In this document: one piece after another, positions 1 to 64,000 of the stretch
Layout: each line of letters starts with the position of its first letter
How positions within the stretch are numbered: the stretch's first letter is position 1
Translations under genes and position numbers: made by a program
Notes under the pieces: generated by a model
Seen by the model: only the letters and a program-made list of their open reading frames with translations
Databases searched by the model: none
Told to the model about the DNA's origin: nothing
Source of the DNA: Candidatus Doudnabacteria bacterium
GTDB lineage: Bacteria; Patescibacteriota; Doudnabacteria; UBA920
NCBI GenBank assembly: GCA_963837465.1
Contig: CAWINB010000004.1
Location: forward strand, 586,853 to 650,852
Direction of reading: 5' to 3'
Length of the DNA: 64,000 nucleotides

Positions 1-987
1 CTGGTGGAAAAACCCTTTGGCTTTAATCTGGAATCCGCCAAAACCCTAAACCAACTGTTGCTGAAATATTTTGACGAAGAGCAAATTTACCGCATAGACC
101 ATTACGCCGGCAAAGAAACCGTGCAGAATTTAATGGTGGTGCGTTTTGCCAACAGTTTGTTTGAACCGTTGTGGAATAACCGTTTTATTGACCACATAGA
201 AATCAGCGTGCTGGAACAAGACAAAGTCGGCGGCCGGGTGGGCTACTATGACCAGACAGGCGCCATTAAGGATTTTTTGCAAAACCATATTCTGCAAATG
301 CTGGCTTTAATCTGCATGGATGAACCTTATAATCTAACCGCTGATTTTATCCGCGACGAAAAAATGCAGGTACTAAAAGCCCTGGAAGTTCTTACTCCGG
401 AAAAGCTGCCTCTGAGGCTGGTTAAGGGGCAATATGACGGTTATTCAAAAGAGACCAAAGGCCCCAGTTCAACGGAAACTTATTTTGCCTTAAAGATGTA
501 TGTTAATTTGCCGCGCTGGCAGGGTGTGCCGTTTTACGTGCGTACCGGAAAACGTTTAAGCAAAAAATTGACCCAAATTTCCGTGCATTTTCGCGAACCC
601 ATCCGCTGTTTGTTTATGGGCTGCGCGGCCAACGTGCTGACATTCCAAATTCAGCCGGACGAGAGCGTCCACTTGCTCATCAACAATAAAATTCCCGGGT
701 TTGGCATTAATTTGCACCAGGCTGATTTGGACTTTAATTATAAATCCGCTTTCAAAGGGGAGATTCCCGGAGCTTACGAACGTTTGCTGCTGGATTTTTT
801 GGAAGGCGACCAACGGCTGTATATCCGCAGCGACGAAATTGAGGCGGCCTGGAAATTCGTGGATTCCATTTGTGAAAATCCGGCTTTTAAAACCCTGCCG
901 ATCTGTAATTACAAACCCGGCAGCAATGGCCCCAAAGAAGCCGAGGAGTTTATGAACAAGGATTTAAAGGAGTGGTGGACGAAATAA
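1..987 (+). CDS. zwf: glucose-6-phosphate 1-dehydrogenase, C-terminal portion (5' end lies outside window)
   Basis: ORF open to window edge; RIDHYAGKE matches G6PD active-site signature RIDHYLGKE; conserved downstream G6PD blocks. Confidence 0.9.
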   Translation: MVEKPFGFNLESAKTLNQLLLKYFDEEQIYRIDHYAGKETVQNLMVVRFANSLFEPLWNNRFIDHIEISVLEQDKVGGRVGYYDQTGAIKDFLQNHILQMLALICMDEPYNLTADFIRDEKMQVLKALEVLTPEKLPLRLVKGQYDGYSKETKGPSSTETYFALKMYVNLPRWQGVPFYVRTGKRLSKKLTQISVHFREPIRCLFMGCAANVLTFQIQPDESVHLLINNKIPGFGINLHQADLDFNYKSAFKGEIPGAYERLLLDFLEGDQRLYIRSDEIEAAWKFVDSICENPAFKTLPICNYKPGSNGPKEAEEFMNKDLKEWWTK

Positions 988-1029
988 TCGGGCAAAATTA
1001 AACAAAATTCATCATAATTGACAAAATTT

Positions 1030-1944
1030 ATGAAACAAATTGCTGTTTTCGGCCTGGGTCGAATGGGCGGCCAGATTGCCCGGAGGTTGCAAAAACATAA
1101 TTTTGAAGTTCTTGGCTGGAACAGGTCCGCCGAACATCGCGATGAAGCCGCTAAAAGCGGAATAAAGACTTTTGCGGACATTAGCCGGTTGGTTGGCGAA
1201 ATGTCGGAAACTCCCAGGGTTTTTTGGCTGATGCTGCCGCATGAAATTACGCGTGATTTTATTTTTGGCGCCCAGGGACTTAAACTCTATTTAAAACCCG
1301 GCGATATTGTCATAGACGGCGGCAACAGTTTTTACAAAGATTCGCAAAAAAACGCGGCAGCGCTTAAAGCCAACGGTATAATTTTTTACGATTGCGGGGT
1401 CAGCGGCGGTATTTGGGGTTTTGACAACGGTTTTGCCCTAATGGCCGGCGGCCCAAAAGAGCAGTGGCCGCCGGTTGAGCCGGTTTTTAAAGCTTTGTCC
1501 TCCGGTGAAAATTACGGCCTGGTGGGGGAAAATGGCGCCGGACATTTTGTGAAAATGATCCACAACGGCATTGAATACGGCATGATGGAAGCCATTGGCG
1601 AAGGCTACGGTGTACTCAAAGCCAGCGCCTTTAATCTGGATTTAAAGCAAGTTACCAAAATTTACCGGACCGGCACAGTGATTAAATCCTGGCTTATGGA
1701 TTTAACCGGAAATATTTTTGAAAAAGAAAACATCGAGCAAACCAAAGGCGAAATCGCGGCCAGCGGCGAAGGCGAATGGACGGTAAACGCGGCCAAAGAA
1801 CTTGGCATAGATGTTCGGGTAATAGAAGACGCTTTGAAAGTCCGGCAAGAATCGCAGGACCCAAAAAACCAGCAAAAATTTTCCAACAAAATCGTGGCTT
1901 TATTGAGAAAACAGTTTGGGGGACATGATGTCAGTAAAAAATAA
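1030..1944 (+). CDS. gnd: 6-phosphogluconate dehydrogenase (decarboxylating), short ~300-aa form
   Basis: N-terminal Rossmann GLGRMGG motif, 6PGDH C-terminal blocks (HNGIEYGMM); ATG at 1030 preferred over TTG at 1018. Confidence 0.85.
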   Translation: MKQIAVFGLGRMGGQIARRLQKHNFEVLGWNRSAEHRDEAAKSGIKTFADISRLVGEMSETPRVFWLMLPHEITRDFIFGAQGLKLYLKPGDIVIDGGNSFYKDSQKNAAALKANGIIFYDCGVSGGIWGFDNGFALMAGGPKEQWPPVEPVFKALSSGENYGLVGENGAGHFVKMIHNGIEYGMMEAIGEGYGVLKASAFNLDLKQVTKIYRTGTVIKSWLMDLTGNIFEKENIEQTKGEIAASGEGEWTVNAAKELGIDVRVIEDALKVRQESQDPKNQQKFSNKIVALLRKQFGGHDVSKK

Positions 1945-1964
1945 CCCTCTTTAGTGTCTGGGGT

Positions 1965-1991
1965 TAGTGTCAAGGGTCACCCTTGACACTA
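1965..1991. repeat. 27-bp palindromic repeat element copy A (TAGTGTCAAGGGTCACCCTTGACACTA), preceded by partial TTAGTGTC duplication
   Basis: perfect 13-1-13 palindrome, 21 bp after gnd stop, between convergent gnd and GT4 genes. Confidence 0.85.
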
Positions 1992-2003
1992 CTGAAAAGT
2001 TTT

Positions 2004-3167
2004 TTAGTGGCGGCTAAAAAACAGGCCGCGGCATCCCCGCATAATTTTTTTGTAGTAGTTAAGGTAGTGGTTTACTATTACGCCGCCGGAAAAACCCGAG
2101 GCGGCCCGCAGGGCCGCCGCTTGGCCGAGTTGTTTTATCTGTTCCGGGTTTCCCGACAATTCAATAAGTTTTTTGGCAAACCCGCTTATATCGCCTACTT
2201 TGAACAAAAATCCGGTTTTGCCGTTTTGAGTAAATTCGGGGATGCCGCCAACATTGGTGGCCAGCACCGGCTTGCCGTAACTCATAGTCTCCAAAACTCC
2301 CATGCCGAAACTTTCTTCCTCCGAAGTGTAAACGCCAAGATCCGCCGCCGAAATATAATTTTCAATATCCAGGACGTTCTGTTTGACCACAACTTTATTT
2401 TCAATGCCAAGCCGGGCAATTAATTTTTGGTAAGGCGAAAAATCACCGCCCGCCAAAATCAGCAGTTTAATTTTAGGATGGTTTTTGGTTTTGGCTATTA
2501 TTTTCAGCAAATCGGAAATTCTTTTTACAGGACGCAAGTTGGAAAGATGGATGGCCAGGAAGTCAGTATCCTTAATCCTTAACCCTTTACGGACCACGGA
2601 AGCCGAACGTGAGGGCTTTTTGGGGTTATAGAAATTGTGGATGACTTCAATGGGTGTTTTGATATTAAGCACGGACAGGGTTTCTTTTTTCAGGCTGCGG
2701 GAAACCGCTGTCACCCCGCAGGAAAATTCTATGGAATATTTTATGACCGGCATCAGATTTTTGTCCCGTCCGAGCAAAGTAATATCGGTGCCGTGGAGGG
2801 TGGTAATTAAATGGGGGAAGCGGATTTTTTCCTTGTTGGCAATGTCCTTGGCCAAAAGTCCGGCCGTGGCGTGCGGCACGGCGTAATGCGCGTGCATAAT
2901 GTCCAGGCTGTATTTTTGCCCGACTTCCACCATTTTTACGGATAGCGGCAAAGTGTAGTCGGGGTACTTAAACAGGGAGTATTCGTTGAGCGAAACTTTA
3001 TGGAAAAAAATGTTTTTCCTTTTTAAGTCCAGACGGAACGGGGGTTCGTAGCTGATAAAATGCACCTGATGCCCCAAAGACGCCAGCTCATTGCCCAGCT
3101 GGCTGGCCACAATTCCGCTGCCGCCCACGCTGGGATAGCAGACAATTCCGATTTTTAGGTTTTTCAT
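2004..3167 (-). CDS. GT4-family glycosyltransferase (BshA/MshA-like)
   Basis: N-terminal VGGSG sugar-donor fold motif, C-terminal EEESFGMGVLE GT4 signature; ATG at 3167 (MKNLKIGIV) rather than upstream ORF start. Confidence 0.75.
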   Translation of the reverse strand: MKNLKIGIVCYPSVGGSGIVASQLGNELASLGHQVHFISYEPPFRLDLKRKNIFFHKVSLNEYSLFKYPDYTLPLSVKMVEVGQKYSLDIMHAHYAVPHATAGLLAKDIANKEKIRFPHLITTLHGTDITLLGRDKNLMPVIKYSIEFSCGVTAVSRSLKKETLSVLNIKTPIEVIHNFYNPKKPSRSASVVRKGLRIKDTDFLAIHLSNLRPVKRISDLLKIIAKTKNHPKIKLLILAGGDFSPYQKLIARLGIENKVVVKQNVLDIENYISAADLGVYTSEEESFGMGVLETMSYGKPVLATNVGGIPEFTQNGKTGFLFKVGDISGFAKKLIELSGNPEQIKQLGQAAALRAASGFSGGVIVNHYLNYYKKIMRGCRGLFFSRH

Positions 3168-3262
3168 AGTATTATTGATTGGTGGCAATCCCGCTGCGTC
3201 ATTCCGAGGGCAAGCGCGTCCGCGGCCCGGGGAATGCCTTAAAGCCGGAACGAGACTTTGTT

Positions 3263-4030
3263 TTATCCCAACCACGCGTATTCCGCCCGGTCAATTTTTT
3301 CCCGGTCAACAAATTTTACATCCGGAAAATCTCCGGGTTTTAAATATCCTTTTTCGCCTTCGCCGTAAATGTAATGGGTGGCGTGAATCACGGACTGCAT
3401 CCAGACAAACCTTTGGTCGCGCGCGGGGTTCTTCCGCCATTTTTCCACGGCTTGTTCCGGAAGGGTGATATACTTGCCGCCGCCTTCGTGCAGCTTGAGC
3501 TTGTTTTCCAGTAACCGCGCCCTGACAAGCTCGTTTTGATATTCTACATCGGCAAAGTAGTCTTTATCAAGGTCTGCGGCCTGCTCCCTGAAACTTTTGT
3601 CGCCGGAACGCGCGATTTCAACGCCATCGAGCAATCCCATCTTTTGGCACATTTCCAGGCAAAAATCCGCCACGGTTTTGGCATTGACCGACATAAACAA
3701 ATCAATCGCATCTTGGCCGGTAAACCGCGGCAGCTGTTTTTTGATTTCTTCCTTCCAGCCGCCCGGAATTTTTTTGGCGTAAAGCGGCGAGAATTTTTTT
3801 TGCAGTTTATTTTCCTGGATAAAATTCAAGCGGACTTCCGCGCCGGTCCGCCTGTCCGTCATAACGGTAATGGTCTCGCGGTAATCGGCATCGCTGTCAT
3901 GGTAAAAAAAGATGATTTTTCCGCCAATCTCATCGCGCAATTTTTTTGCAGTATTAATCTTGGCGACCAAAAATCGCTTGGGAAAAAACCCGCACGGCTG
4001 CTGGCCGAAACAAATAACAGGGCTGTTCAT
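3263..4030 (-). CDS. hypothetical protein (255 aa), adjacent to GT4 gene
   Basis: long ORF with coding-like composition; no recognisable motif. Confidence 0.5.
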   Translation of the reverse strand: MNSPVICFGQQPCGFFPKRFLVAKINTAKKLRDEIGGKIIFFYHDSDADYRETITVMTDRRTGAEVRLNFIQENKLQKKFSPLYAKKIPGGWKEEIKKQLPRFTGQDAIDLFMSVNAKTVADFCLEMCQKMGLLDGVEIARSGDKSFREQAADLDKDYFADVEYQNELVRARLLENKLKLHEGGGKYITLPEQAVEKWRKNPARDQRFVWMQSVIHATHYIYGEGEKGYLKPGDFPDVKFVDREKIDRAEYAWLG

Positions 4031-4181
4031 ATAAGCATTTTAGCATTTAAACATCCCAATATCAAAATATGCTATAATCTGGATATGGCATTAAGTTTTA
4101 GAAATAAAAGCATAAACCCCGTAAAAGTTACTTTTTAAAACAGGTTTTGGTAATTTTCCGGGGTAAAAGGAAAAATAAATT

Positions 4182-4613
4182 ATGGAAATTTTCAACGGGG
4201 TAAAAAAGTTTCTTTTCGCGGTCAGTTTGGGCGCGGGACTTTTGTTCGGGGCTTCGGCTTTGGCAGCGGCGCTGGCCCCCGGCTCTGTGTCAGGCGGACC
4301 AGTTATGCCCGGTTCCTGGCCCGCTGGCACAAGTATGCCGGCACAACAGGCCCAGGCTGGCGGCAGCGCTAAAATGGTTACGCCTTGCGTGATGACGCGC
4401 GCCGGCCAGGGCTCCGGAGTCTACAACACTGCAATGCCGTGCGGCAATAATGTAATCTACAGGTCGCTTGTGTCGCCCGGCTACGGTGTGGGCAGACCAA
4501 TGGTCACCTGGTTTGCTTTATTGTTTGTTATAACCCTAATAATGGTTTGGGTCATCTTACTTTTGCTTATAGGGATTTTGTGGCACATGCTCAAAAAGCA
4601 CCGCCGATCATAA
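4182..4613 (+). CDS. hypothetical secreted protein with C-terminal membrane anchor
   Basis: N-terminal signal-like hydrophobic segment, Gly/Pro/Ala-rich middle, C-terminal TM helix plus KKHRRS. Confidence 0.5.
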   Translation: MEIFNGVKKFLFAVSLGAGLLFGASALAAALAPGSVSGGPVMPGSWPAGTSMPAQQAQAGGSAKMVTPCVMTRAGQGSGVYNTAMPCGNNVIYRSLVSPGYGVGRPMVTWFALLFVITLIMVWVILLLLIGILWHMLKKHRRS

Positions 4614-4824
4614 AACTTCCGCCTTTTATTGGCTGTAAATATTAAAATCAAGGCTTAAAACCCACAGGCTTGGCCGATTACGTCGTTATTTTTTTGCGCC
4701 GTTTGCCATCGCCGGTAAAACAAGCCTGCCGAACATCCTCAAAAAATTCCCGTACCCGGCCAAGCGCCGAACTCCCGTCATTGTTAAACCCGCCGCTTGC
4801 TTACGCGGAGGGTTTTTAAATTGA

Positions 4825-4833
4825 TGATATAAT
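4825..4833 (+). promoter_or_regulatory. extended -10 promoter element TGaTATAAT upstream of YgjP-like gene
   Basis: sequence tgatataat 7-15 bp upstream of the ATG at 4840. Confidence 0.35.
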
Positions 4834-4839
4834 AAATCC

Positions 4840-5400
4840 ATGGAGCAAAAATTAAATTACAACGTCCGCCAAAGTTCCCGCGCCAGAAGGATGAGGATTT
4901 CCGTGGGACATGATATGAAAGTTACCGTAATTTTGCCGTTGGGGTTTTCTGCCGATGCCGCGGGGCGATTTGTTGACCGCAAAGCCAGGTGGATTAAAAA
5001 GAGTCTGGATTATTTTTCCTCCCCGGGACGGAAGCGCTTTCAAGGCCGACCGGTTTTAAAATCGCCGCGGCGCGAATATCTCAACAATAAAGAGGCGGCT
5101 TTAAAGTTGGCGAAGGCCAAGGTTTTAACCTGGAATGAGCTTTATAATTTTTCCCACAGCCGCGTCGCTATAAGGAACCAAAAAACCCGCTGGGGCAGTT
5201 GCAGTAAAAAAGGTAATTTGAATTTTAACTATAAAATTATCCGCCTGCCGGAAAATTTACTGGATTATTTGGTTGTCCACGAACTTTGTCATTTAAAAGA
5301 ACTGAATCATTCCAAAAATTTTTGGTCTTTGGTCGCGATAGCTGTTCCCGATTATAAATCCCGCCGTTCACAGCTGCGGCAGTTTAGTCCGGTATCTTAA
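4840..5400 (+). CDS. YgjP-like metal-dependent hydrolase (DUF45/M48-related)
   Basis: HELCHLKELNHSKNFW zinc-binding motif typical of the YgjP family. Confidence 0.8.
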   Translation: MEQKLNYNVRQSSRARRMRISVGHDMKVTVILPLGFSADAAGRFVDRKARWIKKSLDYFSSPGRKRFQGRPVLKSPRREYLNNKEAALKLAKAKVLTWNELYNFSHSRVAIRNQKTRWGSCSKKGNLNFNYKIIRLPENLLDYLVVHELCHLKELNHSKNFWSLVAIAVPDYKSRRSQLRQFSPVS

Positions 5401-5401
5401 T

Positions 5402-5709
5402 ATGGAGACTTTAAGGGAAAAAGCAATTGAATTTATAAAAAAAGTGCCGCGGGGCAAAGTTGTCAGCTACAGCCAGGTAGCCGCGGCCTGCGGCAGCCCG
5501 CGCGCTCCCAGGCAAGTGGGGGGATTTTGCGCGGGCTTGGCGCTTTGGACGGCCAGATCCCGTGGTGGCGCGTGGTCAATAACAGCGGTATAATCAGCAT
5601 AAAGGGCAACTGGACGGCTACAAAGGAACTACAAAAACAGTTGCTGGTTAAAGATGGGGTGGAAGTCGGTGACGACTTTACAATTAATATGGAAAAATAC
5701 AGATATTAA
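5402..5709 (+). pseudogene. alkyltransferase-like protein (ATL; Ogt-fold DNA-binding protein lacking the active Cys), disrupted by a 1-nt frameshift in a G6 run
   Basis: two overlapping ORFs (5402-5593, 5527-5709) together reproduce E. coli Atl/YbaZ order: VPRGKVVSYSQVAAACGSPRAPRQVGG / ILRGLGALDGQIPWWRVVN (PWWRVV vs PWHRVV); frame break at GGGGGG 5518-5523. Confidence 0.7.
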
Positions 5710-5710
5710 C

Positions 5711-5780
5711 TGAAATAATGAAATAAACAGAAATAAGGAAATATTTCCTTTATTTCAATCTATTTCTTGCGAAAGAATAT
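5711..5780. repeat. AT-rich imperfect palindrome (core 16-bp perfect palindrome AAGGAAATATTTCCTT flanked by GAAATAA/TTATTTC repeats)
   Basis: read directly; lies between ATL stop and msrA start. Confidence 0.6.
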
Positions 5781-5783
5781 TTT

Positions 5784-6308
5784 ATGGAAATTGAAACAGC
5801 GGTATTTGGTGGAGGATGCTTTTGGTGCACCGAAGCCGTCTTTCAAAATTTAAAAGGTGTATCGTCCGTGCTTCCGGGGTACGCCGGCGGCAGCGCTCCC
5901 GACCCGACTTACGAGCAGATTTGCGGCGGCGATACCGGACACGCGGAAGTCAGCAAAATAGAATTTAATCCGCGAATAATTAAGTTTACGGATTTATTAA
6001 ACGTTTTTTTCGCCACGCACGATCCCACAACTTTAAACCGGCAGGGGAATGACGTGGGCGACCAGTACCGCAGCGTGATTTTTTACACATCGCCGGAGCA
6101 GAAATTACAGGCCGCACAATTTATAAGCGAGGCCCAAAAAGAATTTGACTCGCCCATAGTCACCCAAGTCCAGCCCCTGGATAAATTTTATGTTGCCGAA
6201 AATTACCACCAAAATTATTTTAAAAACAACCCCGGCAACCCCTATTGCCAAATGGTCATAGGCCCCAAACTCCAAAAATTCCGCGAAAAGTTCGCGGACT
6301 TGATTTAG
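5784..6308 (+). CDS. msrA: peptide methionine (S)-sulfoxide reductase
   Basis: GGGCFWC active-site signature near N-terminus. Confidence 0.9.
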   Translation: MEIETAVFGGGCFWCTEAVFQNLKGVSSVLPGYAGGSAPDPTYEQICGGDTGHAEVSKIEFNPRIIKFTDLLNVFFATHDPTTLNRQGNDVGDQYRSVIFYTSPEQKLQAAQFISEAQKEFDSPIVTQVQPLDKFYVAENYHQNYFKNNPGNPYCQMVIGPKLQKFREKFADLI

Positions 6309-6434
6309 AACCTGTTTGAAAAATAAATCGCGGCCCGGAGTATTTTTAAAATAGGTTTTAAGTAACCCTGTCAAAATCAGCTAAACCGGGCGCCCGCTTC
6401 TTGAGGAGCCGATTTTTTGCTATAGTAGCCCTAT

Positions 6435-6836
6435 ATGAATTATTTTAACAGCCATAAAGTCAGGGTTTTTTTGCAATGGCTGGTTTTGGCTTTGCTGGTA
6501 GCGGTCGTGGCCATAACTTTGTACCAGACAGTAAATAATTTTGAAACTCTGCGTTTGAGGGGCAATATCCAGCCGCGCCGCCGCCATAACCAGGCACGGT
6601 TGGCAGCCAATCCGGACCAGATCCAGGGCTGGATGACTTTTCGCTACATAAATCTGGTTTTCCGCCTGCCGCCGGATTATTTAAAAACCCAGCTAATCAT
6701 CAGCGACACCCGTTATCCTAATTTATTGCTTGGCAGCGCGGCCAAAGAGCAAAAGATTAGCTCGGCCCAAATAATCGCCAAAACTATCGCCGCGGTAAAA
6801 AATTACCTTAGCGCCCCGCCAAAACCTCCCGCGTAA
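6435..6836 (+). CDS. hypothetical membrane-anchored protein
   Basis: single N-terminal TM helix; no motif. Confidence 0.45.
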   Translation: MNYFNSHKVRVFLQWLVLALLVAVVAITLYQTVNNFETLRLRGNIQPRRRHNQARLAANPDQIQGWMTFRYINLVFRLPPDYLKTQLIISDTRYPNLLLGSAAKEQKISSAQIIAKTIAAVKNYLSAPPKPPA

Positions 6837-6854
6837 TCTAAGAGTCTGTTTAGC

Positions 6855-7448
6855 ATGAACCACATCCTTCAAACATTGCTGGCGTATGTTTTGCTTTACA
6901 AATACCCCAGCATTTTTATTATCACTTTTTTGGGCGCTTTCGCCCTGCCGCTTCCTTCCGGCAGCGTGCTTATGGCCGCCGCGGCGTTTTCACTGCAGGG
7001 GTATATGAATTTTTACCTGGTGCTGTTTACCGGAATTTTGGGCAATATGGCCGGCGACAGCAGCGGTTACTGGCTGGTGCGGCTTTATGGCATCAGGATT
7101 ATGGACAAGCTCGGCCTGGGAAAATTTTTTAAACAAGAAAGGCTGGATGCCGCGCGTGAGCAAATAGACAAACACCCCATTCCGGCTATTTATTTGAGCC
7201 GGTTTATGACAGCTATAGCGCCGGCCGTCAACGTTATTTCCGGCCTGACAAAATTGCCCTATAAAAGATTTTTGCTGTTCGAAGGTTTGGGCGAAGTCAC
7301 CGAATGTTCCGTCTTTTGCGGCATTGGCTGGATTTTTGGCGCCAACTGGCAGTATGTGGATCAGTTTTCCGGCCGCCTGTGGATTTTGGCCGTGGCAGGG
7401 GCGCTGGTATCCATTTTGTTTTGGAGGTTGATATTAAAGGGGAAATAA
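6855..7448 (+). CDS. DedA/VTT-family membrane protein
   Basis: conserved DedA core (GxxxGNMAGDSSGYWLVRLYG, YLSRFMTAIAPAVNV) and 4-5 TM helices. Confidence 0.75.
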   Translation: MNHILQTLLAYVLLYKYPSIFIITFLGAFALPLPSGSVLMAAAAFSLQGYMNFYLVLFTGILGNMAGDSSGYWLVRLYGIRIMDKLGLGKFFKQERLDAAREQIDKHPIPAIYLSRFMTAIAPAVNVISGLTKLPYKRFLLFEGLGEVTECSVFCGIGWIFGANWQYVDQFSGRLWILAVAGALVSILFWRLILKGK

Positions 7449-7466
7449 TTCATAGCGGTCCCATTT

Positions 7467-8072
7467 ATGACTCAATTCCAACCCGGAATCCATTTATCCG
7501 AAGCCGATCCCGTTCTGGCTAAAATTATTTCTCAAATTGAACTGGCGCCTCGAAAACCCCACAAGCGTTATTTTGAAGCGCTCACCGTGGCGATTATCAA
7601 CCAGCAGCTTTCCACCAAAGCCGCGGCCGCCATAGTAAAAAAATTCGTCGCGATTTTTTCCGGAGTCAAATTTCCCACTCCCGATCAAGTCCTAAAAAAG
7701 CGTGACGCTTCCTTGCGCAAAGCCGGGCTGTCGTTCCAAAAAATCGGCTACATAAAAAGTCTGGCCAAATTAATTCGGGAGAGGAAAATAGACTTTAAAA
7801 AATTTGGAAAAATGGATGATGAACAAATCGTCCAGACCTTAATTTTAGTCAAAGGCATAGGCCGCTGGACAGCCGAAATGTTTTTAATGTCCGCTTTGGG
7901 CAGACCCGATGTCTTTAGCCACGGCGATTTGGGCCTGAAAAACGCCATTAAAAAATGGTACAAACTGGACATGAAACTCCATCCCAAAAAATATCACCGC
8001 CTGGTGGAAAGCTGGAGCCCGCACCGCACCTTAGCGGCAAGATACCTGTGGGCGAGCCTTAAAATCAAGTAG
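7467..8072 (+). CDS. HhH-GPD DNA glycosylase (AlkA-like 3-methyladenine DNA glycosylase II)
   Basis: helix-hairpin-helix LVKGIGRWTAEMF followed by catalytic D in GDLGLKNAI; stop codon TAG lies inside the palindromic repeat. Confidence 0.75.
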   Translation: MTQFQPGIHLSEADPVLAKIISQIELAPRKPHKRYFEALTVAIINQQLSTKAAAAIVKKFVAIFSGVKFPTPDQVLKKRDASLRKAGLSFQKIGYIKSLAKLIRERKIDFKKFGKMDDEQIVQTLILVKGIGRWTAEMFLMSALGRPDVFSHGDLGLKNAIKKWYKLDMKLHPKKYHRLVESWSPHRTLAARYLWASLKIK

Positions 8073-8095
8073 TGTCAAGGGTGACCCTTGACACT
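8070..8095. repeat. palindromic repeat element copy B (TAGTGTCAAGGGTGACCCTTGACACT)
   Basis: same element as copy A with centre C/G swapped; first 3 nt are the alkA-like stop codon. Confidence 0.85.
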
Positions 8096-8392
8096 CGGCC
8101 TCACCACTTAAGAGTAAGAACAAAATTTAAAACAAACTGATTTTACGCACAAGAAAAAAAGTTTAATAGGTCTGCTGGGGTGGTACGGGGTCGCGGCTAC
8201 CGTAGGCGCTTATATTTTTGTCAGCTTTTCGCTGATTTCCTCCACAAGCTGGCTGTATCAAATTTTAAATTTTACTGGCGCTTTGGGCATTACTGTAGAA
8301 ACCTATTACAAAAAAGATTACCAGCCGTTTTGGCTGAACTTAATTTGGATGATAATTGCTTTTGTGGCAATTTTGAGCATAATCTTTCGCTA

Positions 8393-8433
8393 AAAAATCC
8401 CCCTGAAGGCAGCCTTCAAGGGGATTTTATTTT
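8393..8433. terminator. bidirectional rho-independent terminator (serves msrB on minus strand)
   Basis: hairpin ATCCCCCTGAAGG-cagc-CTTCAAGGGGAT flanked by A6 upstream and TTTTATTTT downstream. Confidence 0.65.
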
Positions 8434-8457
8434 GATGCTGTAATAGCGTAAGGAATC

Positions 8458-8865
8458 TTATTCTTGTTTGCTCATCAGCAAACACGCGCCGTTTACGCAA
8501 AAGCGTTTTCCGGTGGTTTGCACAGGGCCGTCGTCAAATACGTGGCCCAAATGAGAGCCGCATTTACTACAGACTACTTCCGCGCGGGTCATGCCGTATT
8601 CGTCGTCTTTGTGAAAATCCACGGCTCCAGCAATGGCCTGGTCAAAGCTCGGCCAGCCGGTGCCGCTGTCAAATTTGGCATCGGACTTAAACAGTTCCTG
8701 GCCGCAAACGGCGCAGGCGAACATTTTTCCCTTTTCGTGGACATCCAAAAGCGGACTGCTAAAGGGCGCTTCCGTGCCTTTTTCCCGCAGTATTTTGTAT
8801 TGCCCGGGCGTGAGTTTTTTCTTTAATTCTTCTTCGTTAACCTGCATTTTTGTATCATCGGACAT
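8458..8865 (-). CDS. msrB: peptide methionine (R)-sulfoxide reductase
   Basis: two CxxC zinc motifs (CAVCGQ, CSKCGSH) and catalytic C near C-terminus; ATG at 8865 has AAGGAG Shine-Dalgarno 8 nt upstream. Confidence 0.9.
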   Translation of the reverse strand: MSDDTKMQVNEEELKKKLTPGQYKILREKGTEAPFSSPLLDVHEKGKMFACAVCGQELFKSDAKFDSGTGWPSFDQAIAGAVDFHKDDEYGMTRAEVVCSKCGSHLGHVFDDGPVQTTGKRFCVNGACLLMSKQE

Positions 8866-8887
8866 AAAAATTTCTCCTTTCAATATA

Positions 8888-8915
8888 AGTATAGCAGGAA
8901 CAAAATTGATGTCAA
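8888..8915 (-). promoter_or_regulatory. sigma70-like promoter for msrB: -35 TTGACA (8910-8915), 16-nt spacer, -10 TATACT (8888-8893)
   Basis: read on minus strand; consensus -35, good spacing, followed by SD and msrB ATG. Confidence 0.5.
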
Positions 8916-9034
8916 GTATACTTTACATTGGGTTTATCCTACCATAGGCATCTTAGATAATTCTTGATTCCGGATCCCGGATATTTTTTCGGATGCGCTC
9001 AAAAATTCCTGGATGGATACGCCACGATGCCAGG

Positions 9035-9556
9035 TTATTGCGGTATTAACTGATGCGCAAATCCGGCAAAAAATATTAACAGGCCCGCTATTCCCAAAAA
9101 CATCAGCAAAGTATCGGTCGGACTGCCGACCTTAAAGCGTAAGGCTTGGGGCAAAAGCGCGAAGCTTTTGGTCGTAAAAGGATACAAATATCCGACCTTG
9201 GCGTTAAAGCCGTCAATTAACGGGTGGCTAAAGTAGGCAGCGGCAAAGACGTAGGGCAGCAGGGGAATATATGAGTAAAAAATTGCCAGCAGAATAAAAA
9301 AGAAAATTAACGTCACCAAAATAGAGTGCATTAAGCCGCGGTGGTGAAAGTATTTGCCGTAAAATGCGCCTTTAAAAATACCCAAAAGCCCGCCGGCCGC
9401 GTAATGGATTTTGGCTCGGCTGGCGTCTATGTCCGGCAGCAGGCTGGCGACTACGGCAACCGGCAACAGCGCTAAAATTGACTGGTCAACTTTGCCAAAA
9501 AAACCGGCCAGCCAAATGGCATTGGCTCCAACCGCAGCGTGAGTTCTCCATGTCAT
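9035..9556 (-). CDS. membrane-bound metal-dependent hydrolase, YdjM/DUF457 family
   Basis: N-terminal MTWRTHAAVGANAIWLAG motif and multi-TM architecture typical of LexA-regulated YdjM. Confidence 0.6.
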   Translation of the reverse strand: MTWRTHAAVGANAIWLAGFFGKVDQSILALLPVAVVASLLPDIDASRAKIHYAAGGLLGIFKGAFYGKYFHHRGLMHSILVTLIFFFILLAIFYSYIPLLPYVFAAAYFSHPLIDGFNAKVGYLYPFTTKSFALLPQALRFKVGSPTDTLLMFLGIAGLLIFFAGFAHQLIPQ

Positions 9557-9564
9557 AAAATTTT

Positions 9565-9837
9565 TTACAAATAAATCCCATCCACATAACACCAGCGCCA
9601 GTCTTCGCCGGGCTGGAAAGATTTTATTATTGGATGTTTGGTAGCGCGAAAGTGTTTGGTGGCGTGTTTGTTTTTTGAGGAGTCACAGCAACCTATATGC
9701 CCGCAAGTCAGGCACATGCGCAAGTGTACCCAGGTGTCGCCGCTTTTTAAGCACTCTTCGCACCCTTCCGGCGTAACGGGTTTAATGTCCGGATTGATTT
9801 CCTTTAAATGCCCACAAGTTGTTTTTGGGTTTGCCAT
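9565..9837 (-). CDS. UBP-type zinc-finger domain protein
   Basis: CxHL...CxxC...WxCLxCGhxGC...HxxxH pattern of zf-UBP. Confidence 0.65.
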   Translation of the reverse strand: MANPKTTCGHLKEINPDIKPVTPEGCEECLKSGDTWVHLRMCLTCGHIGCCDSSKNKHATKHFRATKHPIIKSFQPGEDWRWCYVDGIYL

Positions 9838-9859
9838 AAGGTGTTTATCAATTATAAGA

Positions 9860-10243
9860 TTATCGGTTTAACATTCTCCAAAAATTTTTAACGCTAAAAT
9901 ATGTGGCGGCCAAAAATATCAGCACAAGGATCTGGTCCGTAATAAAAATCGCGACCAGGGGGGTTTGGGAAAACATAATGGCATGGCTCTCAAAGAACAC
10001 AATGGCCCAAAGTGAAATTACAATATCCATCCCCGCTGCCCAGCGCTGCTTCGGGCCGGTTAATCCCGCCATCACCGCCAACAGGACAATGGCGATAGTC
10101 ATAAATGTCGGGCTCTGGGGTAAATATTGCCTAAAAAACGGGTAAGTTAAAATCATAACAATCGCCCCGGCCAAAAAAAGCCTGCGGACAACACCATCCT
10201 CAAAAGGTTTCTGATTCAATTGCGGTCCCGGAGTTTCAGCCAT
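9860..10243 (-). CDS. hypothetical integral membrane protein (4 TM)
   Basis: hydrophobic helices throughout; no motif. Confidence 0.45.
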   Translation of the reverse strand: MAETPGPQLNQKPFEDGVVRRLFLAGAIVMILTYPFFRQYLPQSPTFMTIAIVLLAVMAGLTGPKQRWAAGMDIVISLWAIVFFESHAIMFSQTPLVAIFITDQILVLIFLAATYFSVKNFWRMLNR

Positions 10244-10304
10244 AAAATTGCTTTATTTTATTATACCACGGTTTAAAACAGTATTGGTTTTGGCTGTCAT
10301 AAAT

Positions 10305-11366
10305 TTAGCTATGTTTTTGGTATCTTGTCGCGCTTCCCAAACCAATTCTTTCTATCAAATTTAGTTTCAACAATTTTGCCAGGACTTGGTTAATCGTAGG
10401 GCGGTAAACTTCGGTATTTTCTGAAATTTGTCTTGGGTTAGCTTCATTCACTGTTTGCATATACTCCCAAACTTTAAGCTGCAAAGGCGATAGTAATTTT
10501 TCCACGTTTTCTTTGCTTAGCAGCTTTATAGCCATTTGCGACTGCTGCAAGAAAATATCAAAGAAAAATTCAAGCCACGGGATTATGGTTTCTTTTTTGG
10601 TTTTGAAAGTGGTCTGGCTTCGGCGTAAGGCAATATAGTATTCGCTCTTATTGTCTTCTACCAGCTTTTCGTGTGACACATAAGACATATACAAAAAGCC
10701 TGCCTGCGACAGTAAGAGATTTGTTAAAATTCGGGATGCCCTGCCGTTTCCGTCCTGAAATGGATGAATGTTCAGGAACTCCAGGATAAAATTAGCAATG
10801 ACAAGCAGAGGCTCCGTTTTTTTCTCCTTAAGTTCTTTGATTGTCCATTCAACCAACTCCAGCATTTCTTTTGGAGCTAAGTAAGCAGGAGTTGGGTTAA
10901 AGACAGTCGCGATAACTTTACCTTTTTCGTCTGTCATTACTACCTTATTTTCACCCTTTTTATAATCACCCCTATGTCGCTGGTCTTTTTCCACGTACTT
11001 AAGCAGCTCTTTGTGAAAGTGTTTAACCGTGCTTTCGGAAAAACGGATACTCCGCCAGTTATCAAAAACAATATTAAGCAGTTCGTAATAACCCTTAACC
11101 TCACCTTTGTCCCTTTCGGAAAACTTTTGCTGGCCAATGCCGCGCATTAGCTTTTCTACATCCTCGTCAGATAGCTTCGCGCCTTCAATACGGGTGGAAG
11201 CGCCGGTGGAGCTGGATAGAACGAATTTTTTAAGCCTGCCTAAAACCTGCGGGCTAAGGTTAGCCCCGGACACCCATTGGCCTTGTAACCCCTTTATTTC
11301 GCCAATTTTTGACCAAATATTGCTTGGTAAATTAGCCAGCCTCTTGTTGAATTTGTTAGTTTTCAT
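10305..11366 (-). CDS. Fic-family protein (class II, with N-terminal inhibitory SxxxEG helix and C-terminal winged helix)
   Basis: HPFQDGNGRASR Fic motif; STRIEG inhibitory motif near N-terminus. Confidence 0.85.
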   Translation of the reverse strand: MKTNKFNKRLANLPSNIWSKIGEIKGLQGQWVSGANLSPQVLGRLKKFVLSSSTGASTRIEGAKLSDEDVEKLMRGIGQQKFSERDKGEVKGYYELLNIVFDNWRSIRFSESTVKHFHKELLKYVEKDQRHRGDYKKGENKVVMTDEKGKVIATVFNPTPAYLAPKEMLELVEWTIKELKEKKTEPLLVIANFILEFLNIHPFQDGNGRASRILTNLLLSQAGFLYMSYVSHEKLVEDNKSEYYIALRRSQTTFKTKKETIIPWLEFFFDIFLQQSQMAIKLLSKENVEKLLSPLQLKVWEYMQTVNEANPRQISENTEVYRPTINQVLAKLLKLNLIERIGLGSATRYQKHS

Positions 11367-11440
11367 GATTGTATATTTTAACTATATACAATTATATACA
11401 CTCATTGGATTTTTGTCAAATCCAAGTCTTATACAATGGA

Positions 11441-12845
11441 ACATGGCCCCTATCTTTGAGACAGCCTCTAAAGGAGGACGGTACCCCAATTGCTGAAACC
11501 GGAGGGTTGCCCGGAAGCTGTACAAAGAGCATAAGCCTGCCACACTGACTTGATGACAATCGATATGACAGACTTAAGCGTTACGAGCATAGCTCAAATC
11601 AAGGAATTTCTAAAGGTCAATACAGCAATTAATTTTACCTCAGTTTCCAGAAAGGAGAAATATGAATGGATTAACAACGTCTTAAACAAGTTTGGCTATG
11701 TCCGGCTTAAAGGCAAAAAAGACAAGGGGCAGATTAAGGAATATATCCAACGGATGACCGGCATGTCGGGCAGACAGCTAAAACGACTGATTACCAACAA
11801 GAGAGGAAGTGGGTTAGTGGCCTTGTCCCCGAATTGGGGCAAGAAAAACCGGTTTGTTACTGTTTATGGCCCGGCAGAAATACTATTGCTGGCTGAAACC
11901 GATAATCTGCACCAACGAATGAATGCCCATGCCACCAAACAGATCCTAATGGCTGAATATGAAATATTCGGTGACGAACGGTTTAAAAGACTAAAAGATA
12001 TTTCCGTTTCCCATATCTACAATCTGCGAGTTAAAAGAATTTACACCAGCCACTCCACCACCTTTACCATAACCGATCCAGTAAGCACCCCGATTGGTAT
12101 TAGAAGAAGACCCGACAATATGGGCATTCCGGGCTATCTGCGGGTGGATACCGTGCATCAGGGCGACCGTAAGCTGGCTTTGGGCAAGTATGAGAAAGGT
12201 ATTTACCACTTAAACCTGGTGGATGAAGTCACCCAATGGGAAATGGTCTTCTGTGTGGAAACGATTTCCGAGCTGCATTTAAAACCCATATTTGAACAGT
12301 TGCAGCAAATGTTTCCCTTTACAGTAATTAACTTCCACTCTGACAACGGTAGCGAGAACATTAATTACACGGTAGCTGATATTCTTAGAAGGTTAGTTAT
12401 TAAACAGACAAAATCACGAAGCAGGCACTGCAATGACAATGCCTTAGTGGAAAGCAAGAACGGCAGTGTCATCAGAAAGTATATGGGCTACACTCATATC
12501 CCGAAAACCTACGCGCAGGAGATTAACGAATTTTACCAGAAGTTTTTTAACCCTTACCTGAACTTCCACAGACCCTGCGGCTTTGCCACCACCACGGTTG
12601 ACCATAAGGGCAAGGAAAAGAAAAAATATGATATTTACTTAACTCCCTATGCCAAACTGAAGACTCTGGATAATTGGACACGCTACCTTGCCCCAGGACG
12701 GACGGAAAAACAACTGGATGACATCAGCACCGGCCACAGCCATAACGGATGGGCAAAACTTATGCAGGAAGCAAAGTCAGCAGTATTTAAAAACATTAAA
12801 CTTAAGGAACATCAAAAAATGGCCGCTGGCGGATAGGGGCCATGT
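11441..12845 (+). mobile_element. insertion sequence (~1.4 kb) with 14-bp perfect terminal inverted repeats ACATGGCCCCTATC
   Basis: IRL 11441-11454, IRR 12832-12845 (reverse complement identical); single DDE transposase ORF between them. Confidence 0.65.
11550..12836 (+). CDS. DDE-type transposase / integrase-core (rve) domain protein
   Basis: N-terminal HTH region; catalytic core HSDNGSE ... NDNALVESKNGS (D,D,E arrangement). Confidence 0.8.
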   Translation: MMTIDMTDLSVTSIAQIKEFLKVNTAINFTSVSRKEKYEWINNVLNKFGYVRLKGKKDKGQIKEYIQRMTGMSGRQLKRLITNKRGSGLVALSPNWGKKNRFVTVYGPAEILLLAETDNLHQRMNAHATKQILMAEYEIFGDERFKRLKDISVSHIYNLRVKRIYTSHSTTFTITDPVSTPIGIRRRPDNMGIPGYLRVDTVHQGDRKLALGKYEKGIYHLNLVDEVTQWEMVFCVETISELHLKPIFEQLQQMFPFTVINFHSDNGSENINYTVADILRRLVIKQTKSRSRHCNDNALVESKNGSVIRKYMGYTHIPKTYAQEINEFYQKFFNPYLNFHRPCGFATTTVDHKGKEKKKYDIYLTPYAKLKTLDNWTRYLAPGRTEKQLDDISTGHSHNGWAKLMQEAKSAVFKNIKLKEHQKMAAGG

Positions 12846-13141
12846 CTTGATTAGAAACTACTATCCACTTAATGCCGCTGGAAAAAATAGAAAAATCCAA
12901 ACAAAAAACCGAGATACGATTCTCGATTTTTTAGATGGTTGGGATGCCCGAAGGGGGTTGGACTGCCCAAGTTTCTCAAGCTGTGGCACAATATAGAGCT
13001 ACTTGGCTGTGAAGGATTGATGTAAACATTATATACTGCGCAGCTTGTTTTGCACTCGTTCCGATAAATATGTTATAATTAAAGCAACAATTTAATTGCC
13101 TAAACCTACTGCCGCAAGGCTTGGGCACGGCATAAAAACAT

Positions 13142-13245
13142 CGTGAAGCACGAAGACGGTCATCCGTCTTGCTTAATGCTTCACGGTGTTGCCAAGGGAA
13201 ACTTTGGTAGGCTCGCAAGAGCCGGGCAAGCGGGTGGCCCTTTTT
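13142..13245 (+). other. candidate structured RNA / multi-hairpin element upstream of bPH gene
   Basis: nested hairpin CGTGAAGCA[CGAAGACGG-tcat-CCGTCTTG]cttaaTGCTTCACG, then GGCTC-GCAA-GAGCC GNRA-loop hairpin and GGGC..GCCC + T5. Confidence 0.3.
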
Positions 13246-13273
13246 GTAGCCCGTAGAAAGGAACAACTAAGCA

Positions 13274-13735
13274 ATGGAATATCAAAAAGTCTGGGAGAAG
13301 ATATTAAACCCGGACGAAAAAGTAGAATACGAATTTTCGTTTAGTGATAAATATCGCAAAACTGTGCTAATTGTGTGGTCTATCGTTAGTCTTCTGTTTT
13401 TATTGTTGCACTGGATTTTTGTCGGCATCCTTACTTTTTTAATTGTGTTGTTGTGGTGGTATAGGGTCAAGGTAGCTAATGCCTATGCTTTTACCGACAG
13501 ACGCGTAGTTGTTCATAAGGGATGGCTGTCTACCAAAACCACGACCGTTGATTACGACAAAATAGTGGAGGTTTCTGTTAAAGAACCGTTTACCGAACGT
13601 AAATTTTACGGAAGCGGCGACCTTAACATTAAGACTGCTGGTAGTATAGTCCACGACCTAAGACTTGCCCATATAAACGCTCCTTATGAAGTTAAAAAGA
13701 AATTAGACCAATTAAGAAATAATTATTTAAAGTAA
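13274..13735 (+). CDS. bacterial PH-domain (bPH_2, YdbS/YdbT-like) membrane protein
   Basis: two N-terminal TM helices followed by FTDRRVVVHKGWLSTKTTTVDYDKI bPH_2 pattern. Confidence 0.7.
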   Translation: MEYQKVWEKILNPDEKVEYEFSFSDKYRKTVLIVWSIVSLLFLLLHWIFVGILTFLIVLLWWYRVKVANAYAFTDRRVVVHKGWLSTKTTTVDYDKIVEVSVKEPFTERKFYGSGDLNIKTAGSIVHDLRLAHINAPYEVKKKLDQLRNNYLK

Positions 13736-13780
13736 AGATGGCAGACTGGTGTCTACCATCGGCAGAAAGGAAAAAATTAT

Positions 13781-14521
13781 ATGAACGGTTTATTTATGTT
13801 TTTGTTCCTGCTTTCAATCGTTGGACTGATAGTGGGACTGATAAAACCGGCATTATTTAACAAATTGTTTAAAGGAAATGCGAACAGAAAAAATACAAGT
13901 GTAGCTTTTGGAGCCGCCATAGTTTTATTTTTTATATTGACCGGCGTTACAAGTCCAAAAAGTAATACGGCCAGCCAACAAGCAAATATTCAACCCCAGC
14001 AACAGACCTCCGCGGTAACTCAAAATGCGGCTATTCCTACAAGCAGCCCGGCTGCTGCGATAGCAATACCTCCAACAGCCCCACCAAAGACAATCAAAGC
14101 TGCTCCAAACATTCCTGCCAACCCTCAACCAAAACAGCCAGCAGCTACCACACCTGCGCCTGTTGCAACTCCGCAACCAACGCAAGCTCCACAAACAGAC
14201 AATCAAAATACTTCACCAACCTCAAATGAAACAGTTAGTCAACAAAATGCTGTTGCAAAAGCAAAAGATTATTTAAATTACACGGCATTTTCTCATGATG
14301 GATTGGTTGCTCAATTGGAGTACGACCAATTTTCACCGGCTGATGCGACCTATGGTGCAGATAATTCCGGTGCTAACTGGGATGCGGAGGCAGCTGCAAA
14401 GGCCAAAGACTACATGAGCTATTCAGCTTTTTCACGCGGTGGTCTTATCGCACAGTTGGAATATGATAAATTCACACAAGAACAAGCAGAGTACGGAGCT
14501 AACGCGGTTGGACTACAATAG
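13781..14521 (+). CDS. membrane-anchored protein with Pro/Thr/Gln-rich linker and two tandem Ltp-like (phage superinfection-exclusion lipoprotein family) domains
   Basis: repeats KAKDYLNYTAFSHDGLVAQLEYDQFSPADATYGA and KAKDYMSYSAFSRGGLIAQLEYDKFTQEQAEYGA. Confidence 0.6.
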   Translation: MNGLFMFLFLLSIVGLIVGLIKPALFNKLFKGNANRKNTSVAFGAAIVLFFILTGVTSPKSNTASQQANIQPQQQTSAVTQNAAIPTSSPAAAIAIPPTAPPKTIKAAPNIPANPQPKQPAATTPAPVATPQPTQAPQTDNQNTSPTSNETVSQQNAVAKAKDYLNYTAFSHDGLVAQLEYDQFSPADATYGADNSGANWDAEAAAKAKDYMSYSAFSRGGLIAQLEYDKFTQEQAEYGANAVGLQ

Positions 14522-14554
14522 GACAAATAAAAACGCTATTGATAATAAAATAAG

Positions 14555-15076
14555 TTGGTTATTATAATGGCAAATATTTTCAATAAGGAATTATCAAGCA
14601 GAGACCGCCGCTGGAAGTCACAACTTGAATGTTTAGGCGCAAGTCCAACAGATTTTGAAAGGACACGTCTTATGCTTACAAAAAGGTTTGGGCAAAAACC
14701 AAACTTTGATGATATTATCTGGTCAATTTTCAACGAATTAATAATTAAAACAAATGGTACCGGTGTGTTATTTTATTGGATGGCTTTATTTCAGGATGAA
14801 AAGGGAAGAAATTCGGCTCATCTACTTTACGATAGCCAGCGGTCTTGGTTGAAAATTTGGTTTAAAACGGGAGTGATAACTGTAAAAATTTGCACGGCTG
14901 GAGAAAAAGCCTGCAAAAACTGCCAAAAATTGGAAGGTATAATTACTCCCATAGACCAAGCCTTTCAAAATCCCATTATACCCTGTAAAGATTGTATTTT
15001 TCGTATGAATCCAAAAAGTCGGTTTGCCTTTTGCCGTTGTATGTACCGGCCGGAAGATGTGGGCAAGATAGGATAG
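14555..15076 (+). CDS. hypothetical protein with Cys-rich C-terminus (CKNC...CKDC...CRC)
   Basis: ORF; possible ATG at 14567; putative zinc-ribbon-like Cys pairs. Confidence 0.5.
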   Translation: MVIIMANIFNKELSSRDRRWKSQLECLGASPTDFERTRLMLTKRFGQKPNFDDIIWSIFNELIIKTNGTGVLFYWMALFQDEKGRNSAHLLYDSQRSWLKIWFKTGVITVKICTAGEKACKNCQKLEGIITPIDQAFQNPIIPCKDCIFRMNPKSRFAFCRCMYRPEDVGKIG

Positions 15077-15146
15077 TTACTACCGTGGTTAGCATATTTA
15101 AAATTATTTTTACGGGGTAAGGCATACAATTTATCAACCTTGCAAA

Positions 15147-15173
15147 ATAAACGCGCCTCAATCGCGTTTTTTT
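15147..15173 (+). terminator. rho-independent terminator
   Basis: AAACGCG-cctcaat-CGCGTTT followed by T7. Confidence 0.6.
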
Positions 15174-15283
15174 GATGTCAAGCCATAGAGTAAACCGGAC
15201 TAACGCATTAGAAACGGCGGTCGAGTTGCATTTTTTCAGGAAGGGCATTATAACATTGTAAATCCAGTATTAAGTTAAAGCGT

Positions 15284-15508
15284 ATGCGTTTTGCCAGCAA
15301 AGAGCAAAAATTACAATGGTTAAAAGCGGCAGCGGAAAAAATCCGCCATATGGAAGCCGAGCCTAACGCGGCGATAATGGCGCAAGAGTTTGGACGAGCA
15401 TATAGTTTATTGCGCGGGCTGAATTATGCCAAAGTTCAGTTTCGCAAAGTCAGCCACGGCCTCCGTAAAAGTTGCACCGTAAAAGTTGCAGTTGACCGTA
15501 GGTTATAA
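15284..15508 (+). CDS. small hypothetical protein (74 aa)
   Basis: ORF only. Confidence 0.3.
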   Translation: MRFASKEQKLQWLKAAAEKIRHMEAEPNAAIMAQEFGRAYSLLRGLNYAKVQFRKVSHGLRKSCTVKVAVDRRL

Positions 15509-15634
15509 AGGGCATATAATATGTAAGGATAACGGCTGGCACAGCAGACGTTATTAGACAGCTCTCCATATTCTGTGCGAGAGTTTTTTTGTTTTAAACT
15601 TTCAACTTGAAACTTTATAACTTTTAACTCATAT

Positions 15635-15709
15635 GGTGCCTGTAGCTCAATGGTAGAGCACCGCTCTGTGGCAGCGGCTACGAGGGTCCGATTCCCTTCA
15701 GGCACCCCA
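15635..15709 (+). tRNA. tRNA-His (anticodon GUG) with genomically encoded G-1 and 3' CCA
   Basis: cloverleaf folded by hand: G-1, acceptor GTGCCTG/CAGGCAC, D-stem GCTC/GAGC, anticodon stem CCGCT/AGCGG with loop CTGTGGC, T-arm, discriminator C + CCA. Confidence 0.9.
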
Positions 15710-15864
15710 AGTTCTGAATTTAATATAATCAAATAGATTTCCTCGGAGCTCTGCTCCGGATGATACTTTGCGCAACTCTTGCGCGATTTTTAGACTTGGC
15801 AACTATAATATATTAGGATATAATCGTATATAGTTAGGTATATACGATTAAACTACTATCAATT

Positions 15865-16932
15865 ATGGAAAACAACAAGTTTAGTAAAAGAATACGCTAT
15901 GATCAAGAAATCGTTAATTTACTGTCAAAGGTCGGAGATTTTAAGGCTCAATGGCAGGGCGGTTTAAGGCTTAGCCCGCAGATTTTGGGCAGGATTAAGT
16001 CTTGGGTCATCATTACCAGCACAGGGGCTTCTACCCGTATAGAAGGATCAAAAATGAGCGATAAGGAAGTCGCCCGTCTTTTACGTGGTCTAAAGAATAA
16101 AAAGCCGCAAGGCAGGGATGCCCAAGAAGTTGCTGGCTATGCTGATTTGATTGGCAGGATTTTTGACAACTACAAAACCTTAAAGCTAACCGAAAATAAC
16201 ATTTTGCAATTCCATAGCATGCAGCTGCAATTTTCAGAAAAAGACGAATACCACAGAGGCAAATATAAGGCTACCGATAATACTGTAATTATGAAAACGC
16301 CAGAGGGTCAGACAGTAGTATTGTTTCAACCCTCGCCGCCATACCTCGTTAAGCCAGAAATGGAAAGCGTTATTGCTTGGACTAACGAACAGCTGGAAAA
16401 AGACGAAATCCACCCCTTACTCGTTATTGCGAATTTTGTGTTTGAATTTTTAGCAATACACCCGTTCTCTGATGGTAACGGGCGTCTTTCTCGTGCCTTA
16501 ACCAATTTACTGCTTTTAAGAGCTGGCTATACTTATGTCCCTTATGTTTCTATGGAAGAAATAATTGAGGAACGCCGGACGGATTATTATTTGGCTTTAA
16601 GGCGAACCCAAAAAAACCATAAAAGCGAACACGAAGATATTACTGCTTGGGTCAAATACTTCTTGGAAGTTTTAGGAGAGCAAGCCGATCGAGCACGGAA
16701 GTTAATGGAATTGGAACAGCCAGAAAAGCTTCTTTCAAAAAAACAAGCGCAAATATATAAGTTATTTACGCACGGTCAAGAATTAGCGATTAAAGAAATA
16801 GATAAAAAGCTAAAAGGCGCTATACCGCAAGTAACAATCAAGCAGGCTGTAAACCGTTTGGTTGAATTAAAATTAGTTGAACGTTTAGGTATGGGCAGAG
16901 GTATTAGATATAAGAAGCTGTATCTATTTTAG
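15865..16932 (+). CDS. Fic-family protein (class II), paralog of 10305-11366 in inverted orientation
   Basis: HPFSDGNGRLSR Fic motif; STRIEG inhibitory motif; ~50% aa identity to first Fic. Confidence 0.85.
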   Translation: MENNKFSKRIRYDQEIVNLLSKVGDFKAQWQGGLRLSPQILGRIKSWVIITSTGASTRIEGSKMSDKEVARLLRGLKNKKPQGRDAQEVAGYADLIGRIFDNYKTLKLTENNILQFHSMQLQFSEKDEYHRGKYKATDNTVIMKTPEGQTVVLFQPSPPYLVKPEMESVIAWTNEQLEKDEIHPLLVIANFVFEFLAIHPFSDGNGRLSRALTNLLLLRAGYTYVPYVSMEEIIEERRTDYYLALRRTQKNHKSEHEDITAWVKYFLEVLGEQADRARKLMELEQPEKLLSKKQAQIYKLFTHGQELAIKEIDKKLKGAIPQVTIKQAVNRLVELKLVERLGMGRGIRYKKLYLF

Positions 16933-16980
16933 TCTAGAAAGGCTATAATTAGGTTATTAAATGGTATAGAAAGGACTATT

Positions 16981-17172
16981 ATGGCGTTTGAAAGTATAGT
17001 TTTTCCCTTTGATAAGGACTTTAAAAGCTTTGAGCGGAAGGTCGGGGAGACCATGGCTTTAAGGGCCGAAGTGGAGCTTTTAAGGAGTGTGCTTATGGAA
17101 GACGGTAAAAGAGATGTCATAAAAAAAGCCGAAAAGGAAATGTACAAGCGGCATGCCGATTTGGCATCTTAA
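16981..17172 (+). CDS. small hypothetical protein (63 aa)
   Basis: ORF only, charged/coiled-coil-like. Confidence 0.35.
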   Translation: MAFESIVFPFDKDFKSFERKVGETMALRAEVELLRSVLMEDGKRDVIKKAEKEMYKRHADLAS

Positions 17173-17193
17173 AATAGGTTCTGGACAAAACCA

Positions 17194-17484
17194 ATGCATT
17201 ACGATTTTGACGCCTTTTTAAGCGCCATAAAATACCTGGACAAGGAAGATATTCTCGTGGCTGCTTATAAAAAACATAAATCTTTGGACAAGTCTTCCAC
17301 AATGTACACAATGGAAGCGCGTTTGGATTTGCAAAACAGTGTCGGCGATCTTTTGTATTTTTTGGAAAAAAACGAACGGCCGCCAAACGTTAAAGATTAC
17401 AATTTTGAAAAATTGAAACCCATTTGTGAAAATCTGATAAAAAAAGGACAGATGGACGCCGGGGCAATAAAATTATTTCAGTAA
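17194..17484 (+). CDS. hypothetical protein (96 aa)
   Basis: ORF only. Confidence 0.45.
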   Translation: MHYDFDAFLSAIKYLDKEDILVAAYKKHKSLDKSSTMYTMEARLDLQNSVGDLLYFLEKNERPPNVKDYNFEKLKPICENLIKKGQMDAGAIKLFQ

Positions 17485-17490
17485 ACATCA

Positions 17491-17525
17491 AAAAATCCCT
17501 TGCCGGTAACCGGCAAGGGATTTTC
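17491..17525. terminator. bidirectional rho-independent terminator between convergent genes
   Basis: A5-TCCCTTGCCGG-taa-CCGGCAAGGGA-T4. Confidence 0.7.
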
Positions 17526-17541
17526 AACTTTTAACTACAAG

Positions 17542-18867
17542 TTATCTCCACGATCTGTTGCCACTTTGCGTAGAAGGCCCGCGCGATCCCCGCGCGTAGC
17601 CGCCGGGACGGCGGAATTCGCCCTGGGAATTCGCGCGGGCAAAGCGGGAGGAGCTACTGTTGCCCGAAGAAGGACGACGGCCAAAACCGCCGCGTTGCGG
17701 CGGCGGGCTGTAAGGAGCCGGAGTGTGGGCCGGAAGCGAAGCCTTGCCCAAAGGCAGGTTCATCCTGATTAGCCGTTCAATGCTTTTAACCTCAAATTTT
17801 TGGTCGGGCGTGGCAAAAGAAATGGCTTTGCCGGACATTCCGGCGCGGCCGGTGCGACCGATTCTGTGGACGTAATCTTCGGAAGTCGAGGGTAAGTCGT
17901 AGTTAACCACCAGCTGGATGCCGGTAACATCTATACCTCTGGCCGCTATGTCCGTTGCCACCAAAACTCTGTAACGGCCGATTTTAAAACCTTCCAAAGC
18001 TTCTATTCTCTGGTTTAAAGAGCGGTTGGAATGGATTTCCGAGGCGGTATGTCCGTAGTTGCGGATAGTTTGGGCGATTTTTTTTGCCGCGAATTTAGTG
18101 CGGGAAAAAACCAAAATGCTGCCGGTGTATTCACTGAGGATATTTTGTAAAAGTTTGGCCTTGTCTTCTTTGCGCACAAAAAACAGTTCCTGCTCCACCA
18201 GTTCAATGGCCGTGCCCGCGGGCGCCACTTCTATTCTCAGCGGCAGGGACATATAAGATTTGGCAATGTCCACAATTTCGTTGGGCATAGTGGCGGAAAA
18301 AAGTAAGGTCTGCCTGACTTTGGGCACCGTGGCCAGAATTTTTTTAATCTGCGGCGCGAAACCCATATCCAGCATCCTGTCGGCTTCATCCAAAACCAAA
18401 ATGCTGACAGTAGTTAAACTGATCTGGCGGCTTTCCAGATGATCAATCAGCCTGCCCGGAGTGGCAATAATAATATGCGGGTTCATTCTTAACATCTTAA
18501 TTTGTTTGCCCATGCTCTCGCCGCCAATTAGTATGGCGGTTTTAAGTCCCAGACTGCCGCCGATTTTTTTTAAAGTTTCATTAACCTGAAGCGCCAATTC
18601 TCGGGTCGGTAAAATCACCAGACCTTTTTGTTTGCCGCCAGCTTGCGCCAGCCTTTGTATCATCGGTACGCCAAAAGCCAGGGTCTTGCCCGTGCCGGTT
18701 TGCGCGATACCCATAATGTCCTTGCCTTGTATGGCAGGAGGAATAGATTGATGCTGAATAGGCGTTGGCGTAATAAACTTATGCGCCTGCAAAATTTGCA
18801 AAAGCTTGGGCGCGATGCCCAAATTCTGAAAGCCGTTTGGGATAGTTGTTGATGGTGTAGTATTCAT
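17542..18867 (-). CDS. DEAD-box ATP-dependent RNA helicase with RGG/Arg-Gly-rich C-terminal tail
   Basis: motifs AQTGTGKT, DEAD, SAT, HRIGRTGR. Confidence 0.9.
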   Translation of the reverse strand: MNTTPSTTIPNGFQNLGIAPKLLQILQAHKFITPTPIQHQSIPPAIQGKDIMGIAQTGTGKTLAFGVPMIQRLAQAGGKQKGLVILPTRELALQVNETLKKIGGSLGLKTAILIGGESMGKQIKMLRMNPHIIIATPGRLIDHLESRQISLTTVSILVLDEADRMLDMGFAPQIKKILATVPKVRQTLLFSATMPNEIVDIAKSYMSLPLRIEVAPAGTAIELVEQELFFVRKEDKAKLLQNILSEYTGSILVFSRTKFAAKKIAQTIRNYGHTASEIHSNRSLNQRIEALEGFKIGRYRVLVATDIAARGIDVTGIQLVVNYDLPSTSEDYVHRIGRTGRAGMSGKAISFATPDQKFEVKSIERLIRMNLPLGKASLPAHTPAPYSPPPQRGGFGRRPSSGNSSSSRFARANSQGEFRRPGGYARGSRGPSTQSGNRSWR

Positions 18868-18889
18868 AAGCGTCTTTTCTACTAAGAAC

Positions 18890-19126
18890 CTATCTTACCA
18901 TAAATTTTGGTTTCTGTCCAGTCTTGCCGGTAATATGTACAGACATATGGCGGTTTTCAGAAAGGTGCCCTAAATCAAGGCCATCAATAAACATCTCGCG
19001 TAACCTCAATTTTAGCGCTTTTTTCCAAATTTTGGCCGTAAAACCTTTATCGGAACTTAACCGTAGCCGTTGGCCGCGCTTTTGTTCCCCTTGAGGTTTT
19101 TCGCTCAAAATTGTGAAAAAAATCAT
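18890..19126 (-). CDS. small basic hypothetical protein (78 aa)
   Basis: ORF only; weak resemblance to RnpA N-terminus judged insufficient. Confidence 0.3.
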   Translation of the reverse strand: MIFFTILSEKPQGEQKRGQRLRLSSDKGFTAKIWKKALKLRLREMFIDGLDLGHLSENRHMSVHITGKTGQKPKFMVR

Positions 19127-19155
19127 CTAAAAGCAGGTTACGCGAGAGGCATATT

Positions 19156-19192
19156 AAAAAACCGCCCTGCTCGAGTGCGAGGGCGGATTTTT
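19156..19192. terminator. bidirectional rho-independent terminator
   Basis: A6-CCGCCCT...AGGGCGG-ATTTTT. Confidence 0.6.
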
Positions 19193-19197
19193 AGAGT

Positions 19198-19587
19198 TTA
19201 CTGCGGGGTAATGCTGTTTGAGGATGGCATCGCCGATGGGACTGACGGCGCCGTGGATGAGGCTGAGCCGCTTCTGGTTCCGCGCGTTTGGACGCGTATC
19301 ATGGGACTCCCGGGGTTATATCTCATGCGCATCCCCCCGCCGCGGCCGACAAAACCACCCGCGCCGTAAGGGTGACGCATGCTGCCCACTAAAATTCCCA
19401 GCCAAAAAACAATCAGCACGATTATAATTCCCAAAATTATCCTGAAAGCGTTATGGCCATAACCATAACCCCGCCCATGCCAGGATTTTGGCCCCTGGGA
19501 TTGGCCCGAGGGATTTTGGGAAGAGTTGTCTTGTGCTGATGGTTTGTTTACTGGATTGGTGTTTTGGATGTTTGAATTATCGTCCAT
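19198..19587 (-). CDS. small Gly-rich membrane protein
   Basis: Q/N/S-rich N-terminus, one TM helix, Gly/Arg-rich tail. Confidence 0.5.
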   Translation of the reverse strand: MDDNSNIQNTNPVNKPSAQDNSSQNPSGQSQGPKSWHGRGYGYGHNAFRIILGIIIVLIVFWLGILVGSMRHPYGAGGFVGRGGGMRMRYNPGSPMIRVQTRGTRSGSASSTAPSVPSAMPSSNSITPQ

Positions 19588-19713
19588 ATTTAATTCTAAG
19601 ATTAATTAATATTAAATTAACTCCGCCTAAATTGTACGATTTTTTTTGACATAAAGATGCAATTATAAAAGCCCTTTTATTTGGGGGATTTTTACGCGTT
19701 GACGAAGTTGGTT

Positions 19714-21342
19714 TTAGGCAAACCCCGGGAAAAAGTCGCTTTTAACATGGCTTTTTTTAATGCCCATTTGGCTTAAAACCGCCTCAAAATTATCCACCAT
19801 AGACTTGGGTCCGGAAACGTAAAATATCCTGTCCCGGTAGTCGGGGACTTTGTTTTGGATCATGGCGAGGTCAATGTACCCGATTTCCCCGGACCAGGAA
19901 TTTTGCCCGTCGTTTTTTGTCACGGTGTAAATAGTTTTAATGCCGAGTCGGTTTTCCGCTTCATCCAGAATTTCTTTATAAACCACGTCCTCGGGCGACC
20001 TGCTGGCGTAAAAAATTATGATATCGCGCTTTTCTTTGGCATCCATCAAGTATTTAAGCATGCTGCGGAAAGGCGTAATGCCGATGCCGCCGGCAATAAA
20101 GGCCAGTTTTTGGTTTTTGTTTTTGGGCAAAGTAAAATCTCCGGCTAATTGCCCGGCCATAATGGTTTGTCCCGGCAACATGGCCAGCAGGGATTTTTTA
20201 AAGCTGCTCGCCCCGTGGGAACCTGTTTTTTTTACGGGGCTCGCCCCGCGCGTTTTATTTGCCATTTCCGGCGGCCGATAAAACTTTACCCCCAAAATAA
20301 TTTCGCTTTCCGTCGGCGATGAAGCCAGGGTAAAATAGCGGCGGTTGCCCCGGTTGTCCGGGTTTTTGTGGCCCAAAGTCCATTCCAGATATTGGCCCGC
20401 GGAAAACCGGATTTTTTTATCGGCCTGAAAAATGAAATCGTAAATATCCGGGGATTTTTGGATTTTTTGTTTTAGGGTCAGCATCAGTTTTTGTTTGGGG
20501 CTGACTATGTAGGCAAAAATATTCCCAATACAGAGTGCCAGTTCAGGCGTGGAATAAATGCCGCCTATATGCAGCAGCGGAGAGAATAAAAAACCGGTCA
20601 GGACGCCGTAAGCTATTTGTAAATTGTTGGTGGGCGGGGTGGTTAGCGGCTCGGTCAGCATTATAAAACCCAAAAAAAACAGCGGCGTGTCCAGGAGCAA
20701 TTCTTTGGCAATAACCGTAACGCTGCTGCCGTTAAAAACCCCCAAAGTCAGGCAGGTTAAAGCCGCGGCCACAAAAAACCCAAACACCAAATCCCAGCGC
20801 TGGATTTTTCTTACGATTAAAAATCCGGTGATTAAGACCAGCGGCAGCATAGAGGCCGTGCCGACCCACCAACTTGCCGATTGCCCCAAAGCGAAGGAAG
20901 TAATAACTACGGCAATGGCCGCCGGGTTAAAAATATGTTTTTTCCCTATGGCTAAAACAAACTTGGACGCCATGGCCAAAATTCCGGCCGTGAGTAAAAA
21001 CAAATAGTCATTCCCGGTTTTGGCCGGGGTAATTATGAGGGCCAAAATCAGGGCGGTAATGTAAACCGATTCCAGGTTGGCGTGGGTTCTAAACACCGCG
21101 CAAAACAGCCGGTTGCCCAGCCAGCAGACAGCGGTTAAAAACAGAGCGGAAAAAATTATGGGGAAAAAACCGTAAGATAAAATGCCAAACAGGCTTAAAG
21201 TAGCCGCGCCGGCCAAAAGTACAATCAGAGAATACAGCACCAGGCGGTACATGGTAATCCTGTTTAGGAAGTTGTCTATGGGTTTTAGCATGGAGTGTTT
21301 ATGGAGGATATTAAGATATTGATAGGTATAACCGCGGAGCAA
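19714..21342 (-). CDS. polytopic membrane protein (~8 TM) fused to C-terminal FNR-like FAD/NAD(P)-binding oxidoreductase domain
   Basis: RRYFTLASSP (RxYS FAD motif) and LAFIAGGIGITPF (NAD(P) binding) in C-terminal third; true start possibly internal Met. Confidence 0.7.
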   Translation of the reverse strand: MLRGYTYQYLNILHKHSMLKPIDNFLNRITMYRLVLYSLIVLLAGAATLSLFGILSYGFFPIIFSALFLTAVCWLGNRLFCAVFRTHANLESVYITALILALIITPAKTGNDYLFLLTAGILAMASKFVLAIGKKHIFNPAAIAVVITSFALGQSASWWVGTASMLPLVLITGFLIVRKIQRWDLVFGFFVAAALTCLTLGVFNGSSVTVIAKELLLDTPLFFLGFIMLTEPLTTPPTNNLQIAYGVLTGFLFSPLLHIGGIYSTPELALCIGNIFAYIVSPKQKLMLTLKQKIQKSPDIYDFIFQADKKIRFSAGQYLEWTLGHKNPDNRGNRRYFTLASSPTESEIILGVKFYRPPEMANKTRGASPVKKTGSHGASSFKKSLLAMLPGQTIMAGQLAGDFTLPKNKNQKLAFIAGGIGITPFRSMLKYLMDAKEKRDIIIFYASRSPEDVVYKEILDEAENRLGIKTIYTVTKNDGQNSWSGEIGYIDLAMIQNKVPDYRDRIFYVSGPKSMVDNFEAVLSQMGIKKSHVKSDFFPGFA

Positions 21343-21347
21343 TATCC

Positions 21348-22094
21348 TTAATATCCTGCGGTATATTTTTCAAACCCGCTCGTCATAGTCGCGACGCCGT
21401 CTTTGTCCACGACATATCCCTCCAGTCCGTCCAGTTGCTCTATAAAAGTAATGCCGTCTTTGCCCATGGCAAAGGCGGCGGTGGCAAAGCGATCGGCTTC
21501 ATAGACATTGGGACCGAGCACGGTTATGCTGACAATCTCAATAATGAGGGAGTCGCTGAAAGGATTGTAGATATGCTGGTCGCGCTCGTAGGTTCCGGAG
21601 GTGGCAAGCCCGGCATTGTTCAGCTCCACTACTTTTATTATTTCTTTGGGCTTAAAAGGATTGCGAATGCCCGCGCGCCAGGATTGGCCGTCTTTATTTT
21701 GGCCGTAAGCCTGGATATCGCCGCCGGCCTCGACGTAAAAATTTTTAAAACCGGTTTGCTTAAGCAAACCGGAAGCCTGATAAACCGCCCAACCTTTAAC
21801 CAGGCCCGACGGGTCAATTTTTCCTTTATGGGAAATATCAAAATAACCCCGGCTCTGGTTTTTTGTCTGTTCAGCCAGGCTGAAAATTTCTTTCATCCCG
21901 GGGCTGTAGTCGGTGGGGTTTATTTCCCGGCGGTTGATTTTTGAAATTTCGCTTTGGGGCTTAAAAGGGCTGAATTTCCCGTCAACCCTTATAAAGTAAT
22001 CAAAAATTTTTTCTATATCAGTTTCACGAACATTACCGTCCATAACTTCAATGGTAATAGGCATGCCCATAATATCTGTTCTGGTCTTTTTCAT
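21348..22094 (-). CDS. apbE: FAD:protein FMN transferase (ApbE family)
   Basis: ApbE-family conserved blocks (AGGDIQAYG, ATSGTYER). Confidence 0.85.
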   Translation of the reverse strand: MKKTRTDIMGMPITIEVMDGNVRETDIEKIFDYFIRVDGKFSPFKPQSEISKINRREINPTDYSPGMKEIFSLAEQTKNQSRGYFDISHKGKIDPSGLVKGWAVYQASGLLKQTGFKNFYVEAGGDIQAYGQNKDGQSWRAGIRNPFKPKEIIKVVELNNAGLATSGTYERDQHIYNPFSDSLIIEIVSITVLGPNVYEADRFATAAFAMGKDGITFIEQLDGLEGYVVDKDGVATMTSGFEKYTAGY

Positions 22095-22166
22095 ATAGTT
22101 AAGATATTCGGGGCAAGACGCCGAAATTCTGAAATCGCGGCAGAAATGGATCTCTTCAGGCAGCCT

Positions 22167-22670
22167 CTAAGACGCCGCCTGGTTCAATGCCGACTGCAAA
22201 GATTGCGTAAATGCCTGGCTGTCCTGGGTAGCTCCGGAGACAACATCCACTTGAGCGCTTTGGGCGGCTATGGCCTCGCTTTTAAGCTGGGGCAGCGCCG
22301 TGCTGCTGACTTGGACGGAGTGCTGCGGAGCGTTGGGATACTGTAAAAACTGGATGTCCGTAAGTTTACCGCCGGAAATAACCGCCTCAACCTGGATGTT
22401 GCCGTAAACAGCATCGGCCACCGCGCCTGTGTAGCTGCCGTCTTTAAATTTTCCGGATGCTGTGGCGGGAGCGGACGGAGTTGGGGAAGTTATGGTCGTT
22501 GTGGCTGTACCGGGAGTTGAAGTTAATGGCGGGGTTGAGTTTGGAGTTTGGGTGGACGCGGTTTGCGTAGTCGTGGACAAGCTTGGAGCTTTTTGGCTTT
22601 CAGCGTGCTGGTAAAAAACATAAGCGGCAAAAATGACAACTACACCTACGGATAACAGAATTTTTTTCAT
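22167..22670 (-). CDS. secreted FMN-binding domain protein with SGAT flavinylation motif
   Basis: signal peptide, Thr/Ser/Pro-rich linker, FMN_bind domain with DVVSGATQDS (ApbE target Thr). Confidence 0.75.
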   Translation of the reverse strand: MKKILLSVGVVVIFAAYVFYQHAESQKAPSLSTTTQTASTQTPNSTPPLTSTPGTATTTITSPTPSAPATASGKFKDGSYTGAVADAVYGNIQVEAVISGGKLTDIQFLQYPNAPQHSVQVSSTALPQLKSEAIAAQSAQVDVVSGATQDSQAFTQSLQSALNQAAS

Positions 22671-22836
22671 TAGGATTAAATTTGATTAATAATTTTTTTA
22701 GTCTTTTTATTATACTATAGTACGTTATTTTTTAAAAGTCAGGCTCAAAGCCCATAAAACGAGGATTACCCTCGCTTTATATAAAAAAGTGTTATAATAA
22801 ACAAAAGGTTAAATCGGACTTAATAATATAAAATAA

Positions 22837-23874
22837 GTGGAAAATCAAAATTTTAAACCTGATGGAGCGGGAAAAAAAAGTAAAATTTTACTTTTTGCGC
22901 TCTTGGCTTTTGATATTCTGCTTTTGGTAACCTGTATTTTGCAAATAGTCTGGCCGCGCGTCAGTTTTAATAACAGCAGTTTTTTAAATCCTAAGGGTTT
23001 AATAGCTCAGCAGGAACGCGCGCTCATAGTAAAGGCCGTTTTAATAATGCTCATTGGCACAATTCCGGTTTACATTCTGATTTTTTTCTTTGCCTGGAAA
23101 TACAGGGCCGACAGGACGGAAACAAAATATTCTCCGGATTTGGAGGGTAAGGCATTGGGCGGAATCGCGCTTTGGGCGCTTCCCGCTTTAATTATTTTAG
23201 CGCTCTCGGTCATAAACTGGAAAAGCACCCACTTGCTGGATCCCTCTAACACAATCGCTTCCGGCGTGCCGCCCATAACCATAGAGGTTGTCGCTTTGCA
23301 ATGGAAATTTTTATTTATTTATCCGAAACAAAATATCGCTACCGTAAATTTTATTGAATTCCCTCAGGGTACGCCCCTGAATTTTGAGCTAACCGCGGAC
23401 GCGCCGATGAGCTCATTTTGGATTCCGCAGCTCGGCAGCCAAATTTACGCCATGGCCGGAATGCAAACACATCTAAACCTTATTGCCGACCAGCCGGGAG
23501 ATTTTAAAGGTATGGATACGGAAATAAACGGGACGGGCTTTTCGGGCATGAAATTTATTGCCAGGTCAACTTCGCGGGCGGACTTTGACCAATGGGTGGC
23601 ATCGGTAAAACAATCCGGCGCCAAGCTTAATCTGGATGATTACAATCAACTGGCCGAACCCAGCCAGAACAACCCCCAGGCTTACTATTCGTCCGTCGAT
23701 CCCGGTCTGTATGATACAATTATGATGAAAAATATGATGCCCATGACCCAGGCGCGAATGGAGCAGATGAGCAGTTTGGGATTGGGTGCCGCGAATTCTT
23801 CCGCAACGACTATGCCGGGAATGAATATGGGCAGTTCGTCGCCAATGAACATGCAGGGGATGGACATGAAGTAG
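22837..23874 (+). CDS. cyoA: cytochrome bo3-type quinol oxidase subunit II (no CuA ligands) with Met-rich C-terminal tail
   Basis: COX2 fold blocks WKFLFIYP, FWIPQLG; CuA Cys/His replaced (FSGMKF); tail with multiple MxM/MxxM. Confidence 0.8.
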   Translation: MENQNFKPDGAGKKSKILLFALLAFDILLLVTCILQIVWPRVSFNNSSFLNPKGLIAQQERALIVKAVLIMLIGTIPVYILIFFFAWKYRADRTETKYSPDLEGKALGGIALWALPALIILALSVINWKSTHLLDPSNTIASGVPPITIEVVALQWKFLFIYPKQNIATVNFIEFPQGTPLNFELTADAPMSSFWIPQLGSQIYAMAGMQTHLNLIADQPGDFKGMDTEINGTGFSGMKFIARSTSRADFDQWVASVKQSGAKLNLDDYNQLAEPSQNNPQAYYSSVDPGLYDTIMMKNMMPMTQARMEQMSSLGLGAANSSATTMPGMNMGSSSPMNMQGMDMK

Positions 23875-23912
23875 AACCTATTTTTCAAATAGGTTCTAAG
23901 TAGTCCATCTTA

Positions 23913-25979
23913 TTGGCTGGAAAAACTATGGAACATTTTCTTTTAGGAAAACTTACCTGGGACGCGCTGCCGCACGAGTGGTTTACCATTGGCGGGACGG
24001 TTGCCATTGGCATTGGCGGCTTGTTTGTCGCGATTCTGTTAACCTGTCTTAAACGCTGGAAATGGCTATGGAAGGAATGGCTTACGTCCACCGATCCCAA
24101 AAAAATCGGGGTCATGTACATTGTTGTGGCCTCGCTGATGCTGTTTCGCGGCGCGGTTGACGCGGGAATGATATGGCTGCAACAGTCGCTTTCCGTTGGA
24201 ACATCGCAAGGATATTTAAACGCCGACCACTTCCAGCAAATTTTTACCGCGCACGGCTCCATTATGATTCTTTTTGTGACCATGGGTTTTTTGTTCGGCC
24301 TGATGAACTATATTATCCCCCTGCAAATTGGCGCGCGCGATGTTGCCTTTCCGCTTCTAAATACTTTGAGTTTCTGGCTGTATGTCGCCGGGGCCGTGCT
24401 GATTAACCTGTTTTTTGTGGTTGGCGGACAATTCGCCGCCGCCGGCTGGCTGTCCATGCCGCCGCTGTCGGAACTGGCCTACAGCCCGGGCGTGGGCGTG
24501 GATTATTGGATATGGAGTTTGCAAATCTCCGGCCTGGGCAGTTTGCTGTCCGGAATTAATTTTCTTGTAACCATCGTAAAAATGCGCGCTCCCGGAATGA
24601 CGCTGATGAAAATGCCCATGTTCGCCTGGACTACTCTTTGCAGCATGATTCTGGTTATTTCCGCTTTCCCTATTCTTACCATGACCCTTATCCTGCTTTC
24701 CCTGGACCGGACTTTGGGCATGCATTTTTTTACTTCCAGTTTTGGCGGCAATCCCATGATGTACGTCAATTTAATTTGGTCGTGGGGACATCCGGAAGTT
24801 TATATACTCATGATTCCGGCCTTTGGTATTTATTCGGAGGTCGTAACTACCTTCAGCAGGAAAAAATTGTTCGGCCACACCGCGGCTGTGGCAGCGACTA
24901 TTGGCATTACGCTTATGTCTATGCTGGTCTGGCTGCACCATTTTTTTACCATGGGCGCGGGAGCCGATGTAAACGCTTTCTTCGGCATCATGACCATGAT
25001 TATCGCCATTCCCACGGGCGTGCTGGTCTACAATTGGCTGGCGACTATGTTTAGGGGACGGATTACTTTTGCCACACCTATGTACTGGTTTATGGGTTTT
25101 GTCTGTACTTTTACCATGGGCGGCATGGCCGGCGTGCTGATGGGTATACCCGGGGCGGATTACCTGCTGCACAATACTTTATTTTTAGTGGCGCATTTTC
25201 ATACCATGGTCATCGGGGGCGCCCTGTTCGGGATTTTTGCCGGCATTACCTACTGGTGGCCCAAGGTCACGGGGTTTCGGCTGAACGAACGGATTGGCAA
25301 ATATGCTTTTTGGCTTTGGATAGTCGGATTTTTTACCTCGTTTTTACCGCTCTATATTCTGGGTTTTATGGGAGCTACCAGGCGCATGGACCATTACGAC
25401 CCTTCCACCGGCTTTCAACCTCTGTTTATAATCGCGGGATGCGGTTTTGTAATTATTTGCTGCGCCGCCGCCGCGCAAATCTGGCAGATTATAGTTAGCG
25501 TTATGGAACGCAAAGCAACCGTTGATACTACCGGCGACCCGTGGGATGGACGCACGCTTGAGTGGGCAACGTCATCCCCGCCGCCGATTTACAATTTCGC
25601 CATTATACCTACAGTAACTACGCGGGATGCTTTTTGGGAAGCCAAACAATCAAGTGTCATTGCGAGCGCGGCCGAAGCAATCTTTCCATCGACGGGAAAG
25701 ATTGCTTCGTCGCCAGGTAAAGCCCTGGCTCCTCGCAATGACACTCGGCTGGTCTATGAAGACATCATGATGCCAAAAAATACGGCCATGGGGATATACA
25801 TATCCGGTTTCGTTTTCCTGATGGGTTTCGCCCTGGTCTGGCATATTTGGTGGCTGTTGGTTGTGGGATTAATCGGCGCGGTTGTTTGCGTTATAGTTCG
25901 CGCGTTTGAGGAAGAAACGGAATACGTAATCCCGGCGGCGGAAGTGGAGAGGATGGAAAAAGATAGTAAAAGAAAATAG
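23913..25979 (+). CDS. cyoB: heme-copper quinol oxidase subunit I
   Basis: 12+ TM helices, WGHPEVYILMIPAFG and WAHHMF-type (HHFFTMG) signatures. Confidence 0.9.
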   Translation: MAGKTMEHFLLGKLTWDALPHEWFTIGGTVAIGIGGLFVAILLTCLKRWKWLWKEWLTSTDPKKIGVMYIVVASLMLFRGAVDAGMIWLQQSLSVGTSQGYLNADHFQQIFTAHGSIMILFVTMGFLFGLMNYIIPLQIGARDVAFPLLNTLSFWLYVAGAVLINLFFVVGGQFAAAGWLSMPPLSELAYSPGVGVDYWIWSLQISGLGSLLSGINFLVTIVKMRAPGMTLMKMPMFAWTTLCSMILVISAFPILTMTLILLSLDRTLGMHFFTSSFGGNPMMYVNLIWSWGHPEVYILMIPAFGIYSEVVTTFSRKKLFGHTAAVAATIGITLMSMLVWLHHFFTMGAGADVNAFFGIMTMIIAIPTGVLVYNWLATMFRGRITFATPMYWFMGFVCTFTMGGMAGVLMGIPGADYLLHNTLFLVAHFHTMVIGGALFGIFAGITYWWPKVTGFRLNERIGKYAFWLWIVGFFTSFLPLYILGFMGATRRMDHYDPSTGFQPLFIIAGCGFVIICCAAAAQIWQIIVSVMERKATVDTTGDPWDGRTLEWATSSPPPIYNFAIIPTVTTRDAFWEAKQSSVIASAAEAIFPSTGKIASSPGKALAPRNDTRLVYEDIMMPKNTAMGIYISGFVFLMGFALVWHIWWLLVVGLIGAVVCVIVRAFEEETEYVIPAAEVERMEKDSKRK

Positions 25980-26035
25980 GTTCTAATAGGATCGGCGCTC
26001 ATAGGAATATCCTAATATCCAATATTATAAACCAA

Positions 26036-26635
26036 ATGGCAATTGATACAAATCAACAAACGATAAATAATTCTGCGCATCATGTCGACAAAACCATCTT
26101 CGGGTTTTGGGTCTACTTGATGACGGATTTGATAATGTTCGCCGCGTTGTTTGCCTGCTACGCGGTGCTGCGGACAAATACCTTTGGCGGTCCGGGTGCC
26201 GGACAACTTTTAAGTTTAGACGGCGCGCTGGCGGAAACTTTGATATTGCTCGCCAGCAGTTTTACCTGTGGCTTGGCAATGCTGGCGGTTCATAAAGGCG
26301 ACAAAAAACAGGCGCTGGTTTGGTTTGGGGTAACAGTGCTTTTGGGGCTTTTGTTTTTGACCCTGGAATTGCGCGAATTTTCCGGACTTATAGCCGGCGG
26401 CAACAGCTTTACCAGCAATGCCTTCCTGTCATCCTTTTTCGCGCTTGTGGGCACGCACGGGCTGCACATATCCATTGGCTTATTATGGATGCTGGTTTCC
26501 ATGGTTATGGTTTGGCGCCGCGGCCTTACGCCGGCCATTATAAGCAAGCTTACGCGCTTAAGTTTATTCTGGCATTTTTTGGATATTGTCTGGATTTTTA
26601 TTTTTACCATTGTATATTTATATGGGCACATTTAA
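26036..26635 (+). CDS. cyoC: quinol oxidase subunit III
   Basis: 5-TM subunit III pattern, C-terminal HFLDIVWIFIFT. Confidence 0.8.
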   Translation: MAIDTNQQTINNSAHHVDKTIFGFWVYLMTDLIMFAALFACYAVLRTNTFGGPGAGQLLSLDGALAETLILLASSFTCGLAMLAVHKGDKKQALVWFGVTVLLGLLFLTLELREFSGLIAGGNSFTSNAFLSSFFALVGTHGLHISIGLLWMLVSMVMVWRRGLTPAIISKLTRLSLFWHFLDIVWIFIFTIVYLYGHI

Positions 26636-26954
26636 ATTATATTTAACAGGATTTGCGGCATCCATCATACTCACTCTGGCGGCATATTTCGCCGTGGCCG
26701 CGCATATTTTAAGCGGTTCGATGCTGATTGCCGCTATTATGGCGCTTGCGATTATTCAGCTCATCGTCCAGTTGATATTTTTCCTGCATTTGGGCAAAGG
26801 ACAGGATTCAACCTGGAATTTGGTGGTGTTTTTTTCCACAGTCACGCTTGTGTTAATAATTGTCGTAGGCTCCCTCTGGATTATGAACCACTTAAACTAC
26901 AATATGACCCCCCAGGACATCAATAATTATATGAGCAGCCAGGACGGGATATAA
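26622..26954 (+). CDS. cyoD: quinol oxidase subunit IV
   Basis: 3-TM small subunit immediately after cyoC; ATG at 26622. Confidence 0.6.
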   Translation: MGTFKLYLTGFAASIILTLAAYFAVAAHILSGSMLIAAIMALAIIQLIVQLIFFLHLGKGQDSTWNLVVFFSTVTLVLIIVVGSLWIMNHLNYNMTPQDINNYMSSQDGI

Positions 26955-27041
26955 AAGAATTGCGGGATATTCAGATATTGCGGATATTGCCGACAGCATA
27001 ATATCCTAATATCTAAAGTATTTATTAATGTCTGGTAACGT

Positions 27042-27923
27042 ATGTTTAGACTTTACTACCACCTAACCAAACCCGGAATAATTTACGGCAATGCCATAAC
27101 TGCCATTGCCGGGTTTTTTTTGGCTTTAAATTCAAATGAATATTTAGTGTCAAGGGTGACCCTTGACACTAAACTTTTTTTTGCGATGCTGGTTGGGCTG
27201 TCTTTTATAATCGGTTCTTCCTGTGTTTTTAACAATGTCTGGGACGGGGATATTGACGCAAAAATGGAGCGGACAAAAAAACGGGCAATGGTTACCGGAG
27301 AGATCGGCAAAATATCGGCGATTATTTTTGCGAGCATATTGGGTTTGCTTGGCGCGTTCATCTTAGGCCTGCTCACTAACCCCTTAACTCTAATCGTCGC
27401 CCTGCTGGGCATGTTTTTTTATTTGATTTTATACACTCCGCTGAAGCGCAAAACCGCATACGGTACTTTAATCGGCGCGATCGCGGGAGCTACGCCGCCC
27501 GTTGTTGGATACGTTGCCGTCACCAATAATTTTGATACCGCGGCATTGCTGCTGTTTTTTATTTTGGTGTTTTGGCAAATGCCGCATTTTTACGCCATTG
27601 CCATCCGCCGGCTGGATGAGTATAAAGCCGCTTCAATTCCGGTACTGCCGGTTAAGGAGGGTATACATAATACAAAAATAAAAATGCTCGCGTACATTGC
27701 CGCGTTTATTTTAGCCACCGCGGGGTTAACTTATTTTAAATATACAAGCTATATGTATTTAGTTGTTATGATTTTACTCGGGCTATATTGGTTGTGGATT
27801 GGAGTTAGTGGTTTTAAAAAAACATCCGATGATAACAAATGGGCCAGCAAAATGTTTTTGTCGTCGCTTATAATCCTGACCTTGTTTTCGGTTGTCGTTT
27901 CATTTGGAACTCGTTTGCCATAA
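27042..27923 (+). CDS. cyoE: protoheme IX farnesyltransferase (heme O synthase) carrying in-frame palindromic-repeat insertion
   Basis: UbiA-family motifs NNVWDGDIDAKMERT and second Asp-rich region; 9 TM. Confidence 0.85.
   Translation: MFRLYYHLTKPGIIYGNAITAIAGFFLALNSNEYLVSRVTLDTKLFFAMLVGLSFIIGSSCVFNNVWDGDIDAKMERTKKRAMVTGEIGKISAIIFASILGLLGAFILGLLTNPLTLIVALLGMFFYLILYTPLKRKTAYGTLIGAIAGATPPVVGYVAVTNNFDTAALLLFFILVFWQMPHFYAIAIRRLDEYKAASIPVLPVKEGIHNTKIKMLAYIAAFILATAGLTYFKYTSYMYLVVMILLGLYWLWIGVSGFKKTSDDNKWASKMFLSSLIILTLFSVVVSFGTRLP
27145..27171. repeat. palindromic repeat element copy C, inserted in-frame inside cyoE/ctaB
   Basis: TAGTGTCAAGGGTGACCCTTGACACTA translated in gene frame as LVSRVTLDTK, an extra segment in the heme O synthase. 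Confidence 0.85.
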
Positions 27924-28064
27924 CAATACCAATGCATCATCCCGAATGCATCTGAGGGATCCCTTAAAGATGACAGTTTATCAAGGATTGGGGATAAGGA
28001 ATTCCTCTCTCGGCTGCCACTGTCTGGGAATGGTAATAGTAAAAAGCTTGAGTTTTTAAAATTA

Positions 28065-28340
28065 TTGCGCTATGATATTTATATGATTCTAATTTTCCAC
28101 ATCATCGTTGCCTTATCCAGCCTGGCTTACACCGGCTATGTTTTTCTTTTCCCTTCAAAACGGGGACTTTACGCGGCTTACGGTCTTGTCGCTCTGACTG
28201 TGGCCAGCGGTACCCTGCTTTTAATCCAAAACCCCGGTTCCATGCGCCAAGTCTGTACTACCGGATTGGTTTATTTAGCTGTTGTAACAGTTGGAATAAT
28301 CTTTGTCCATCATAAATTGGCGACAAGAGCGCAATCTTAG
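28065..28340 (+). CDS. small 3-TM membrane protein
   Basis: ORF, hydrophobic. Confidence 0.4.
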   Translation: MRYDIYMILIFHIIVALSSLAYTGYVFLFPSKRGLYAAYGLVALTVASGTLLLIQNPGSMRQVCTTGLVYLAVVTVGIIFVHHKLATRAQS

Positions 28341-28407
28341 TTTTACAACAACTAAAAAGGATTCCCCTAGGTTGCCTAGGGGAATCCTTTTTAAATTTCA
28401 ACGATCT

Positions 28408-29916
28408 TTATTCCACATGCACATGCACGTTATCGCTGCCTTTTTGCACGTTAATCCAAAATGAGGTGATGACGCCAACAAATACCAGGACGGCGGCGGT
28501 CACAAAAACGTAAGCGTAAGCGGAAACCTGGGCTTTTAAGATGATCAGGGCGATGAATTTTTGGTAATCCGAAGGGTTGGTGCTGTTTAAAATGCTGTGG
28601 GCGTTTATTTTTAACACGTAACTGTTGGTGGCGTTGGTTAAGATAGTGCTGAAAATCGCAATGCCAAAAGCGCCGGCCACGTTCCTGACCAAGGCTAAAA
28701 TAGAAGAAGCCACGCCGATTTCCTGGGTCGGCACCACCGCGGCAATAACGTTAGTTCTCTGGGCCATGCCAAAGCCCAGGCCAAAAGACATAATAGTCAG
28801 CGGTATCATAATATCCAAAGCCGTGGAACGGGGATCCAAACCACGCAGTAAAAAAATACCCAGAGCCGCCACAAAAGTACTGGCCGCTATTACGTATTTG
28901 GGTTTAACTTTTCCGGTCAGCGCCCCGCCAATTGGCGCGGCGGCCATAAGCCCTACCGCAAGAGGGATAAACAAGTAGCCGCTTTGGGTGGCGGAGTCGC
29001 CCAAAAAAGTCTGGGCAAAAATCGGGATTAGAAATATGGCGCCGTAAAGGCCCATAAAAACGATAAAATTGTTGAGCAGGGTGTTAACGAAGGCGCTGAT
29101 CTTAAAAAACTTTAAGTCCACAATCGGCTCCGGTACCAGCTTTTCTATCCACAAAAATATCCAGGTAAATGCCACTATCGCGGCGTAACAAACCCAGGCC
29201 TGCCAGGAACTCCAGCCCCAGGCGGGCCCCTGGTCCAGTATCAAAACCAAAGCGGAAAGCGCCGCGCCCAAAGTAATGGCACCCCACCAGTCAAAAAATT
29301 TGGTCTTTTTTTCGGATACGGATTCCTTAACGAAAGTTAAAGCCATAAACAAACCGAGCAGGCCAATGGGCAAATTAACCAAAAAAACCGAGCGCCAGCC
29401 GAAGTTGTCTATAAGCGGGCCGCCAATAAGCGGGCCAAACACGGCCGCGGCCGCGAACGAAGAAGACCAAATCCCCAAAGCCTGGGCGCGTTCTTTTTCG
29501 CCCTTAAAAGTTACGGCCAAAATAGCCATGGCAGTGGGGTAATCGGCTGAACCGGCAATGGCCTGGATAACCCTAAATGATATCATGGAGCTTAAATTCC
29601 AGCTAAGTCCGGCCAGTACCGAGCCGAAAATAAAAATGGAAAAACCCAAGATGTAGACTTTTTTGCGGCCGATGGTATCGCCCAGCTTGCCCCAAATCGG
29701 CACGAAAATGGCATTGGCCAGAATGTAAGCCGTGGCAATCCAGCCGGCGGCGGAGACGGAAATATTAAAGTCGGTGATAATTTTCGGCAGCGCCAAATTT
29801 ACAATGGTCTGGTCCAGCCGGCCAAGAAAAGTCCCGACGATAACCGTCAGGAGTATCCACCATTTGAGACTGGAAGATTCTTTTGCGGGTTCGGTTAGGG
29901 TCGTTGTGGTAGCCAT
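28408..29916 (-). CDS. MFS drug:H+ antiporter, 14-TM DHA2 (EmrB/QacA-like)
   Basis: MFS signature GKLGDTIGRKK, 14 predicted helices. Confidence 0.85.
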   Translation of the reverse strand: MATTTTLTEPAKESSSLKWWILLTVIVGTFLGRLDQTIVNLALPKIITDFNISVSAAGWIATAYILANAIFVPIWGKLGDTIGRKKVYILGFSIFIFGSVLAGLSWNLSSMISFRVIQAIAGSADYPTAMAILAVTFKGEKERAQALGIWSSSFAAAAVFGPLIGGPLIDNFGWRSVFLVNLPIGLLGLFMALTFVKESVSEKKTKFFDWWGAITLGAALSALVLILDQGPAWGWSSWQAWVCYAAIVAFTWIFLWIEKLVPEPIVDLKFFKISAFVNTLLNNFIVFMGLYGAIFLIPIFAQTFLGDSATQSGYLFIPLAVGLMAAAPIGGALTGKVKPKYVIAASTFVAALGIFLLRGLDPRSTALDIMIPLTIMSFGLGFGMAQRTNVIAAVVPTQEIGVASSILALVRNVAGAFGIAIFSTILTNATNSYVLKINAHSILNSTNPSDYQKFIALIILKAQVSAYAYVFVTAAVLVFVGVITSFWINVQKGSDNVHVHVE

Positions 29917-30004
29917 AGATTTTGAGATAATCGGAGAAATCAGAGAATCAGAAAAATCGGAAGCTCAGATTCTCTGATTTCTCCGATTTTTCTGGAGTTC
30001 CAGT

Positions 30005-30703
30005 TTACTTCGTGAATATTGTCAGTTTCGCCGACATTCCGTTCTTAAGCTCCGGATACTCCGATGTATTAAAGCGCACTTTAACGTTAAACTGCTGTTC
30101 CTCGCGCTGATCGGAAATATTAAACACAACATCACTTTGGTTGGATGTCGGATCCACTTCGTCCACCACGCCGGAATATTTTTTGCCGCCGAAAGCGTCC
30201 ACGGTAAAACCGGCCAATTGGCCGACGGCTATCCTGTCCAGACCCTTGTTTTCGTCCAGAGTGCCCACCACCCTTAGCTGGCTCGGGTCTATCATGCTGA
30301 CTACCGCGTCGCCGGGATTAAAAGTTTTGCCTATCTCGTTGTCTACGGTTATAATTTCACCCGCGACCTGGGTTTTAATAATTTCCGTGCCGACTTCGGC
30401 TACGGGCGTGTTGGCGGCCACCGTATCGCCTTCGTTGACGTAAAGCGCCTGCAGCTGTCCGGGTGTGCTGGGGGACAGGTCAATAATCGGGGCGGAAATA
30501 AGCGACGTGTCTATGCCTACGCGGCTGCCTGACATTTGCCAGTAAACAAAACCGCCGGCAAGAACCAAAACCAGAACGGCCCAGCTTAAAGATTTAATCC
30601 AGGGGTTCCGCAAAATACCGCGTTCGGCTTTTTCGACTTTGTCTTCGGTCCCGCCGATGGCTTTTAAAATTTGGTCTTCGTTGTTTTTATCGTTGTTATC
30701 CAT
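30005..30703 (-). CDS. HlyD-family membrane-fusion/adaptor protein (EmrA-like, short)
   Basis: N-terminal TM anchor, biotinyl/lipoyl-like hairpin and beta-barrel blocks. Confidence 0.65.
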   Translation of the reverse strand: MDNNDKNNEDQILKAIGGTEDKVEKAERGILRNPWIKSLSWAVLVLVLAGGFVYWQMSGSRVGIDTSLISAPIIDLSPSTPGQLQALYVNEGDTVAANTPVAEVGTEIIKTQVAGEIITVDNEIGKTFNPGDAVVSMIDPSQLRVVGTLDENKGLDRIAVGQLAGFTVDAFGGKKYSGVVDEVDPTSNQSDVVFNISDQREEQQFNVKVRFNTSEYPELKNGMSAKLTIFTK

Positions 30704-30731
30704 ATATTAAATAGTGTTAGATTGTTCAAAT

Positions 30732-32295
30732 TTAACTTCCAAAAGTCGCGACCTCCTGGCCCTGGTTCAGCCCGCCGGTTATTTGCACATTGCCGTCAAT
30801 CCCGGAAATGCCGATTTGAACCGGCGTGAGCCGGGTTTTGCCGTTGTTCTGGGTAATGACGTAATTTTGATTATTCTGCTGGATAACCGAGCTGGCAGGG
30901 ACAACTAAAGCGTTTTGGAGTGTTTGGTCGGTAATGCTGATGCTCGGCATCCATACCTTCTTTAATTCTGGCGTCGTTTTGGTTAAATTGCAGGGTGGTT
31001 TTGTAAGTATTTATCCCGTTCTGCACGGTGGAGGATGGGTCTATCGCGATAACGGTGGCGGGAAAAACCACGCCGCTGCCATAAGCTGTTAAAGTTACAG
31101 TGGCGCTGTCGCCGACTTTAATTTTTCCCACATTGGTTTCCGAAACGTAGGACTGGATTTGGAATTGCGAGCTGGAAATCATTTTGATGGCATCGGGACC
31201 AGGAGCCAAAGTGCTGCCGGCTACCGTCTGTCCGACTTTGGTATCCACCGAAGTGATTACGCCGTCTATGGGGGCGGTTAAAACAGTTTGGCTGTAAGTG
31301 TTTTGCGCGGATTGGACTTCGGCTTTGGCTTCATCAACCGCGGCCTGGGCCGAGGCTATATCTTCGGGTTGGGCCGGAGCCTGCTTTAGCTGCAGGGCTG
31401 CCTGGGCTTGGGTTAACGCGGACTGCGCGCTGTCAACCGCAGTCTGTGCCGTAGTTAGGGCCTGGTTTTGGGTTTGCAGCGCCGCGTTGTAGGCGTTTTG
31501 GTTGGCAACATAGCTGGCCGCGGCCGTGTTGGGAATGTTTACGGTCCAGCTATCACCCGAGTAAAGCTGTCCGGAAGGGAACTGGATCGTTAATCCCTGG
31601 GTGCCAAGAGGTACCGGCCCAATATTGCTGGCTGTTCCCTGGAAATTTTCCAGCCCGCTGGCCGTAAATTGTATGCCGCTGCCGGTATTGTAAAGTTTGA
31701 TTAAATATTGCCCCTGCTGGGTGCCGGTATAGCTGCCGCCGATAGCGGGGTTCTGGCTGGAAAGATTATTGGATGAGGGTGTGGCGGCCAGGCCGGAATT
31801 AAGCAAAGCGGTCAGGGCGTTTTGCACGGCCTGTTTTTGCTGGCTTATGACAGCCTGCTGGTTTAGCTGGGCGTTAGCCAGGGCGCTTTGAGCGGCTGTT
31901 ACGGCAGTTTGCGAGACGTTAATATCCGCGGAAGTGTCGCCGCTTACAACTTTCTGGTAATTGGCCTGGGCCTGGCTAAGTCCTGCCTCGGCCTGGCTTA
32001 AGGCCGCGGCTACGTCGCCGGAATCAAGTTTAACCAAAGCCTGTCCCTGCTTGACGGTTTGGTCGGCGACAACGTCAACTTCCGAGACTGTGCCGCCTTG
32101 TTGAAAGGCCAGAGACAAGTCCTGGGCGGCCACTACTGTGCCGCTAACGTTTACTCCCTGGGTAATGGAGGAGTTTTGGGCATTGGTAAAGTTAAGCTGG
32201 GGGCGTTTGGTTAAAGACCAGCTTATGTAGCCGGCGGCGGCTAAAATCACGATTATGGCAATTACTGTTACTGTTATAGGCTTGCTTGTTTTCAT
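30732..32295 (-). pseudogene. HlyD/MacA-like periplasmic adaptor with long coiled-coil, split by a frameshift near 30940
   Basis: ORF 30871-32295 ends ...ARIKEGMDA then frame switches; ORF 30732-30950 encodes the conserved C-terminal barrel/MP domain (SISITDQTLQNALVVPASSV...). Confidence 0.6.
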
Positions 32296-32400
32296 AGAAT
32301 CTGGTTTGCGTTTAATTGTTGTTCCTGCTCGTCATGATTGTAAAATTATTTACGGTTTCTTGATAGCGTATGTTTCCGTTTTGGAAACGTCCGGATAAAA

Positions 32401-32841
32401 TTAAGGCGTGCCGGCCATCTTTTTTAGAATTTTTAAAAAATCCAGCTGCTCCCTGACGCTTAGATTGTCCAACAAATGCTTAAAAATTCCGCAGCGCTGC
32501 TTAATGCCTTTTTGCAGTACGCCGTCGCCTTTTTTGGTCAGCTGTAAATGAACGGTGCGGCGGTCCGAACTGCTCGATTTTCTGGTGATAAATCCGGCCA
32601 CGACCAAATTATTAATCAATACGGTAGCCGAAGGAGGGGTGATGGCCAGAAAATCCGCTACTTCCTTCATGGTGGACTGTTTCTTTTCCTCAATAAAGCG
32701 GAGCGTTTCCACGTGGGCCATTGGAAGGTTGTAGAGGGGATTGTTTAAGTCCGTTTTTTGTTTTAGGGCCCGAAAAGCGCTAAAAAACAGCGAAGCTATT
32801 TCGTCAGTTTTGTTATTTTTCATCGGAAAAATATTAGACAT
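32401..32841 (-). CDS. MarR-family transcriptional regulator
   Basis: winged-HTH block TPPSATVLINNLVVAGFITRKSSSSDRRTVHLQLTKKG. Confidence 0.8.
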   Translation of the reverse strand: MSNIFPMKNNKTDEIASLFFSAFRALKQKTDLNNPLYNLPMAHVETLRFIEEKKQSTMKEVADFLAITPPSATVLINNLVVAGFITRKSSSSDRRTVHLQLTKKGDGVLQKGIKQRCGIFKHLLDNLSVREQLDFLKILKKMAGTP

Positions 32842-32914
32842 ACAAAATATTAGATACTCTAATAATATACCATATTTCGGGCTTTGTCAAGGGCGATTTC
32901 TTTAAATTTTTAAA

Positions 32915-32953
32915 CAAGGGGCGCCCTTTGCCGCAAAGGGCGCCCCTTGTTTT
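32915..32953 (-). terminator. GC-rich hairpin terminator downstream of malic enzyme gene
   Basis: CAAGGGGCGCCCTTTG-ccg-CAAAGGGCGCCCCTTG with flanking T/A runs. Confidence 0.6.
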
Positions 32954-32971
32954 GGGGCAGGCCCCTTATAT

Positions 32972-34129
32972 TTATTTTATGGCTGCGGCTACAGCGTTGG
33001 ACGCTTTTTTATCAAACAGGTCCGGCAGGATTTTTTTGGACGTGGGATTTTTTACCAGCGCGGCCAGATTTGCCGCCGCGGCGATCAGCATTTTTCGCGT
33101 GACCAGGCGGATTTTATTGTCCAGCGCCCCGCGGAAAATCCCCGGGAAAGCCAGGACGTTATTTATTTGGTTGGGGAAGTCGCTCCGGCCCGTGGCTACA
33201 ATCAAAGCTCCGGCTTTTACGGCCGTCTGGGGCATTATCTCGGGCACAGGGTTGGCCAGGGCGAAAATAATGGGTTTGGGGTTCATGGATTTTACCATAG
33301 CCGGTTTTAGCAGTCCCGCTTTGCTTACGCCGATGAAAACGTCGGCATTGTTTAAACAGCCTTCCAGTCCTCCCCGGAGGTTTTTTTGGTTGGTTTGCTT
33401 GGCCAGCCGCAGTTTTTCGGCATTTAAGCCGCTTCGTCCTCTATATATAGCGCCTTGGCTGTCCAGTATTATCAGATTTTTAAAGCCGTAAGCCAGCAAT
33501 AATCCGGCAATGCCTGTTCCGGCGGCGCCCGCGCCGTTGATAATAATTCTTGAACGTTTAGGGTGGAGAGTATGGGGTATAATAATGGCGGAACGGCATT
33601 TTAAAGCATTTACCAGCGCCGCCAAAACCACCACCGCCGTTGAATGCTGGTCATCGTGCAAAACGGGTATATCCAATTCCGCCTGGAGCCTTTTTTCAAT
33701 TTCAAAGCAGCGCGGCGCGGAAATATCTTCCAGCTGGACGGCGCCAAACACCGGCGCGATCATTTTAACCGTCCTGATGATTTCTTCGGTATCCTGCGTA
33801 TCCAAACAAACCGGAAACGCGTCTATGCCGGCAAACTTTTTCAGCAAAATCGCCTTGCCCTCCATAACCGGCAAAGCAGCCAAAGGCCCGATATTTCCCA
33901 AACCCAAAACCGCGCTGCCGTCCGTCACAACGGCCACGGTATTTTTTTTGATGGTATAGGTTGCCGCCAACCTGGCATCCCGGGCAATCAGTTTGCAAAC
34001 CTCAGCCACTCCCGGGGTATAAGCCAGGCAAAGATCGCTCGATGTCTCCAACCGAACCCCGCTCTTTATTCCCAGCTTGCCGCCGCGGGCTTTGTGCAGC
34101 AATAAAGATTTTTTAGCGATGTCGCGCAT
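32972..34129 (-). CDS. NAD(P)-dependent malic enzyme (short form)
   Basis: malic enzyme blocks YTPGVAEVC, VVTDGSAVLGLGNIG, GAGAAGTGIA. Confidence 0.85.
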   Translation of the reverse strand: MRDIAKKSLLLHKARGGKLGIKSGVRLETSSDLCLAYTPGVAEVCKLIARDARLAATYTIKKNTVAVVTDGSAVLGLGNIGPLAALPVMEGKAILLKKFAGIDAFPVCLDTQDTEEIIRTVKMIAPVFGAVQLEDISAPRCFEIEKRLQAELDIPVLHDDQHSTAVVVLAALVNALKCRSAIIIPHTLHPKRSRIIINGAGAAGTGIAGLLLAYGFKNLIILDSQGAIYRGRSGLNAEKLRLAKQTNQKNLRGGLEGCLNNADVFIGVSKAGLLKPAMVKSMNPKPIIFALANPVPEIMPQTAVKAGALIVATGRSDFPNQINNVLAFPGIFRGALDNKIRLVTRKMLIAAAANLAALVKNPTSKKILPDLFDKKASNAVAAAIK

Positions 34130-34209
34130 ATTCTGATTCTAGCAAATAAATACCTGTAGCGGAAACCTAAAAAATGCTATAATGACTCCGTAAAATTAAT
34201 TTAAGATGT

Positions 34210-34572
34210 ATGCGCGTAGTATTTAGAATTTTATTTACCGCTTTAGGCGTGCTTTTGGCCGCTTATATTGTGCCGGGAATAGCAGTGGCCGGTTTTTGGA
34301 TCGCGGTTTTGGTGGCTGTGGTTTTGGCGATTTTAAATGTTACCGTCGGGGCGTTGTTAAAAATTTTGACTTTGCCCTTAAGCATTGTAAGCTTTGGTTT
34401 TTTCTTCCTTATTATTAACGCTTTTATGTTCTGGGCGGCCAGTTTTGTAAAAGGCTTCCACGTGGCCGGGTTCTGGGCGGCGTTTTTTGGGTCGTTGATA
34501 GTTACCGTGGTAGCAATGCTGGGCAGGCGCTTTATCCGCGGATCATCGCGAAATTACCGTAGCCAATTTTAA
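34210..34572 (+). CDS. 4-TM phage-holin-family (superfamily IV / DUF360-like) membrane protein
   Basis: 120 aa, four TM helices, pattern typical of YvlD-like holin family. Confidence 0.5.
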   Translation: MRVVFRILFTALGVLLAAYIVPGIAVAGFWIAVLVAVVLAILNVTVGALLKILTLPLSIVSFGFFFLIINAFMFWAASFVKGFHVAGFWAAFFGSLIVTVVAMLGRRFIRGSSRNYRSQF

Positions 34573-34665
34573 ACTTTAGTGCTAAAATTGTGAGGAATCG
34601 CATTCTGGAGCGGAATCGGCCGCAACATTTTTGGAATTTGATATTTGTAATTTAAAATTTTCCCA

Positions 34666-35886
34666 ATGCCCTACATTAGCGAACTTTTAAACAACAGAGT
34701 TACCGACAGCTCCGATGTTACGGCGGGAAAATTACGGGATATTCTAATCAGCCCCAAGGAAGGCGCTTTTGCCCCCCTGGAGTTTTTGGTGGTTAAGGAC
34801 CTTCAAGGCCAAATCCGTTTTGTGCCTTACGAGTTTGTGGCAAATTTTAACAGCAGCCGGATTTCCCTAAAAAACCTGTTCGGTAAAATAGCGCTGGACC
34901 GCCTGCCTCCCAACCACTCCTACGTTTATTTAAAAAAAGAAATTCTTGACCGCCAGATTGTGGATGTGGCCGGCACCCGCGTAGTCAGGGTTAATGATCT
35001 GCGCATCGGCAGTTTTGAAAATAAAATGTGCGTTTTGGGCATAGACTCTTCTTTCCGCGGCATTCTGCGCCGTTTGGGTTTGGGCGATTCCTATTTCGGC
35101 TGGCTGTTCGACGTAAAGCTGATCGACTGGAGGCAGGCCAAGCTTTTGGAAGGCAGCGCTCCTTTGCGGTTAAACACGGCCGAGGAACAGCTAAGCCGCC
35201 TGCATCCAGCTGACCTGGCTAATTTGGTGGAAGATCTGGACGTAAAATACGCCAGCAGCCTGCTGGCATCTTTGGATTCCGCGGACGCGGCCAAAGTTTT
35301 GGAAGAAGTTGACCCGCGCCTGCAAACTATTCTGGTTAAATATCTGGGTCCGGAAAAGGCCGGAAGAATTTTATCGCAAATGTCCAGCGACGAATTCGTG
35401 GATTTGCTCAAAACTTTGTCCAAGCCCGAAGCCCAGGAATTTCTCTCGCAGGTCAAGGCCGGCAAAACCAAAAACCTGCAGAAACTTATCAATTATCCCG
35501 ATAATACGGCCGGCGGGCTTATGACCGTGGATTTTATTTCGGCCAGGCCCGAATGGTCCGTGGACAAAGTTATCCAAGAGATCAGGAAAGTTTCCGATGT
35601 GATGCGCTCCATAATGTACGTCTACGTTACCGCGGAGGATGGCGCGTTTTTGGGCGTGGTGTCCATAAGAAGGCTGCTTTTGGCCGACCGCGCGGCGGTT
35701 ATGGGCGATTTGGCCAAGCAGTTTCCGGATTACGCTTTTTTAAAGCCGTACCATAAAATCCAAAAAATCATTAAGCTGATGACTAAGTATAACTTATACA
35801 CGGCCGCGGTGGTGGACAAAGAAAAAAAGCTGGTCGGGGTAGTGACGATTGACGATGTGATGAGGCAGTTGTTCCCGAGCGCTTAG
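34666..35886 (+). CDS. MgtE N-terminal domain + tandem CBS domain protein (cytoplasmic Mg2+-sensing module, no TM domain)
   Basis: MgtE_N-like acidic helical region followed by two CBS motifs ending VVDKEKKLVGVVTIDDVMRQ; ORF stops before any TM segment. Confidence 0.75.
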   Translation: MPYISELLNNRVTDSSDVTAGKLRDILISPKEGAFAPLEFLVVKDLQGQIRFVPYEFVANFNSSRISLKNLFGKIALDRLPPNHSYVYLKKEILDRQIVDVAGTRVVRVNDLRIGSFENKMCVLGIDSSFRGILRRLGLGDSYFGWLFDVKLIDWRQAKLLEGSAPLRLNTAEEQLSRLHPADLANLVEDLDVKYASSLLASLDSADAAKVLEEVDPRLQTILVKYLGPEKAGRILSQMSSDEFVDLLKTLSKPEAQEFLSQVKAGKTKNLQKLINYPDNTAGGLMTVDFISARPEWSVDKVIQEIRKVSDVMRSIMYVYVTAEDGAFLGVVSIRRLLLADRAAVMGDLAKQFPDYAFLKPYHKIQKIIKLMTKYNLYTAAVVDKEKKLVGVVTIDDVMRQLFPSA

Positions 35887-35908
35887 TGCTTCGTAAACCC
35901 CAATTTCA

Positions 35909-37171
35909 ATGAAAATTTTTTGGCAAAAGCATAGAACCCAAATTCTTATTTTCCTTGCCGTCGTCGGCCCGGGACTGATTACCGCTATGGCCGATAACGA
36001 CGCCGGAGGCGTGGCCACTTACAGCGTGGCCGCCGCGCTTTACGGTATGAGTTCCCAGTATTTTGTGCTCCTGACCACCATACTTTTGGGCGTAACCCAG
36101 GAAATCGGCGCGCGGATTGCCATTGTCACTGGCAGCGGCCTTGGGGATTTAATCCGCGAGCATTACGGCGTAAAGACCGCGGTGATTTTGTTCTTTTTTT
36201 ATTTTATTGTCAATCAGGGCGTGGTTTTGCAGGATGTTACCGGGCTGAAATCATCCATCCAGCTGTTTGGCTTGCCCTGGCAGCCTATTTTAATTCTATG
36301 CTGCGCGGCTCTGGTTTTTTTGGTCATTTTTTTAAACTATAAAAGTCTCCAGCGGATTTTTTTGGCCACCATCCTGTTTTACGCCACTTATATTTTTTCC
36401 GCTTTTCTTTCGCACCCCAACTGGAAACAGGCCATAAACCAGAGTCTGTTTTTGCCGCAAAAAGCCTACCTGACGGATTTGCATTTCTGGTTTACGCTTA
36501 TAGCGGTTTTGGGAACTACGGTAACGGCCTGGGGCCAGTTTTTTGTCCACAGTTATATCGCGGACAAGGGCCTAAAAGTTTCCGAGCTCAAACAGGAGCA
36601 GGCGGAAGTTTATTTTGGTTCTTTTTTGACCAACTTTTTTTCCTGGATGATAGCCATTGCCGTAACCTACACTATTTTTATCCACGGCATCCATATAACC
36701 GACGCGCGAACCGCGGCTTTGGCCATAAAGCCTTTGGCCGGCAATTTGTCTTACGGCTTGTTCGCGGTCGGGCTTTTGGCCGCTTCGTTTTTAGGCCTAA
36801 CGATTGTGCCGCTGGCCACCGCCTATGTGTTTACGGAATTTTTCGGCTACGAAAGGACTTTAAACGCGAGTTTTTTAAAAGGCAGGGTTTTTTATTCGTT
36901 TTTTATAATCCAAATTTTAATCGGCCTTTTGGTTGCGCTGTTCCCCAAAATTAATTTGTTCGGCCTGACTTTGTACGCCGATTACCTAAACGGCGCGCTG
37001 CTGCCGGTAATTTTTTACTTCCTAATCCGCTTTTCCGAAGACAAACTGATTATGGGTGAAAAATACGTCTCAAAAGGCTTTTCCAGCTGGTTTTTAAAAC
37101 TCTCGGCCGTAGTTATAACCATAGCGGTAATTGCTACGTTTGTGGGAGGGTTTGTGTTGCATTTAAGTTAA
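35909..37171 (+). CDS. NRAMP (SLC11)-family divalent metal transporter, divergent metal-site motifs
   Basis: 11 TM; helix-1 region GPGLITAMADNDAGGVATYS in place of canonical DPGN. Confidence 0.75.
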   Translation: MKIFWQKHRTQILIFLAVVGPGLITAMADNDAGGVATYSVAAALYGMSSQYFVLLTTILLGVTQEIGARIAIVTGSGLGDLIREHYGVKTAVILFFFYFIVNQGVVLQDVTGLKSSIQLFGLPWQPILILCCAALVFLVIFLNYKSLQRIFLATILFYATYIFSAFLSHPNWKQAINQSLFLPQKAYLTDLHFWFTLIAVLGTTVTAWGQFFVHSYIADKGLKVSELKQEQAEVYFGSFLTNFFSWMIAIAVTYTIFIHGIHITDARTAALAIKPLAGNLSYGLFAVGLLAASFLGLTIVPLATAYVFTEFFGYERTLNASFLKGRVFYSFFIIQILIGLLVALFPKINLFGLTLYADYLNGALLPVIFYFLIRFSEDKLIMGEKYVSKGFSSWFLKLSAVVITIAVIATFVGGFVLHLS

Positions 37172-37243
37172 TAAGTATAGAAGTATAGAAGGATGTAGGT
37201 ATTGCCGACATATTCAAATCCTTCCATCCCTAAATCGTCCAAG

Positions 37244-39076
37244 ATGTTCCCCTACCTAAAATTCCTATCCAAATACTGGCAGGGTGAGCGCGGCAAGATC
37301 GCGCTGATTTTTATTTTTGTGATTATCAGCCAGTCGCTGTCTTTGCTGGAGCCGTTTTTCTTTGCCACAATAATCAGCAAATATTTGGGGATGCCGCAAA
37401 GCTTTGCCAATTCAGGCGTATTTTTTCATAGTTTAACCAAAATTGTTCTGGTCTGGGTGGCGGTGGCTTTTGGCGCGCGGACTTTTAAGAATTTGCAGAC
37501 TTATTACGTCAACACCGTGGCCGACAGGATTGGCATAAGGGTGCTGGAAAACGCCTACAACCACGTTTTGGCTTTGCCGATGTCTTACCACAGCCAGCAA
37601 AAGGGCGGCGAACTTTTCCGCAAACTAAGCAAAGCGCGGGACGACGTGACCACGCTGTTTATGACTTTGTTTGACAAGGTTTTCCAAAACGGCTTTTCCA
37701 TTTTGGTGGTATTCATTATCGTTTTTTGGAAAGCCTGGAGGATTGGCATTGTGCTGTTCGGTTTTATCCCGCTGTTCTTTTTTGTCAGCTGGCTGTTTAC
37801 CAGGAAGATTAAAAAGACCCAGGTGGAAATTAATAAAATCAACGAAAATCTTTTCGGCTCCAGTTTTGAGGCCATCACCCACGTGGAACTGGTTAAGGCT
37901 TTTTCTTCCGAGGAAAAAGAAAAAGAAAATTTGCAGCACGACAACCAGCTGCAGCATGCGCGCTTAAAGAAAAAAACCATGGCTTACCAGGGGCTTGGGT
38001 TCGCGCAGGGGACCGTGGTAAATTTGGCTCGCGTGGTTTTGCTGTGGTGGGGCGCGGTGCTGGCTTACCGCAACCTGCTTTCTTTTGCCAATGTTATTTT
38101 GTTTAATTTTTACTCCTTCGCGGTTTACCAGCCGCTTTACGATTTGGGGGATATTTATACCAAGTACACAGAAGGCATTGCCGCTGTTGACCGTTTGCAG
38201 AGCGTTTTGGATGAGCCGATAACCATTAAAAATTCCCCGGGCGCTGTAATGGTGGAAAAATTAAAAGGCAAAGTGGAGTTTAGGAATGTCAGTTTTGATT
38301 ACGGGGCGCTTGTGGGAGAGGCTGACAGATCTCTTGTTTTGCCTCAAGGAGAAAGGCCGCGGCAAATTTTAAACAACGTTTCCTTTATCGTCGAGCCTGG
38401 AAAAAAACTGGCGCTGGTCGGGCAAACCGGCAGCGGCAAGTCCACCATTGTTAAACTGTTGTTGAGGTTTTACGAGCCTACGGCCGGGGAAATATTGATT
38501 GATGACAGGCCGATTCACAGCTATGATATGGAAAGCCTGCGCCGACGGATTGGCCTTGTTCTGCAGGATAACGTCTTATTTAACAGCAGTATCGCGGAAA
38601 ATATCCGCTATGGCACATTTGAGGCGCCGGAAAAAATGGTGGAGGACGCGGCTCAGCGCGCCAGTTTGCAGCCGTTTTTGGCTAAGCTATCGGACGGCCT
38701 GTTTACTAAAGTCGGCGAGCGTGGTTTAATGGTTTCAGGCGGGGAGAAGCAGCGCATTGCCATTGCCCGTTCCATAATCAAGCATCCGGATATTTTAATT
38801 TTTGACGAGGCAACTTCGGCCTTAGACAGCCATACCGAAGAAGCCATCCGTAAATCCATCCTGGAGGTTTCCAAAGGCGTAACCTCCATAACCGTAGCTC
38901 ACCGTTTTGCCACAGTAGTGGACAGCGACGAAATCATCCTCCTGGTTAACGGCTCCATCTACGAACGCGGCACCCACTCCCAACTGCTTACCAAAAAAGG
39001 CGAATACGCCAGAATTTACAACCTCCAAACCCAGCGCCGCCAGGCCGCGCAGGAACTTTCCGAGGAGTTTGAGTAA
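37244..39076 (+). CDS. ABC exporter, fused permease/ATPase (MsbA-like)
   Basis: 6 TM then Walker A GQTGSGKST, signature VSGGEKQR, Walker B ILIFDEATSALD. Confidence 0.85.
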   Translation: MFPYLKFLSKYWQGERGKIALIFIFVIISQSLSLLEPFFFATIISKYLGMPQSFANSGVFFHSLTKIVLVWVAVAFGARTFKNLQTYYVNTVADRIGIRVLENAYNHVLALPMSYHSQQKGGELFRKLSKARDDVTTLFMTLFDKVFQNGFSILVVFIIVFWKAWRIGIVLFGFIPLFFFVSWLFTRKIKKTQVEINKINENLFGSSFEAITHVELVKAFSSEEKEKENLQHDNQLQHARLKKKTMAYQGLGFAQGTVVNLARVVLLWWGAVLAYRNLLSFANVILFNFYSFAVYQPLYDLGDIYTKYTEGIAAVDRLQSVLDEPITIKNSPGAVMVEKLKGKVEFRNVSFDYGALVGEADRSLVLPQGERPRQILNNVSFIVEPGKKLALVGQTGSGKSTIVKLLLRFYEPTAGEILIDDRPIHSYDMESLRRRIGLVLQDNVLFNSSIAENIRYGTFEAPEKMVEDAAQRASLQPFLAKLSDGLFTKVGERGLMVSGGEKQRIAIARSIIKHPDILIFDEATSALDSHTEEAIRKSILEVSKGVTSITVAHRFATVVDSDEIILLVNGSIYERGTHSQLLTKKGEYARIYNLQTQRRQAAQELSEEFE

Positions 39077-39098
39077 CATCTTAAAAGGATAACCTGAT

Positions 39099-39863
39099 AT
39101 GCCAGAATTTTCAACCAACCAGATAGAGGGCCAGTCTGTTAACCCTTATCGAAGAGAGAAGCATGAAGTATTGCCAGAAATCAAAGAAAAAGCATTGGCA
39201 GAATATAAGAAAAAAAAGAATTCGCTGATTATTGCTGCGATTAAGAAACACATTGAAGCTGTTTCTTCTCGCGCTATAAGAGTTGGGAGCGCCGTTTTGG
39301 CTTACAACTCCAGGATGAAAGATGGTTACGATGTCCGAGCGGATCATAATTTTAAGCCCTGGAAACACCATCAGCAGCAATGGGATAAATTGTGTGCCGA
39401 AAACAACGCCTGTTCAATGGCTATTGTCAACGGAGCCGATTATATTTCGGCTATTGTGGTGACCAGTCACCATAAAGAGGTTGGGAAAGAGACGGAAGAT
39501 GCTACTCATAGCGACAAAGCCCTGCATTCCTGTCTTAACTGCCGAAACCTTTATAGGGAGCTTATTGAGCAAGGTATAATGAGCGATGAAACTGTTGTTT
39601 TATTCGTGGACGATGGTCCCTTGTTATATGAAGATGCTCAAGACACGGATCCGTTTATTGTAGACACTTTTTCAGGGCCGGTTAAAGTAAACCACCCACG
39701 GCTTAAATTATTAAAGAGAGAAATTACAGAAAATGATGTTACCGATTTACCCCAGGAAGAAATGACAATGAAGAAATTTTTGAACTTAGAAATATATCAA
39801 ACTGACCCCAAATCCGAGCCGGGAAAAACACCCCCTCCGTATTATCACGTTTTGCCCGGATAG
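39099..39863 (+). CDS. hypothetical protein with cytidine-deaminase-like zinc-binding fold (CAE ... SCxxC)
   Basis: CAENNACSMAIVNGADYISAIVV ... HSCLNCRNLYRELIEQG...VVLFV parallels CDA/blasticidin-S deaminase CAE...PCGxCRQ. Confidence 0.45.
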   Translation: MPEFSTNQIEGQSVNPYRREKHEVLPEIKEKALAEYKKKKNSLIIAAIKKHIEAVSSRAIRVGSAVLAYNSRMKDGYDVRADHNFKPWKHHQQQWDKLCAENNACSMAIVNGADYISAIVVTSHHKEVGKETEDATHSDKALHSCLNCRNLYRELIEQGIMSDETVVLFVDDGPLLYEDAQDTDPFIVDTFSGPVKVNHPRLKLLKREITENDVTDLPQEEMTMKKFLNLEIYQTDPKSEPGKTPPPYYHVLPG

Positions 39864-39866
39864 TTT

Positions 39867-40541
39867 TTACCCCAACAAGCTCCTCAAGTTTTCAATTATC
39901 TCCTCCGTGACTTCCCATTCGTAAATATCGGCGTTGGCTACGTCTTTGCCCAGGTCTTGGTGGTCGCGGTAGACGCGGGGGATTTCGGGGAAGTGGAACA
40001 GGAGCAGGCGGATAATGCCGTCGTGGGTGACTATGCCTATATTTTTGTCCCGGTAGTTTTGGGCAATGTCCAAAATGGCGCCTATGGCCCGTTTCCTTAC
40101 ATCCGCCACGTTCTCAGCCCCGAACGGACGGTAGTCGTAGGTCTGCATTTGCTCTTTTTCATCGCCGTCCGGAACGAGCTTGATAAATTCTTCCTGCGAT
40201 TTGCCGGTTAAGGAGCCAAAGTCCCGCTCGCGCAGGCGCGAATCGTGAATGATGGGAATTGCCTTGGGCAAGTGGGCGCCAATTAAAACCGCGGTTTCCT
40301 CGGCCCGGTGCAGATACGAAGTAAATAAAATATCCAAATTCAGCAAGCTGATGAATTCGGATATTTTTTCTATCTGCAAAACTCCCTGGCCGTCCAGGTA
40401 ATCGTCAATTTGTATGCCTTGGTGGATATGCTGCTTATTACTGGGGGTTTGCCCGTGGCGGATAAAATAAAGCGTGGTTGGATTTTGATTTGCGCGCTTT
40501 AATTTTATTCCTGATGGTTCGTTCCGCGGTGCGTTATTCAT
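39867..40541 (-). CDS. histidine phosphatase family protein (phosphoglycerate-mutase-like)
   Basis: LYFIRHGQT RHG catalytic motif, second His in VTHDGII. Confidence 0.75.
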   Translation of the reverse strand: MNNAPRNEPSGIKLKRANQNPTTLYFIRHGQTPSNKQHIHQGIQIDDYLDGQGVLQIEKISEFISLLNLDILFTSYLHRAEETAVLIGAHLPKAIPIIHDSRLRERDFGSLTGKSQEEFIKLVPDGDEKEQMQTYDYRPFGAENVADVRKRAIGAILDIAQNYRDKNIGIVTHDGIIRLLLFHFPEIPRVYRDHQDLGKDVANADIYEWEVTEEIIENLRSLLG

Positions 40542-40607
40542 ATTTTAAATAGCGGCAATCGTCCGCAAAATGAACGTTAAAATTATGGCGCGGGAGCCGT
40601 TATAAAA

Positions 40608-40988
40608 TTATTTCGCGGCCCTTTTTTTGGCCGGCCCTTTTTTTGGCGCCACGACTTCGGCCGCGTGTTTGGCAATGCTTTCCCAGTGCTGTTTCAGCTC
40701 GGCGCCAAAAGCCATTACCTCTTTGGGGTCAATATTTTTGGCCTGCTTGTATTTGGCCATCACCTCTTTGGCCGCCTGCTGGTAAGCTTTTTCGCTAAAA
40801 TTTTTCATATCCTGAATTTTGGCCACCATATCTTTTTTGGCGCTTTCCGTCCAGGCTCTGGCCTTTTTGAGGTTTTTTTTGCCTTCGGCGCTTGAAAAAT
40901 AATAAGTCGCCGCCGCCGCGGCCGCCAATGCCGCTACACCCAAACCCCGCGTTATTTTGGTGGATGCTGATGATGTTTTTTTCCGCAT
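40608..40988 (-). CDS. hypothetical Lys/Ala-rich helical protein
   Basis: ORF; stress-protein-like low complexity. Confidence 0.45.
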   Translation of the reverse strand: MRKKTSSASTKITRGLGVAALAAAAAATYYFSSAEGKKNLKKARAWTESAKKDMVAKIQDMKNFSEKAYQQAAKEVMAKYKQAKNIDPKEVMAFGAELKQHWESIAKHAAEVVAPKKGPAKKRAAK

Positions 40989-41079
40989 ATAAGTTCTCCT
41001 TAAATTTAGTTGATATTAACCGGCTTTTTGAAGCGAATACCTTTTAATTAATATTTTTTTAATAAATGGCAAGTCAAAA

Positions 41080-41361
41080 TTATTTCTTTTCTTTTTTACG
41101 CGAGGAGTTAAAAAAGCTCCAGAAAAATTTAAATTTCGCCCCTTTGTCTTTAATGTTGGTACGCAACTCGGACAAATCCTGGGATATCAAATCGGCCTCA
41201 TTTTTGGCTTTTTTGGAAATATACCTAATATCCCGCGAGATTTTAATAATGTAGACAATAAGTATTGCCAGCAAAAGAGTCAGGACAATTACCGCTATGG
41301 TGGTGACAAAAAAGAATACATCTTGCTTGTAGAATGGATCCATATATCTATTATACCACAC
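41080..41361 (-). CDS. small membrane protein (DUF948/YtxG-like)
   Basis: one TM helix then charged helix. Confidence 0.45.
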   Translation of the reverse strand: MWYNRYMDPFYKQDVFFFVTTIAVIVLTLLLAILIVYIIKISRDIRYISKKAKNEADLISQDLSELRTNIKDKGAKFKFFWSFFNSSRKKEKK

Positions 41362-41366
41362 AATAA

Positions 41367-41921
41367 TTAAATCTGCGGCGCGTTTTTGTACCTACTGAAC
41401 AATTCCTCCAAAATACCCTGGTATTGCTGCCGGGTATTTTGGTCGTAGCCGACTTCCAAAACTTCGTCGTTTAAATTGGTGGCGCTGGAAGTCCAGTTGT
41501 AGCTGCCGCTTAAATATTGCTTGTCCGTGACCAGCGCCTTCATATGCATAATTCCCTGGCTGTCCTGTTCGTATACCGGAATGCCAGCTTTGCGCAAAGC
41601 GTTGATAAGATCCTTTTGCCCGGCCGCCGACTCATACTGGTCGCGGTCGGTAATGCCAACTACGGTTAACCCGCGGTACTTGGCGGCCAGCAAAGCGTCT
41701 TCTATATCTTTGCGGGTAAAAGTATAAACCGCGAAATAAACGAACTTGTCGGCGTTTTCCACGGCGCCGATAACTTCCTCGTTCAGCGGATGGTCTTGGT
41801 TATAGTACACTTTAACCTGGCTTCGCGGTTGATAACGGTAGGAATAGTAAAATTGGGCTGATAAGCCGAGCAGCAAAATAATTACGCCTGTGTAAATCAG
41901 TTCTTTTTTGTTTTTCATCAT
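41367..41921 (-). CDS. secreted/membrane-anchored PLD-family (HKD) Nuc-like endonuclease
   Basis: N-terminal TM/signal, single HKD motif GIMHMKALVTD...SGSYNWT; ATG pair at 41921 preferred to TTG at 41972. Confidence 0.7.
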   Translation of the reverse strand: MMKNKKELIYTGVIILLLGLSAQFYYSYRYQPRSQVKVYYNQDHPLNEEVIGAVENADKFVYFAVYTFTRKDIEDALLAAKYRGLTVVGITDRDQYESAAGQKDLINALRKAGIPVYEQDSQGIMHMKALVTDKQYLSGSYNWTSSATNLNDEVLEVGYDQNTRQQYQGILEELFSRYKNAPQI

Positions 41922-41971
41922 CGTTTTGATATTCAAATATTTGATGGATATTTCGAGCTGCCAATTTCCCA

Positions 41972-42131
41972 AGAGCCTGTTTAAAAATTCATTTTGGCCG
42001 CAATTTCAGGAATCCGGCCGCGAAAGCTTCATAAAAATTCACCGATACTTTGGCATCGCTTCATTTTCCTTCAGCTTTTTCGCTCGGATTCCTGAAATTT
42101 CGCTTCAAAAGCAATTTATTAAACAGGCTCT
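41972..42131. repeat. ~160-bp long imperfect inverted repeat (nested arms AGAGCCTGTTTAA and ATTTCAGGAATCCG with their complements)
   Basis: left arm 41972-42031 is ~75% identical to the reverse complement of the right arm 42061-42131. Confidence 0.6.
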
Positions 42132-42564
42132 AATACCCCAATTTCCTAATGTCCTTCATATCTTCCCTCTTCTTTATGTAATCCCGTTTGTCCGTCTTCT
42201 TCCGCGCTTTGCCCAACCCAACCCTGATTTTTAAAAGTCCGCGCGCGCCCTGGAAAATTTCCAGCGGGATAATTGTTAATCCTTTTTCCTTGCCCAGCAG
42301 CTGGTTTATTTCGTTTTTATTCAAAAGCAGGCGGCGGCTTTGGGTGGGTTCGTATTTTTCCTGGCGCGCGTATTTGTAAGGGCCGATGTGGCAGTTAATC
42401 AAACTGGCGCCGCCGGTGTTAACGCTTACGTAAGCGCCGGCCAGCGAAACATTGCCGCCCTTTACGCTTTTGACCTCCGGTCCGCTCAATACCAAACCCG
42501 CCACGAAACTGCTTTTAATATCGTAGTCAAATCCCGCTCTTCTGTTTTCCGCCAAAATTTTCAT
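42130..42564 (-). CDS. smpB: SsrA-binding protein
   Basis: typical SmpB sequence incl. C-terminal basic tail. Confidence 0.9.
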   Translation of the reverse strand: MKILAENRRAGFDYDIKSSFVAGLVLSGPEVKSVKGGNVSLAGAYVSVNTGGASLINCHIGPYKYARQEKYEPTQSRRLLLNKNEINQLLGKEKGLTIIPLEIFQGARGLLKIRVGLGKARKKTDKRDYIKKREDMKDIRKLGY

Positions 42565-42704
42565 AATTTTATCCCTTACTCCTCTTATTCTAGCACTTTT
42601 TTAAACATAAGTCAGGACTCGCTTATCGGATTATTTAATTTGCCGCGTATTTTTCAATGAAACATTAGGCGATGGCTATTTTTATGTTACAATAAACACA
42701 GCTT

Positions 42705-44471
42705 ATGAATAGTGAAACAATGACAATCCATCCTAAAAAATATCTTTACCGGATGCTTTCCGATGTCGCCGGATTATTGTACTCGGAGCAAAAAACGCGA
42801 GTTCTGCCTGCCGTAGAAATCAGCGTGCCGGAAAGCAGGTTTGGGGATTATTCCAGCAATTTAGCCTTGCGTCTGGCCCGGAGCATGAAGCTTAACCCCA
42901 AAGATGTGGCGGAAAAATTGGCCTCGCGCCTTAAGGAACTGGATACGCGCGGGATCTTTGAATCCGTAGAACCTGTCGGCGGTTTTTTGAATTTTAAATT
43001 GTCGGCCGATTGTCTGCTGCAAAATCTGGAAACAATTTTACGGCAGGGAGATTTGTACGGATGTTCTTTGGAGGGCGAAGGCAAAACTGTTGTTGTGGAA
43101 TATTTCCAGAATAACGTGGCCAAGCCGCCGCACGTGGGGCATTTGCGCTCGGCCGTGATAGGCGATTGTTTATTGCGCGTTTTAAAATCACAAGGCTACA
43201 AAACCGTGAGCGACACCCATATTGGCGACTGGGGCGTGCAGTTCGGGATTTTAATTTACGCTTTTAAAACTTTTGGCGACCGCGCGGTGGTGGAAAAGGA
43301 TCCCATTAACCAACTTAATAAATTATATGTGGAAATGTCGGCAAAAATAGAGGCCGATGCGTCTTTAAGGGATAAAGGCAAAGAAGAATTTATCAAGCTG
43401 GAAAAAGGCGATACGGAAAATCGGGAATTGTGGCAGTGGTTTGTCAGGGTTTCCCTGGAAGACTTTGAAAAGTACCGGGATCTTTTGGATGTCCAGCCGT
43501 TTGACCACAACCTGGGCGAAAGTTTTTACGAAGACAAAATGCCGGCCGTGCTGGAAGAATTAAAATCCAAAAAATTGGTAATGGTCGGGGAAACAGGGGA
43601 GCAGTATGTAGACCTTGAACAGTATGATTTAGGCCGGTGTATTTTGGTTAAAAGCGATGGCGGCACCACTTACCACCTGCGGGATTTTGCTACTTACATA
43701 TACAGAAAAAAACAATTCAATTTTTACAAGAATATTTATGAAGTCGATAACAGGCAAGCACATCATTTTAAACAACTGTTTAAAACTTTGGAGCTCGCGG
43801 GTTATCCGGCCGAAAGCGACAGTGCGCATGTTGAGCACGGCTTTATGAGTTTGCCTGAGGGCGCTGTTTCCAGCAGAAAAGGCAATACAATCAGTTTACA
43901 AAATTTGCTTTCGGAAGCCGGAGGCCGCGCGCTTAAAATTATAAACGATAAAAACCCGGAACTGGCAAATAAGGAAGCTGTTTCTAAGCTAGTTGCTTTG
44001 GCGGCAATTAAATATTTTGATTTGTCCCACAACCGCAAAACGGAAATTGTTTTTACCTGGGACATCGCGCTAAGCTTCGAAGGCAATACCGGGCCTTATT
44101 TGCAATACACGTACGCAAGAATTCAAGGTATATTAAGAAAGAATGGCAGTGTAGTCAGCCCATTTATGGGCTCAAACAAAACAGCCGATAAATCGGCTAA
44201 CTACAATCCCCACGAAACCGCCGTCCTCCGCAAGCTCGTCCAATTCCCGCAAATTGTTTCCCAAGTTACGGTTGATTTTTTACCCAATCTTTTATGCAAT
44301 TATTTATTTGAACTGTCACAGTCATTTAATAGTTTTTATCAAGAAGTGCCGGTTCTTGCAGAAAAAGACCAAGCATTAAAATCATTCCGCCTAAACCTAA
44401 TCACAGCCGCGGCGCAGGTTATAAGCAACGGTTTATATTTATTGGGCATCGAGGCCCCGGAAGAAATGTAA
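42705..44471 (+). CDS. argS: arginine--tRNA ligase
   Basis: class I HVGH (PHVGHLRS) motif, ArgRS anticodon-binding C-terminal domain. Confidence 0.95.
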   Translation: MNSETMTIHPKKYLYRMLSDVAGLLYSEQKTRVLPAVEISVPESRFGDYSSNLALRLARSMKLNPKDVAEKLASRLKELDTRGIFESVEPVGGFLNFKLSADCLLQNLETILRQGDLYGCSLEGEGKTVVVEYFQNNVAKPPHVGHLRSAVIGDCLLRVLKSQGYKTVSDTHIGDWGVQFGILIYAFKTFGDRAVVEKDPINQLNKLYVEMSAKIEADASLRDKGKEEFIKLEKGDTENRELWQWFVRVSLEDFEKYRDLLDVQPFDHNLGESFYEDKMPAVLEELKSKKLVMVGETGEQYVDLEQYDLGRCILVKSDGGTTYHLRDFATYIYRKKQFNFYKNIYEVDNRQAHHFKQLFKTLELAGYPAESDSAHVEHGFMSLPEGAVSSRKGNTISLQNLLSEAGGRALKIINDKNPELANKEAVSKLVALAAIKYFDLSHNRKTEIVFTWDIALSFEGNTGPYLQYTYARIQGILRKNGSVVSPFMGSNKTADKSANYNPHETAVLRKLVQFPQIVSQVTVDFLPNLLCNYLFELSQSFNSFYQEVPVLAEKDQALKSFRLNLITAAAQVISNGLYLLGIEAPEEM

Positions 44472-44531
44472 TCCACATACGCGCAGATTGAGGCAGGTTG
44501 CGCAAATAAAAAGAATTAAGAATTTACAATT

Positions 44532-47500
44532 ATGCCAGAAGAAAAACCACAACAATCGGGGGCTCCAAATTTTAACGATTTGGAGCAGAATATTTTAAAG
44601 TTTTGGGATGAGGGGAATATTTTCCAAAAATCTTTGGAGGCTACTAAAAACGGCGAGCCTTATATTTTTTATGATGGGCCGCCTTTTGCCACGGGACTGC
44701 CGCATTATGGGAGTATTTTGCCATCTGTCATCAAAGACGCCATCCCAAGATATCAAACCATGAAAGGTAGATACGTCCGCCGTAGGTGGGGCTGGGATTG
44801 CCACGGTTTGCCCATAGAAAATATTGTGGAGCGGAAGCTGAAAATTTCCGGCAAAAAACAGATAGAAGAATTCGGCGTGGATAAATTCAACCAGGCCTGC
44901 CGCGACAATGTTTTAAGCTACGCCGAAGAGTGGGGCAAAACCATCAACCGCATCGCGCGCTGGGTGGACTTTGATAATTCCTACAAGACCATGGACACTT
45001 CCTACCAGGAAAGTGTCTGGTGGGGATTAAAACAAATTTGGGAAAAGGGATTAATCTACGAAGATCGTAAAGTCCTTTTATATTGCTCCCGCTGCGAAAC
45101 GCCGATATCCAATTTTGAAGTCGCCATGGACAACAGCTACCGCGACATTACCGAAGAATCGGTTTACGCCAAATTTAAACTGCCCAAAGGCCAGAGAATA
45201 GTAAACGACCTGACCAACGATAAAACTTATATTTTAGCCTGGACCACCACCCCGTGGACTTTGCCGGCCAACACATCTTTAAATTTGGGGCTGGATATAA
45301 AATATATTTTGGTGGAGCAAAACGGAGAACGTTATATTCTGGCCAAAGACCGCCTGTCTGTATTAAACGGCGAATATGAAATAGTTTCGGAATTTCCGGC
45401 GCGGGCTTTAACAGGCCTGCGGTATGAGCCGCCTTATCCGGGCGTAATTCCCGACAACGGAAAAGCGCACCGGATATACATAGAGGATTTTGTCACCGTG
45501 GAAGACGGCACGGGCATAGTCCACAGCGCGGTTATGTACGGAGAAGAAGATTTTTTGGCCGCTAAAAAAAGCGGTCTGCCGCAAATTCCCAGCCTGGACC
45601 ACAAGGGCCGGTATGTCAACGAAGACCGGATGCCTCCGCGTTTGCGCGGCGTGTTTTTTAAGGACGCGGAAAAAATTATCCTTAAGGAACTGGCCGCGCG
45701 CGGGCTGGTTTATAAAACGGAAAATTATACCCACAGCTACCCGCATTGCTACCGCTGCGGCACGCCTTTGTTTTACAACGCTTTGCCTGCCTGGTTTATT
45801 AACATCCAAAAAATCAAACCTCAGCTGCTAAACAACAACGAGGCCGTTAACTGGTACCCGGAGCACTTAAAGCACGGGAGGTTTAAGCAGGGAGTGGAGA
45901 ACGCGCCGGACTGGAACATTTCCCGCGACCGCTACTGGGCCACGGCTCTGCCGTTTTGGAAGTGCGAAAATTTGGGATGTCGCCAGGTTGTATGTATGGG
46001 GTCTGTAAAAGATTTACGGAATTTTTCCGTAAATTTTGACGAAGTCTATCCCAAATTTAAAGATGATATTTCCAGTCTTGAGCAGATTGATCTGCATAAG
46101 CCATATATCGATCAAATTAAATTAAAATGCGAAAAATGCGCCGGCCAAATGTCGCGCGTGCCGGAAGTCGTGGACTGCTGGGTGGAGAGCGGCAGCATGC
46201 CATTTTCGGAATTGCATTATCCGTTTGAGAATAATCAGCGGACAGCAATCAGCGGACAGCAATCAGCGGACAGCAATCAGCAAGTACAAGTAGTAGGTGC
46301 CGAGAGTTTCCAGAAGCGTTTTCCGGCCGATTTTGTGGTGGAATATATTCCGCAGACCCGCGCCTGGTTTTACGTTACGCATGTCATCAGCAGCATACTG
46401 TTCGGCCGCACGCCGTTTAAAAATGTGGTTACTACCGGCACCATTTTGGCCGAAGACGGCAGCAAGATGAGCAAATCCAAAAATAATTATCCGGACCCGA
46501 ACCTGGTCATTCAAAAATACGGTGCCGATGCTTTGCGCTTTTACCTGCTGACCAGCCCGGTGGTCGCCGGCGAAGACCTGAATTTCTCCGAAAAAGGCGT
46601 GGCCGAAGTTGGCCGCAAAGTCAACATGCTGCTTTACAATGTCTGGAGTTTTTCGCGCCTTTACACCCAGGAAAAATTCAGCGGACAACTTCCGGCTTCG
46701 GAAAATATTCTGGACCAGTGGGTTATTTCCCGGCTGTCCCAGGTCCACAAGCAGGTAACCGGTTATTTGGATGTTTACGATACCGCGCGGGCCGGAAAAA
46801 CCGTCTCCTTTTTTACAGACGAGCTCTCCACTTGGTATTTGCGCCGCAGCCGCGACCGCATAAAAAACGGCGGCGACAGCGCCAAAACCGCGCTGGCGAC
46901 TTTGGCTTTCGTATTAGTGGAGCTTTCCAAAATGCTGGCGCCGTTTATGCCGTTTTTGTCGGAATTTATTTATCGCGATTTGACGGGCCAGGAATCTGTG
47001 CATTTAACCTCCTGGACCGAAGAGATTCCCGGTGACGATGAATCTATCAGGCAGAAAATGCATTTCGTTAAAGAACTTGTGGAAACCGGTTTGTCTTTGC
47101 GCAAAGAAAGCAACTTAAAAGTCCGCCAGCCTTTGGCCGAGGTGGAATACCATATACAGAACAAAGAATATGATTTAGGCTCGGAATTCGAGCGGCTGCT
47201 GGCTGATGAACTGAACGTAAAACTGATAAGCAAAAGGCAGGATTTCGCGGCTAAGGCCGGCTGGGCTTACCGCGAGACGCCTGGTTTTAAGCTGGCGCTG
47301 AATTTGGAATTGAACGACGAGCTTAAAGCCGAAGGGCTTTCGCGCGAGCTTGAGCGGGCGGTGCAGGATTTGCGCAAAAAAAGCGGGCTTAAAGTCGGAG
47401 AGCTGGTGGATGTTTATTACAATACCCAGGACGAACAGCTGGAAGAAGTGCTGCTGAAACTGTTTGACCGCAAAAAAACTTTTGTCAGCCAAATAAGTAA

Positions 47501-47582
47501 AAGTCTGGAAGTGGAAGTGGATTTTGAGGCGCAGACGGAAGTGGAAGGAAAAGCGGTGTGGATTGGAATTATTAAGGTTTAG
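44532..47582 (+). CDS. ileS: isoleucine--tRNA ligase (type 2-like)
   Basis: PPFATGLPHYGS (HIGH region), KMSKS, IleRS-type CP1 and anticodon domains; contains in-frame 14-bp tandem repeat. Confidence 0.9.
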   Translation: MPEEKPQQSGAPNFNDLEQNILKFWDEGNIFQKSLEATKNGEPYIFYDGPPFATGLPHYGSILPSVIKDAIPRYQTMKGRYVRRRWGWDCHGLPIENIVERKLKISGKKQIEEFGVDKFNQACRDNVLSYAEEWGKTINRIARWVDFDNSYKTMDTSYQESVWWGLKQIWEKGLIYEDRKVLLYCSRCETPISNFEVAMDNSYRDITEESVYAKFKLPKGQRIVNDLTNDKTYILAWTTTPWTLPANTSLNLGLDIKYILVEQNGERYILAKDRLSVLNGEYEIVSEFPARALTGLRYEPPYPGVIPDNGKAHRIYIEDFVTVEDGTGIVHSAVMYGEEDFLAAKKSGLPQIPSLDHKGRYVNEDRMPPRLRGVFFKDAEKIILKELAARGLVYKTENYTHSYPHCYRCGTPLFYNALPAWFINIQKIKPQLLNNNEAVNWYPEHLKHGRFKQGVENAPDWNISRDRYWATALPFWKCENLGCRQVVCMGSVKDLRNFSVNFDEVYPKFKDDISSLEQIDLHKPYIDQIKLKCEKCAGQMSRVPEVVDCWVESGSMPFSELHYPFENNQRTAISGQQSADSNQQVQVVGAESFQKRFPADFVVEYIPQTRAWFYVTHVISSILFGRTPFKNVVTTGTILAEDGSKMSKSKNNYPDPNLVIQKYGADALRFYLLTSPVVAGEDLNFSEKGVAEVGRKVNMLLYNVWSFSRLYTQEKFSGQLPASENILDQWVISRLSQVHKQVTGYLDVYDTARAGKTVSFFTDELSTWYLRRSRDRIKNGGDSAKTALATLAFVLVELSKMLAPFMPFLSEFIYRDLTGQESVHLTSWTEEIPGDDESIRQKMHFVKELVETGLSLRKESNLKVRQPLAEVEYHIQNKEYDLGSEFERLLADELNVKLISKRQDFAAKAGWAYRETPGFKLALNLELNDELKAEGLSRELERAVQDLRKKSGLKVGELVDVYYNTQDEQLEEVLLKLFDRKKTFVSQISKSLEVEVDFEAQTEVEGKAVWIGIIKV
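46233..46281 (+). repeat. tandem repeat, 14-bp unit AATCAGCGGACAGC x3.5, inside ileS
   Basis: read directly; encodes ...RTAISGQQSADSNQQ... Confidence 0.9.
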
Positions 47583-47662
47583 ACAATCTATTTCCTCTAT
47601 TTCAATTTATCTCCATGTGTTTCCCGTTTCTTGGAAATAAGGTTGAAACAAAGCTGAAATAA

Positions 47663-48397
47663 ATGGAAATATATCGCATGTCCCGAGAATCCCATTACAC
47701 CGCCATCATTTTAAAAAAACAACCCTTTGCTGAGGCGGATGAGATTATCACTTTTTTTACCAAAGAGCAGGGCAAGGTCCGGGCGCTGGCTAAGTCCGTA
47801 AAACTGGCCAAGTCAAAGCTACAGTCAAGATTGCAGGCTTTGTTTTTGGTGGAAATAACCCTGGCCGGCGGCAAGCTGCCAAAAATTACTGCCGTGGAAA
47901 CGCTGAAGGTGTTTGAAAGCGTCAGGCAAAACCTGGCCGCCGTGAAAATGGCTTTTTACGCTTCGGAGCTGGTTTTAAAATTCACGCCGGACGGGCAAAA
48001 AAATGAACAGCTGTTTAGTTTGCTGGAAAATTTTTTTGACGTCCTGAATTTTGCCCAAACCCCGGCCGCTTTGGATGCGGCCTTGGCCAAGTTTAAAATC
48101 GGAATTTTGGATGCCGTGGGCTTGGGTATCCAGGCTGTGTTTGCCGCCCGCCCATCCCAATTATATTTTAGCCCGGCTTCCGGCGGCTTTAGGTCTGTAC
48201 AAACTGTTGATGCCGTCGCGGTTAACTTTTCAAGTTACCAGGCATTTTCAAACCTAAAATCTGCTGGCTTTAAAAACTTGCCCAAATTAAACAATAATAT
48301 AGCCGAGCTTCAACACCTCCTGTCGCGATTTATAGAATACCAGCTGGAGCGCGAGGTTAAATCGGAAAAATACCTTAATAATGGCGATATGTTATAA
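47663..48397 (+). CDS. recO: DNA repair protein RecO
   Basis: N-terminal OB-fold block typical of RecO. Confidence 0.8.
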   Translation: MEIYRMSRESHYTAIILKKQPFAEADEIITFFTKEQGKVRALAKSVKLAKSKLQSRLQALFLVEITLAGGKLPKITAVETLKVFESVRQNLAAVKMAFYASELVLKFTPDGQKNEQLFSLLENFFDVLNFAQTPAALDAALAKFKIGILDAVGLGIQAVFAARPSQLYFSPASGGFRSVQTVDAVAVNFSSYQAFSNLKSAGFKNLPKLNNNIAELQHLLSRFIEYQLEREVKSEKYLNNGDML

Positions 48398-48519
48398 TAT
48401 AATCAGGACTTACGCTTTCGGGGTTTATATTACGGCTTTTTTAAAAGCCGATTGGACAATACCCAAAACGATATTATCAAAAGCGTAAGTTTTGATAATT
48501 ATAATTCTCCAATTTTAAA

Positions 48520-50364
48520 ATGCCAGAACAAACCGATATCGGGTCGCCGCAAAATCCAGAAAGTTCGGATTTTGTAAAAAAACCGATCGAAACTCCAATT
48601 TTGGATTCCGACGTAAAAAATCACCTTGCCTCCATGGGGCAAAGCCGCGGCGGCTTTAAAGGTTTTTACCGTTCCAATAAGCTTTATTTTTGGGCGATTT
48701 TGGCGGCGGCGGTAGTTATAGGACTCTTGTCTTATTTTGCCTTTAAAAAATCACCCCAAGCCGCGCCCAAAGAAGCCAATATTGCCATTTCCGTGGATGT
48801 GCCGCCCACCGCGCAAAGCGGCGGCCAGGCGGTTTACCAGATTACCATACAGAACAATGACACTCAAAAGTTGGTGGACATGCAATTGGAGCTGGCTTAT
48901 CCGGACGGCGAAACCTACCAGAGCAGCAGCCCCAACGCCCAAAACCTTTCCGGTACTTTGTTCGCGGTGCCGGATTTGATTCCCGGACAAAACGCCACGG
49001 TATTTTTAAAGACCGCGGTTACCGGCAACGTTAACGACCAGGAAACCCTGGACATTAAACTTCATTACAGCTACAGCAATTTTAATTCCGAATTTGTTAA
49101 GGAGCAGACTTCCACCATCCGTTTGGTGGCTTCCAATATTAATTTAACTCTCCAGGGACCATCTGATACCAGCAACGCGCAGCTGGTAATTTACACAATT
49201 AATTACCAAAATAATTCTTCCAATGCTATTTCCGGCGCCCGCGTGCAAATGGATTACCCGGACGGTTTTGTGTTTGCCGCGGCCACACCGCCGCCGGATT
49301 TGGGATCTAACAGTTGGGACATAGCCAGTCTTGCCAAAGGCGGCAGCGGGCAAATCCAGGTGCAGGGGACTTTTTCTTCGGCCAATCCCGGTGACAGCAA
49401 AACGGCCACCGCCGAGTTTTTAATCCTGGCTCCGGACGGCAGTTTTTATACCCAAAACAGCGCCAGCCTGACCACGTCTATTGCCAGTTTGCCTTTACTG
49501 GTTACCCAGGCTCTTAATCCCGCAAACACCATCGGCGTGGTTAATCCCGGCGATACTTTGAACTTTAATATTACCTACCAAAATAACTCCAGTGTCGCGG
49601 CCACGGGCGTAAATGTGGAAGTGGATTTAAATTCCAAAGCCATAAATCCTTCCACCATAAGCGCCCAGGGCGCCCAAATTAATAACGATACAATTATCTG
49701 GAATGCCGCGGCCGTGCCCCAGTTGGCCAGTCTTTTGCCCAACCAATCGGGCCAGTTGTCGTTTAGCGTAAAGGTTAATAATCCTGCCACTAAAGACGCG
49801 TCTACCAATTTAACGGTGGTATCAAATATTAAAATCCAGTCAAACGAATACACCACGGCTTTTCCCGGCAACCAGCTGACTTTGCAAATTTCCAGCCCTG
49901 CCAGCATCAACACCAACGTAACTTATGTCTCGGGCGCTTTGCCGCCGCAAGTCGGCAAGAATACGATTTACCAAATAACCTTGTCGCTGGCCAATTCCAG
50001 CAATTCTTTTTCCAGCGGCGTGCTGACCGCGTTTTTACCCTCCGCCAGTTTTATAGTCGGCAGTGTTTCCAGCGCCGAAACCGCCGGCACCCAGTTTGAT
50101 CCTTCCACATCTATGTTGACCTGGAATTTCGGCAGCCTGTCGGCCAACACCGGCCGTTTTGGGCCGCCGCGGATTTTAAGTTTTGACGTTACTTTAAACC
50201 CGGCATCTTCCGCCGCCGGCCAAGCCCCAACCCTGCTTAAAACCATTGCTGTTACGGCTACTGACCTGTTCACCAACCAACCCGTAACCCTAACCGCCCC
50301 CGACATCCTAACCTCCGACCTTCAAACCCAAAACGGTTTTGGGGATGGGGTGGTACAGCAGTAG
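48520..50364 (+). CDS. cell-surface protein with N-terminal TM anchor and multiple DUF11-like beta-repeat domains
   Basis: repeated ~100-aa Thr/Ser/Asn-rich segments with recurring NYQNNSS / YTI / GQ motifs. Confidence 0.6.
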   Translation: MPEQTDIGSPQNPESSDFVKKPIETPILDSDVKNHLASMGQSRGGFKGFYRSNKLYFWAILAAAVVIGLLSYFAFKKSPQAAPKEANIAISVDVPPTAQSGGQAVYQITIQNNDTQKLVDMQLELAYPDGETYQSSSPNAQNLSGTLFAVPDLIPGQNATVFLKTAVTGNVNDQETLDIKLHYSYSNFNSEFVKEQTSTIRLVASNINLTLQGPSDTSNAQLVIYTINYQNNSSNAISGARVQMDYPDGFVFAAATPPPDLGSNSWDIASLAKGGSGQIQVQGTFSSANPGDSKTATAEFLILAPDGSFYTQNSASLTTSIASLPLLVTQALNPANTIGVVNPGDTLNFNITYQNNSSVAATGVNVEVDLNSKAINPSTISAQGAQINNDTIIWNAAAVPQLASLLPNQSGQLSFSVKVNNPATKDASTNLTVVSNIKIQSNEYTTAFPGNQLTLQISSPASINTNVTYVSGALPPQVGKNTIYQITLSLANSSNSFSSGVLTAFLPSASFIVGSVSSAETAGTQFDPSTSMLTWNFGSLSANTGRFGPPRILSFDVTLNPASSAAGQAPTLLKTIAVTATDLFTNQPVTLTAPDILTSDLQTQNGFGDGVVQQ

Positions 50365-50386
50365 TTTCTAACAAATAAGAAGAATC

Positions 50387-50818
50387 ATGACTCAGGAAAT
50401 CCTCGACTACATAAAAAGCCAACGAGTAGGTGTTCTGTCCCTTGAAATGCTTGATGGTTCGCCCCATGCTTCAACGGTGCATTTTGCGAACTCCGAAAGC
50501 CCGTTAATATTTTTATTTGAAACGTATCGTCAATACCGTAAATGCGAAACTTTATTCGGGAGAAAAATAAGCCGCGCCTCTATGGTAATTGGATCGGATG
50601 AAAGTAATATGAAAACATTGCAGATGGACGGAGAAGCAAGGCTCACGCATGAAGAAGAAAAAGAAAAATTATTCTCAAAAATTTATTTGGAAAAATTTCC
50701 TGAAAAAAAAGAAAAATCCAAAGACCCTAAAGTTGTGTCGTTCCTGTTTATTCCAAAATGGTGGCGTTTTACAGACTGGACGAAACCGGAAGGAAAGTTT
50801 ATTTTAACCTCGAAATAA
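50387..50818 (+). CDS. pyridoxamine 5'-phosphate oxidase-family FMN-binding protein
   Basis: split-barrel pattern MTQEILDYIKSQRVGVLS...HAST. Confidence 0.6.
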   Translation: MTQEILDYIKSQRVGVLSLEMLDGSPHASTVHFANSESPLIFLFETYRQYRKCETLFGRKISRASMVIGSDESNMKTLQMDGEARLTHEEEKEKLFSKIYLEKFPEKKEKSKDPKVVSFLFIPKWWRFTDWTKPEGKFILTSK

Positions 50819-50823
50819 TTTTA

Positions 50824-50850
50824 CAGTGTCAAGGGTCATCCTTGACACTG
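50824..50850. repeat. palindromic repeat element copy D (CAGTGTCAAGGGTCATCCTTGACACTG, one arm mismatch)
   Basis: between convergent PNPOx-like and CHAP genes. Confidence 0.8.
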
Positions 50851-50920
50851 AGTTAGATAAAACTAAAAACCATCCTCGGATGGTTTTTTAAATTCCTAAT
50901 TCCTGCTTCCTAATTCCATC

Positions 50921-52261
50921 TTACGGATAAATATATCCGCGAATCGCAGAGCTGTGGATGGAGAGGGTGCGTTCGTCTACGCGGTTAAAGTGGTCGTAAT
51001 TCATTTCGGAAACTGTGATGGTGCCGTCGCCGTTAACGGACTGTACATAAGCCACGTGGCCGTAGCGGCCGTAACCGTAACCGCTAAAGACCACGGCAGA
51101 GCGCACGGCCGGCTGCTGGCCGGTAACGTAGCCGGAAGCCCTGGCGTTGGCCAGCCAGTTTTTGGCGTTGCCGCCGAAAGTAATTTTCATTTGACTCGCT
51201 ACGTAATAAGTACAGTAACCTACCGGGAAGTAGTGGTCCGTATCGTCATAGCCGGAACTGACGCTGGTTACATTATTGCCGCTATTATCAGCGCCTGGGG
51301 ATTTATGCTTGCTTGGAGGAGGTGTTGGCGCGGCAGGCGGTGTAGCCACCACGCCGCCGGGGATGATTAAAAAGTCGCCGGGGTTGATGTCTTCGGCGCT
51401 GTCCAGGCCGTTGTAGGAAATAATCGCGGCCAAAAGCTGAGCGGCGCTGTTTTGCCGCACCGTCGCGTCCGGATTATACCGCTCGGGGCTGTATTCAACC
51501 GCCAAATCCGGCAGAGTGGTGTTGGCATTGGCCGTAACAGCCACGCCGTCCACCGGCGGAATGACCAAATCCCAACCGGGTTTCAGGTTATCCGAAGTTA
51601 GGGAAGGGTTGCTCCAGCGGATGCTGTCGGCCGAAACTCCGTTGGCCGCCGCGATGGATTGTATGGTATCGCCGGCCGCAGTAGTATAGATTTTTTTTAC
51701 GGCTTGGTTGACGAGTCCCTGTATGCTGTCGGGGTTCGGAGCCAGAATGCTGTTGTCGTCGCTCATAACCAGGCTGCTGCCGTCGTTTTGGGAGGCTGTA
51801 TTGCCGCTGTTTCCGCCATCGTCACTTAAGTTTTGCCCGTCAAGACCGGTAAAATCATCAGCCTGGGCTTCGGGCACGAAACTGTTCTCTCCGGAAACCA
51901 CCGTAACAATACTGCTGTTTTTGTCGTAAAGCCGCGGGTTAAGGTTTTGGTGGTTGCCTACAAAATCCCCGGCCAGGCTTAAATCCTGAAAGTTTTTGCC
52001 GCTGCTGCCGGCAAAGAAAAAAATGTTCAATCCGGCCACCATAACTGCCAGCAGAACCACCAAAAGCTCCCCGGAAAATTTAAGCAGAAAATCCATCCAG
52101 TCCATTGGGTTTAGGTGGATGGCGGCAAAGCTGTCTAAGTGAAGCTTTTTTAAGTTTGGCGCTCTCTTTTTTATTTGGAATAAGAGCTTTTTGATATAGT
52201 ATTGAAGCAGGAAAGCTATTTTGGAGCCGAACTTCTTAAGCTCCAAAAACCGGATTTTCAT
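50921..52261 (-). CDS. membrane-anchored peptidoglycan hydrolase: LysM domain + C-terminal CHAP domain
   Basis: LysM (GDTIQSIAAANGVSADSIRWSNP), CHAP Cys (GYCTYYV) and His (YGHVAYV). Confidence 0.75.
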   Translation of the reverse strand: MKIRFLELKKFGSKIAFLLQYYIKKLLFQIKKRAPNLKKLHLDSFAAIHLNPMDWMDFLLKFSGELLVVLLAVMVAGLNIFFFAGSSGKNFQDLSLAGDFVGNHQNLNPRLYDKNSSIVTVVSGENSFVPEAQADDFTGLDGQNLSDDGGNSGNTASQNDGSSLVMSDDNSILAPNPDSIQGLVNQAVKKIYTTAAGDTIQSIAAANGVSADSIRWSNPSLTSDNLKPGWDLVIPPVDGVAVTANANTTLPDLAVEYSPERYNPDATVRQNSAAQLLAAIISYNGLDSAEDINPGDFLIIPGGVVATPPAAPTPPPSKHKSPGADNSGNNVTSVSSGYDDTDHYFPVGYCTYYVASQMKITFGGNAKNWLANARASGYVTGQQPAVRSAVVFSGYGYGRYGHVAYVQSVNGDGTITVSEMNYDHFNRVDERTLSIHSSAIRGYIYP

Positions 52262-52489
52262 TTTTTGAATGGCAAACCCCTTATCTCTGAAGTTGGATAC
52301 CGGCTTTACAACCGCAATCAGTAAATTAACGCAAGTAACCCAAAAGCAGAGTTAATATTTTTTTAATATGACAAAATTAATTTTAGCAGGCTATGGTTCG
52401 GGGAGCAAGGATTTTAATCCACAGTTAATCCACTTTTTGTTTTATATAAGGGAGATTTTATTGTATGGGTTTTAAAAATGGGGAGAATT

Positions 52490-52498
52490 GGGGGGGGG
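52490..52498. repeat. G9 homopolymeric tract in 570-bp gene-free region upstream of pcrA
   Basis: read directly. Confidence 0.9.
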
Positions 52499-52837
52499 TG
52501 TTTAAGCATGGGTGATTATCCTCTAACAGCGTATATATTATCTAAGAAGCTGTTTAAAAAGTCATTTGGGCCGCAATTCCAGAATGTTTGGCGCCTTGCC
52601 GGAAAAAATTTTTCCGCTTAGCTTTAGGCTAAACGTCAAAATTTGTTTCCGTCAATCCGCGCAAAATTCTGTAATTTCTCCTACAAAGCACTTTTTAAAC
52701 ATCTTCTAAGTAGATGCTGTCAAGGGATAATCGCCAAAGCATGGAAGCATATAGCATATAAGCATCTTCGAGGCCGCGTTACGCTTAAATATTTAAATGC
52801 TTACATGATTAAATGATTCATGTGTTAAAATGACTAA

Positions 52838-54985
52838 ATGGATTTATCTTCCCTTAATAAAAAACAGCAGGAGGCTGTCACGGCCCCGCTCGGTCCCGTG
52901 CTGGTTTTAGCCGGCCCGGGCAGCGGCAAAACCAAAACATTAAGCCACCGCATAGCTTATATTATAGAGAACAAAATGGCGGCTCCCGCCAGCATTTTGG
53001 CCTTAACCTTTACCAACAAGGCTTCCAAGCAAATGAGGGAACGGGTTGGCGTGCTTTTGGCCCGCTACAAATCCGCGGCAGAACAGCTGACTATGGGCAC
53101 GTTCCATTCCGTTTGCGCCAAAATCCTGCGCCACGAAATAGCCCGTCTCGGTTATTCTTCTGATTTTGTGATTTTTGATACCGAAGACCAGCACAAAGTT
53201 TTGCGCGAGATTTTGGAGGACCTGCGCGTAGACAACAAAAAAATGCCCATACCGCTTTTTGGCGCGCTTATTTCCCGCGCCAAAAACCTGCTGCAGCTGC
53301 CATCGGAACTGGACTTGGGCCTGGAAGGGCCGATAAATGAACGCCTGTCCGAAGTTTACGCCCGCTACCAGGACAGTCTCTATAAACAAAATGCCCTGGA
53401 TTTTGACGACCTGCTGATGCTGACCGTAAAAATTTACGAGAATTTTCCGCCGGTTTTGCAAAAATACCAGAAAAAATTCAGTTATATATTGGTGGATGAA
53501 TACCAGGATACCAACCTGGCCCAATACCGACTGCTGCAATTATTGGCCGCGCGCAGGAACCTGTTTGTAGTCGGCGACGATGCCCAGAGCATTTACAAGT
53601 TCCGCGGCAGCGACATTACCAACATCTTAAATTTTGAAAAAGATTATCCGGAAAGCCTGGTTGTCAAACTGGAACAGAATTACCGTTCCACCAAAAATAT
53701 CCTGGAAGCGGCGCAAAAAGTAATTGAGCTTAATCCCGAACAAAAATTCAAAACCCTGTGGACGGAAAATCCGCGGGGGGAAAAAATCATATTAACCTGC
53801 GAACAGGATGAGCGCGCCGAGGCCGAGTTTGTGGCGCGCAATATAGTTAAGTTGGCCTCCAATGAACCGGCAGGGGAGCTGGAGTACGAGGCGGAGGTTC
53901 AGGATAATGCCAAGCCCGTTTTTTCCATTTTGGACCGTTTTATTAAAGCCAAAAGAATACAGGCGCAGTACACGTCGTCTTTTGGCCGTGGCCTATTACC
54001 CCAACTTCCCAAAAAGCATGAAAGCCTAAAAGAGTTTTGCGTGCTTTACCGCACCCACGCGCAATCGCGCAACATTGAAGAAGCCTTAATTGAAGCCTCT
54101 ATTCCGTACCAAATTGTTGGAGGTTTAAAATTTTACGAACGCAAGGAAATTAAAGATGTCCTGGCCTACTTGCGCCTGACCATAAACTTCCGCGACCTGG
54201 TTTCGCTTAAACGGGTGATTAACGAACCGCCGCGGGGCATTGGCGATAAATCTTACAGCATCATCCGTGAACACATGCTTAATTTGGGAGAGCGCGATAA
54301 GGAAATATCCATTAAAGATTTTAGGGTCGGTTTTGCCGGGATAAAAATCCAGCCCAAGGCTTGGCAGGCAGCCCAGGATTTTTTCCTCCTGATTGAGGAA
54401 TTTTCGGGCTTCAGCGAAAAGTTCGCTTTGCCGGAACTGATGCGGCTGATAGTCAAAAAAACCGGCTACGAAAAATATTCGCGCGATGGCAGCGAAAAAG
54501 GCGAATCGCGCCATGAAAACGTCCAGGAGCTGATTAACGTGGCCCACAAGTACCACAACTTGCCCTGGCGCGAGGCTTTGCGGGAATTTTTGGAAGAAGT
54601 CGCTTTGATTTCCGAACTTGACCAGAAAGACGAGGGTAAGGACGCCGTAACTTTGATGACTTTGCACAGCGCCAAGGGTCTTGAGTTTGACAATGTTTTT
54701 TTTGTGGGGCTGGAAGAAGGCATATTGCCGCATTCCCGAAGTTTAATGGACCCGGCGGAACTGGCGGAAGAAGTCCGCCTGGCTTACGTAGGCTTGACCC
54801 GCGCCCGCAAACGCCTGTTTTTGGTTTACACCCACAGCCGCCGGGTTTTTGGCAACGTGCAAATTAACCAGCCGTCGCGCATTTTAAAAGTCTTGCCCAA
54901 AGCGCAGGTGGATTATCGGGGGATGGCCAAGGAACATTTTAAGGATGAGGAGGGAGAGTTGGTGGTGGAGAAGTTGGATTTTTAA
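52838..54985 (+). CDS. pcrA: ATP-dependent DNA helicase PcrA/UvrD
   Basis: Walker A AGPGSGKT, SF1 helicase motifs (DEYQDTN, VGDDAQSIY, YRS). Confidence 0.9.
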   Translation: MDLSSLNKKQQEAVTAPLGPVLVLAGPGSGKTKTLSHRIAYIIENKMAAPASILALTFTNKASKQMRERVGVLLARYKSAAEQLTMGTFHSVCAKILRHEIARLGYSSDFVIFDTEDQHKVLREILEDLRVDNKKMPIPLFGALISRAKNLLQLPSELDLGLEGPINERLSEVYARYQDSLYKQNALDFDDLLMLTVKIYENFPPVLQKYQKKFSYILVDEYQDTNLAQYRLLQLLAARRNLFVVGDDAQSIYKFRGSDITNILNFEKDYPESLVVKLEQNYRSTKNILEAAQKVIELNPEQKFKTLWTENPRGEKIILTCEQDERAEAEFVARNIVKLASNEPAGELEYEAEVQDNAKPVFSILDRFIKAKRIQAQYTSSFGRGLLPQLPKKHESLKEFCVLYRTHAQSRNIEEALIEASIPYQIVGGLKFYERKEIKDVLAYLRLTINFRDLVSLKRVINEPPRGIGDKSYSIIREHMLNLGERDKEISIKDFRVGFAGIKIQPKAWQAAQDFFLLIEEFSGFSEKFALPELMRLIVKKTGYEKYSRDGSEKGESRHENVQELINVAHKYHNLPWREALREFLEEVALISELDQKDEGKDAVTLMTLHSAKGLEFDNVFFVGLEEGILPHSRSLMDPAELAEEVRLAYVGLTRARKRLFLVYTHSRRVFGNVQINQPSRILKVLPKAQVDYRGMAKEHFKDEEGELVVEKLDF

Positions 54986-54987
54986 TA

Positions 54988-55070
54988 GTTTACGAAGTAC
55001 GAACAGGTACGAACTTACGAATCAATGACGCATCGTTTCGTAAGTTCGTAAAGCTTCGTACTTCGTAAAC
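54988..55070. repeat. 83-bp nested palindrome built from four TACGAA repeats and four TTCGTA repeats
   Basis: outer 16-bp arms GTTTACGAAGTACGAA/TTCGTACTTCGTAAAC, inner 14-bp arms GTACGAACTTACGAA/TTCGTAAGTTCGTA; between pcrA stop and rsmA start. Confidence 0.85.
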
Positions 55071-55084
55071 TCATTGGTTAACTT

Positions 55085-55981
55085 ATGGACACAGAGCAGC
55101 TCAAAAACCTGTTAAGGAGCTATGGCCTAAAGCCCAATTTTACCTATGGGCAGAATTTTTTAATCGATGATTTTGTTTTGCGGGATATCGCGGACGCGGC
55201 GGAAATAACATCAAGCGACAGGGTTTTGGAAATCGGGCCGGGCATTGGCAATTTAACCCGCCTGTTGTGCGAGCGCGCCGGATTTGTTTTAAGCATTGAA
55301 AAAGACCCAAAATTTTTCCCTGTCCTTAAGGCGCTAAAAAAGGATTTCCCCAAAAACTTCCGTTTTGAAATCGCCGACGCGCTGGAATTTAATTTCCAGG
55401 ATGTGTTGCGTAGCGTGCCCATAAATGGGCACGCTGCACTTCGAGCGCAACTAACCCCTAACCCCTATACCCTAACCCCTGGTTACAAAGTTGTCGCCAA
55501 CATCCCGTACTACATCACCGGAAAAATTTTGCAAATGTTAATGACCGCGAAATTTAAACCAAGCTCAATAACTATATTGACCCAAAAAGAAGTCGCGTAT
55601 AATTTGGCGGCGCAGGCGGGCAAGCTGGGCATACTGGCAATTTCCGTACAGCTGTTCGGCCGGCCAAAATTAATACAAACGGTTTTGGCCAGAAGTTTTT
55701 ATCCCGCTCCCAAAGTTGACAGCGCCATTGTAAAAATAGATTTGTACAGGGAGCCAAAATATAAAATCACCGACGAAAAAAGATTTTTTAAAATTGTTAA
55801 AGCCTGCTTCTCCGGCAAACGAAAACAAATCCACAACACCCTGGTTAACAACCTGCATTTGGAAAAAATCCGCGCGATGGATGTTTTAGCCGAGTTAAAA
55901 ATAAATCCCGCGGCAAGACCGCAGGAGTTGACGATAGAGCAATGGGTAACATTAACAGATAAAATTTCAAATTTCAAATGA
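55085..55981 (+). CDS. rsmA: 16S rRNA (adenine1518/1519-N6)-dimethyltransferase
   Basis: SAM motif LEIGPGIGNLT, VVANIPYYIT; contains in-frame heptamer-repeat insertion. Confidence 0.85.
   Translation: MDTEQLKNLLRSYGLKPNFTYGQNFLIDDFVLRDIADAAEITSSDRVLEIGPGIGNLTRLLCERAGFVLSIEKDPKFFPVLKALKKDFPKNFRFEIADALEFNFQDVLRSVPINGHAALRAQLTPNPYTLTPGYKVVANIPYYITGKILQMLMTAKFKPSSITILTQKEVAYNLAAQAGKLGILAISVQLFGRPKLIQTVLARSFYPAPKVDSAIVKIDLYREPKYKITDEKRFFKIVKACFSGKRKQIHNTLVNNLHLEKIRAMDVLAELKINPAARPQELTIEQWVTLTDKISNFK
55451..55480 (+). repeat. CTAACCC-like heptamer repeats (telomere-like CCCTAA register) inside rsmA
   Basis: CTAACCCCTAACCCCTATACCCTAACCCCT; encodes LTPNPYTLTP insert. Confidence 0.85.
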
Positions 55982-56037
55982 ATGACTTAATTTAAAAATC
56001 AGGATTTTATTTGAAATTTGAAATTTGAAATTTGTAA

Positions 56038-56535
56038 TTAGTTTATAAGCCGGACTTCATCTCCGGTTTTTATTTTGTTTTCCGCCGTCCACCCGGCGTT
56101 AACCTCCACCACCCAGTTGACAGGCGATGGGGGATAGTACAGCGGAAGGTTTTTCTGACAGCCGACAGCCGACAGCTGACAGCTGGGCGCCGGAACGTTG
56201 GCAGTTATCCCGATGACTTTATTTTTATAAATCCAAATCATATCCAGATTAAATTTCATATCCGGCATCCAAAACGCCGGGTCAACCGCCGCGTCGCTGC
56301 CAAAATCAAACAACATGCCTTGGCTGTTTTCCATAGACGCCCTGTCCGACAAACCCTGGGCTTCCGTCCGCGGCGTGTCGGCAATTTCCACCATCAAAAC
56401 CTGACTACCTATTTGCAGCCGATGCGTGTAGTTGTAAGCCGGTGAAAAATTGGCGGAGCTGGGCGATATAATCGGCCTTGAGCTGCAGCCGGCAGCCAAA
56501 AATATTAAACCGATTAAAACAATGTCCCTTTTCAT
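56038..56535 (-). CDS. DUF192-domain lipoprotein
   Basis: lipobox LAAGCSS after signal; DUF192 block GMLFDFGSDAAVDPAFWMPDMKFNLDMIW. Confidence 0.65.
   Translation of the reverse strand: MKRDIVLIGLIFLAAGCSSRPIISPSSANFSPAYNYTHRLQIGSQVLMVEIADTPRTEAQGLSDRASMENSQGMLFDFGSDAAVDPAFWMPDMKFNLDMIWIYKNKVIGITANVPAPSCQLSAVGCQKNLPLYYPPSPVNWVVEVNAGWTAENKIKTGDEVRLIN
56157..56185. repeat. tandem heptamer (GACAGCY)x4 inside DUF192 gene
   Basis: GACAGCCGACAGCCGACAGCTGACAGCTG. Confidence 0.85.
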
Positions 56536-56709
56536 TATTTTATAGTAGCATCTATTGCAAAATTTTTCCAAGTGTGCTATAATGAATTTACAAAGTTAAA
56601 AGAAAGCGCAAGAAACCAAAACAAAACTTAAATTGATAAAAGCGCGTTTGTCATAAGCTTAATTTTTTAGGCTTATTTATGCTTGTGAAACAAAAATAAA
56701 TTTAAATTT

Positions 56710-57189
56710 ATGAGGCATTATCATATAACAAGAGTTTTATATATTTCATTAGTGGCGACTGTTTTGACTTGCGGAGCGGTTATCGCGATTTACGCCCAGG
56801 TTCAGCCTGCTCAAGCTCAGGTGGCGCAGCCTTTTATACCCGAAGGAGGCAGAATCATAAGCACCGTAGTCCCTGTTATCGGCATTCCCGGAATTTCGCA
56901 GTTGGCGTGTCCTTCTTATGTATTAATACAGAACAGTGACCCCACCAGTCCGCTGCCGCAGTTTGGGTTATTTATTCCTCCCGGTTTGCAAGCCGACATA
57001 TACGATTATAAAAATTTAGTTACTCCGGGTGTCGCGGAACTCGGAGGTTATGTGCCGGTTCCTGACGCTGCTTGCGGCGTAACTCTCAGCGGTTTTTCGG
57101 TGTTCCCGCTTTTTTACAACGCCCCTTTTCTTTTTAATAGGTACCGGTGCCGTGCCGGGAAATTAAATATGGGATTAAAAATTTTATGA
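56710..57189 (+). CDS. hypothetical secreted protein (159 aa)
   Basis: N-terminal signal peptide with AQAQ cleavage region; Pro/Gly-rich. Confidence 0.45.
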   Translation: MRHYHITRVLYISLVATVLTCGAVIAIYAQVQPAQAQVAQPFIPEGGRIISTVVPVIGIPGISQLACPSYVLIQNSDPTSPLPQFGLFIPPGLQADIYDYKNLVTPGVAELGGYVPVPDAACGVTLSGFSVFPLFYNAPFLFNRYRCRAGKLNMGLKIL

Positions 57190-58013
57190 ACTATCCGGAA
57201 TCTCAAAATTTATCTTTGTCCGCCAAAGCTCCCATTCACTGGGGGCACTTTGGAGTTATTATGATGACAGCGGTTTTGCTGCTGGGACTTTCCTGGTTTG
57301 AAAAACCGCAGCTTTTTGATTTTCATAAAAGCCAGGACGTGGCGGATAACAGCGACGTGCCGCGTTACTATCCTTATGTCGCGCCGTCCCAGGATCAGGT
57401 TCAGCCCCAGGTTTTGGGAGCCAGTACAGACCAGGGGCCGGAAATTATCGGCGACGACGGTACGGTTCAGCCGGTGGATTTGGGAGAAGTTTTGGGCGCT
57501 AGTACCCAGGGTGTCGTATTGTCCACCGCTGACGTAAAAGTTAATACAATTCCGGACTCGGCCATGGCCATAACAAATTATTTTATCCAGGCTGAGAAAA
57601 TAGAACTTGATCCGGTCGATGACGCGGCCTTTGAAGCGGCCCTGTCTTCCAACGACCAAAATCAGTTAAACCAGCAGGCTCAAAAACTAACGGCCGTGGT
57701 CAATGCTTTACAAAAATTATCCGTGCCGCGAAGCCTGGTTAATCTGCAGCAGCTAAAAATTGTACAATATAATTCCGCTATTGCTTTACTCCAAAATTTT
57801 ACGCAGGCTGATCAGAACCCAACTTTGGTGGATCAATACTTGGAACAGTTTATAAAAAGTCAGCAGGACTTGGATACGGAAAATGCCAACATAGCGCAAA
57901 AATTTGGCAGCCTGGATCCGCAGGCGGCTTTGTATTCCCAAAGCAGTCAATCTGCCGATGGTCTTTCCGGTACTTTAAACGACTCAAACGCAACCGATAA
58001 TGCTTCGCAATAA
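57186..58013 (+). CDS. hypothetical membrane-anchored Gln-rich protein
   Basis: one TM helix then Q/A/L-rich coiled region. Confidence 0.45.
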   Translation: MNYPESQNLSLSAKAPIHWGHFGVIMMTAVLLLGLSWFEKPQLFDFHKSQDVADNSDVPRYYPYVAPSQDQVQPQVLGASTDQGPEIIGDDGTVQPVDLGEVLGASTQGVVLSTADVKVNTIPDSAMAITNYFIQAEKIELDPVDDAAFEAALSSNDQNQLNQQAQKLTAVVNALQKLSVPRSLVNLQQLKIVQYNSAIALLQNFTQADQNPTLVDQYLEQFIKSQQDLDTENANIAQKFGSLDPQAALYSQSSQSADGLSGTLNDSNATDNASQ

Positions 58014-59934
58014 ATTGCAAAAAATCGTTATTGCTTTTTTAATCCTCAGCCAACTCATTTGGCCGTATCTTGTTTTGGCCCAGGTATCGGTGCCAGTTAC
58101 CGACAGTAATAATGGTAATACTGCCGGAGGTGTGGCAGGGGTTCTGACAAATACGTCGGAGCTAGCGATTTTGACTGGCTATTTCAAAACTTTATATCAG
58201 GTGGCCTGCCTGGCGCCCGTGCAATATGCCGAGAAAGGCTATGCTGCGGCTCATTTTTCAGCTTCAACTGCAGCGATCACAAATCCTAGCGGCAGTGCCC
58301 TGCAAATACAGGCCATGACGGACTTGGATACAGTTTATCTTACTTATATGATTTGTGCCGGACTTCAATTGGGTCAGAGCTTTGTGGGAACAGCGGCTCC
58401 TCCTATTATTTTGGCAAATTTACCCGCATCCAGTACTTATGTAGGCAATGTTAAGCAACAATATCTCAACCAGATCACCCAAGACCTTAACAATTACAGT
58501 AAAAAGGAACAAAATTTGTCTGCTCAGTTGGACAGCGCCAACCAGGGGTTTTGGAAAACTTTGTTGATCAGCGTGTTGCTGCAAACCAGTAAAGCCGTGG
58601 CCGATGCTTTGGTCAGCAAGCTGGTCAGCAATTATAAAATTACCAACCTAAAGCAGTACACCAATTCCGTAGCCACGTTAATGTACGACAACCAGTTTAT
58701 CCGCGACAACTTTCCGGACAGCCAGGGGCAGTTAATGGCGCGGGCGATTTTGGAGAATCCGGCTTTTCGCGCTCAAATCCAGCCGGGGATTTTTGCGGCC
58801 GCCGACGCGGCTTTGGGGTATAACCCCAGCGCCATCAACCCGGCCAGCCCGACTTTTTACACCCAAATGGCCGCCGCGGGATCAAGTTCGGCCAATCCTT
58901 ATTTTATGCAGAGCTCTTACGTGGCCGGTGTTGACCAATCCCACGCCGCCTCCATGGCCACGGCCCAGCAGCAAATTAGCCAGGGCAGCGGTTACAAAGC
59001 CCCGGTTAACTGCGCGGGTGCTTTATCCCAGCAGCAGCAAATTGATACTATAGACACCGCGGCCCAGGCCCAATTGGCCAATCGCCAGGCTTTGCTTTTA
59101 AATCTCCAGCAAGCCCAGGCCGCGGGTCAGAAAGTTTCAGCCAGCGATATTAATAAAGCACAGAGCGATTACAACGCGTCTTTAAACGCCTGGAATAATT
59201 TACCTTATACGGTTTCCGGCACCAGCAGCGTAAGCAGCCTGTCGGCCTCCGGTGGAAATAATACGGAGGGTTCCATGGCCATTGTTATGTGCGAGGCTGT
59301 TTCTTCCCCTGCCGTTTTAATCAACCAGGGAATTAATTCCATATTTACGGCTTTGGGAGGCAATCTGACCCAGTACAACAGCAGCAACCTGCCGGCTTAC
59401 ATTAACACCATCACTGGCGTGGCCTCCCAAATTGGCACCAGTATGGTGCTGGGCGGCTTGAACGCCGGCGCCAGCAGCGCTTTGGTAAATGAAAATAAAA
59501 CCGTAGCGGCTACGGCGCAACTGGGCGGGCAAATTTCTTCCAGCAACACGGCATCGAATTTGGGCAGCGGGATTGTGTTTTATTCCACCCAGGGTTCCGG
59601 CAGTTCCGCTACTTTAAACTGGCAAATTTCGACCGCCCAGCTGACTACGGCCAGCTATGTGACTGTTACGGGTCCGGGTTTGCAGCCTGGTAATCAGCCG
59701 TTAACAGGAAGTGTTAGCGTGGCGCCAAGCTTCGCCGCCAATTACGTGCTGACAGTTTTTAGCGCCGCCAACCAAAACTTGGGTTCATCCACCGTCAATG
59801 TAATCCCAAGCTCCGGCGCCGGCTTAAGTTACAACAACACGGGCGCCCCGGAAGTCGCCGGCGCGTTTATTGCCGCCACAGGCATTGCCACCCGCGGCCC
59901 GCTGCCTGACTTTGAGCCCCGCGGCCCGCGGTAA
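58000..59934 (+). CDS. hypothetical secreted protein (644 aa), Ala/Ser/Gln/Asn-rich
   Basis: signal peptide VLAQVS, no further TM, low-complexity surface-protein-like composition. Confidence 0.5.
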   Translation: MLRNKLQKIVIAFLILSQLIWPYLVLAQVSVPVTDSNNGNTAGGVAGVLTNTSELAILTGYFKTLYQVACLAPVQYAEKGYAAAHFSASTAAITNPSGSALQIQAMTDLDTVYLTYMICAGLQLGQSFVGTAAPPIILANLPASSTYVGNVKQQYLNQITQDLNNYSKKEQNLSAQLDSANQGFWKTLLISVLLQTSKAVADALVSKLVSNYKITNLKQYTNSVATLMYDNQFIRDNFPDSQGQLMARAILENPAFRAQIQPGIFAAADAALGYNPSAINPASPTFYTQMAAAGSSSANPYFMQSSYVAGVDQSHAASMATAQQQISQGSGYKAPVNCAGALSQQQQIDTIDTAAQAQLANRQALLLNLQQAQAAGQKVSASDINKAQSDYNASLNAWNNLPYTVSGTSSVSSLSASGGNNTEGSMAIVMCEAVSSPAVLINQGINSIFTALGGNLTQYNSSNLPAYINTITGVASQIGTSMVLGGLNAGASSALVNENKTVAATAQLGGQISSSNTASNLGSGIVFYSTQGSGSSATLNWQISTAQLTTASYVTVTGPGLQPGNQPLTGSVSVAPSFAANYVLTVFSAANQNLGSSTVNVIPSSGAGLSYNNTGAPEVAGAFIAATGIATRGPLPDFEPRGPR

Positions 59935-59961
59935 TAAAACCCAGGTAAGTTGTTAATAAAA

Positions 59962-59992
59962 AACCTATCCATAAAAGGATCGGTTTTTTTTG
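59962..59992 (+). terminator. weak hairpin plus T8 terminator
   Basis: AACCTATCC-ataaaa-GGATCGGTT followed by TTTTTTTT. Confidence 0.4.
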
Positions 59993-60142
59993 TGAGGATA
60001 AGTCAGTCAAAACAGTCAATGCAAAATTCCCCTTGATGACAGCCTTTAAGGGGAATGAGGTGGTAAGCCATCTTTATCAGGTGGTTTCGTCCGCAGATGT
60101 TCTTAGACTCCGATTTATATCCAGAATATCCCCACCGCTCTT

Positions 60143-60171
60143 AAAAATTTTGTGATTTTTTAAATTTGTGG
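60143..60171 (+). promoter_or_regulatory. sigma70-like promoter: -35 TTGTGA, 16-nt spacer, extended -10 TGgTATAAT
   Basis: read directly upstream of 60228 ORF. Confidence 0.5.
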
Positions 60172-60227
60172 TATAATTTTAATGAAATTTGAACCAAAAA
60201 AGCCGTATTCATTAAACTTTTAAAGCC

Positions 60228-63200
60228 TTGCCCGGCCCTAATTTGAAACAAAAAAAAGAAAATAAAAAATCCCTTTTTACCCTCAACCGATTAACAACAT
60301 CGTCTATTTTTACATTCAAATTAGCGGCGGGCTTGTTTGAGAAATTAAAACAAAATTTTTTGAAGTTTAGTTTAAATAAATCCCTAATATTTTTGTCCCT
60401 TCCAGCCATAGCCCTAGGGATGGCTTTTTTATTGCCTCAAACGGCTTTGGCGCAGACTCCTACCGCAGTCACTTACCCAAGCGGCGGCATAACGGCAAAA
60501 GTGGATGTACAAGTAAACGGACAAAACAGTAATTATGTTCAATCATCCGGTCAAGGTGTAAGTTTTACTGTTTTACTGACTATCACTGGCCTTACGGATG
60601 TTAATGGGCAGAGTAATCATCCCCAGTTAAACCTTGGAACAGATATGCTTAAGGGACCCTCGACCAATAGCGGCTTTGTAATCTCGTCTTTTGGGGCAGG
60701 AGTTGATATTGCTGGCACGAGTGCCAATGGCAATACTTGCCAAACAATTAGCAGTAATTACGATACATGCAATTTTTCCAAAGGAAGCGGACAGGTTCAG
60801 GTTAATGGAAATTCAATCGTGTTGAATCAACAATACCCTGTTGTTTTCAATTTAAGCGCCACCGCCCTAAATTCTTTAAAAGTTACTACTCCCTGCGCCT
60901 GGAATAAGTCTGCTGCGAATCCCCAGACAGGCTGCTTCGCTATTTATCCTTATTTTAATTTACAGGCTTGTTTTAATAATAGTTGTTCGGCAGTTCAGCC
61001 GCTTGCCTTAGATAATGTGGGGTTTGCAATGTACGTTGGGTCTGCTGCGACTGCGCCAACTGATGTTCCTGCTTACGGCAGCACAACTGGGACTGCGAAT
61101 AGCACGCAAGCTCCATCCGCCGTAAATGGAATAATTAGCCTGCTCATCTCCGTCGTCCAATTTATTGTTGGCTTGCTTATCGCTTTTGTTTATTGGGTTT
61201 TTTCTTTGGTTATTGTGCCAATTATTAGCGGGGTGTTGGGCATACATGCTTATACCGACAACTTTGTGGCGGTTATATATCCGGGGTGGATTGTTATTCG
61301 GAATTTGTGCGATATATTTTTTGTTATCGCGCTTATAATTATTGCCATGGCCACACTGTTTAGAATAGAGAGCTACCAGTATAAGCATTTGCTGGTGCAG
61401 TTGATTGTGGCCGCGCTGTTAATAAATTTTAGCTTGGTTATTGGCCAGGCGGTTTTGGGTTTGGCCGATACCGTGCAAAGCCAGTTTTTACCGCAAAATC
61501 AAAAGCAAGTAGAGGCTTTGGGCGGTGATTTAATGGCCGGAGCCAGAAATGCCACAATAAATTATACTCAAGCCACTACAGCCAACGCGCCAAATACCGG
61601 CGACCTTTTGGCGCAGGTTGTCCAGCCGATGTTCTGGCTTGCTTTGGCCACCGGAACTTTTGCCGTGTTTTGCGCCATTGCGGTGTTTTTGTGCATTAGG
61701 ATAATTGCTTTGTGGATTTTGCTTATGATATCACCCATAGCCTACGCTTGTGGCGTGCTGCCCAGTACGGCAGGGTATCGTGATGAATGGTGGAAAAACT
61801 TTTTAAAGTACGCATTTTTTACGCCCATAATGGCTATGTTCCTTAACATTGCCGCTGTAGTTGCCTTGTCTTCGGCCGCGGCGCCGGTGTTCCAGCAAGC
61901 CGCGGGCTTAAGCCTTACCAACCTTTCCGCCAACGTTGGCAGTTTTGTTTTTTCCGTAGGCAGTTACGTTTTACTCCTAGTCTTCCTGGTAGCCTCCCTA
62001 ATGGTCGCCGAAAAATTCAGCATCTTCGGCGCAGAGGGCATAACCAAACTGGCCAAACAAGGCATCTACGCGCCTTTTGCTGTGGCAGGGAAAGGATTTA
62101 AGGCCGCAGGTAATCGCAGTTTAGAATTTGCGAGCGATACAACCCACGTTGAATTAGACCCCAGAGTTTGGCAACATGAAATAGGTGAGTACCTAAAAAA
62201 AAGGAAGAGAGACAGGCAATTGGCCAGAGAAGAAAGAACATTAGGTGGGTTGCCTACAGGCTCTCCCCGAGATTTATTGGAAAATTATGTAAACGGCAGA
62301 GGTATGAAGCGCGTATGGGAGAGCAGGTTTGGGTTAAGAGGCTTTAAACATAATATGACAAAGGCCAAAGAATTAGAAGAAAAAGCTAAGTTACTTTCTG
62401 ATAATGACAGGGCAAGAGTGCAAAGCGAAATCGCAGCTAATAATAGCAATCTAAGTAATCTTATGAATCAACGTTCGGCTTTAGTAGCTGCTGGTGGAGA
62501 CACTAAAGCGATTGATGTGCAAATTTCTAGCTTGAATGTAGTTATAAAAACAGCCACAGATAAATTGGCAGATGATTTGAGAAGAAGGATAGATGAAAAG
62601 GTTGGCAATACTTGGTCAGATGAGCAGAGAGATAAAGTTAAAGCAGAATACAAAAAGTTTTTGGCTCTTGCTGAACAAGTAGAAAGACCCGAGGCTTATT
62701 ACGCGCGAGCGGCGCGTTTAGAGAGAGAGGCCGAGGAGGATAAGAAGATTTCTAAAATACATGATGAAGGTGAACTTAATAAGTTGCTTAGAAACGCCAG
62801 GCGACAAGGGGACAAGCCAAAAGCGGTAGCTATTTGGAAAAAACTGACTAGAGACAGAAACTTAAATGAAGCTTTGGAAGACGAAGGTCTTAGTACAAGT
62901 TTTGAAGATATAATCAAGTTCTACGAGGGCTGGACCGATGACGAAGGAGTTGCGCATGCAGGTTTGGCTAAGGATTTGGGCATGAATCATCACGAAATGA
63001 TGCAAGTGGCCACGGAGGTTGGCTATGATGCTGAAGAATCAAAGCAATATAATGGTGCCCGTATGACTTGGATTGACCCAACAACCGGGCAATTAAATTG
63101 GAACGGTTATAAAGGGCATCATTCTGACGGCGGTGTTCAGCATACGAAACATGTTTTAACCGAAGCTAGGAAGTCCGAGCCAAGAAGGAGAGCCGGCGAT

Positions 63201-63530
63201 TTGCCCAGGTGGACTTATGGTGATGAACACTACGATGAAAACCTTGGCCGCAGGGTTTTCAAATTGAATAGAGTAGGTATGGATTTGCTTTTAGATTATG
63301 CCAGCCCTGGTCAGGAACGATGGGCCAGAGAGCAATTTAATACCTGGTCAGCTGCGGCCGCTGAATCTGATCCCGAATTTGAACAGAAGCTAAGAGCCCG
63401 CGGAAAAGAAAGAGGGCTGGATATCCCGGTAGAAGATCCCGCCAAGCCGGGGGTAAAAGTAAATTATGTTGATAAGGTTATTGAAAATATCCATATGGTT
63501 GGCAAAGGAGAATATACTAGTAAAAAATAA
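60228..63530 (+). CDS. large (up to 1100 aa) VirB6/TrbL-like polytopic membrane protein: signal peptide, ~280-aa Asn/Ser/Gln-rich extracytoplasmic domain, ~8 TM core, ~500-aa charged coiled-coil cytoplasmic tail
   Basis: hydrophobicity pattern and domain order read from translation; real start may be TTG near 60360 giving signal MKFSLNKSLIFLSLPAIALGMAFLLPQTALA. Confidence 0.6.
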   Translation: MPGPNLKQKKENKKSLFTLNRLTTSSIFTFKLAAGLFEKLKQNFLKFSLNKSLIFLSLPAIALGMAFLLPQTALAQTPTAVTYPSGGITAKVDVQVNGQNSNYVQSSGQGVSFTVLLTITGLTDVNGQSNHPQLNLGTDMLKGPSTNSGFVISSFGAGVDIAGTSANGNTCQTISSNYDTCNFSKGSGQVQVNGNSIVLNQQYPVVFNLSATALNSLKVTTPCAWNKSAANPQTGCFAIYPYFNLQACFNNSCSAVQPLALDNVGFAMYVGSAATAPTDVPAYGSTTGTANSTQAPSAVNGIISLLISVVQFIVGLLIAFVYWVFSLVIVPIISGVLGIHAYTDNFVAVIYPGWIVIRNLCDIFFVIALIIIAMATLFRIESYQYKHLLVQLIVAALLINFSLVIGQAVLGLADTVQSQFLPQNQKQVEALGGDLMAGARNATINYTQATTANAPNTGDLLAQVVQPMFWLALATGTFAVFCAIAVFLCIRIIALWILLMISPIAYACGVLPSTAGYRDEWWKNFLKYAFFTPIMAMFLNIAAVVALSSAAAPVFQQAAGLSLTNLSANVGSFVFSVGSYVLLLVFLVASLMVAEKFSIFGAEGITKLAKQGIYAPFAVAGKGFKAAGNRSLEFASDTTHVELDPRVWQHEIGEYLKKRKRDRQLAREERTLGGLPTGSPRDLLENYVNGRGMKRVWESRFGLRGFKHNMTKAKELEEKAKLLSDNDRARVQSEIAANNSNLSNLMNQRSALVAAGGDTKAIDVQISSLNVVIKTATDKLADDLRRRIDEKVGNTWSDEQRDKVKAEYKKFLALAEQVERPEAYYARAARLEREAEEDKKISKIHDEGELNKLLRNARRQGDKPKAVAIWKKLTRDRNLNEALEDEGLSTSFEDIIKFYEGWTDDEGVAHAGLAKDLGMNHHEMMQVATEVGYDAEESKQYNGARMTWIDPTTGQLNWNGYKGHHSDGGVQHTKHVLTEARKSEPRRRAGDLPRWTYGDEHYDENLGRRVFKLNRVGMDLLLDYASPGQERWAREQFNTWSAAAAESDPEFEQKLRARGKERGLDIPVEDPAKPGVKVNYVDKVIENIHMVGKGEYTSKK

Positions 63531-63551
63531 GCAACCTTAGGTTTTTAACTT

Positions 63552-64000
63552 ATGCTCCAAGATACTATAAAATATCTGCAACAGGATTTTGACGATATAA
63601 TAAAATTTGGCGAAGTTGGTTTTGCTTTGGAAAAACTCTCAATTATAGATGAGCTTTTACAGGAGAATCCGGAGGTTGCGGCTTCGCCGCAAGATAGAAA
63701 CATTTTGGAAGCCATGTCACGTAAACTTGAACTAGTATGCTTGCCGAATCTTGATGACGACAGGTGTTTGGAAGTGCTAAAAAACAATTTGTTTTTGGCC
63801 TTTACTATGCCGGGTTATGATCTAGAAGACAAATTAGCGCAGAAAATAATTTTTAAACAGTACGAAGAATTGGAGATTGAATTTGCTCAAAAGATATTGA
63901 AAGTTTTTAAAGAAAGCAACACTAGAATAGGAAGTGAAAACTTAATTGTAAATGGGAAGGTTTTAGAGCCTAGTTTAAAAAATTGGTTGCTAGATTATGA
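63552..64000 (+). CDS. hypothetical protein, 5' part (continues past window end)
   Basis: ATG at 63552, open frame to window edge, acidic helical composition. Confidence 0.4.
   Translation, partial: MLQDTIKYLQQDFDDIIKFGEVGFALEKLSIIDELLQENPEVAASPQDRNILEAMSRKLELVCLPNLDDDRCLEVLKNNLFLAFTMPGYDLEDKLAQKIIFKQYEELEIEFAQKILKVFKESNTRIGSENLIVNGKVLEPSLKNWLLDY

Follow-up and report, generated by a model that had tools for sequence, protein, structure and literature searches.

A palindromic repeat dispersed through a Doudnabacteria genome is very probably a REP element linked to RAYT-type Y1 transposases

Within a 64-kb window (the whole stretch analysed here, 64,000 nucleotides of contig CAWINB010000004.1 from a Candidatus Doudnabacteria bacterium) one palindrome of about 27 bp recurs at four well-separated places, raising the question of whether it is a mobile repeat, a signal read by the host's own machinery, or the binding site of a regulator. 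The copies and the genes they touch are as follows.

1952..1964, plus strand: degenerate tandem half-copy, TAGTGTCTGGGGT, abutting copy 1 directly upstream
1965..1991, no strand assigned: candidate REP copy 1, TAGTGTCAAGGGTCACCCTTGACACTA, a perfect 13-1-13 palindrome between convergent genes, hairpin of -11.8 kcal/mol; core match at 1967-1989, exact
7467..8072, plus strand: HhH-GPD DNA-3-methyladenine glycosylase gene (Pfam PF00730), with its stop codon from copy 2
8070..8096, no strand assigned: candidate REP copy 2, TAGTGTCAAGGGTGACCCTTGACACTC, its first three bases being the TAG stop of the glycosylase gene; core match at 8072-8094, exact
27042..27923, plus strand: heme O synthase gene (ctaB/cyoE-like, UbiA family; Pfam PF01040, E 8e-61), host of copy 3
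27145..27171, no strand assigned: candidate REP copy 3, TAGTGTCAAGGGTGACCCTTGACACTA, in frame within the heme O synthase gene as L-VSRVTLDT-K; core match at 27147-27169, exact
50824..50850, no strand assigned: candidate REP copy 4, CAGTGTCAAGGGTCATCCTTGACACTG, with one arm mismatch, 6 nt past a stop codon; core match at 50826-50848, one mismatch

A search of the window with GTGTCAAGGGTNACCCTTGACAC, allowing up to three mismatches, returned exactly these four sites, and 100 dinucleotide-preserving shuffles produced no chance match at all, in agreement with the original prediction that the near-identity of the four copies owes nothing to chance. That prediction also described each copy as a perfect or near-perfect palindrome, and so it proves: with flanks included, the 13-1-13 symmetry is perfect in copies 1 and 3, which have the form TAGTGTCAAGGGT-S-ACCCTTGACACTA, while copies 2 and 4 are slightly reduced, the former having lost its outermost pair (...CACTC) and the latter having the feet CAG...CTG and a single arm mismatch (GGGTCATCC). 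The central base is C, G, G and C in copies 1 to 4, respectively, and the earlier reading of this alternation as insertion in either orientation fits the data, the centre also flipping between orthologous copies. Folded as single-stranded DNA, each copy is predicted to form a hairpin of 11–14 bp, its energy lying between -11.4 and -14.1 kcal/mol and its z-score, relative to shuffled controls, between -4.9 and -6.8. In copies of the Doudnabacteria type the TAG is conserved and pairs with CTA at the opposite end, so that the element is fully symmetric; an unpaired 5' GTAG tag is absent from the hairpin foot, and the preceding G is not conserved. Other subfamilies have the feet CAA...TTG or different ones. 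The copies lie at least 6 kb apart, and no arm stands by itself in the window except for the degenerate half at 1952-1964. Among copies elsewhere, partial halves adjoin 12 of 77, against 6 of 127 control positions.

The placement of the copies relative to genes is as originally described. Copies 1 and 4 are intergenic between convergent genes, the former flanked by a 6PGD-like gene (end at 1944) and a minus-strand glycosyltransferase gene (end at 2004), the latter situated 6 nt after the stop of a PNPOx-like gene; copy 2 overlaps a stop codon, and copy 3 lies within a coding sequence. Three of the four are accordingly extragenic, near 3' ends or between convergent genes. The names borne by homologues of the two host genes are DNA-3-methyladenine glycosylase II for the glycosylase, and heme o synthase or protoheme IX farnesyltransferase for the heme O synthase; where relatives of the two proteins carry an organism name, it is that of Candidatus Doudnabacteria or of other Patescibacteria.

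Insertion of the element, and its presence or absence at orthologous positions, can be seen directly at two of these sites. Copy 3 accounts for eight extra residues in the loop between TM1 and TM2 of the heme O synthase, which are absent from 15 homologues (the closest being 77–80% identical), as befits the mobile insertion that had been proposed. At the DNA level the difference from two homologues is one clean 24-nt gap coincident with the palindrome, and no direct repeat flanks this 24-nt insertion. At the 3' end of the glycosylase gene three states are found: in the window the element itself supplies the TAG stop, in a Doudnabacteria relative with 77% protein identity (L094) a one-base variant copy stands right after a TAA stop, and in another relative (L093, 78%) there is no copy and an unrelated palindrome is found instead. 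The comparison of orthologous loci that the original prediction had in mind thus shows the copy 2 site occupied in L094 and empty in L093. The unrelated palindrome of L093, 32 bp long, was considered as a second repeat family and rejected, as it occurs only once in the sequences analysed.

The identity of the element is best approached through the genes with which it keeps company in relatives. By tblastn, a Y1_Tnp gene (205–230 aa) adjoins the palindrome in 11 of 81 loci retrieved by the palindrome. Several retrieved loci contain two copies 680–776 bp apart, and in L005, L021 and L023 the interval between copies is taken up by an ORF of 209–233 aa that contains the motifs YHxYNRG, LMPNHFH and AYIHLNP. 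Wherever both flanks of the gene could be read (seven loci: L005, L019, L021, L023, L035, L066 and L067) the palindrome is found on both sides, and in L063 a variant palindrome stands on either side of the Y1_Tnp gene; L055 and L081 are interrupted by a contig end, and L042 holds a gene fragment only. The reverse test gave the same picture. Six homologues of the RAYT (REP-associated Y1 HUH tyrosine transposase) were picked on protein similarity alone and their DNA was then fetched, and all six proved to be bracketed by the same palindrome or by a lineage-specific variant of it. Those of the Doudnabacteria type (L082, L083/84, L085/86) have the same core with at most two bases different, while the RAYT genes of Yanofskybacteria, Saccharibacteria RAAC3 and Paceibacterota are each bracketed by a palindrome of their own but of the same build, TGTGGAGGGCGGCCCTCCACA, TATTGCAAGGAT-M-ATCCTTGCAATA and TTRCAAGGGTGCCCCTTGYA, respectively.

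The two arms of the repeat also change together. In 23 RAYT-flanking copies 93.7% of stem cells pair, versus 80% in shuffles, none of 500 shuffles reaching the observed value; five of nine stem pairs have changed on both sides, and controls slid along the sequence pair at 37–53%. A repeat that flanks its own Y1 transposase gene and varies along with it constitutes a REPtron, and the REP-like mobile palindromic repeat of the original prediction is upheld by it. The four palindromes are, with high probability, a REP family belonging to a RAYT in a CPR host. Several details of the association are of further interest. In L005 and L082 the stop codon of the RAYT gene is the REP's own TAG. The RAYT-flanking copies are not consistently inverted, those of L082 and L083 appearing direct, and a single 21-bp core is common to RAYTs with only ~30% identity. 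The gene purA lies upstream of the RAYT in L082 and L083/84 (both of the Doudnabacteria type) and guaB downstream of it in L083/84, and the RAYT neighbours in L005 and L085 differ from those of the purA loci. No REPIN doublet exists among the window copies; in the loci examined such a doublet is found only beside the Paceibacterota RAYT, in L091.

Assignment of the protein to the RAYT family draws on sequence profiles and on a predicted fold. Pfam PF01797 (Y1_Tnp) is matched above the family cut-off. The best NCBIfam family is NF047646, REP-associated tyrosine transposase (E 1e-9 to 4e-12), with scores of 35–46 bits that fall below the curated cut-off of 80, indicating that the RAYTs considered here are distant members. 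No variation is seen in the HUH motif (NHFH) or in YIHxNP across sets of 9 and 27 sequences. An AlphaFold model of the RAYT built from 27 homologues (pLDDT 89) found as its best solved structure 4ER8, the E. coli TnpA-REP bound to a REP hairpin (E 7e-7), with the IS200/IS605 transposases 2XM3 and 2VJV ranking just behind. A search of solved structures with the sequence of one RAYT gave no match, and one with a 9-sequence profile gave marginal matches only (E 0.07–0.17). Automatic annotation already labels some RAYT genes of CPR bacteria 'REP element-mobilizing transposase RayT'.

The window itself has no RAYT gene in its 64 kb, and of the ~28 listed RAYT proteins of the Doudnabacteria type not one is placed on its source contig, so that the window's genome may carry orphan copies. 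A possible partner is nevertheless near at hand. Window positions 5467-8673 are matched at 100% identity by a Logan contig from run ERR10755945, and the RAYT contig L082, in which the RAYT is bracketed by an identical 27-mer, comes from the same run. L082 terminates in 28 nt identical to window positions 12835-12862, where an rve-like ORF ends, and this identity may reflect an insertion sequence shared by the two. The L082 RAYT may derive from the same genome as the window or from a co-resident relative.

Many copies beyond the window reside inside genes. Among 70 non-redundant copies, namely those with enough flank in loci retrieved by exact core match, 30 (~43%) lie within ORFs of at least 150 aa, a share that, like the conservation among loci, is subject to the ascertainment bias of exact-core retrieval. 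Ten of the spanning ORFs tested have Pfam domain matches (UvrA, TopA, RecG, an ABC exporter, MetRS, AsnB, GatA, UvrC, TrmD and MurB) and are on this account real genes, and further hosts include GuaA, PurQ, ProA and a UvrD-like helicase. The reading frame is strikingly uniform: 31 of 32 intragenic copies are read in frame as (M/V/L)SRVTLD(T/I/M/S), a frame open in both orientations of the element. A second frame (CQGSPLT), open for half of the orientations, is used once, and were the two equally tolerated the calculated probability of such a split would be ~4e-5. The net change in length does not always equal one element: ctaB has gained 24 nt, but of two asnB sites one shows +15 nt and the other -3 nt. 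In solved structures of TrmD, GatA and TopA the loops vary in size and reveal no neat 8-residue gap, these comparisons being distant and uninformative.

The exact 23-mer was found in 12 stretches of a species-representative genome collection, 11 of them from three Patescibacteria MAGs (with eight exact copies in one unclassified MAG, and three and two in two Doudnabacteria MAGs) and one from a Prevotellaceae MAG; in metagenomes, 69 stretches contain the 21-bp core. A viral contig collection contained no match to this core, and a viral origin was rejected on that basis. No Rfam family was found at the four window sites at the gathering threshold, nor did literature searches uncover a paper with the element's sequence in a relevant context, in keeping with the earlier remark that the sequence was not a recognised one. 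Conservation of individual copies can be followed in purQ, where an orthologous in-frame copy is common to three genomes: 26 of 26 arm positions are identical in an alignment that is 78% identical as a whole, the centre base being G, C and G, although arm conservation here is partly by construction, as exact matching had brought the purQ loci into the sample. The unbiased case is L094, which was selected through its protein and has kept 26 of 27 bases. In L051/L053 a copy is nested inside another copy, between TA dinucleotides.

Can these observations be accommodated without a transposase? The palindromes could be host RNA elements, acting as intrinsic terminators or mRNA 3'-end stabilising hairpins, and selected rather than spread. 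Three of the four window copies do lie at or just past gene 3' ends, facing convergent genes, their stems are stable, and T-rich tails accompany terminator-like calls for copy 2 (on the minus strand only) and copy 3 (on the plus strand, the sense strand of ctaB, together with the T8 run that follows it); REPs elsewhere are likewise believed to function as transcribed RNA elements (PMC3733652). However, a T tail is missing from copies 1 and 4. A scan made no promoter-like or terminator-like call for copy 1, and copy 4, not itself called, is followed by a separate terminator-like hairpin with A- and T-run flanks at 50865-50888. Moreover, about 43% of the sampled copies are intragenic, where a terminator would be harmful, and the bracketing of RAYT genes in every tested case is left unexplained. 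Selection as an RNA element is thus an unlikely origin for the family, but an RNA role is compatible with the REP/RAYT explanation and could be a side effect or secondary role of the same element. Less credit still is due to an operator for a dimeric regulator, or an outward-facing promoter pair, possibilities that the original prediction had raised upon noting a consensus TTGACA in each arm of a perfect dyad. In the scans no TTGACA of the element had a -10 partner at 16–18 nt, whichever copy or strand was considered, none of the four copies precedes a gene start (their positions being post-stop, convergent intergenic or intragenic, and so unfit for an operator), and many copies in other genomes are intragenic. 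This suggestion found no support, a regulatory site being very improbable, and the protein binding the element is most likely the RAYT.

A different kind of mobility would be that of a minimal MITE, made of the two TIRs of an IS630/Tc1-kind DDE transposon, inserting at TA and duplicating it. Most Doudnabacteria-type copies are indeed flanked by TA...TA, and the nested copy of L051/L053 sits between TA dinucleotides. Duplication of a TA target is nonetheless rejected, because the gain in ctaB is 24 nt, not 25, with no flanking direct duplication, and because the TAG/CTA ends belong to the conserved palindrome and form no direct repeat. Nor was a DDE transposase gene seen beside the copies, the linked gene being a Y1 transposase, and the one rve-like ORF of the window (11550-12836) is ~3.5 kb from the nearest copy. 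There is accordingly very little to be said for a DDE-type origin, and of the REP/MITE-type repeat first envisaged the REP half stands, by virtue of the RAYT bracketing, while the MITE half is unsupported, for want of target-site duplications and of a DDE partner. A DNA uptake signal for competence, comparable to the Neisseria DUS or Haemophilus USS, would likewise be a short conserved motif common to related genomes, and inverted DUS pairs are known in Neisseria. DUS and USS, however, occur at a density of roughly 1 per kb, against ~1 per 16 kb here, single arms are never found alone in the window, and the tight linkage to RAYT genes would have no explanation, making this a scarcely credible reading.

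The mechanism by which a REP/RAYT system of this kind would operate can be outlined from better known relatives. In E. coli TnpA-REP and in the IS200/IS605 family the transposase acts on single-stranded DNA hairpins. By analogy with these enzymes, the single-stranded 27-mer would fold into a hairpin of 12–13 bp, and the RAYT would recognise this hairpin together with its conserved TAG/CTA foot, cleave at the foot through its Tyr/HUH site and rejoin the single strands. Copies may then be spread or renewed in trans from a single REP-bracketed RAYT gene. They would presumably persist where they do no harm, that is, just past stop codons, sometimes donating the TAG, or between convergent genes, as well as inside genes in tolerant loops, encoded as (M/V)SRVTLD(T/I); survival within genes is plausibly due to one frame being open in both orientations. 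Current activity in the window's own genome is conceivable, as is some benefit to the host, for instance from hairpins at mRNA 3' ends.

To our knowledge work on REP/RAYT systems has been confined almost entirely to Proteobacteria, and literature searches found no description of them in CPR/Patescibacteria. A 2013 survey reported tagged REPs in eight phyla, CPR lineages not being named among those listed (PMC3733652). The present analysis extends the range of REP/RAYT to the small CPR genomes of Doudnabacteria, Yanofskybacteria, Paceibacterota and Saccharibacteria. Elements of this kind, and most of what they do, have been described before, and the gain is one of scope and detail, not of principle. 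Orthologous copies are identical at synonymous sites while their flanks have diverged by ~22% and the centre base flips, a pattern that is partly by construction. It is possible, if rather doubtful, that this is the first characterised CPR REP/RAYT system and that it departs from proteobacterial ones in its symmetric hairpin with a core common to divergent RAYTs, its SRVTLD in-frame copies in essential genes and its conserved orthologous copies; if true, this would mean that RAYTs keep renewing the copies, or that the element serves the host at the DNA or RNA level, in genomes otherwise believed to lack such elements. The pairs of repeat and enzyme, with their covarying arms, constitute a test system for how Y1 transposases read hairpins. 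Those who annotate or model CPR proteins should also reckon with the element, since its 27 bp can lengthen an essential protein by eight residues, provide a stop codon or put a terminator-like hairpin within a gene.

REPtrons have reportedly been described in E. coli, Pseudomonas and Stenotrophomonas, in work said to include that of Nunvar in 2010, Bertels and Rainey in 2011 and Ton-Hoang in 2012. The GTAG REPs are found at 3' ends and between convergent genes, donate TAG stops and flank RAYT genes (Di Nocera 2013, PMC3733652); they are also found inside genes, notably those of DNA repair, intragenic REPs being known but usually a minority (PMC3733652). The element analysed here shares with them a short (27 bp) dispersed hairpin located at 3' ends and between convergent genes, the use of its terminal TAG as a stop codon, copies in DNA-repair genes (uvrA, uvrC, recG and the gene of a uvrD-like helicase, among hosts that include topA) and a bracketed Y1 HUH transposase gene with whose lineage the repeat changes. 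Unlike the GTAG systems, it is a fully symmetric palindrome with no unpaired GTAG tag, its window copies are singletons rather than REPIN doublets, and its hosts are small-genome CPR bacteria. It differs further in that ~43% of the copies in the exact-match sample are intragenic and in frame, that RAYTs of only ~30% identity go with one and the same 21-bp core, and that these RAYTs score below the NCBIfam equivalog cut-off.

Two other systems invite comparison. The Rickettsia RPE, by description, resembles the present element in being a palindromic in-frame insertion that adds a tolerated peptide. RPE-1 elements are longer palindromic insertions, and RPE-4 and RPE-6 are CGTC-type REPs, for which no association with transposase genes was found (PMC3733652); the element described here is, in contrast, 27 bp long (8–9 residues) and linked to a RAYT. 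With the IS200/IS605 family (IS608, ISDra2) it has in common the Y1 HUH fold and the hairpins that flank the gene. Unlike those insertion sequences, it presents the same palindrome on both sides of the gene and is dispersed as distant solo copies as well, and two RAYT loci of the Doudnabacteria type have purA upstream in common.

The reading-frame bias of palindrome copies lying inside genes is strong: among the intragenic copies of the related loci, taken together with the window copy at 27145, 31 of 32 are read in the SRVTLD frame and a single one (locus L020) in the CQGSPLT frame, although the latter is open in half of the orientations. An orthologous in-frame copy in purQ (L002 1850, L009 587 and L068 1388) has arms that are identical across three diverged genomes but a centre base of G, C and G, respectively, a combination suggesting hairpin-mediated inversion or re-insertion.

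The window's own in-frame copy (copy 3), which lies in the heme O synthase gene some 100 nt downstream of its start, is terminator-like on the sense strand. Together with the T8 run on its 3' side (CTTTTTTTTG, coding for native TM2 residues) it was scored as an intrinsic terminator with a 14-bp stem (27143-27183), and hairpin and T8 run could attenuate heme O synthase expression. In this CPR genome the gene and a heme-copper oxidase gene cluster that includes a COX3-like gene together occupy ~22837-27923. Syntenic relatives possess COX1, COX3 and COX4, and in one relative (L088) a DNA methyltransferase gene stands between COX1 and COX3. The window also holds three perfect 13-1-13 palindromes unrelated in sequence to the REP family (e.g., ATCCCTTGCCGGTAACCGGCAAGGGAT), each occurring once within it, which may be terminators:

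17495-17521, perfect 13-1-13 palindrome
28360-28386, perfect 13-1-13 palindrome
32919-32945, perfect 13-1-13 palindrome

A different sequence, the perfect 32-bp palindrome ACAGGGGACACCTCTATAGAGGTGTCCCCTGT, occupies the glycosylase 3' site in the related locus L093 (2616-2647), where the window carries copy 2; it differs from that copy and occurs once among the sequences compared.

Further features lie between copies 2 and 3:

11550-12836 (ORF region 11550-12996), rve-like ORF of 428 aa, with a weak match to rve (DDE integrase core) below the cut-off
13097-13223, + strand, LOOT RNA (RF03000), Rfam match scoring 67 bits (gathering score 46.4), a short distance downstream of the rve-like ORF

Since a second ORF (12688-12996) overlaps the rve-like ORF in a different frame, this region may contain a frameshift. 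L082, a RAYT-bearing contig from the same sequencing run, terminates in a 28-nt stretch that matches 12835-12862 exactly, an identity that suggests a repeated insertion sequence. Farther afield, one exact 23-mer was found in a contig of a rumen Prevotellaceae MAG (L003 7286-7308), with no RAYT found near it; a mis-binned contig, transfer or chance could each account for this occurrence.

Copies are also found in compound arrangements. Partial or half copies abut full copies in tandem at 12 of 77 copies outside the window, as against 6 of 127 control positions. The arrangement is seen at:

L007 5590-5620, tandem partial/half copies
L006, L014, L035, L038, L055 and L063, likewise
window 1952-1964, likewise

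In gatA of L063 a degenerate and a full copy adjoin within one loop and are read VKGYPC...MSRVTLD. Some copies (L024/L059/L074, L019, L018) bear extra palindromic flanks that are locus-specific and lie outside the family consensus, as in GAAACCAA-core-TTGGTTTC and AACGCCTAA-core-TTAGGCGTT; the element may prefer the centre of pre-existing hairpins as its landing site. In L051, of which L053 is the reverse complement, a 184-aa Fic/DOC-family gene is enclosed by two copies 750 bp apart (7533-7591 and 8299-8325), in the same manner as the RAYT genes. One of these two is nested in the loop of another copy (TAGTGTCAAGGGT-TA-27-mer-TA-ACCTTGACACTA).

Follow-up and report, generated by a model that had tools for sequence, protein, structure and literature searches.

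A low-GC, variable region around a tRNA-His gene, with two outward-facing Fic genes, in a Patescibacteria-type bacterium

The question raised by this locus was whether positions 10305-16932 of a 64-kb window (the whole stretch of DNA that was analysed), belonging to a small uncultured Patescibacteria-type bacterium, constitute a defence/exclusion island acquired at a tRNA gene, as the original prediction proposed. Every element listed in that prediction was found where it had been placed (Table 1). Of the proposed island, the GC deviation, the variable content, the Ltp profile and the SoFic matches stood, while a bounded integrative island with the tRNA as cargo did not. The segment at 10.3-17.5 kb is probably a rearrangement-prone, low-GC flexible region around a core tRNA-His, formed by several separate events and not by one island integration.

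Table 1. Features of the region and its flanks, in positions of the 64-kb window
Feature	Position	Strand	Remarks
msrB	8458-8883	-	left flank
ydjM	9035-9592	-	left flank
zf-UBP protein	9565-9837	-	left flank
Membrane protein mem127	9860-10243	-	127 aa; left flank
Fic1	10305-11366	-	class-II Fic AMPylase-type, C-terminal winged HTH; 353 aa; PF02661 54.4 bits
Fic1 promoter and palindrome	11367-11419	-	TTGACA-17-TATAAT, 12/12 promoter match; AATTGTATATA-N-TATATACAAT
Insertion sequence (IS)	11441-12845	+	1405 bp; perfect 14-nt terminal inverted repeats, 11441-11454 and 12832-12845
DDE (rve-type) transposase	11550-12836	+	428 aa; rve 24.4 bits, under gathering score 32.6
Bidirectional terminator-like hairpin	12902-12933		between IS and LOOT promoter
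LOOT RNA	13097-13223 (Rfam model); to 13246 with 3' extension	+	RF03000; 67 bits vs gathering score 46.4
bPH_2 membrane protein	13274-13735	+	153 aa; hydrophobic N-terminal segments; PF03703 E 3.9e-15
Membrane-anchored tandem-Ltp protein	13781-14521	+	246 aa; PF07553, two C-terminal repeats, 79.4 bits vs 23.2
Cys-rich MuF-like protein	14567-15076	+	169 aa; own promoter 14539-14568
tRNA-His (GTG)	15636-15709	+	encoded G-1 and CCA; sole tRNA in window
Terminator hairpin	15768-15791	+	after tRNA-His, immediately 5' of Fic2 promoter
Fic2 promoter and palindrome	15796-15864	+	TTGGCA-17-TATAAT; TATAATCGTATATA-N6-TATATACGATTA
Fic2	15865-16932	+	class-II Fic AMPylase-type, C-terminal winged HTH; 355 aa; PF02661 66.0 bits
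h63 and h96	16981-17484	+	small conserved ORFs; right-hand flank
DEAD-box RNA helicase	17542-18867	-	conserved right flank; then NQR-like/ApbE/FMN_bind genes

Composition of the region and its flanks in relatives

The GC content of 10305-16932 was 0.412, against a mean of 0.469 in equal-sized segments elsewhere (sd 0.011, minimum 0.446), making it the lowest-GC 6.6 kb of the 64-kb window, a deviation that far exceeds chance expectation. The suggested look at codon usage gave GC3 values of 0.32-0.40 in the bPH (0.40), Ltp, Cys173 and Fic2 genes versus 0.52-0.60 in the flanks, a drop of 0.15-0.25 that was limited to 10.3-17.5 kb. The left flank (8458-10243), whose Pfam families were assigned on the identical Logan contig L082, had native composition (GC 0.46-0.49). 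Against several separate events, however, part of the low GC could be inherent to the gene families themselves.

The comparison with relatives, as foreseen, revealed different content between the same flanks in two syntenic relatives, L092 and L215. In L092, msrB (78% identity) and the syntenic helicase (83% over 370 aa) were separated by 2.4 kb holding tRNA-His, a GTPase and small ORFs, versus 8.7 kb in the window. L215 kept syntenic msrB and ydjM (69-70%) on one side and h63, h96 and the NQR, ApbE and FMN_bind genes on the other; its h63 and h96 homologues (80% and 66%) appeared in the same order and orientation, 2.7 kb downstream of a Fic gene that was separated from tRNA-His by about 12 unrelated genes. 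A third relative, L090, shared only the helicase and tRNA-His, and synteny was absent from all 80 loci retained from GTDB species representatives. The zf-UBP and mem127 proteins had no match in the relatives' loci, and h63 and h96 had no family matches. With only three partly syntenic relatives, whose flank proteins were 49-83% identical, the polarity of gains, losses and event order is weak.

L090, L092 and L215 each had a tRNA-His copy 92-94% identical to that of the window, in opposite relative orientation: next to the helicase in the first two and close to ydjM in L215. The tRNA gene had been predicted as part of the cargo, and it is present between the Fic genes, but it has to be regarded as core because its place beside the same flank genes is conserved in L090, L092 and L215. 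Moreover, since Fic1, h63 and h96 are common to L215, part of the proposed island is old in this lineage.

Two Fic genes with a common promoter-operator

Both Fic translations contained HPF(Q/S)DGNGRxSR and an N-terminal STRIEG (SxxxEG), the Fic1 motifs being STRIEG and HPFQDGNGRASR, and both exceeded the PF02661 gathering score of 24 bits; Fic1 also matched a TrmB-like HTH (E 7e-5). The genes faced outwards, divergently, around 4498 bp (11367-15864). Thus, the motifs, opposite strands and spacing of about 4.5 kb expected of two inverted class-II Fic paralogs were recovered, but the identity between them was 43% (152/355, E 4e-107) and not about 50%. Orthologues of Fic1 at 85-91% identity were present in other metagenomes, including L215 (89%) and L217 (85%), while the closest homologues of Fic2 (85-86%) appeared in unrelated genomic contexts. 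For each protein, thousands of relatives were found at about 65-69% identity, those of Fic1 spread over several candidate phyla and those of Fic2 over several Patescibacteria lineages. A local duplication was rejected because each has orthologues of its own elsewhere (85-91%) while the pair shares only 43% identity; judged by sequence similarity, Fic1 and Fic2 belong to different widespread subfamilies.

Every one of the six Fic genes examined, from both subfamilies, was preceded by the same promoter and palindrome. The Fic1 palindrome, a candidate operator, overlaps the -10 box and abuts the start codon. DNA homology with L083 and L088 was limited to the stretch from the -35 box/operator to the Fic stop codon, starting exactly at 15796 (-35 box) in the Fic2-type locus L083, and the neighbours were otherwise unrelated (AbiJ-like, resolvase-fragment and MTase-helicase genes in L083, housekeeping genes in L088). 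Each Fic cassette thus comprises everything between its promoter with palindromic operator and its stop codon, and two such self-contained cassettes, from two distinct and very widely distributed class-II Fic/wHTH subfamilies, probably contributed to the region. As to biochemical function and autoregulation, we infer that each Fic would be an AMP-transferase, probably held inactive by its own N-terminal SxxxEG helix, and that each gene is probably repressed at its own promoter, where the Fic wHTH would bind the palindrome.

SoFic, a class-II Fic AMP-transferase (Shewanella oneidensis / E. coli), is a single-gene anti-phage system (Wu et al. 2025, PMC12249575; also cited to the Millman et al. 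2022 preprint, 10.1101/2022.05.11.491447). Both Fic proteins resemble it in the inhibitory SxxxEG helix, the HPFxDGNGR core, the C-terminal helix-turn-helix and a length of about 355-370 aa. In the PADLOC search, suggested as a check on the island proteins, the SoFic model matched Fic1 (E 2e-39) and Fic2 (E 1e-42), but no other island protein had a convincing match. However, sequence similarity to the solved SoFic structure did not extend beyond the Fic core (residues 171-269, E 4e-8), the NCBIfam SoFic equivalog gave 46-56 bits vs a cut-off of 550, no AS1-like antitoxin was evident (h63 and h96, the small ORFs following Fic2, are conserved in L215 but 2.7 kb away from its Fic gene), and the host here is a CPR bacterium. 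By analogy with SoFic, each Fic would be a toxin-like growth-arrest or abortive-infection effector. The closest solved relative of Fic2 was PDB 8uqu ('Fido domain-containing protein'), matched over its full length (residues 9-351 vs 29-364, E 1.4e-38); a literature search found no paper mentioning 8uqu, and therefore no function is transferable from it to Fic2.

It had also been proposed that the inverted paralogs could mediate inversion of the segment. The Fic coding sequences are unlikely to recombine with each other, as their longest inverted match was 50 nt at 74%, but relatives show past rearrangement at the conserved Fic promoter-operator, and therefore a refined form of the idea was considered. 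In this form, the inter-Fic segment was inverted, or is still invertible, through the inverted promoter-operator/5' regions, exchanging the Fic gene that directly follows tRNA-His and its terminator. When the collinear flanks are taken as reference, the tRNA-His/Fic1 pair has the opposite orientation in L215 (tRNA-His(-)...Fic1(+) there vs Fic1(-)...tRNA-His(+) in the window), and in L090 and L092 the strand of tRNA-His with respect to the helicase is also the reverse of that in the window. Moreover, Fic2 occupies the slot held by a Fic1-type gene in L215, with the homology junction at the promoter-operator common to both subfamilies: Fic2-type homology begins exactly at the -35 box, and the terminator preceding the Fic2 promoter has a homologue in front of the L215 Fic1-type promoter (21/24 identity, local-alignment z = 7.0, score reached by 0 of 300 shuffles). 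In L217, tRNA-His lies directly upstream of a Fic1-type gene, as it does of Fic2 in the window, and the promoter-operator is the best-conserved inverted repeat of the region. Such an inversion is nevertheless unlikely: the perfect match common to both elements is only 11 nt within about 33 nt, and this, like the coding-region matches (50 nt at 74%, 27 nt at 85%), is a poor RecA substrate; no invertase is encoded; and exact-protein look-ups for the Ltp, bPH and transposase proteins found no other contigs. Furthermore, replacement of a Fic1-type by a Fic2-type cassette in the same slot, together with Fic1 relocation, explains the same data.

The IS, the LOOT RNA and the surface proteins

The 1.4-kb IS of the original prediction was borne out, 21 nt upstream of the Fic1 -35 box. 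Its transposase had weak IS3/IS481 matches; identity was 44% with a Polaromonas plasmid 'integrase' and 24% with an ISNCY-family transposase. The element broadly resembles ISNCY and IS481-IS3-like DDE elements in its single rve-type transposase between short terminal inverted repeats, and differs from them in that no target-site duplication was seen and no second copy was present in the 64-kb window. In keeping with an IS, the assembly of the identical contig L082 breaks off at ~11453, inside the left inverted repeat. Under the reading of several separate events, whose order we infer, the IS would have landed later, between the Fic1 promoter and the bPH/Ltp/MuF-like cassette.

The structured RNA candidate turned out to be a full-length LOOT RNA (motif from Weinberg et al. 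2017, PMC5737381), with a folding z-score of -4.7. In its conserved 3' extension, 13227-13239 pairs with 13158-13171 and is followed by a U-tract, the duplex having -18.6 kcal/mol vs -10.0 for the local hairpin. Across the family this extra covarying helix, absent from the Rfam model, was 91.8% paired vs 41-59% when slid. Whereas LOOT is a stand-alone sRNA gene in Rfam, here and in 120 other metagenome loci it lay upstream of a same-strand ORF (median 44 nt), and across those 120 loci it behaves as a 5' leader of membrane-protein genes. At 13097-13246 it leads the bPH-Ltp operon, and three further loci (L117, L153 and L168) had Ltp-type genes downstream of LOOT as well.

The three proteins encoded downstream were likewise as predicted. 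The bPH protein additionally matched phrog_3707 ('membrane-flanked domain', E 7.6e-8). The Ltp assignment held under profile search, with 'superinfection exclusion' families phrog_4980 (E 5.8e-34) and phrog_15667 (E 6e-27), and residues 147-244 were 55-61% identical to phage lipoproteins. The protein would work on the cell surface in the manner of phage Ltp exclusion proteins. It shares two tandem C-terminal repeats and envelope anchoring with Ltp of Streptococcus thermophilus phage TP-J34 (PF07553). Unlike the latter, it is anchored by hydrophobic helices and a P/Q/T/A-rich linker of roughly 90 residues, without a lipobox cysteine, and it is encoded on the chromosome, within an operon headed by LOOT and with no prophage around it. 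The Cys-rich protein had no Pfam match of its own, but PF04233 (Phage_Mu_F) was matched by 7 of 49 homologues; its family (564 representatives) has invariant C116, C119, P139, C143, C156, R157 and C158. Its AlphaFold structure (pLDDT 94.4) had no PDB fold match, and the best BFVD matches were MuF-like minor capsid proteins (E about 1e-3, TM 0.3-0.39), pointing to a distant stand-alone relative of the phage MuF/head-morphogenesis domain. Together, the bPH, tandem-Ltp and MuF-like proteins probably came as a phage-related surface/membrane cassette, with the LOOT leader at its head. A defence role for these genes and the Fic pair (SoFic-like toxin, Ltp-like exclusion) is suggested by homology.

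Less likely readings: single acquisition or vertical descent

A single defence/exclusion island, horizontally acquired, integrated at tRNA-His and bounded by the two Fic genes, would account for the low GC, the IS, the tRNA, the SoFic-model and Ltp superinfection-exclusion matches and the defence-like neighbourhood of the L083 Fic2 homologue. The region also resembles tRNA-linked genomic (defence) islands in its low GC, its IS and its strain- or lineage-variable cargo beside a tRNA gene. In contrast to these, no integrase or serine/tyrosine recombinase was detected among the ORFs scanned (Pfam/NCBIfam-type profiles), the tRNA-His 3' end had no directly repeated copy (att) in the 64-kb window, and tRNA-His is internal to the segment and has most of the cargo 5' of it. 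Moreover, tRNA-His, Fic1, h63 and h96 are common to relatives in other arrangements, Fic1 and Fic2 have independent phylogenetic affinities, and the content is mosaic, with several separate histories; outside the Fic genes, PADLOC gave nothing convincing. One integration is thus quite improbable.

An ordinary vertically inherited chromosome, with the low GC due to membrane/regulatory gene composition and the differences from relatives to general synteny loss, fits the distance of those relatives and a synteny that decays fast everywhere (as in L090 and the 80 GTDB loci), but is very improbable, given that both flanks are collinear with L092 and L215 around a wholly replaced interior, that the GC3 drop is confined to 10.3-17.5 kb, that the nearest relatives of Fic2 (85%) lie in unrelated contexts, and that an IS is present.

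Gene content and composition of the 10.3-17.5 kb region

To begin with, all the features originally listed for the segment (the two Fic genes, an insertion sequence, a structured RNA, a bPH membrane protein, an Ltp-domain protein, a Cys-rich protein and tRNA-His) were found by ORF, tRNA and profile searches. By composition, the stretch from 10.3 to 17.5 kb is island-like: the GC content of the low-GC region was 0.412, compared with 0.469 +/- 0.011 in equal-sized windows elsewhere, and GC3 ranged from 0.32 to 0.40 for bPH, Ltp, the Cys-rich protein (Cys173) and Fic2, while values of 0.52-0.60 were obtained in the flanks, so that the proposed check of GC and codon usage came out positive. The left-flank genes ydjM, zf-UBP and mem127 were native-looking in composition. 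Between the small ORF h96 and the helicase gene convergent to it lies a perfect 16-bp palindromic hairpin bordered by T-runs, probably a bidirectional terminator at which the low-GC region ends on the right.

Features of the region and its surroundings, in window coordinates
Feature	Position	Strand	Remarks
Fic1 gene	10305-11366	minus	353 aa; PF02661, 54.4 bits (gathering score 24)
Promoter-palindrome of Fic1	11367-11419	minus	element also 5' of Fic in L083 and L088 (Fic2-type loci) and in L215 and L217 (loci with a Fic1-type gene)
LOOT RNA	13097-13246		RF03000
Extra LOOT helix	13158-13171 with 13227-13239		-18.6 kcal/mol
bPH_2 membrane protein	13274-13735		between the Fic genes; PHROG 'moron' match
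Ltp protein	13781-14521		two PF07553 repeats
Cys173	14567-15076		Cys-rich
tRNA-His	15636-15709
Promoter-palindrome of Fic2	15796-15853	plus	as for Fic1
Fic2 gene	15865-16932	plus	355 aa; PF02661, 66 bits (gathering score 24)
Palindromic hairpin	17491-17525		probable bidirectional terminator
Respiratory-type genes	19714-25979		right flank

Loci of relatives were located by searching for homologues of the helicase and Fic1 proteins. In the partly syntenic locus L092, whose helicase was 83% identical over the core, the flanks FMN_bind-ApbE-NQR...helicase and msrB-HhH-GPD-SpoU-PMSR were both kept, enclosing an interior of only 2.4 kb with tRNA-His, a GTPase gene and small ORFs. A second such locus, L215, keeps msrB-ydjM and h63-h96-NQR-ApbE-FMN_bind around tRNA-His, about 12 unrelated genes and one Fic1-type gene (89% identical), together with a 75-aa ORF, BacA and a 376-aa ORF, three genes that the window lacks. 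The syntenic slots in L092 and L215 contained none of the IS, LOOT, bPH, Ltp, Cys173 and Fic2, and these conserved flanks with differing content make the interior a variable slot. However, tRNA-His was present in both, and its conservation beside the flanks in L090, L092 and L215 marks it as a core gene, where the original prediction had counted it as cargo. Moreover, the slot does not form a discrete integrative element. Profile searches of the ORFs of 9.8-17.5 kb found no integrase of the tyrosine or serine recombinase type, and the window held neither a direct repeat of the tRNA-His 3' end nor any tRNA-His repeat longer than 11 nt. Thus, of the proposed acquired island at a tRNA locus, the deviant composition and the variable content were retained, while no integrase or 3'-end repeats were found. 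The region is best described as flexible, mosaic in its make-up and built around a tRNA-His gene that belongs to the core, and 'defence island bracketed by inverted paralogues' is only partly right; we infer a defence function from homology to the SoFic and Ltp families. As an island, it is an ordinary flexible low-GC region beside a tRNA gene, of modest interest, and it is the observations on LOOT and on the Fic operator that are worth following up.

Among the GTDB species representatives searched with the helicase, the best hit was 63% identical and none of the 80 loci retained was syntenic, which made them of no use for presence or absence. The nearest GTDB helicases belonged to Saccharibacteria and other Patescibacteria MAGs with at most 68% identity, indicating that the host is an uncultured CPR-type bacterium without a close sequenced relative. 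In the right flank, an NQR/RnfD-like NAD-binding protein, ApbE and FMN_bind are encoded beside heme-copper oxidase subunits (COX_ARM/COX1), which gives this Patescibacteria-like genome of about 0.87 Mb a respiratory-type gene complement; the NQR/RnfD-like, ApbE and FMN_bind genes were also present in L092 and L215.

The predicted 1.4-kb insertion sequence was confirmed as an element of 1405 bp, in which a DDE/rve-type transposase (profile searches) is encoded between perfect 14-nt terminal inverted repeats lying 1377 nt apart. No direct repeat abutted the inverted repeats as a target-site duplication, and no second copy was found in the 64-kb window. Two Logan contigs of run ERR10755945 break within the region, one (L001) starting inside tRNA-His at about 15641 and the other (L082) ending in the left inverted repeat at about 11453, the latter being the sole hint that the IS is repeated. 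These breaks are consistent with sequence shared or repeated in the sample, or possibly with structural variants.

Two Fic cassettes with a common promoter and likely operator

By both motif criteria, Fic1 and Fic2 are assigned to the class-II Fic/Fido AMP-transferase family, in agreement with the motifs initially reported. The active-site motif HxFx(D/E)GNGRxxR reads HPFQDGNGRASR in Fic1 and HPFSDGNGRLSR in Fic2 (HPFxDGNGRxSR in both), and the inhibitory motif (S/T)xxxE(G/N) appears on the same chain as STRIEG (residues ~57-62 in Fic1 and 56-61 in Fic2), about 140 residues N-terminal to the Fic core (~200-212). The class-II definition and the SoFic arrangement, with the inhibitory motif N-terminal to the core on one chain, follow PMC12249575. 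The PADLOC SoFic model matched over about 290 residues (E 2e-39 and 1e-42 for Fic1 and Fic2, respectively), the scores for the NCBIfam SoFic equivalog NF046030 (45.9 and 55.7 bits) stayed far below its cut-off of 550, and SoFic itself aligned with the window proteins over the catalytic core only. End-to-end alignment, including the C-terminus, was obtained with PDB 8uqu (E 1.4e-38 for Fic2), an entry for which the literature search found no paper naming it. The C-terminal HTH matches were weak and below the gathering score (TrmB, E 7.2e-5; Penicillinase_R, E 2.6e-3).

The identity between Fic1 and Fic2 was 43%, lower than the ~50% first estimated. Homologues of Fic2 were found at 85-86% identity, followed by thousands at ~65-69% over several Patescibacteria lineages, while those of Fic1 formed a separate set at 85-91%, followed by thousands at 66-69% that included Omnitrophota, Margulisbacteria and Saganbacteria. 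A recent tandem or inverted duplication was ruled out by the 43% identity and the separate orthologue sets, and the two genes are two cassettes rather than paralogues from a local duplication. The closest Fic2 homologues lie in unrelated contexts, namely AbiJ-like, resolvase-fragment and methylase-helicase genes in L083, and a class-I aminoacyl-tRNA synthetase gene (PF00579) and MscL in L088; the DNA homology with them extends from the -35 box or the operator to the stop codon and nothing beyond. Furthermore, no other locus examined carried two Fic genes, and bracketing by a Fic pair is therefore not an arrangement that recurs. The small ORFs h63 and h96 were considered as SoFic-type (AS1-like) antitoxins and rejected, because their conserved copies in L215 lie apart from its Fic gene. 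Separately, Fic1 (89%) and h63 (80%) were closer to their L215 counterparts than the adjoining housekeeping proteins (49-70% identity), an excess that could reflect either unusually strong constraint or recent exchange.

A TTGACA-17-TATAAT-type promoter was found 5' of all six Fic genes examined, from both subfamilies, and in all six the palindrome AAT(C/T)GTATATA-N5-6-TATATAC(G/A)AT overlaps its -10 box. The combined element, TATAAT(C/T)GTATATAGTTA..TATATAC(G/A)AT, is nearly identical between the subfamilies despite the low protein identity, and it accounts for a 47-nt inverted repeat in the window. This element is likely an autoregulatory operator and is apparently the edge of a mobile Fic cassette; from the putative C-terminal wHTH, we infer autorepression. 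As one operator is common to both subfamilies, the pair may be cross-regulated. Two Fic/wHTH subfamilies, both strongly conserved and cassette-like, occur in Patescibacteria and in candidate phyla near them, and their shared palindromic promoter offers a concrete model, open to testing, of how an abundant, unstudied toxin-like family may regulate itself and move. In viral contigs, no close relative of Fic2 was found, and the operator pattern gave 18 matches, none of them adjoining a Fic gene or having a second half-site, which were discarded as chance or unrelated promoters. In a family of IMG/VR viral contigs (L219, L225, L227, L229 and L232-L235), a promoter repeats the half-site of the Fic2-type operator, ATCGTATA(T/A)A, three times in tandem, with no Fic gene nearby. 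Within the window, consensus promoters were predicted 5' of Fic1, Fic2, Cys173 and tRNA-His, and terminators 3' of Cys173 and tRNA-His, giving a coherent predicted transcription map.

As to the suggestion that the Fic genes could mediate inversion of the intervening segment, the order and orientation of tRNA-His and Fic1 are mirrored between the window and L215 within collinear flanks. In L090 and L092, too, the strand of tRNA-His with respect to the helicase is the reverse of that in the window. The terminator 5' of the Fic2 promoter matched an element 5' of the Fic1-type promoter of L215 at 21 of 24 positions (z = 7), the Fic2-type DNA homology starts at the -35 box, and in another locus (L217) a Fic1-type gene lies directly downstream of tRNA-His; together, these indicate that Fic2 fills the slot of the Fic1-type gene of L215, both sharing the arrangement terminator-promoter-Fic...h63-h96. 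Two explanations fit this pattern equally well: recombination between the two promoter-operator regions that inverted the intervening segment, or replacement of a Fic cassette with relocation of Fic1. Under the former, recombination at the operator may have exchanged the upstream contexts and inverted the tRNA-His segment. Homologous recombination between the coding sequences is unlikely given their divergence. The best inverted repeats of the region had lengths of 50, 47 and 27 nt, with 74%, 70% and 85% identity, respectively, and no invertase was found by Pfam profile searches of the ORFs. Exact-protein look-ups of Ltp, bPH and the IS transposase returned no other contigs.

The LOOT RNA as a candidate leader and the genes downstream

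The structured RNA candidate was identified as LOOT, with 67 bits (gathering score 46.4) over model positions 1-121, that is, at full length. A pattern search recovered 120 metagenome loci (L095-L214), and all 20 tested were bona fide LOOT; the same pattern gave no match in viral contigs. The downstream gene was on the same strand in 90 of the 94 informative loci (p = 3e-22), the median distance being 44 nt, while the upstream genes were mostly divergent. A hydrophobic segment was found in 77% of the downstream proteins compared with 33% of the control ORFs, their domains being mixed (zinc ribbons, tRNA_anti-like, SNase, Mrr_cat, Ltp, Excalibur and DUF4352), and in three loci (L117, L153 and L168) an Ltp-type gene lies 3' of LOOT, as in the window. 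Moreover, a conserved 3' extension beyond the Rfam model pairs with the central hairpin into a strongly covarying 12-bp helix followed by a U-tract, with 91.8% of the cells paired and 126 double-change cells, compared with 41-59% and 17-33, respectively, when the pairing was slid. This helix would exclude the local hairpin, and the competition between the two with the U-tract next to them suggests attenuation. Although the Rfam type of LOOT is sRNA, it may rather be a cis-acting, attenuator- or riboswitch-like leader of membrane- and surface-protein genes, including Ltp-type ones, across Patescibacteria than a free-standing sRNA. The orphan RNA would thereby gain a consistent genomic role as a leader of membrane-protein genes, and its gene context and the extra covarying helix make its function experimentally approachable. 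The joint reading, in which LOOT acts as a leader and the shared Fic operator provides both cross-regulation and the recombination that swapped contexts and inverted the tRNA-His segment, is a tentative one that we think rather doubtful as a whole.

LOOT, bPH, Ltp and Cys173 have the same orientation. The Ltp assignment held in the profile searches, with 79.4 bits for PF07553 (threshold 23.2), an E-value of 5.8e-34 for phrog_4980 ('superinfection exclusion') and a PHROG 'moron' match. Its repeat region was 55-61% identical to phage lipoproteins. The tandem repeats are common to the window protein and the Ltp superinfection-exclusion proteins, whereas the lipobox and the prophage setting of the latter are absent here: no Cys occurs among the N-terminal 60 residues, Pfam and PHROG searches found no phage structural or lysogeny genes around it, and no close relative was found in viral contigs.

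Cys173 belongs to an unnamed, MuF-related Cys-rich domain family. Its representative sequences number at least 564, and the Cys and Arg residues in them are invariant (CxxC...P...C...CRC). Phage_Mu_F was matched by 7 of 49 members, and the AlphaFold model of Cys173 is confident (pLDDT 94.4), with nothing significant in the PDB by profile and fold searches and thus no solved structural relative; its best BFVD matches were MuF-like minor capsid proteins with marginal scores. Together with the 'moron' matches of bPH and Ltp, this likeness makes the bPH-Ltp-Cys173 cassette look phage-derived, with no prophage present. Finally, the members of the Cys173 family were often fused to N-terminal zinc ribbons or to larger proteins.

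Follow-up and report, generated by a model that had tools for sequence, protein, structure and literature searches.

A probable NQR/RNF-like flavinylation module beside a cyo operon in a Candidatus Doudnabacteria genome

Described systems and the three-gene locus

In Na+-NQR, the final flavins and the quinone site are carried by NqrB, and the NqrC and RnfG domains are periplasmic. The NQR/RNF-like flavinylation system was defined in 2021 by Méheust et al. in eLife (PMC8238504), where its first listing comprised 127 clusters, and was modelled in 2024 by Huang et al. (PMC10979944). As set out in supplementary file 2 of the former paper, its operational definition is the presence of PF03116 and PF00175 in one protein with ApbE and FMN_bind adjoining; according to the account of the system in the latter, the flavinylated Thr of NqrB and RnfD is not conserved in its membrane domain. 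Our search of the literature found no experimental or biochemical report on any member of the family.

We analysed a window of 64,000 nucleotides from a Candidatus Doudnabacteria genome (contig CAWINB010000004.1, positions 586,853 to 650,852), in which three tightly packed, co-directional minus-strand ORFs occupy positions 19714-22670 (Table 1). A first-pass annotation had read them as genes for an FMN-binding protein, an ApbE and a membrane-FNR fusion, and both the ORFs, at the same coordinates, and the Pfam matches agree with it. The operon runs from the FMN_bind gene through the ApbE gene to the fusion gene and is flanked by cyoA on one side and by a 129-aa Gly-rich ORF on the other.

The locus holds a PF03116-PF00175 fusion, with ApbE and FMN_bind immediately upstream on the same strand and a DVVSGAT motif in FMN_bind. 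It shares with the published description of the NQR/RNF-like system an identical architecture and the same taxa (candidate phyla radiation and Chloroflexota, including Ktedonobacter relatives), and differs from what is described there in the inserted cyo operon that adjoins it and in a 22-aa insertion in the FAD domain. We consider it likely that the module belongs to this system and moves NAD(P)H electrons to an outer FMN, with cyo inserted alongside. Of 80 related loci in Patescibacteria and Chloroflexota, 73-74 keep the order FMN_bind-ApbE-fusion, the genes being separated by median gaps of 4 and 8 nt, and the FMN_bind homolog lies immediately upstream of ApbE in 74 of the 80. At E <= 1e-30, the fusion family comprises 393 clusters at 50% identity, most members being 480-515 aa long, and it is present in at least 587 of 599 candidate stretches from species-representative genomes.

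Table 1. Positions of the module, its neighbours and selected sequence features in the window.
Feature	Position	Strand	Basis or remark
FMN_bind protein, NqrC/RnfG-like subunit, 167 aa	22167..22670	-	PF04205, E = 3e-8
Codons for ApbE flavinylation motif D142-V-V-S-G-A-T148	22227..22247	-	sequence reading and regex
ApbE-type FAD:protein FMN transferase, compact, 248 aa	21348..22094	-	PF02424, E = 5.9e-42
Fusion protein, NqrB/RnfD-like membrane domain	20497..21291	-	PF03116; residues 1-265 from ATG 21291
Fusion protein, cytoplasmic FNR-type FAD/NAD(P)H domain	19714..20496	-	PF00175, E = 2.6e-20
Insertion of ~22 aa in FAD-binding domain	20215..20265	-	absent from all aligned homologs
AT-rich divergent intergenic region between FMN_bind gene and cyoA, 166 bp	22671..22836	.	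sequence
Best sigma-70-like promoter match for FMN_bind gene	22709..22736	-	TTTAAA, 16 nt, TATAAT; 10/12; consensus match only
cyoABCDE quinol oxidase operon, complete	22837..27923	+	neighbour, not part of the module
cyoA	22837-23874	+	
cyoB	23913-25979	+	
cyoC	26036-26635	+	
cyoD	within 26586-26954	+	
cyoE	27042-27923	+	
MarR-HlyD-HlyD-MFS block	28408..32841	-	Pfam
MarR	32401-32841	-	
HlyD-like adaptor genes, two	30871-32295, 30005-30703	-	
MFS transporter	28408-29916	-	
Nramp gene	35909-37171	opposite to module	same neighbourhood

The membrane-FNR fusion protein

The fusion had been described as a 542-aa protein with about 8 TM helices and RxYS and GGIGITPF motifs; the FNR fusion and GGIGITPF hold, but the length, the helix count and RxYS do not. 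Because homologs of about 505 aa have their first residue at the position of M18, ATG 21291, which gives 525 aa, is the likely start rather than TTG 21342. The deposited annotation places the start at TTG 21342.

Several lines of evidence relate the membrane domain to NqrB and RnfD. PF03116 (NQR2_RnfD_RnfE) matches residues 160-279 of the fusion protein with 33 bits, against a cut-off of 27.7, and a PDB profile search with the membrane domain matched only RnfD (8ahx_D) and NqrB (7xk3_B), about 43 profile positions of the domain spanning NqrB residues 183-272. The AF2 model of the domain (pLDDT 86.5) has about 10 membrane helices, and all 15 significant Foldseek matches are RnfD or NqrB chains. 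The loop that bears the flavinylated Thr in NqrB and RnfD is deleted here, as in the published NQR/RNF-like class, and a motif search found no SGAT-type motif ([ST]G[AS][ST]) anywhere in the fusion protein. By its positive-inside pattern, the membrane domain is predicted to have both termini inside and the shortened TM5-TM6 loop outside.

The FNR domain matches PF00175 (NAD_binding_1) over residues 415-517 and carries the motifs R-Y-F-T (FAD), GGIGITPF and a C-terminal FPGFA, whose columns are invariant among homologs. Its best PDB match is NqrF (2r6h, E = 7e-16), limited to the FAD/NAD region, with no 2Fe-2S domain in the fusion protein, and Foldseek returned TMt values of 0.75-0.78 against NqrF FAD domains. 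The insertion in the FAD-binding domain, RPPEMANKTRGASPVKKTGSHGA, has a pLDDT below 50 at residues 343-359 of the model and is lineage-specific and predicted to be disordered. The first-pass annotation had seen no standard Nqr/Rnf subunit in the fusion and had proposed an HMM/structure search of the 542-aa protein, with a known variant counting against its reading; Pfam, PDB profiles and fold show that statement to be wrong for the domains and point to such a variant, in which one polypeptide joins a domain like NqrB/RnfD to an FAD/NAD domain like that of NqrF.

The module resembles Na+-NQR (NqrABCDEF) in its NqrB-like membrane domain, its NqrC-like FMN_bind subunit, an FAD/NAD(P)H domain closest to that of NqrF and a predicted ApbE-dependent FMN attachment at the same motif. 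It differs in that the NqrB-like and NqrF-like parts form a single polypeptide, that the operon has three genes only, without NqrA, NqrD or NqrE, and that the NqrF 2Fe-2S ferredoxin domain is missing and the NqrB Thr236 loop deleted. Across the 80 loci, no NqrA or NqrD/NqrE gene recurs near the module. Assignment as a full Na+-NQR was rejected on the missing nqrABCDEF operon, 2Fe-2S domain and Thr236 loop.

The likeness to Rnf (RnfABCDEG) lies in the best membrane-domain match, RnfD 8ahx_D (TMq 0.69), and in the RnfG-like partner subunit. However, the operon and its immediate flanks contain no RnfA, RnfB, RnfC or RnfE and no Fe-S subunits, and whereas Rnf takes electrons from ferredoxin or NADH via RnfB/RnfC, the predicted donor of the module is NAD(P)H via the FNR-type domain. 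The fusion protein scores 19.9 bits with TIGR01946 (rnfD), against a cut-off of 207. An Rnf complex was rejected on the absence of the RnfA/B/C/E genes and on this score.

NOX, FRE and MsrQ proteins likewise join a cytoplasmic FNR-type domain to an outward-conducting membrane domain, but the fusion protein has no PF01794 match in Pfam and no bis-His heme pair, and flavins rather than hemes are its predicted carriers. Its membrane domain has His only at positions 70, 119 and 241, with H119 alone invariant, which bears out the earlier remark that there are too few His for a NOX/FRE-type di-heme domain; none of the four Cys of the fusion protein falls in an invariant column. NAD_binding_6 reaches 18.1 bits, under its cut-off of 22.2. 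On the PF01794, NAD_binding_6 and His results, a NOX/FRE ferric reductase was rejected, and so was NDH-2 for want of two Rossmann-fold Pyr_redox domains: the protein matches no Pyr_redox family, and its fold combines an FNR-type domain with a polytopic, NqrB-like one. Listeria-type flavin-based extracellular electron transfer, like the route predicted here, passes electrons from cytoplasmic NADH to an ApbE-flavinylated extracytosolic protein in a cell without an outer membrane, although by unrelated membrane components (NDH-2, demethylmenaquinone and EetA/B); the PplA model gave 18.8 bits, against a cut-off of 325.

The flavinylated subunit and a signal-less ApbE

The 167-aa FMN_bind protein consists of an N-terminal anchor (MKK and a hydrophobic stretch), a Ser/Thr/Pro-rich linker and the FMN_bind domain. 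It had been called a secreted FMN-binding protein with the ApbE target motif; the motif is there, but the protein appears to be membrane-anchored rather than freely secreted, with neither a cleavage site nor a lipobox evident at its N-terminus. Homologs conserve both the anchor and the positive charge of the N-terminus. We predict T148 as the FMN attachment site. DVVSGAT fits the ApbE recognition motif Dxx(S/T)GA(T/S). The core motif [ST]G[AS][ST] occurs in 75/75 FMN_bind homologs and the extended motif in 72 of them, and the median distance of the modified residue to the C-terminus is 20 residues.

Sequence and structure comparison shows that the operon encodes a two-subunit membrane complex together with a maturation enzyme. 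One subunit combines the NqrB/RnfD-like membrane domain with the cytoplasmic NqrF-like FAD/NAD(P)H domain, the other is the membrane-anchored NqrC/RnfG-like FMN_bind domain, and ApbE is predicted to attach FMN covalently to Thr148 of the latter. NAD(P)H would reduce the FAD of the cytoplasmic domain; electrons would then cross the membrane via the NqrB-like domain, with a non-covalent flavin as the probable carrier, seated in the pocket where NqrB itself has covalent FMN or riboflavin, and would reach the covalent FMN on the outer face and finally an acceptor. Such a flow would be one-way, unlike the semicircular path in Nqr or Rnf. Homology and the model in the published account (PMC10979944) suggest this path, and a relay from NAD(P)H across the membrane to the flavinylated protein, put forward in the first-pass annotation, agrees with the domain evidence and with the hypothesis as given in PMC8238504 and PMC10979944. 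Since the module has no 2Fe-2S domain, conserved Cys cluster or heme-type His pair, the trans-membrane step stays a proposal.

The ApbE of the module, as judged from its sequence and from those at about 70 homologous loci, lacks a signal peptide and has neither a lipobox nor a membrane helix. It starts where the mature domain of solved ApbEs starts, its residues 92-236 align to residues 161-315 of those enzymes, and a short N-terminus, MK.TR..MGMP, is common to the ApbEs across related loci. Signal-less ApbEs are known only as cytosolic enzymes with cytosolic targets (PMC12052999). The cytosolic ApbE of Klebsiella pneumoniae, which similarly has no N-terminal secretion or lipoprotein signal, flavinylates soluble fumarate reductase, whereas the target here is membrane-anchored and predicted to lie outside; Listeria FmnB, in contrast to the module ApbE, is an exported lipoprotein. 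A signal-less ApbE appears to fit poorly with an outward-facing FMN_bind domain, which makes this a family-wide puzzle, and the passages on the NQR/RNF-like system in PMC8238504 and PMC10979944 make no mention of ApbE being signal-less.

In a rival reading, the whole flavin chain faces the cytoplasm: the FMN_bind protein would be oriented N-out/C-in and flavinylated by the cytosolic ApbE, with no extracytosolic step, and would ferry electrons from or to the FNR domain, its other partner being the NqrB-like domain on its cytoplasmic face or else an acceptor in the cytoplasm or membrane. The uniform lack of an export signal on ApbE, its precedents in cytosolic action on cytosolic targets (PMC12052999), its use of cytoplasmic FAD as substrate and the lack of a flavin exporter linked to the module would all suit such a chain. 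We nevertheless regard it as very unlikely: MKK or K/R-rich tails with up to 6 positive charges precede the hydrophobic segment and so indicate N-in/C-out by the positive-inside rule, and Ser/Thr/Pro-rich linkers such as this one are typical of stalks outside the cell. The homologous NqrC and RnfG domains, moreover, are periplasmic. In the AlphaFold-multimer model as presented in PMC10979944, FMN_bind sits at the outer face, docked to the pocket that corresponds to the FMN site of NqrB.

We hold as a tentative possibility, on the doubtful side, the broader claim that the family's ApbE is cytosolic and either puts FMN on the C-terminal SGAT before translocation or serves a domain that is not outside. 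With a cytosolic ApbE, FMN would be installed before the FMN_bind domain crosses the membrane. Cytosolic flavinylation, if true, would contradict the view that exported proteins are flavinylated outside the cell, and would explain the FAD supply in very small genomes without a linked flavin exporter. The consistent lack of an export signal poses a concrete question about where flavinylation happens, one that can be tested cheaply.

Adjacency to cyo and candidate electron acceptors

The divergent region that the module had been said to share with cyoABCDE was confirmed, and the operon is complete. It has promoter-like hexamers on both strands, and the FMN_bind/cyoA junction recurs in a second assembly. 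Beyond cyo, the MarR-HlyD-HlyD-MFS genes are 54-80% identical to, and collinear with, those of the closest module relatives (L081 and L083/L084), in which FMN_bind comes directly after the MFS gene with no cyo at the site; cyo therefore interrupts an ancestral MFS-FMN_bind junction here. By this comparison of gene order, cyoABCDE is a lineage-specific insertion between the module and its ancestral upstream neighbours and not part of a conserved functional unit. None of the 80 related module loci has cyo within 10 kb, the module lies near cyo in 1 of 48 informative cyo loci, and it adjoins cyo in 0 of 3 close cyo relatives, which have DsbB (with a DsbA-like protein) or an uncharacterised ORF in the divergent position. 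These counts speak against the coupled respiratory unit with cyo that the first-pass annotation had suggested. The adjacency could, however, have been functionally co-opted in this one lineage.

Another reading is that of a minimal NAD(P)H:quinone oxidoreductase ('mini-NQR'), in which electrons would pass from FAD to the FMN_bind flavin, then to a flavin of the NqrB-like domain, to quinone and on to the adjacent, laterally acquired cyo. NqrB of Na+-NQR bears the last flavins together with the quinone site; here, the 166-bp divergent region is common to the module and cyo, with its junction in two assemblies, and in one further locus (L148) the module also lies upstream of cyoA, at about 1.8 kb, although two unrelated genes part them. 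The DsbB and DsbA-like proteins at the corresponding position of close cyo relatives represent another quinone-reducing system. An NqrF/NqrB fusion has been speculated to be a component in a soil Saccharibacterium's electron transport chain (Starr et al., PMC6031116), and soil CPR bacteria with cyo lack quinone biosynthesis, their electron input being unclear (PMC8407418). We nonetheless judge this reading improbable. The linkage is not conserved, as the counts above show, and the closest module relatives have no cyo at a site into which it was inserted here. The NqrB Gly140-Gly141 region aligns to non-Gly residues in the fusion protein, and nothing in it corresponds to the N-terminal portion of NqrB that precedes about residue 135. 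Patescibacteria are reported to be without most of the electron transport chain (PMC8407418); the family is widespread among them, and its common function therefore cannot depend on cyo. If true, the oxidoreductase would be the enzyme through which electrons enter the aerobic respiration of a CPR bacterium.

Assimilatory iron reduction has also to be weighed, the outer covalent FMN reducing ferric iron for a divalent-metal transporter such as the nearby Nramp. The treatment of such clusters in PMC8238504 reports that 6 of 127 NQR/RNF-like clusters contain VIT1 iron transporters and proposes iron assimilation for a subset, and an Nramp gene occurs in the neighbourhood both here and in the close relative L083/L084. 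Yet it is on the strand opposite the module in both, about 13 kb away in this genome, and no metal transporter is among the recurrent neighbour families of the 80 loci. We give a ferric reductase little credence; it would in any case be a special case of the NQR/RNF-like explanation and not an alternative mechanism. For the NQR/RNF-like module itself, the 788 neighbouring ORFs include no conserved fourth gene from which a terminal acceptor could be named.

At face value, the module adds little, being a further member of a class that has already been catalogued and modelled. The present genome and L148, where the module lies near a laterally acquired quinol oxidase, offer a natural test case for quinone reduction. 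The family is far commoner in Patescibacteria and Chloroflexota than the first 127 clusters indicated. It may be among the few membrane redox devices that reduced genomes have retained, and its acceptor would for that reason matter for how these genomes balance NAD(P)H.

Identity of the fusion protein

The three open reading frames of the module proposed in the first-pass annotation are real, with corrections that include the start codon and the FAD motif of the fusion protein. Homologs of this protein are about 505 aa long, with a first residue that corresponds to Met18, so the ATG of a 525-aa product is the likely start; one public annotation places the start at a TTG. Its FAD motif is the variant R-Y-F-T, and the homologs conserve GGIGITPF and, at the C-terminus, FPGFA with little or no variation. 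The FMN-binding (FMN_bind) subunit opens with MKK and a hydrophobic anchor, continues into a Ser/Thr/Pro-rich linker and carries the ApbE target motif D142-V-V-S-G-A-T148 about 20 residues from its C-terminus.

In Pfam searches, the fusion protein matched PF03116 (NQR2_RnfD_RnfE; 33 bits, cut-off 27.7) and PF00175 (NAD_binding_1; E = 2.6e-20). Méheust et al. (2021, PMC8238504) define flavinylation gene clusters that encode a fusion of these two domains as “NQR/RNF-like”, and the architecture of the module is already described as such a system. Earlier, Starr et al. (2018, PMC6031116) had noted a soil Saccharibacterium protein that joins NqrF-like and NqrB-like parts. Our literature search found no experimental study of the NQR/RNF-like fusion family. 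The electron relay suggested in the first-pass annotation agrees with the hypothesis already published for systems of this known class. Its statement that the membrane domain is not an Nqr/Rnf subunit is wrong: across the whole PDB, the membrane-domain profile matches only four distinct sequences, namely RnfD (8ahx_D, E = 4.8e-5) and three sequences of Vibrio cholerae NqrB, comprising the wild type and point mutants, the best of them being 7xk3_B (E = 9.4e-4). An AlphaFold2 model of the membrane domain, built with full-length database homologs (pLDDT 86.5, pTM 0.84), gave 15 significant Foldseek matches, every one an RnfD or NqrB chain (TMq up to 0.69), followed by urea transporters at E > 0.25. 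In the full-length model (pLDDT 88.7, pTM 0.82), the soluble half resembles FNR-family structures, with NqrF FAD/NADH domains among the best (TMt 0.75-0.78) and a sequence match to the NqrF entry 2r6h (E = 7e-16). The FAD-binding domain has an insertion that none of the aligned homologs shares, with predicted disorder (pLDDT < 50).

The external loop that bears the flavinylated threonine in NqrB (T236) and RnfD is mostly deleted, with about 43 profile positions spanning NqrB residues 183-272, and the fusion protein contains no SGAT-type motif. It also has neither a 2Fe-2S domain nor a heme-type histidine pattern; its membrane domain has three histidines (H70, H119 and H241), of which H119 alone is invariant. 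Membership in the NOX/FRE, NDH-2, canonical Nqr and canonical Rnf groups was rejected in each case for want of a defining feature. According to Huang et al. (2024, PMC10979944), a modelled two-subunit complex of Ktedonobacter racemifer has lost the NqrB/RnfD flavinylation site, and the authors suggest that the vacated pocket is sampled by the FMN of the NqrC-like subunit.

Features of the module, of the window and of related loci (L numbers)
Feature	Sequence	Position	Strand	Basis or remark
Module, 3 ORFs	window	19714-22670	-	ORF calling
FMN-binding subunit, 167 aa	window	22167-22670	-	PF04205 FMN_bind, E = 3e-8
ApbE, 248 aa	window	21348-22094	-	PF02424, E = 5.9e-42
Fusion protein, likely ATG start	window	21291	-	525 aa
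Fusion protein, TTG start	window	21342	-	one public annotation
Insertion in fusion protein, ~22 aa	window	20215-20265	-	RPPEMANKTRGASPVKKTGSHGA
cyoABCDE, complete	window		+	domain identification; 166 bp from FMN_bind gene
91-aa ORF	window	28065-28340	+	unannotated; predicted membrane helices
129-aa ORF	window	19198-19587	-	1 membrane helix; Gly/Arg-rich flanks
MgtE_N/CBS protein and Nramp transporter	window	34666-37171	+	beyond MarR-efflux block
Possible mobile or variable region	window	10305-16932		
Fic-domain gene	window	10305-11366	-	89% identical to Fic of relative L081
ORF	window	11550-12836		sub-threshold rve integrase core match, 24.4 bits vs cut-off 32.6
LOOT RNA	window	13097-13223	+	Rfam RF03000, full-length match, 67 bits vs gathering score 46.4
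153-aa ORF	window	13274-13735		
Ltp-type lipoprotein gene	window	13781-14521		
tRNA gene	window	15636-15706		
Second Fic-domain paralog	window	15865-16932	+	44% identical
DUF11 repeat protein	window	48520-50364	+	
LysM-CHAP peptidoglycan hydrolase	window	50921-52261	-	
TrbL/VirB6-domain protein, 1100 aa	window	60228-63530	+	
Full module upstream of cyoAB	L148	230-7859		same direction; contig 59% GC
DsbB position divergent from cyoA	L167	7966-8523		
DsbB position divergent from cyoA	L168	8037-9089		DsbA-like CPHC thioredoxin beside it
DsbB position divergent from cyoA	L169	1199-2251		DsbA-like CPHC thioredoxin beside it
Nramp near module	L083/L084	40-1305		close relative

Distribution of the module and its position beside cyo

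About 8,000 relatives of the fusion protein were scored at 90% clustering, and those with names belong mostly to Patescibacteria or Chloroflexota. The membrane domain matched 393 clusters at 50% identity (E <= 1e-30), most of them 480-515 aa long, and in species-representative genomes a relative is encoded by at least 587 of the 599 candidate stretches. Of 80 loci, 73-74 keep the genes in the order FMN_bind, ApbE, fusion, the exceptions being mostly short contigs, and the median gaps of 4 and 8 nt between the genes in related loci fit a single operon. Every FMN_bind partner (75/75) carries the flavinylation core motif. Clustering of 788 neighbouring ORFs yielded no consistently linked fourth gene that could point to the acceptor; the commonest neighbour families were ABC ATPases (21 loci), sensor kinases (17) and HlyD-like adaptors (14). 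The 129-aa ORF directly downstream of the fusion gene is unsupported as a module component: one neighbouring ORF matches it weakly (E = 2.8e-5), and the closest relatives have no match. In 9 of the 80 loci a similar small Gly-rich membrane ORF follows the module, with marginal sequence similarity to this one.

The module and cyo had been proposed to form a coupled unit, and their junction recurs in a second, independent assembly (L170). Within 10 kb of the module, neither cyoA nor cyoB occurs in any of the 80 loci. Conversely, among the 80 metagenomic loci nearest this CyoB, 48 reached 1.5 kb or more upstream of cyoA, and only one of these (L148) had the module near cyo, with a DoxX-like gene and an EngB GTPase gene between the module and cyoA. 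This locus is an independent case. Two further loci hold a fusion homolog (36% identity, L115) or an ApbE-like match (24% identity, L131), both far from cyoA. The module is absent from three closer CyoB relatives (78-82% identity, long contigs), where DsbB or an unannotated ORF stands divergently to cyoA. DsbB/DsbA is a quinone-reducing disulfide-bond system, and thus different extracytoplasmic redox modules hold the same place beside cyo across lineages.

The closest module relatives (64-67% identity) are the most telling evidence. In them, genes for MarR, two HlyD-like proteins, an MFS protein, FMN_bind, ApbE and the fusion form one co-directional block. The window has the same block (54-80% protein identity), with cyoABCDE reversed between the MFS gene and FMN_bind. 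Since cyo operons of soil CPR bacteria have been reported as laterally acquired (PMC8407418), the 166-bp shared region is best read as an insertion scar and not as a conserved bidirectional promoter. Together with the counts and the intervening genes in L148, this leaves the proposed coupling unsupported, and we reject a conserved module-cyo linkage; cyo may have been functionally co-opted with the module in this single lineage. The 91-aa ORF lies between cyoE and the MFS gene, which are ~480 bp apart, at the inserted segment's far edge.

Other features of the window

A possible mobile or variable region contains two Fic-domain genes, an ORF with a sub-threshold integrase match and a tRNA gene. 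The LOOT RNA match is located just before the 153-aa ORF and the Ltp-type lipoprotein gene. Elsewhere the window encodes TrbL/VirB6, DUF11 and LysM-CHAP proteins; such cell-surface and type-IV-secretion-like genes are common among episymbiotic CPR bacteria.

An ApbE without an export signal and the proposed electron path

The module ApbE begins with MK.TR..MGMP, exactly where the mature catalytic domain starts, and its N-terminal half is about 50 aa shorter than in solved ApbEs. No signal peptide, lipobox or hydrophobic/membrane helix was found in it in the window and about 70 related loci. Patescibacteria and Chloroflexota share this form, a Ktedonobacteraceae genome (L076) among them. The signal-less ApbEs known so far are cytosolic enzymes with cytosolic targets (PMC12052999), and here the FMN_bind partner is predicted to face outside. 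We found no discussion of signal-less ApbEs in NQR/RNF-like clusters in excerpts of Méheust et al. (2021, PMC8238504) and Huang et al. (2024, PMC10979944).

In the window, FMN_bind and ApbE share a frame with one TAG between them, and readthrough into an FMN_bind-ApbE fusion would export ApbE. We rejected this explanation, as the same frame occurs in 10 of 67 loci, below the chance expectation. A mis-called start concealing a signal peptide was likewise rejected: the nearest in-frame stop before the ATG is the FMN_bind stop codon, the median FMN_bind-ApbE gap of 4 nt in relatives argues against it, and seemingly longer ApbE ORFs run through unrelated upstream sequence ahead of the conserved start. 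The options left are that FMN_bind is flavinylated before its export, that ApbE is exported by an unconventional route, or that the FMN domain faces inward. Homology and topology suggest that both ends of the membrane domain are cytoplasmic: lysines and arginines are clustered in the loops predicted to lie inside, and the FNR domain needs access to NAD(P)H. On the same grounds, the FMN_bind domain and the shortened loop between TM5 and TM6 are predicted to point outward.

The domain identities, the target motif and the operon structure are established. In the proposed mechanism with an outward-facing FMN_bind domain, NAD(P)H would reduce FAD, electrons would pass through the membrane by way of a flavin site of the NqrB-like domain, and covalent FMN on Thr148 would receive them and hand them on to an external acceptor. 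The Nramp divalent-metal transporter gene, ~13 kb from the module in the window and ~7 kb in a close relative, hints faintly at metal reduction. Candidate acceptors would be ferric iron, free flavins, oxygen or a quinone borrowed from a host.
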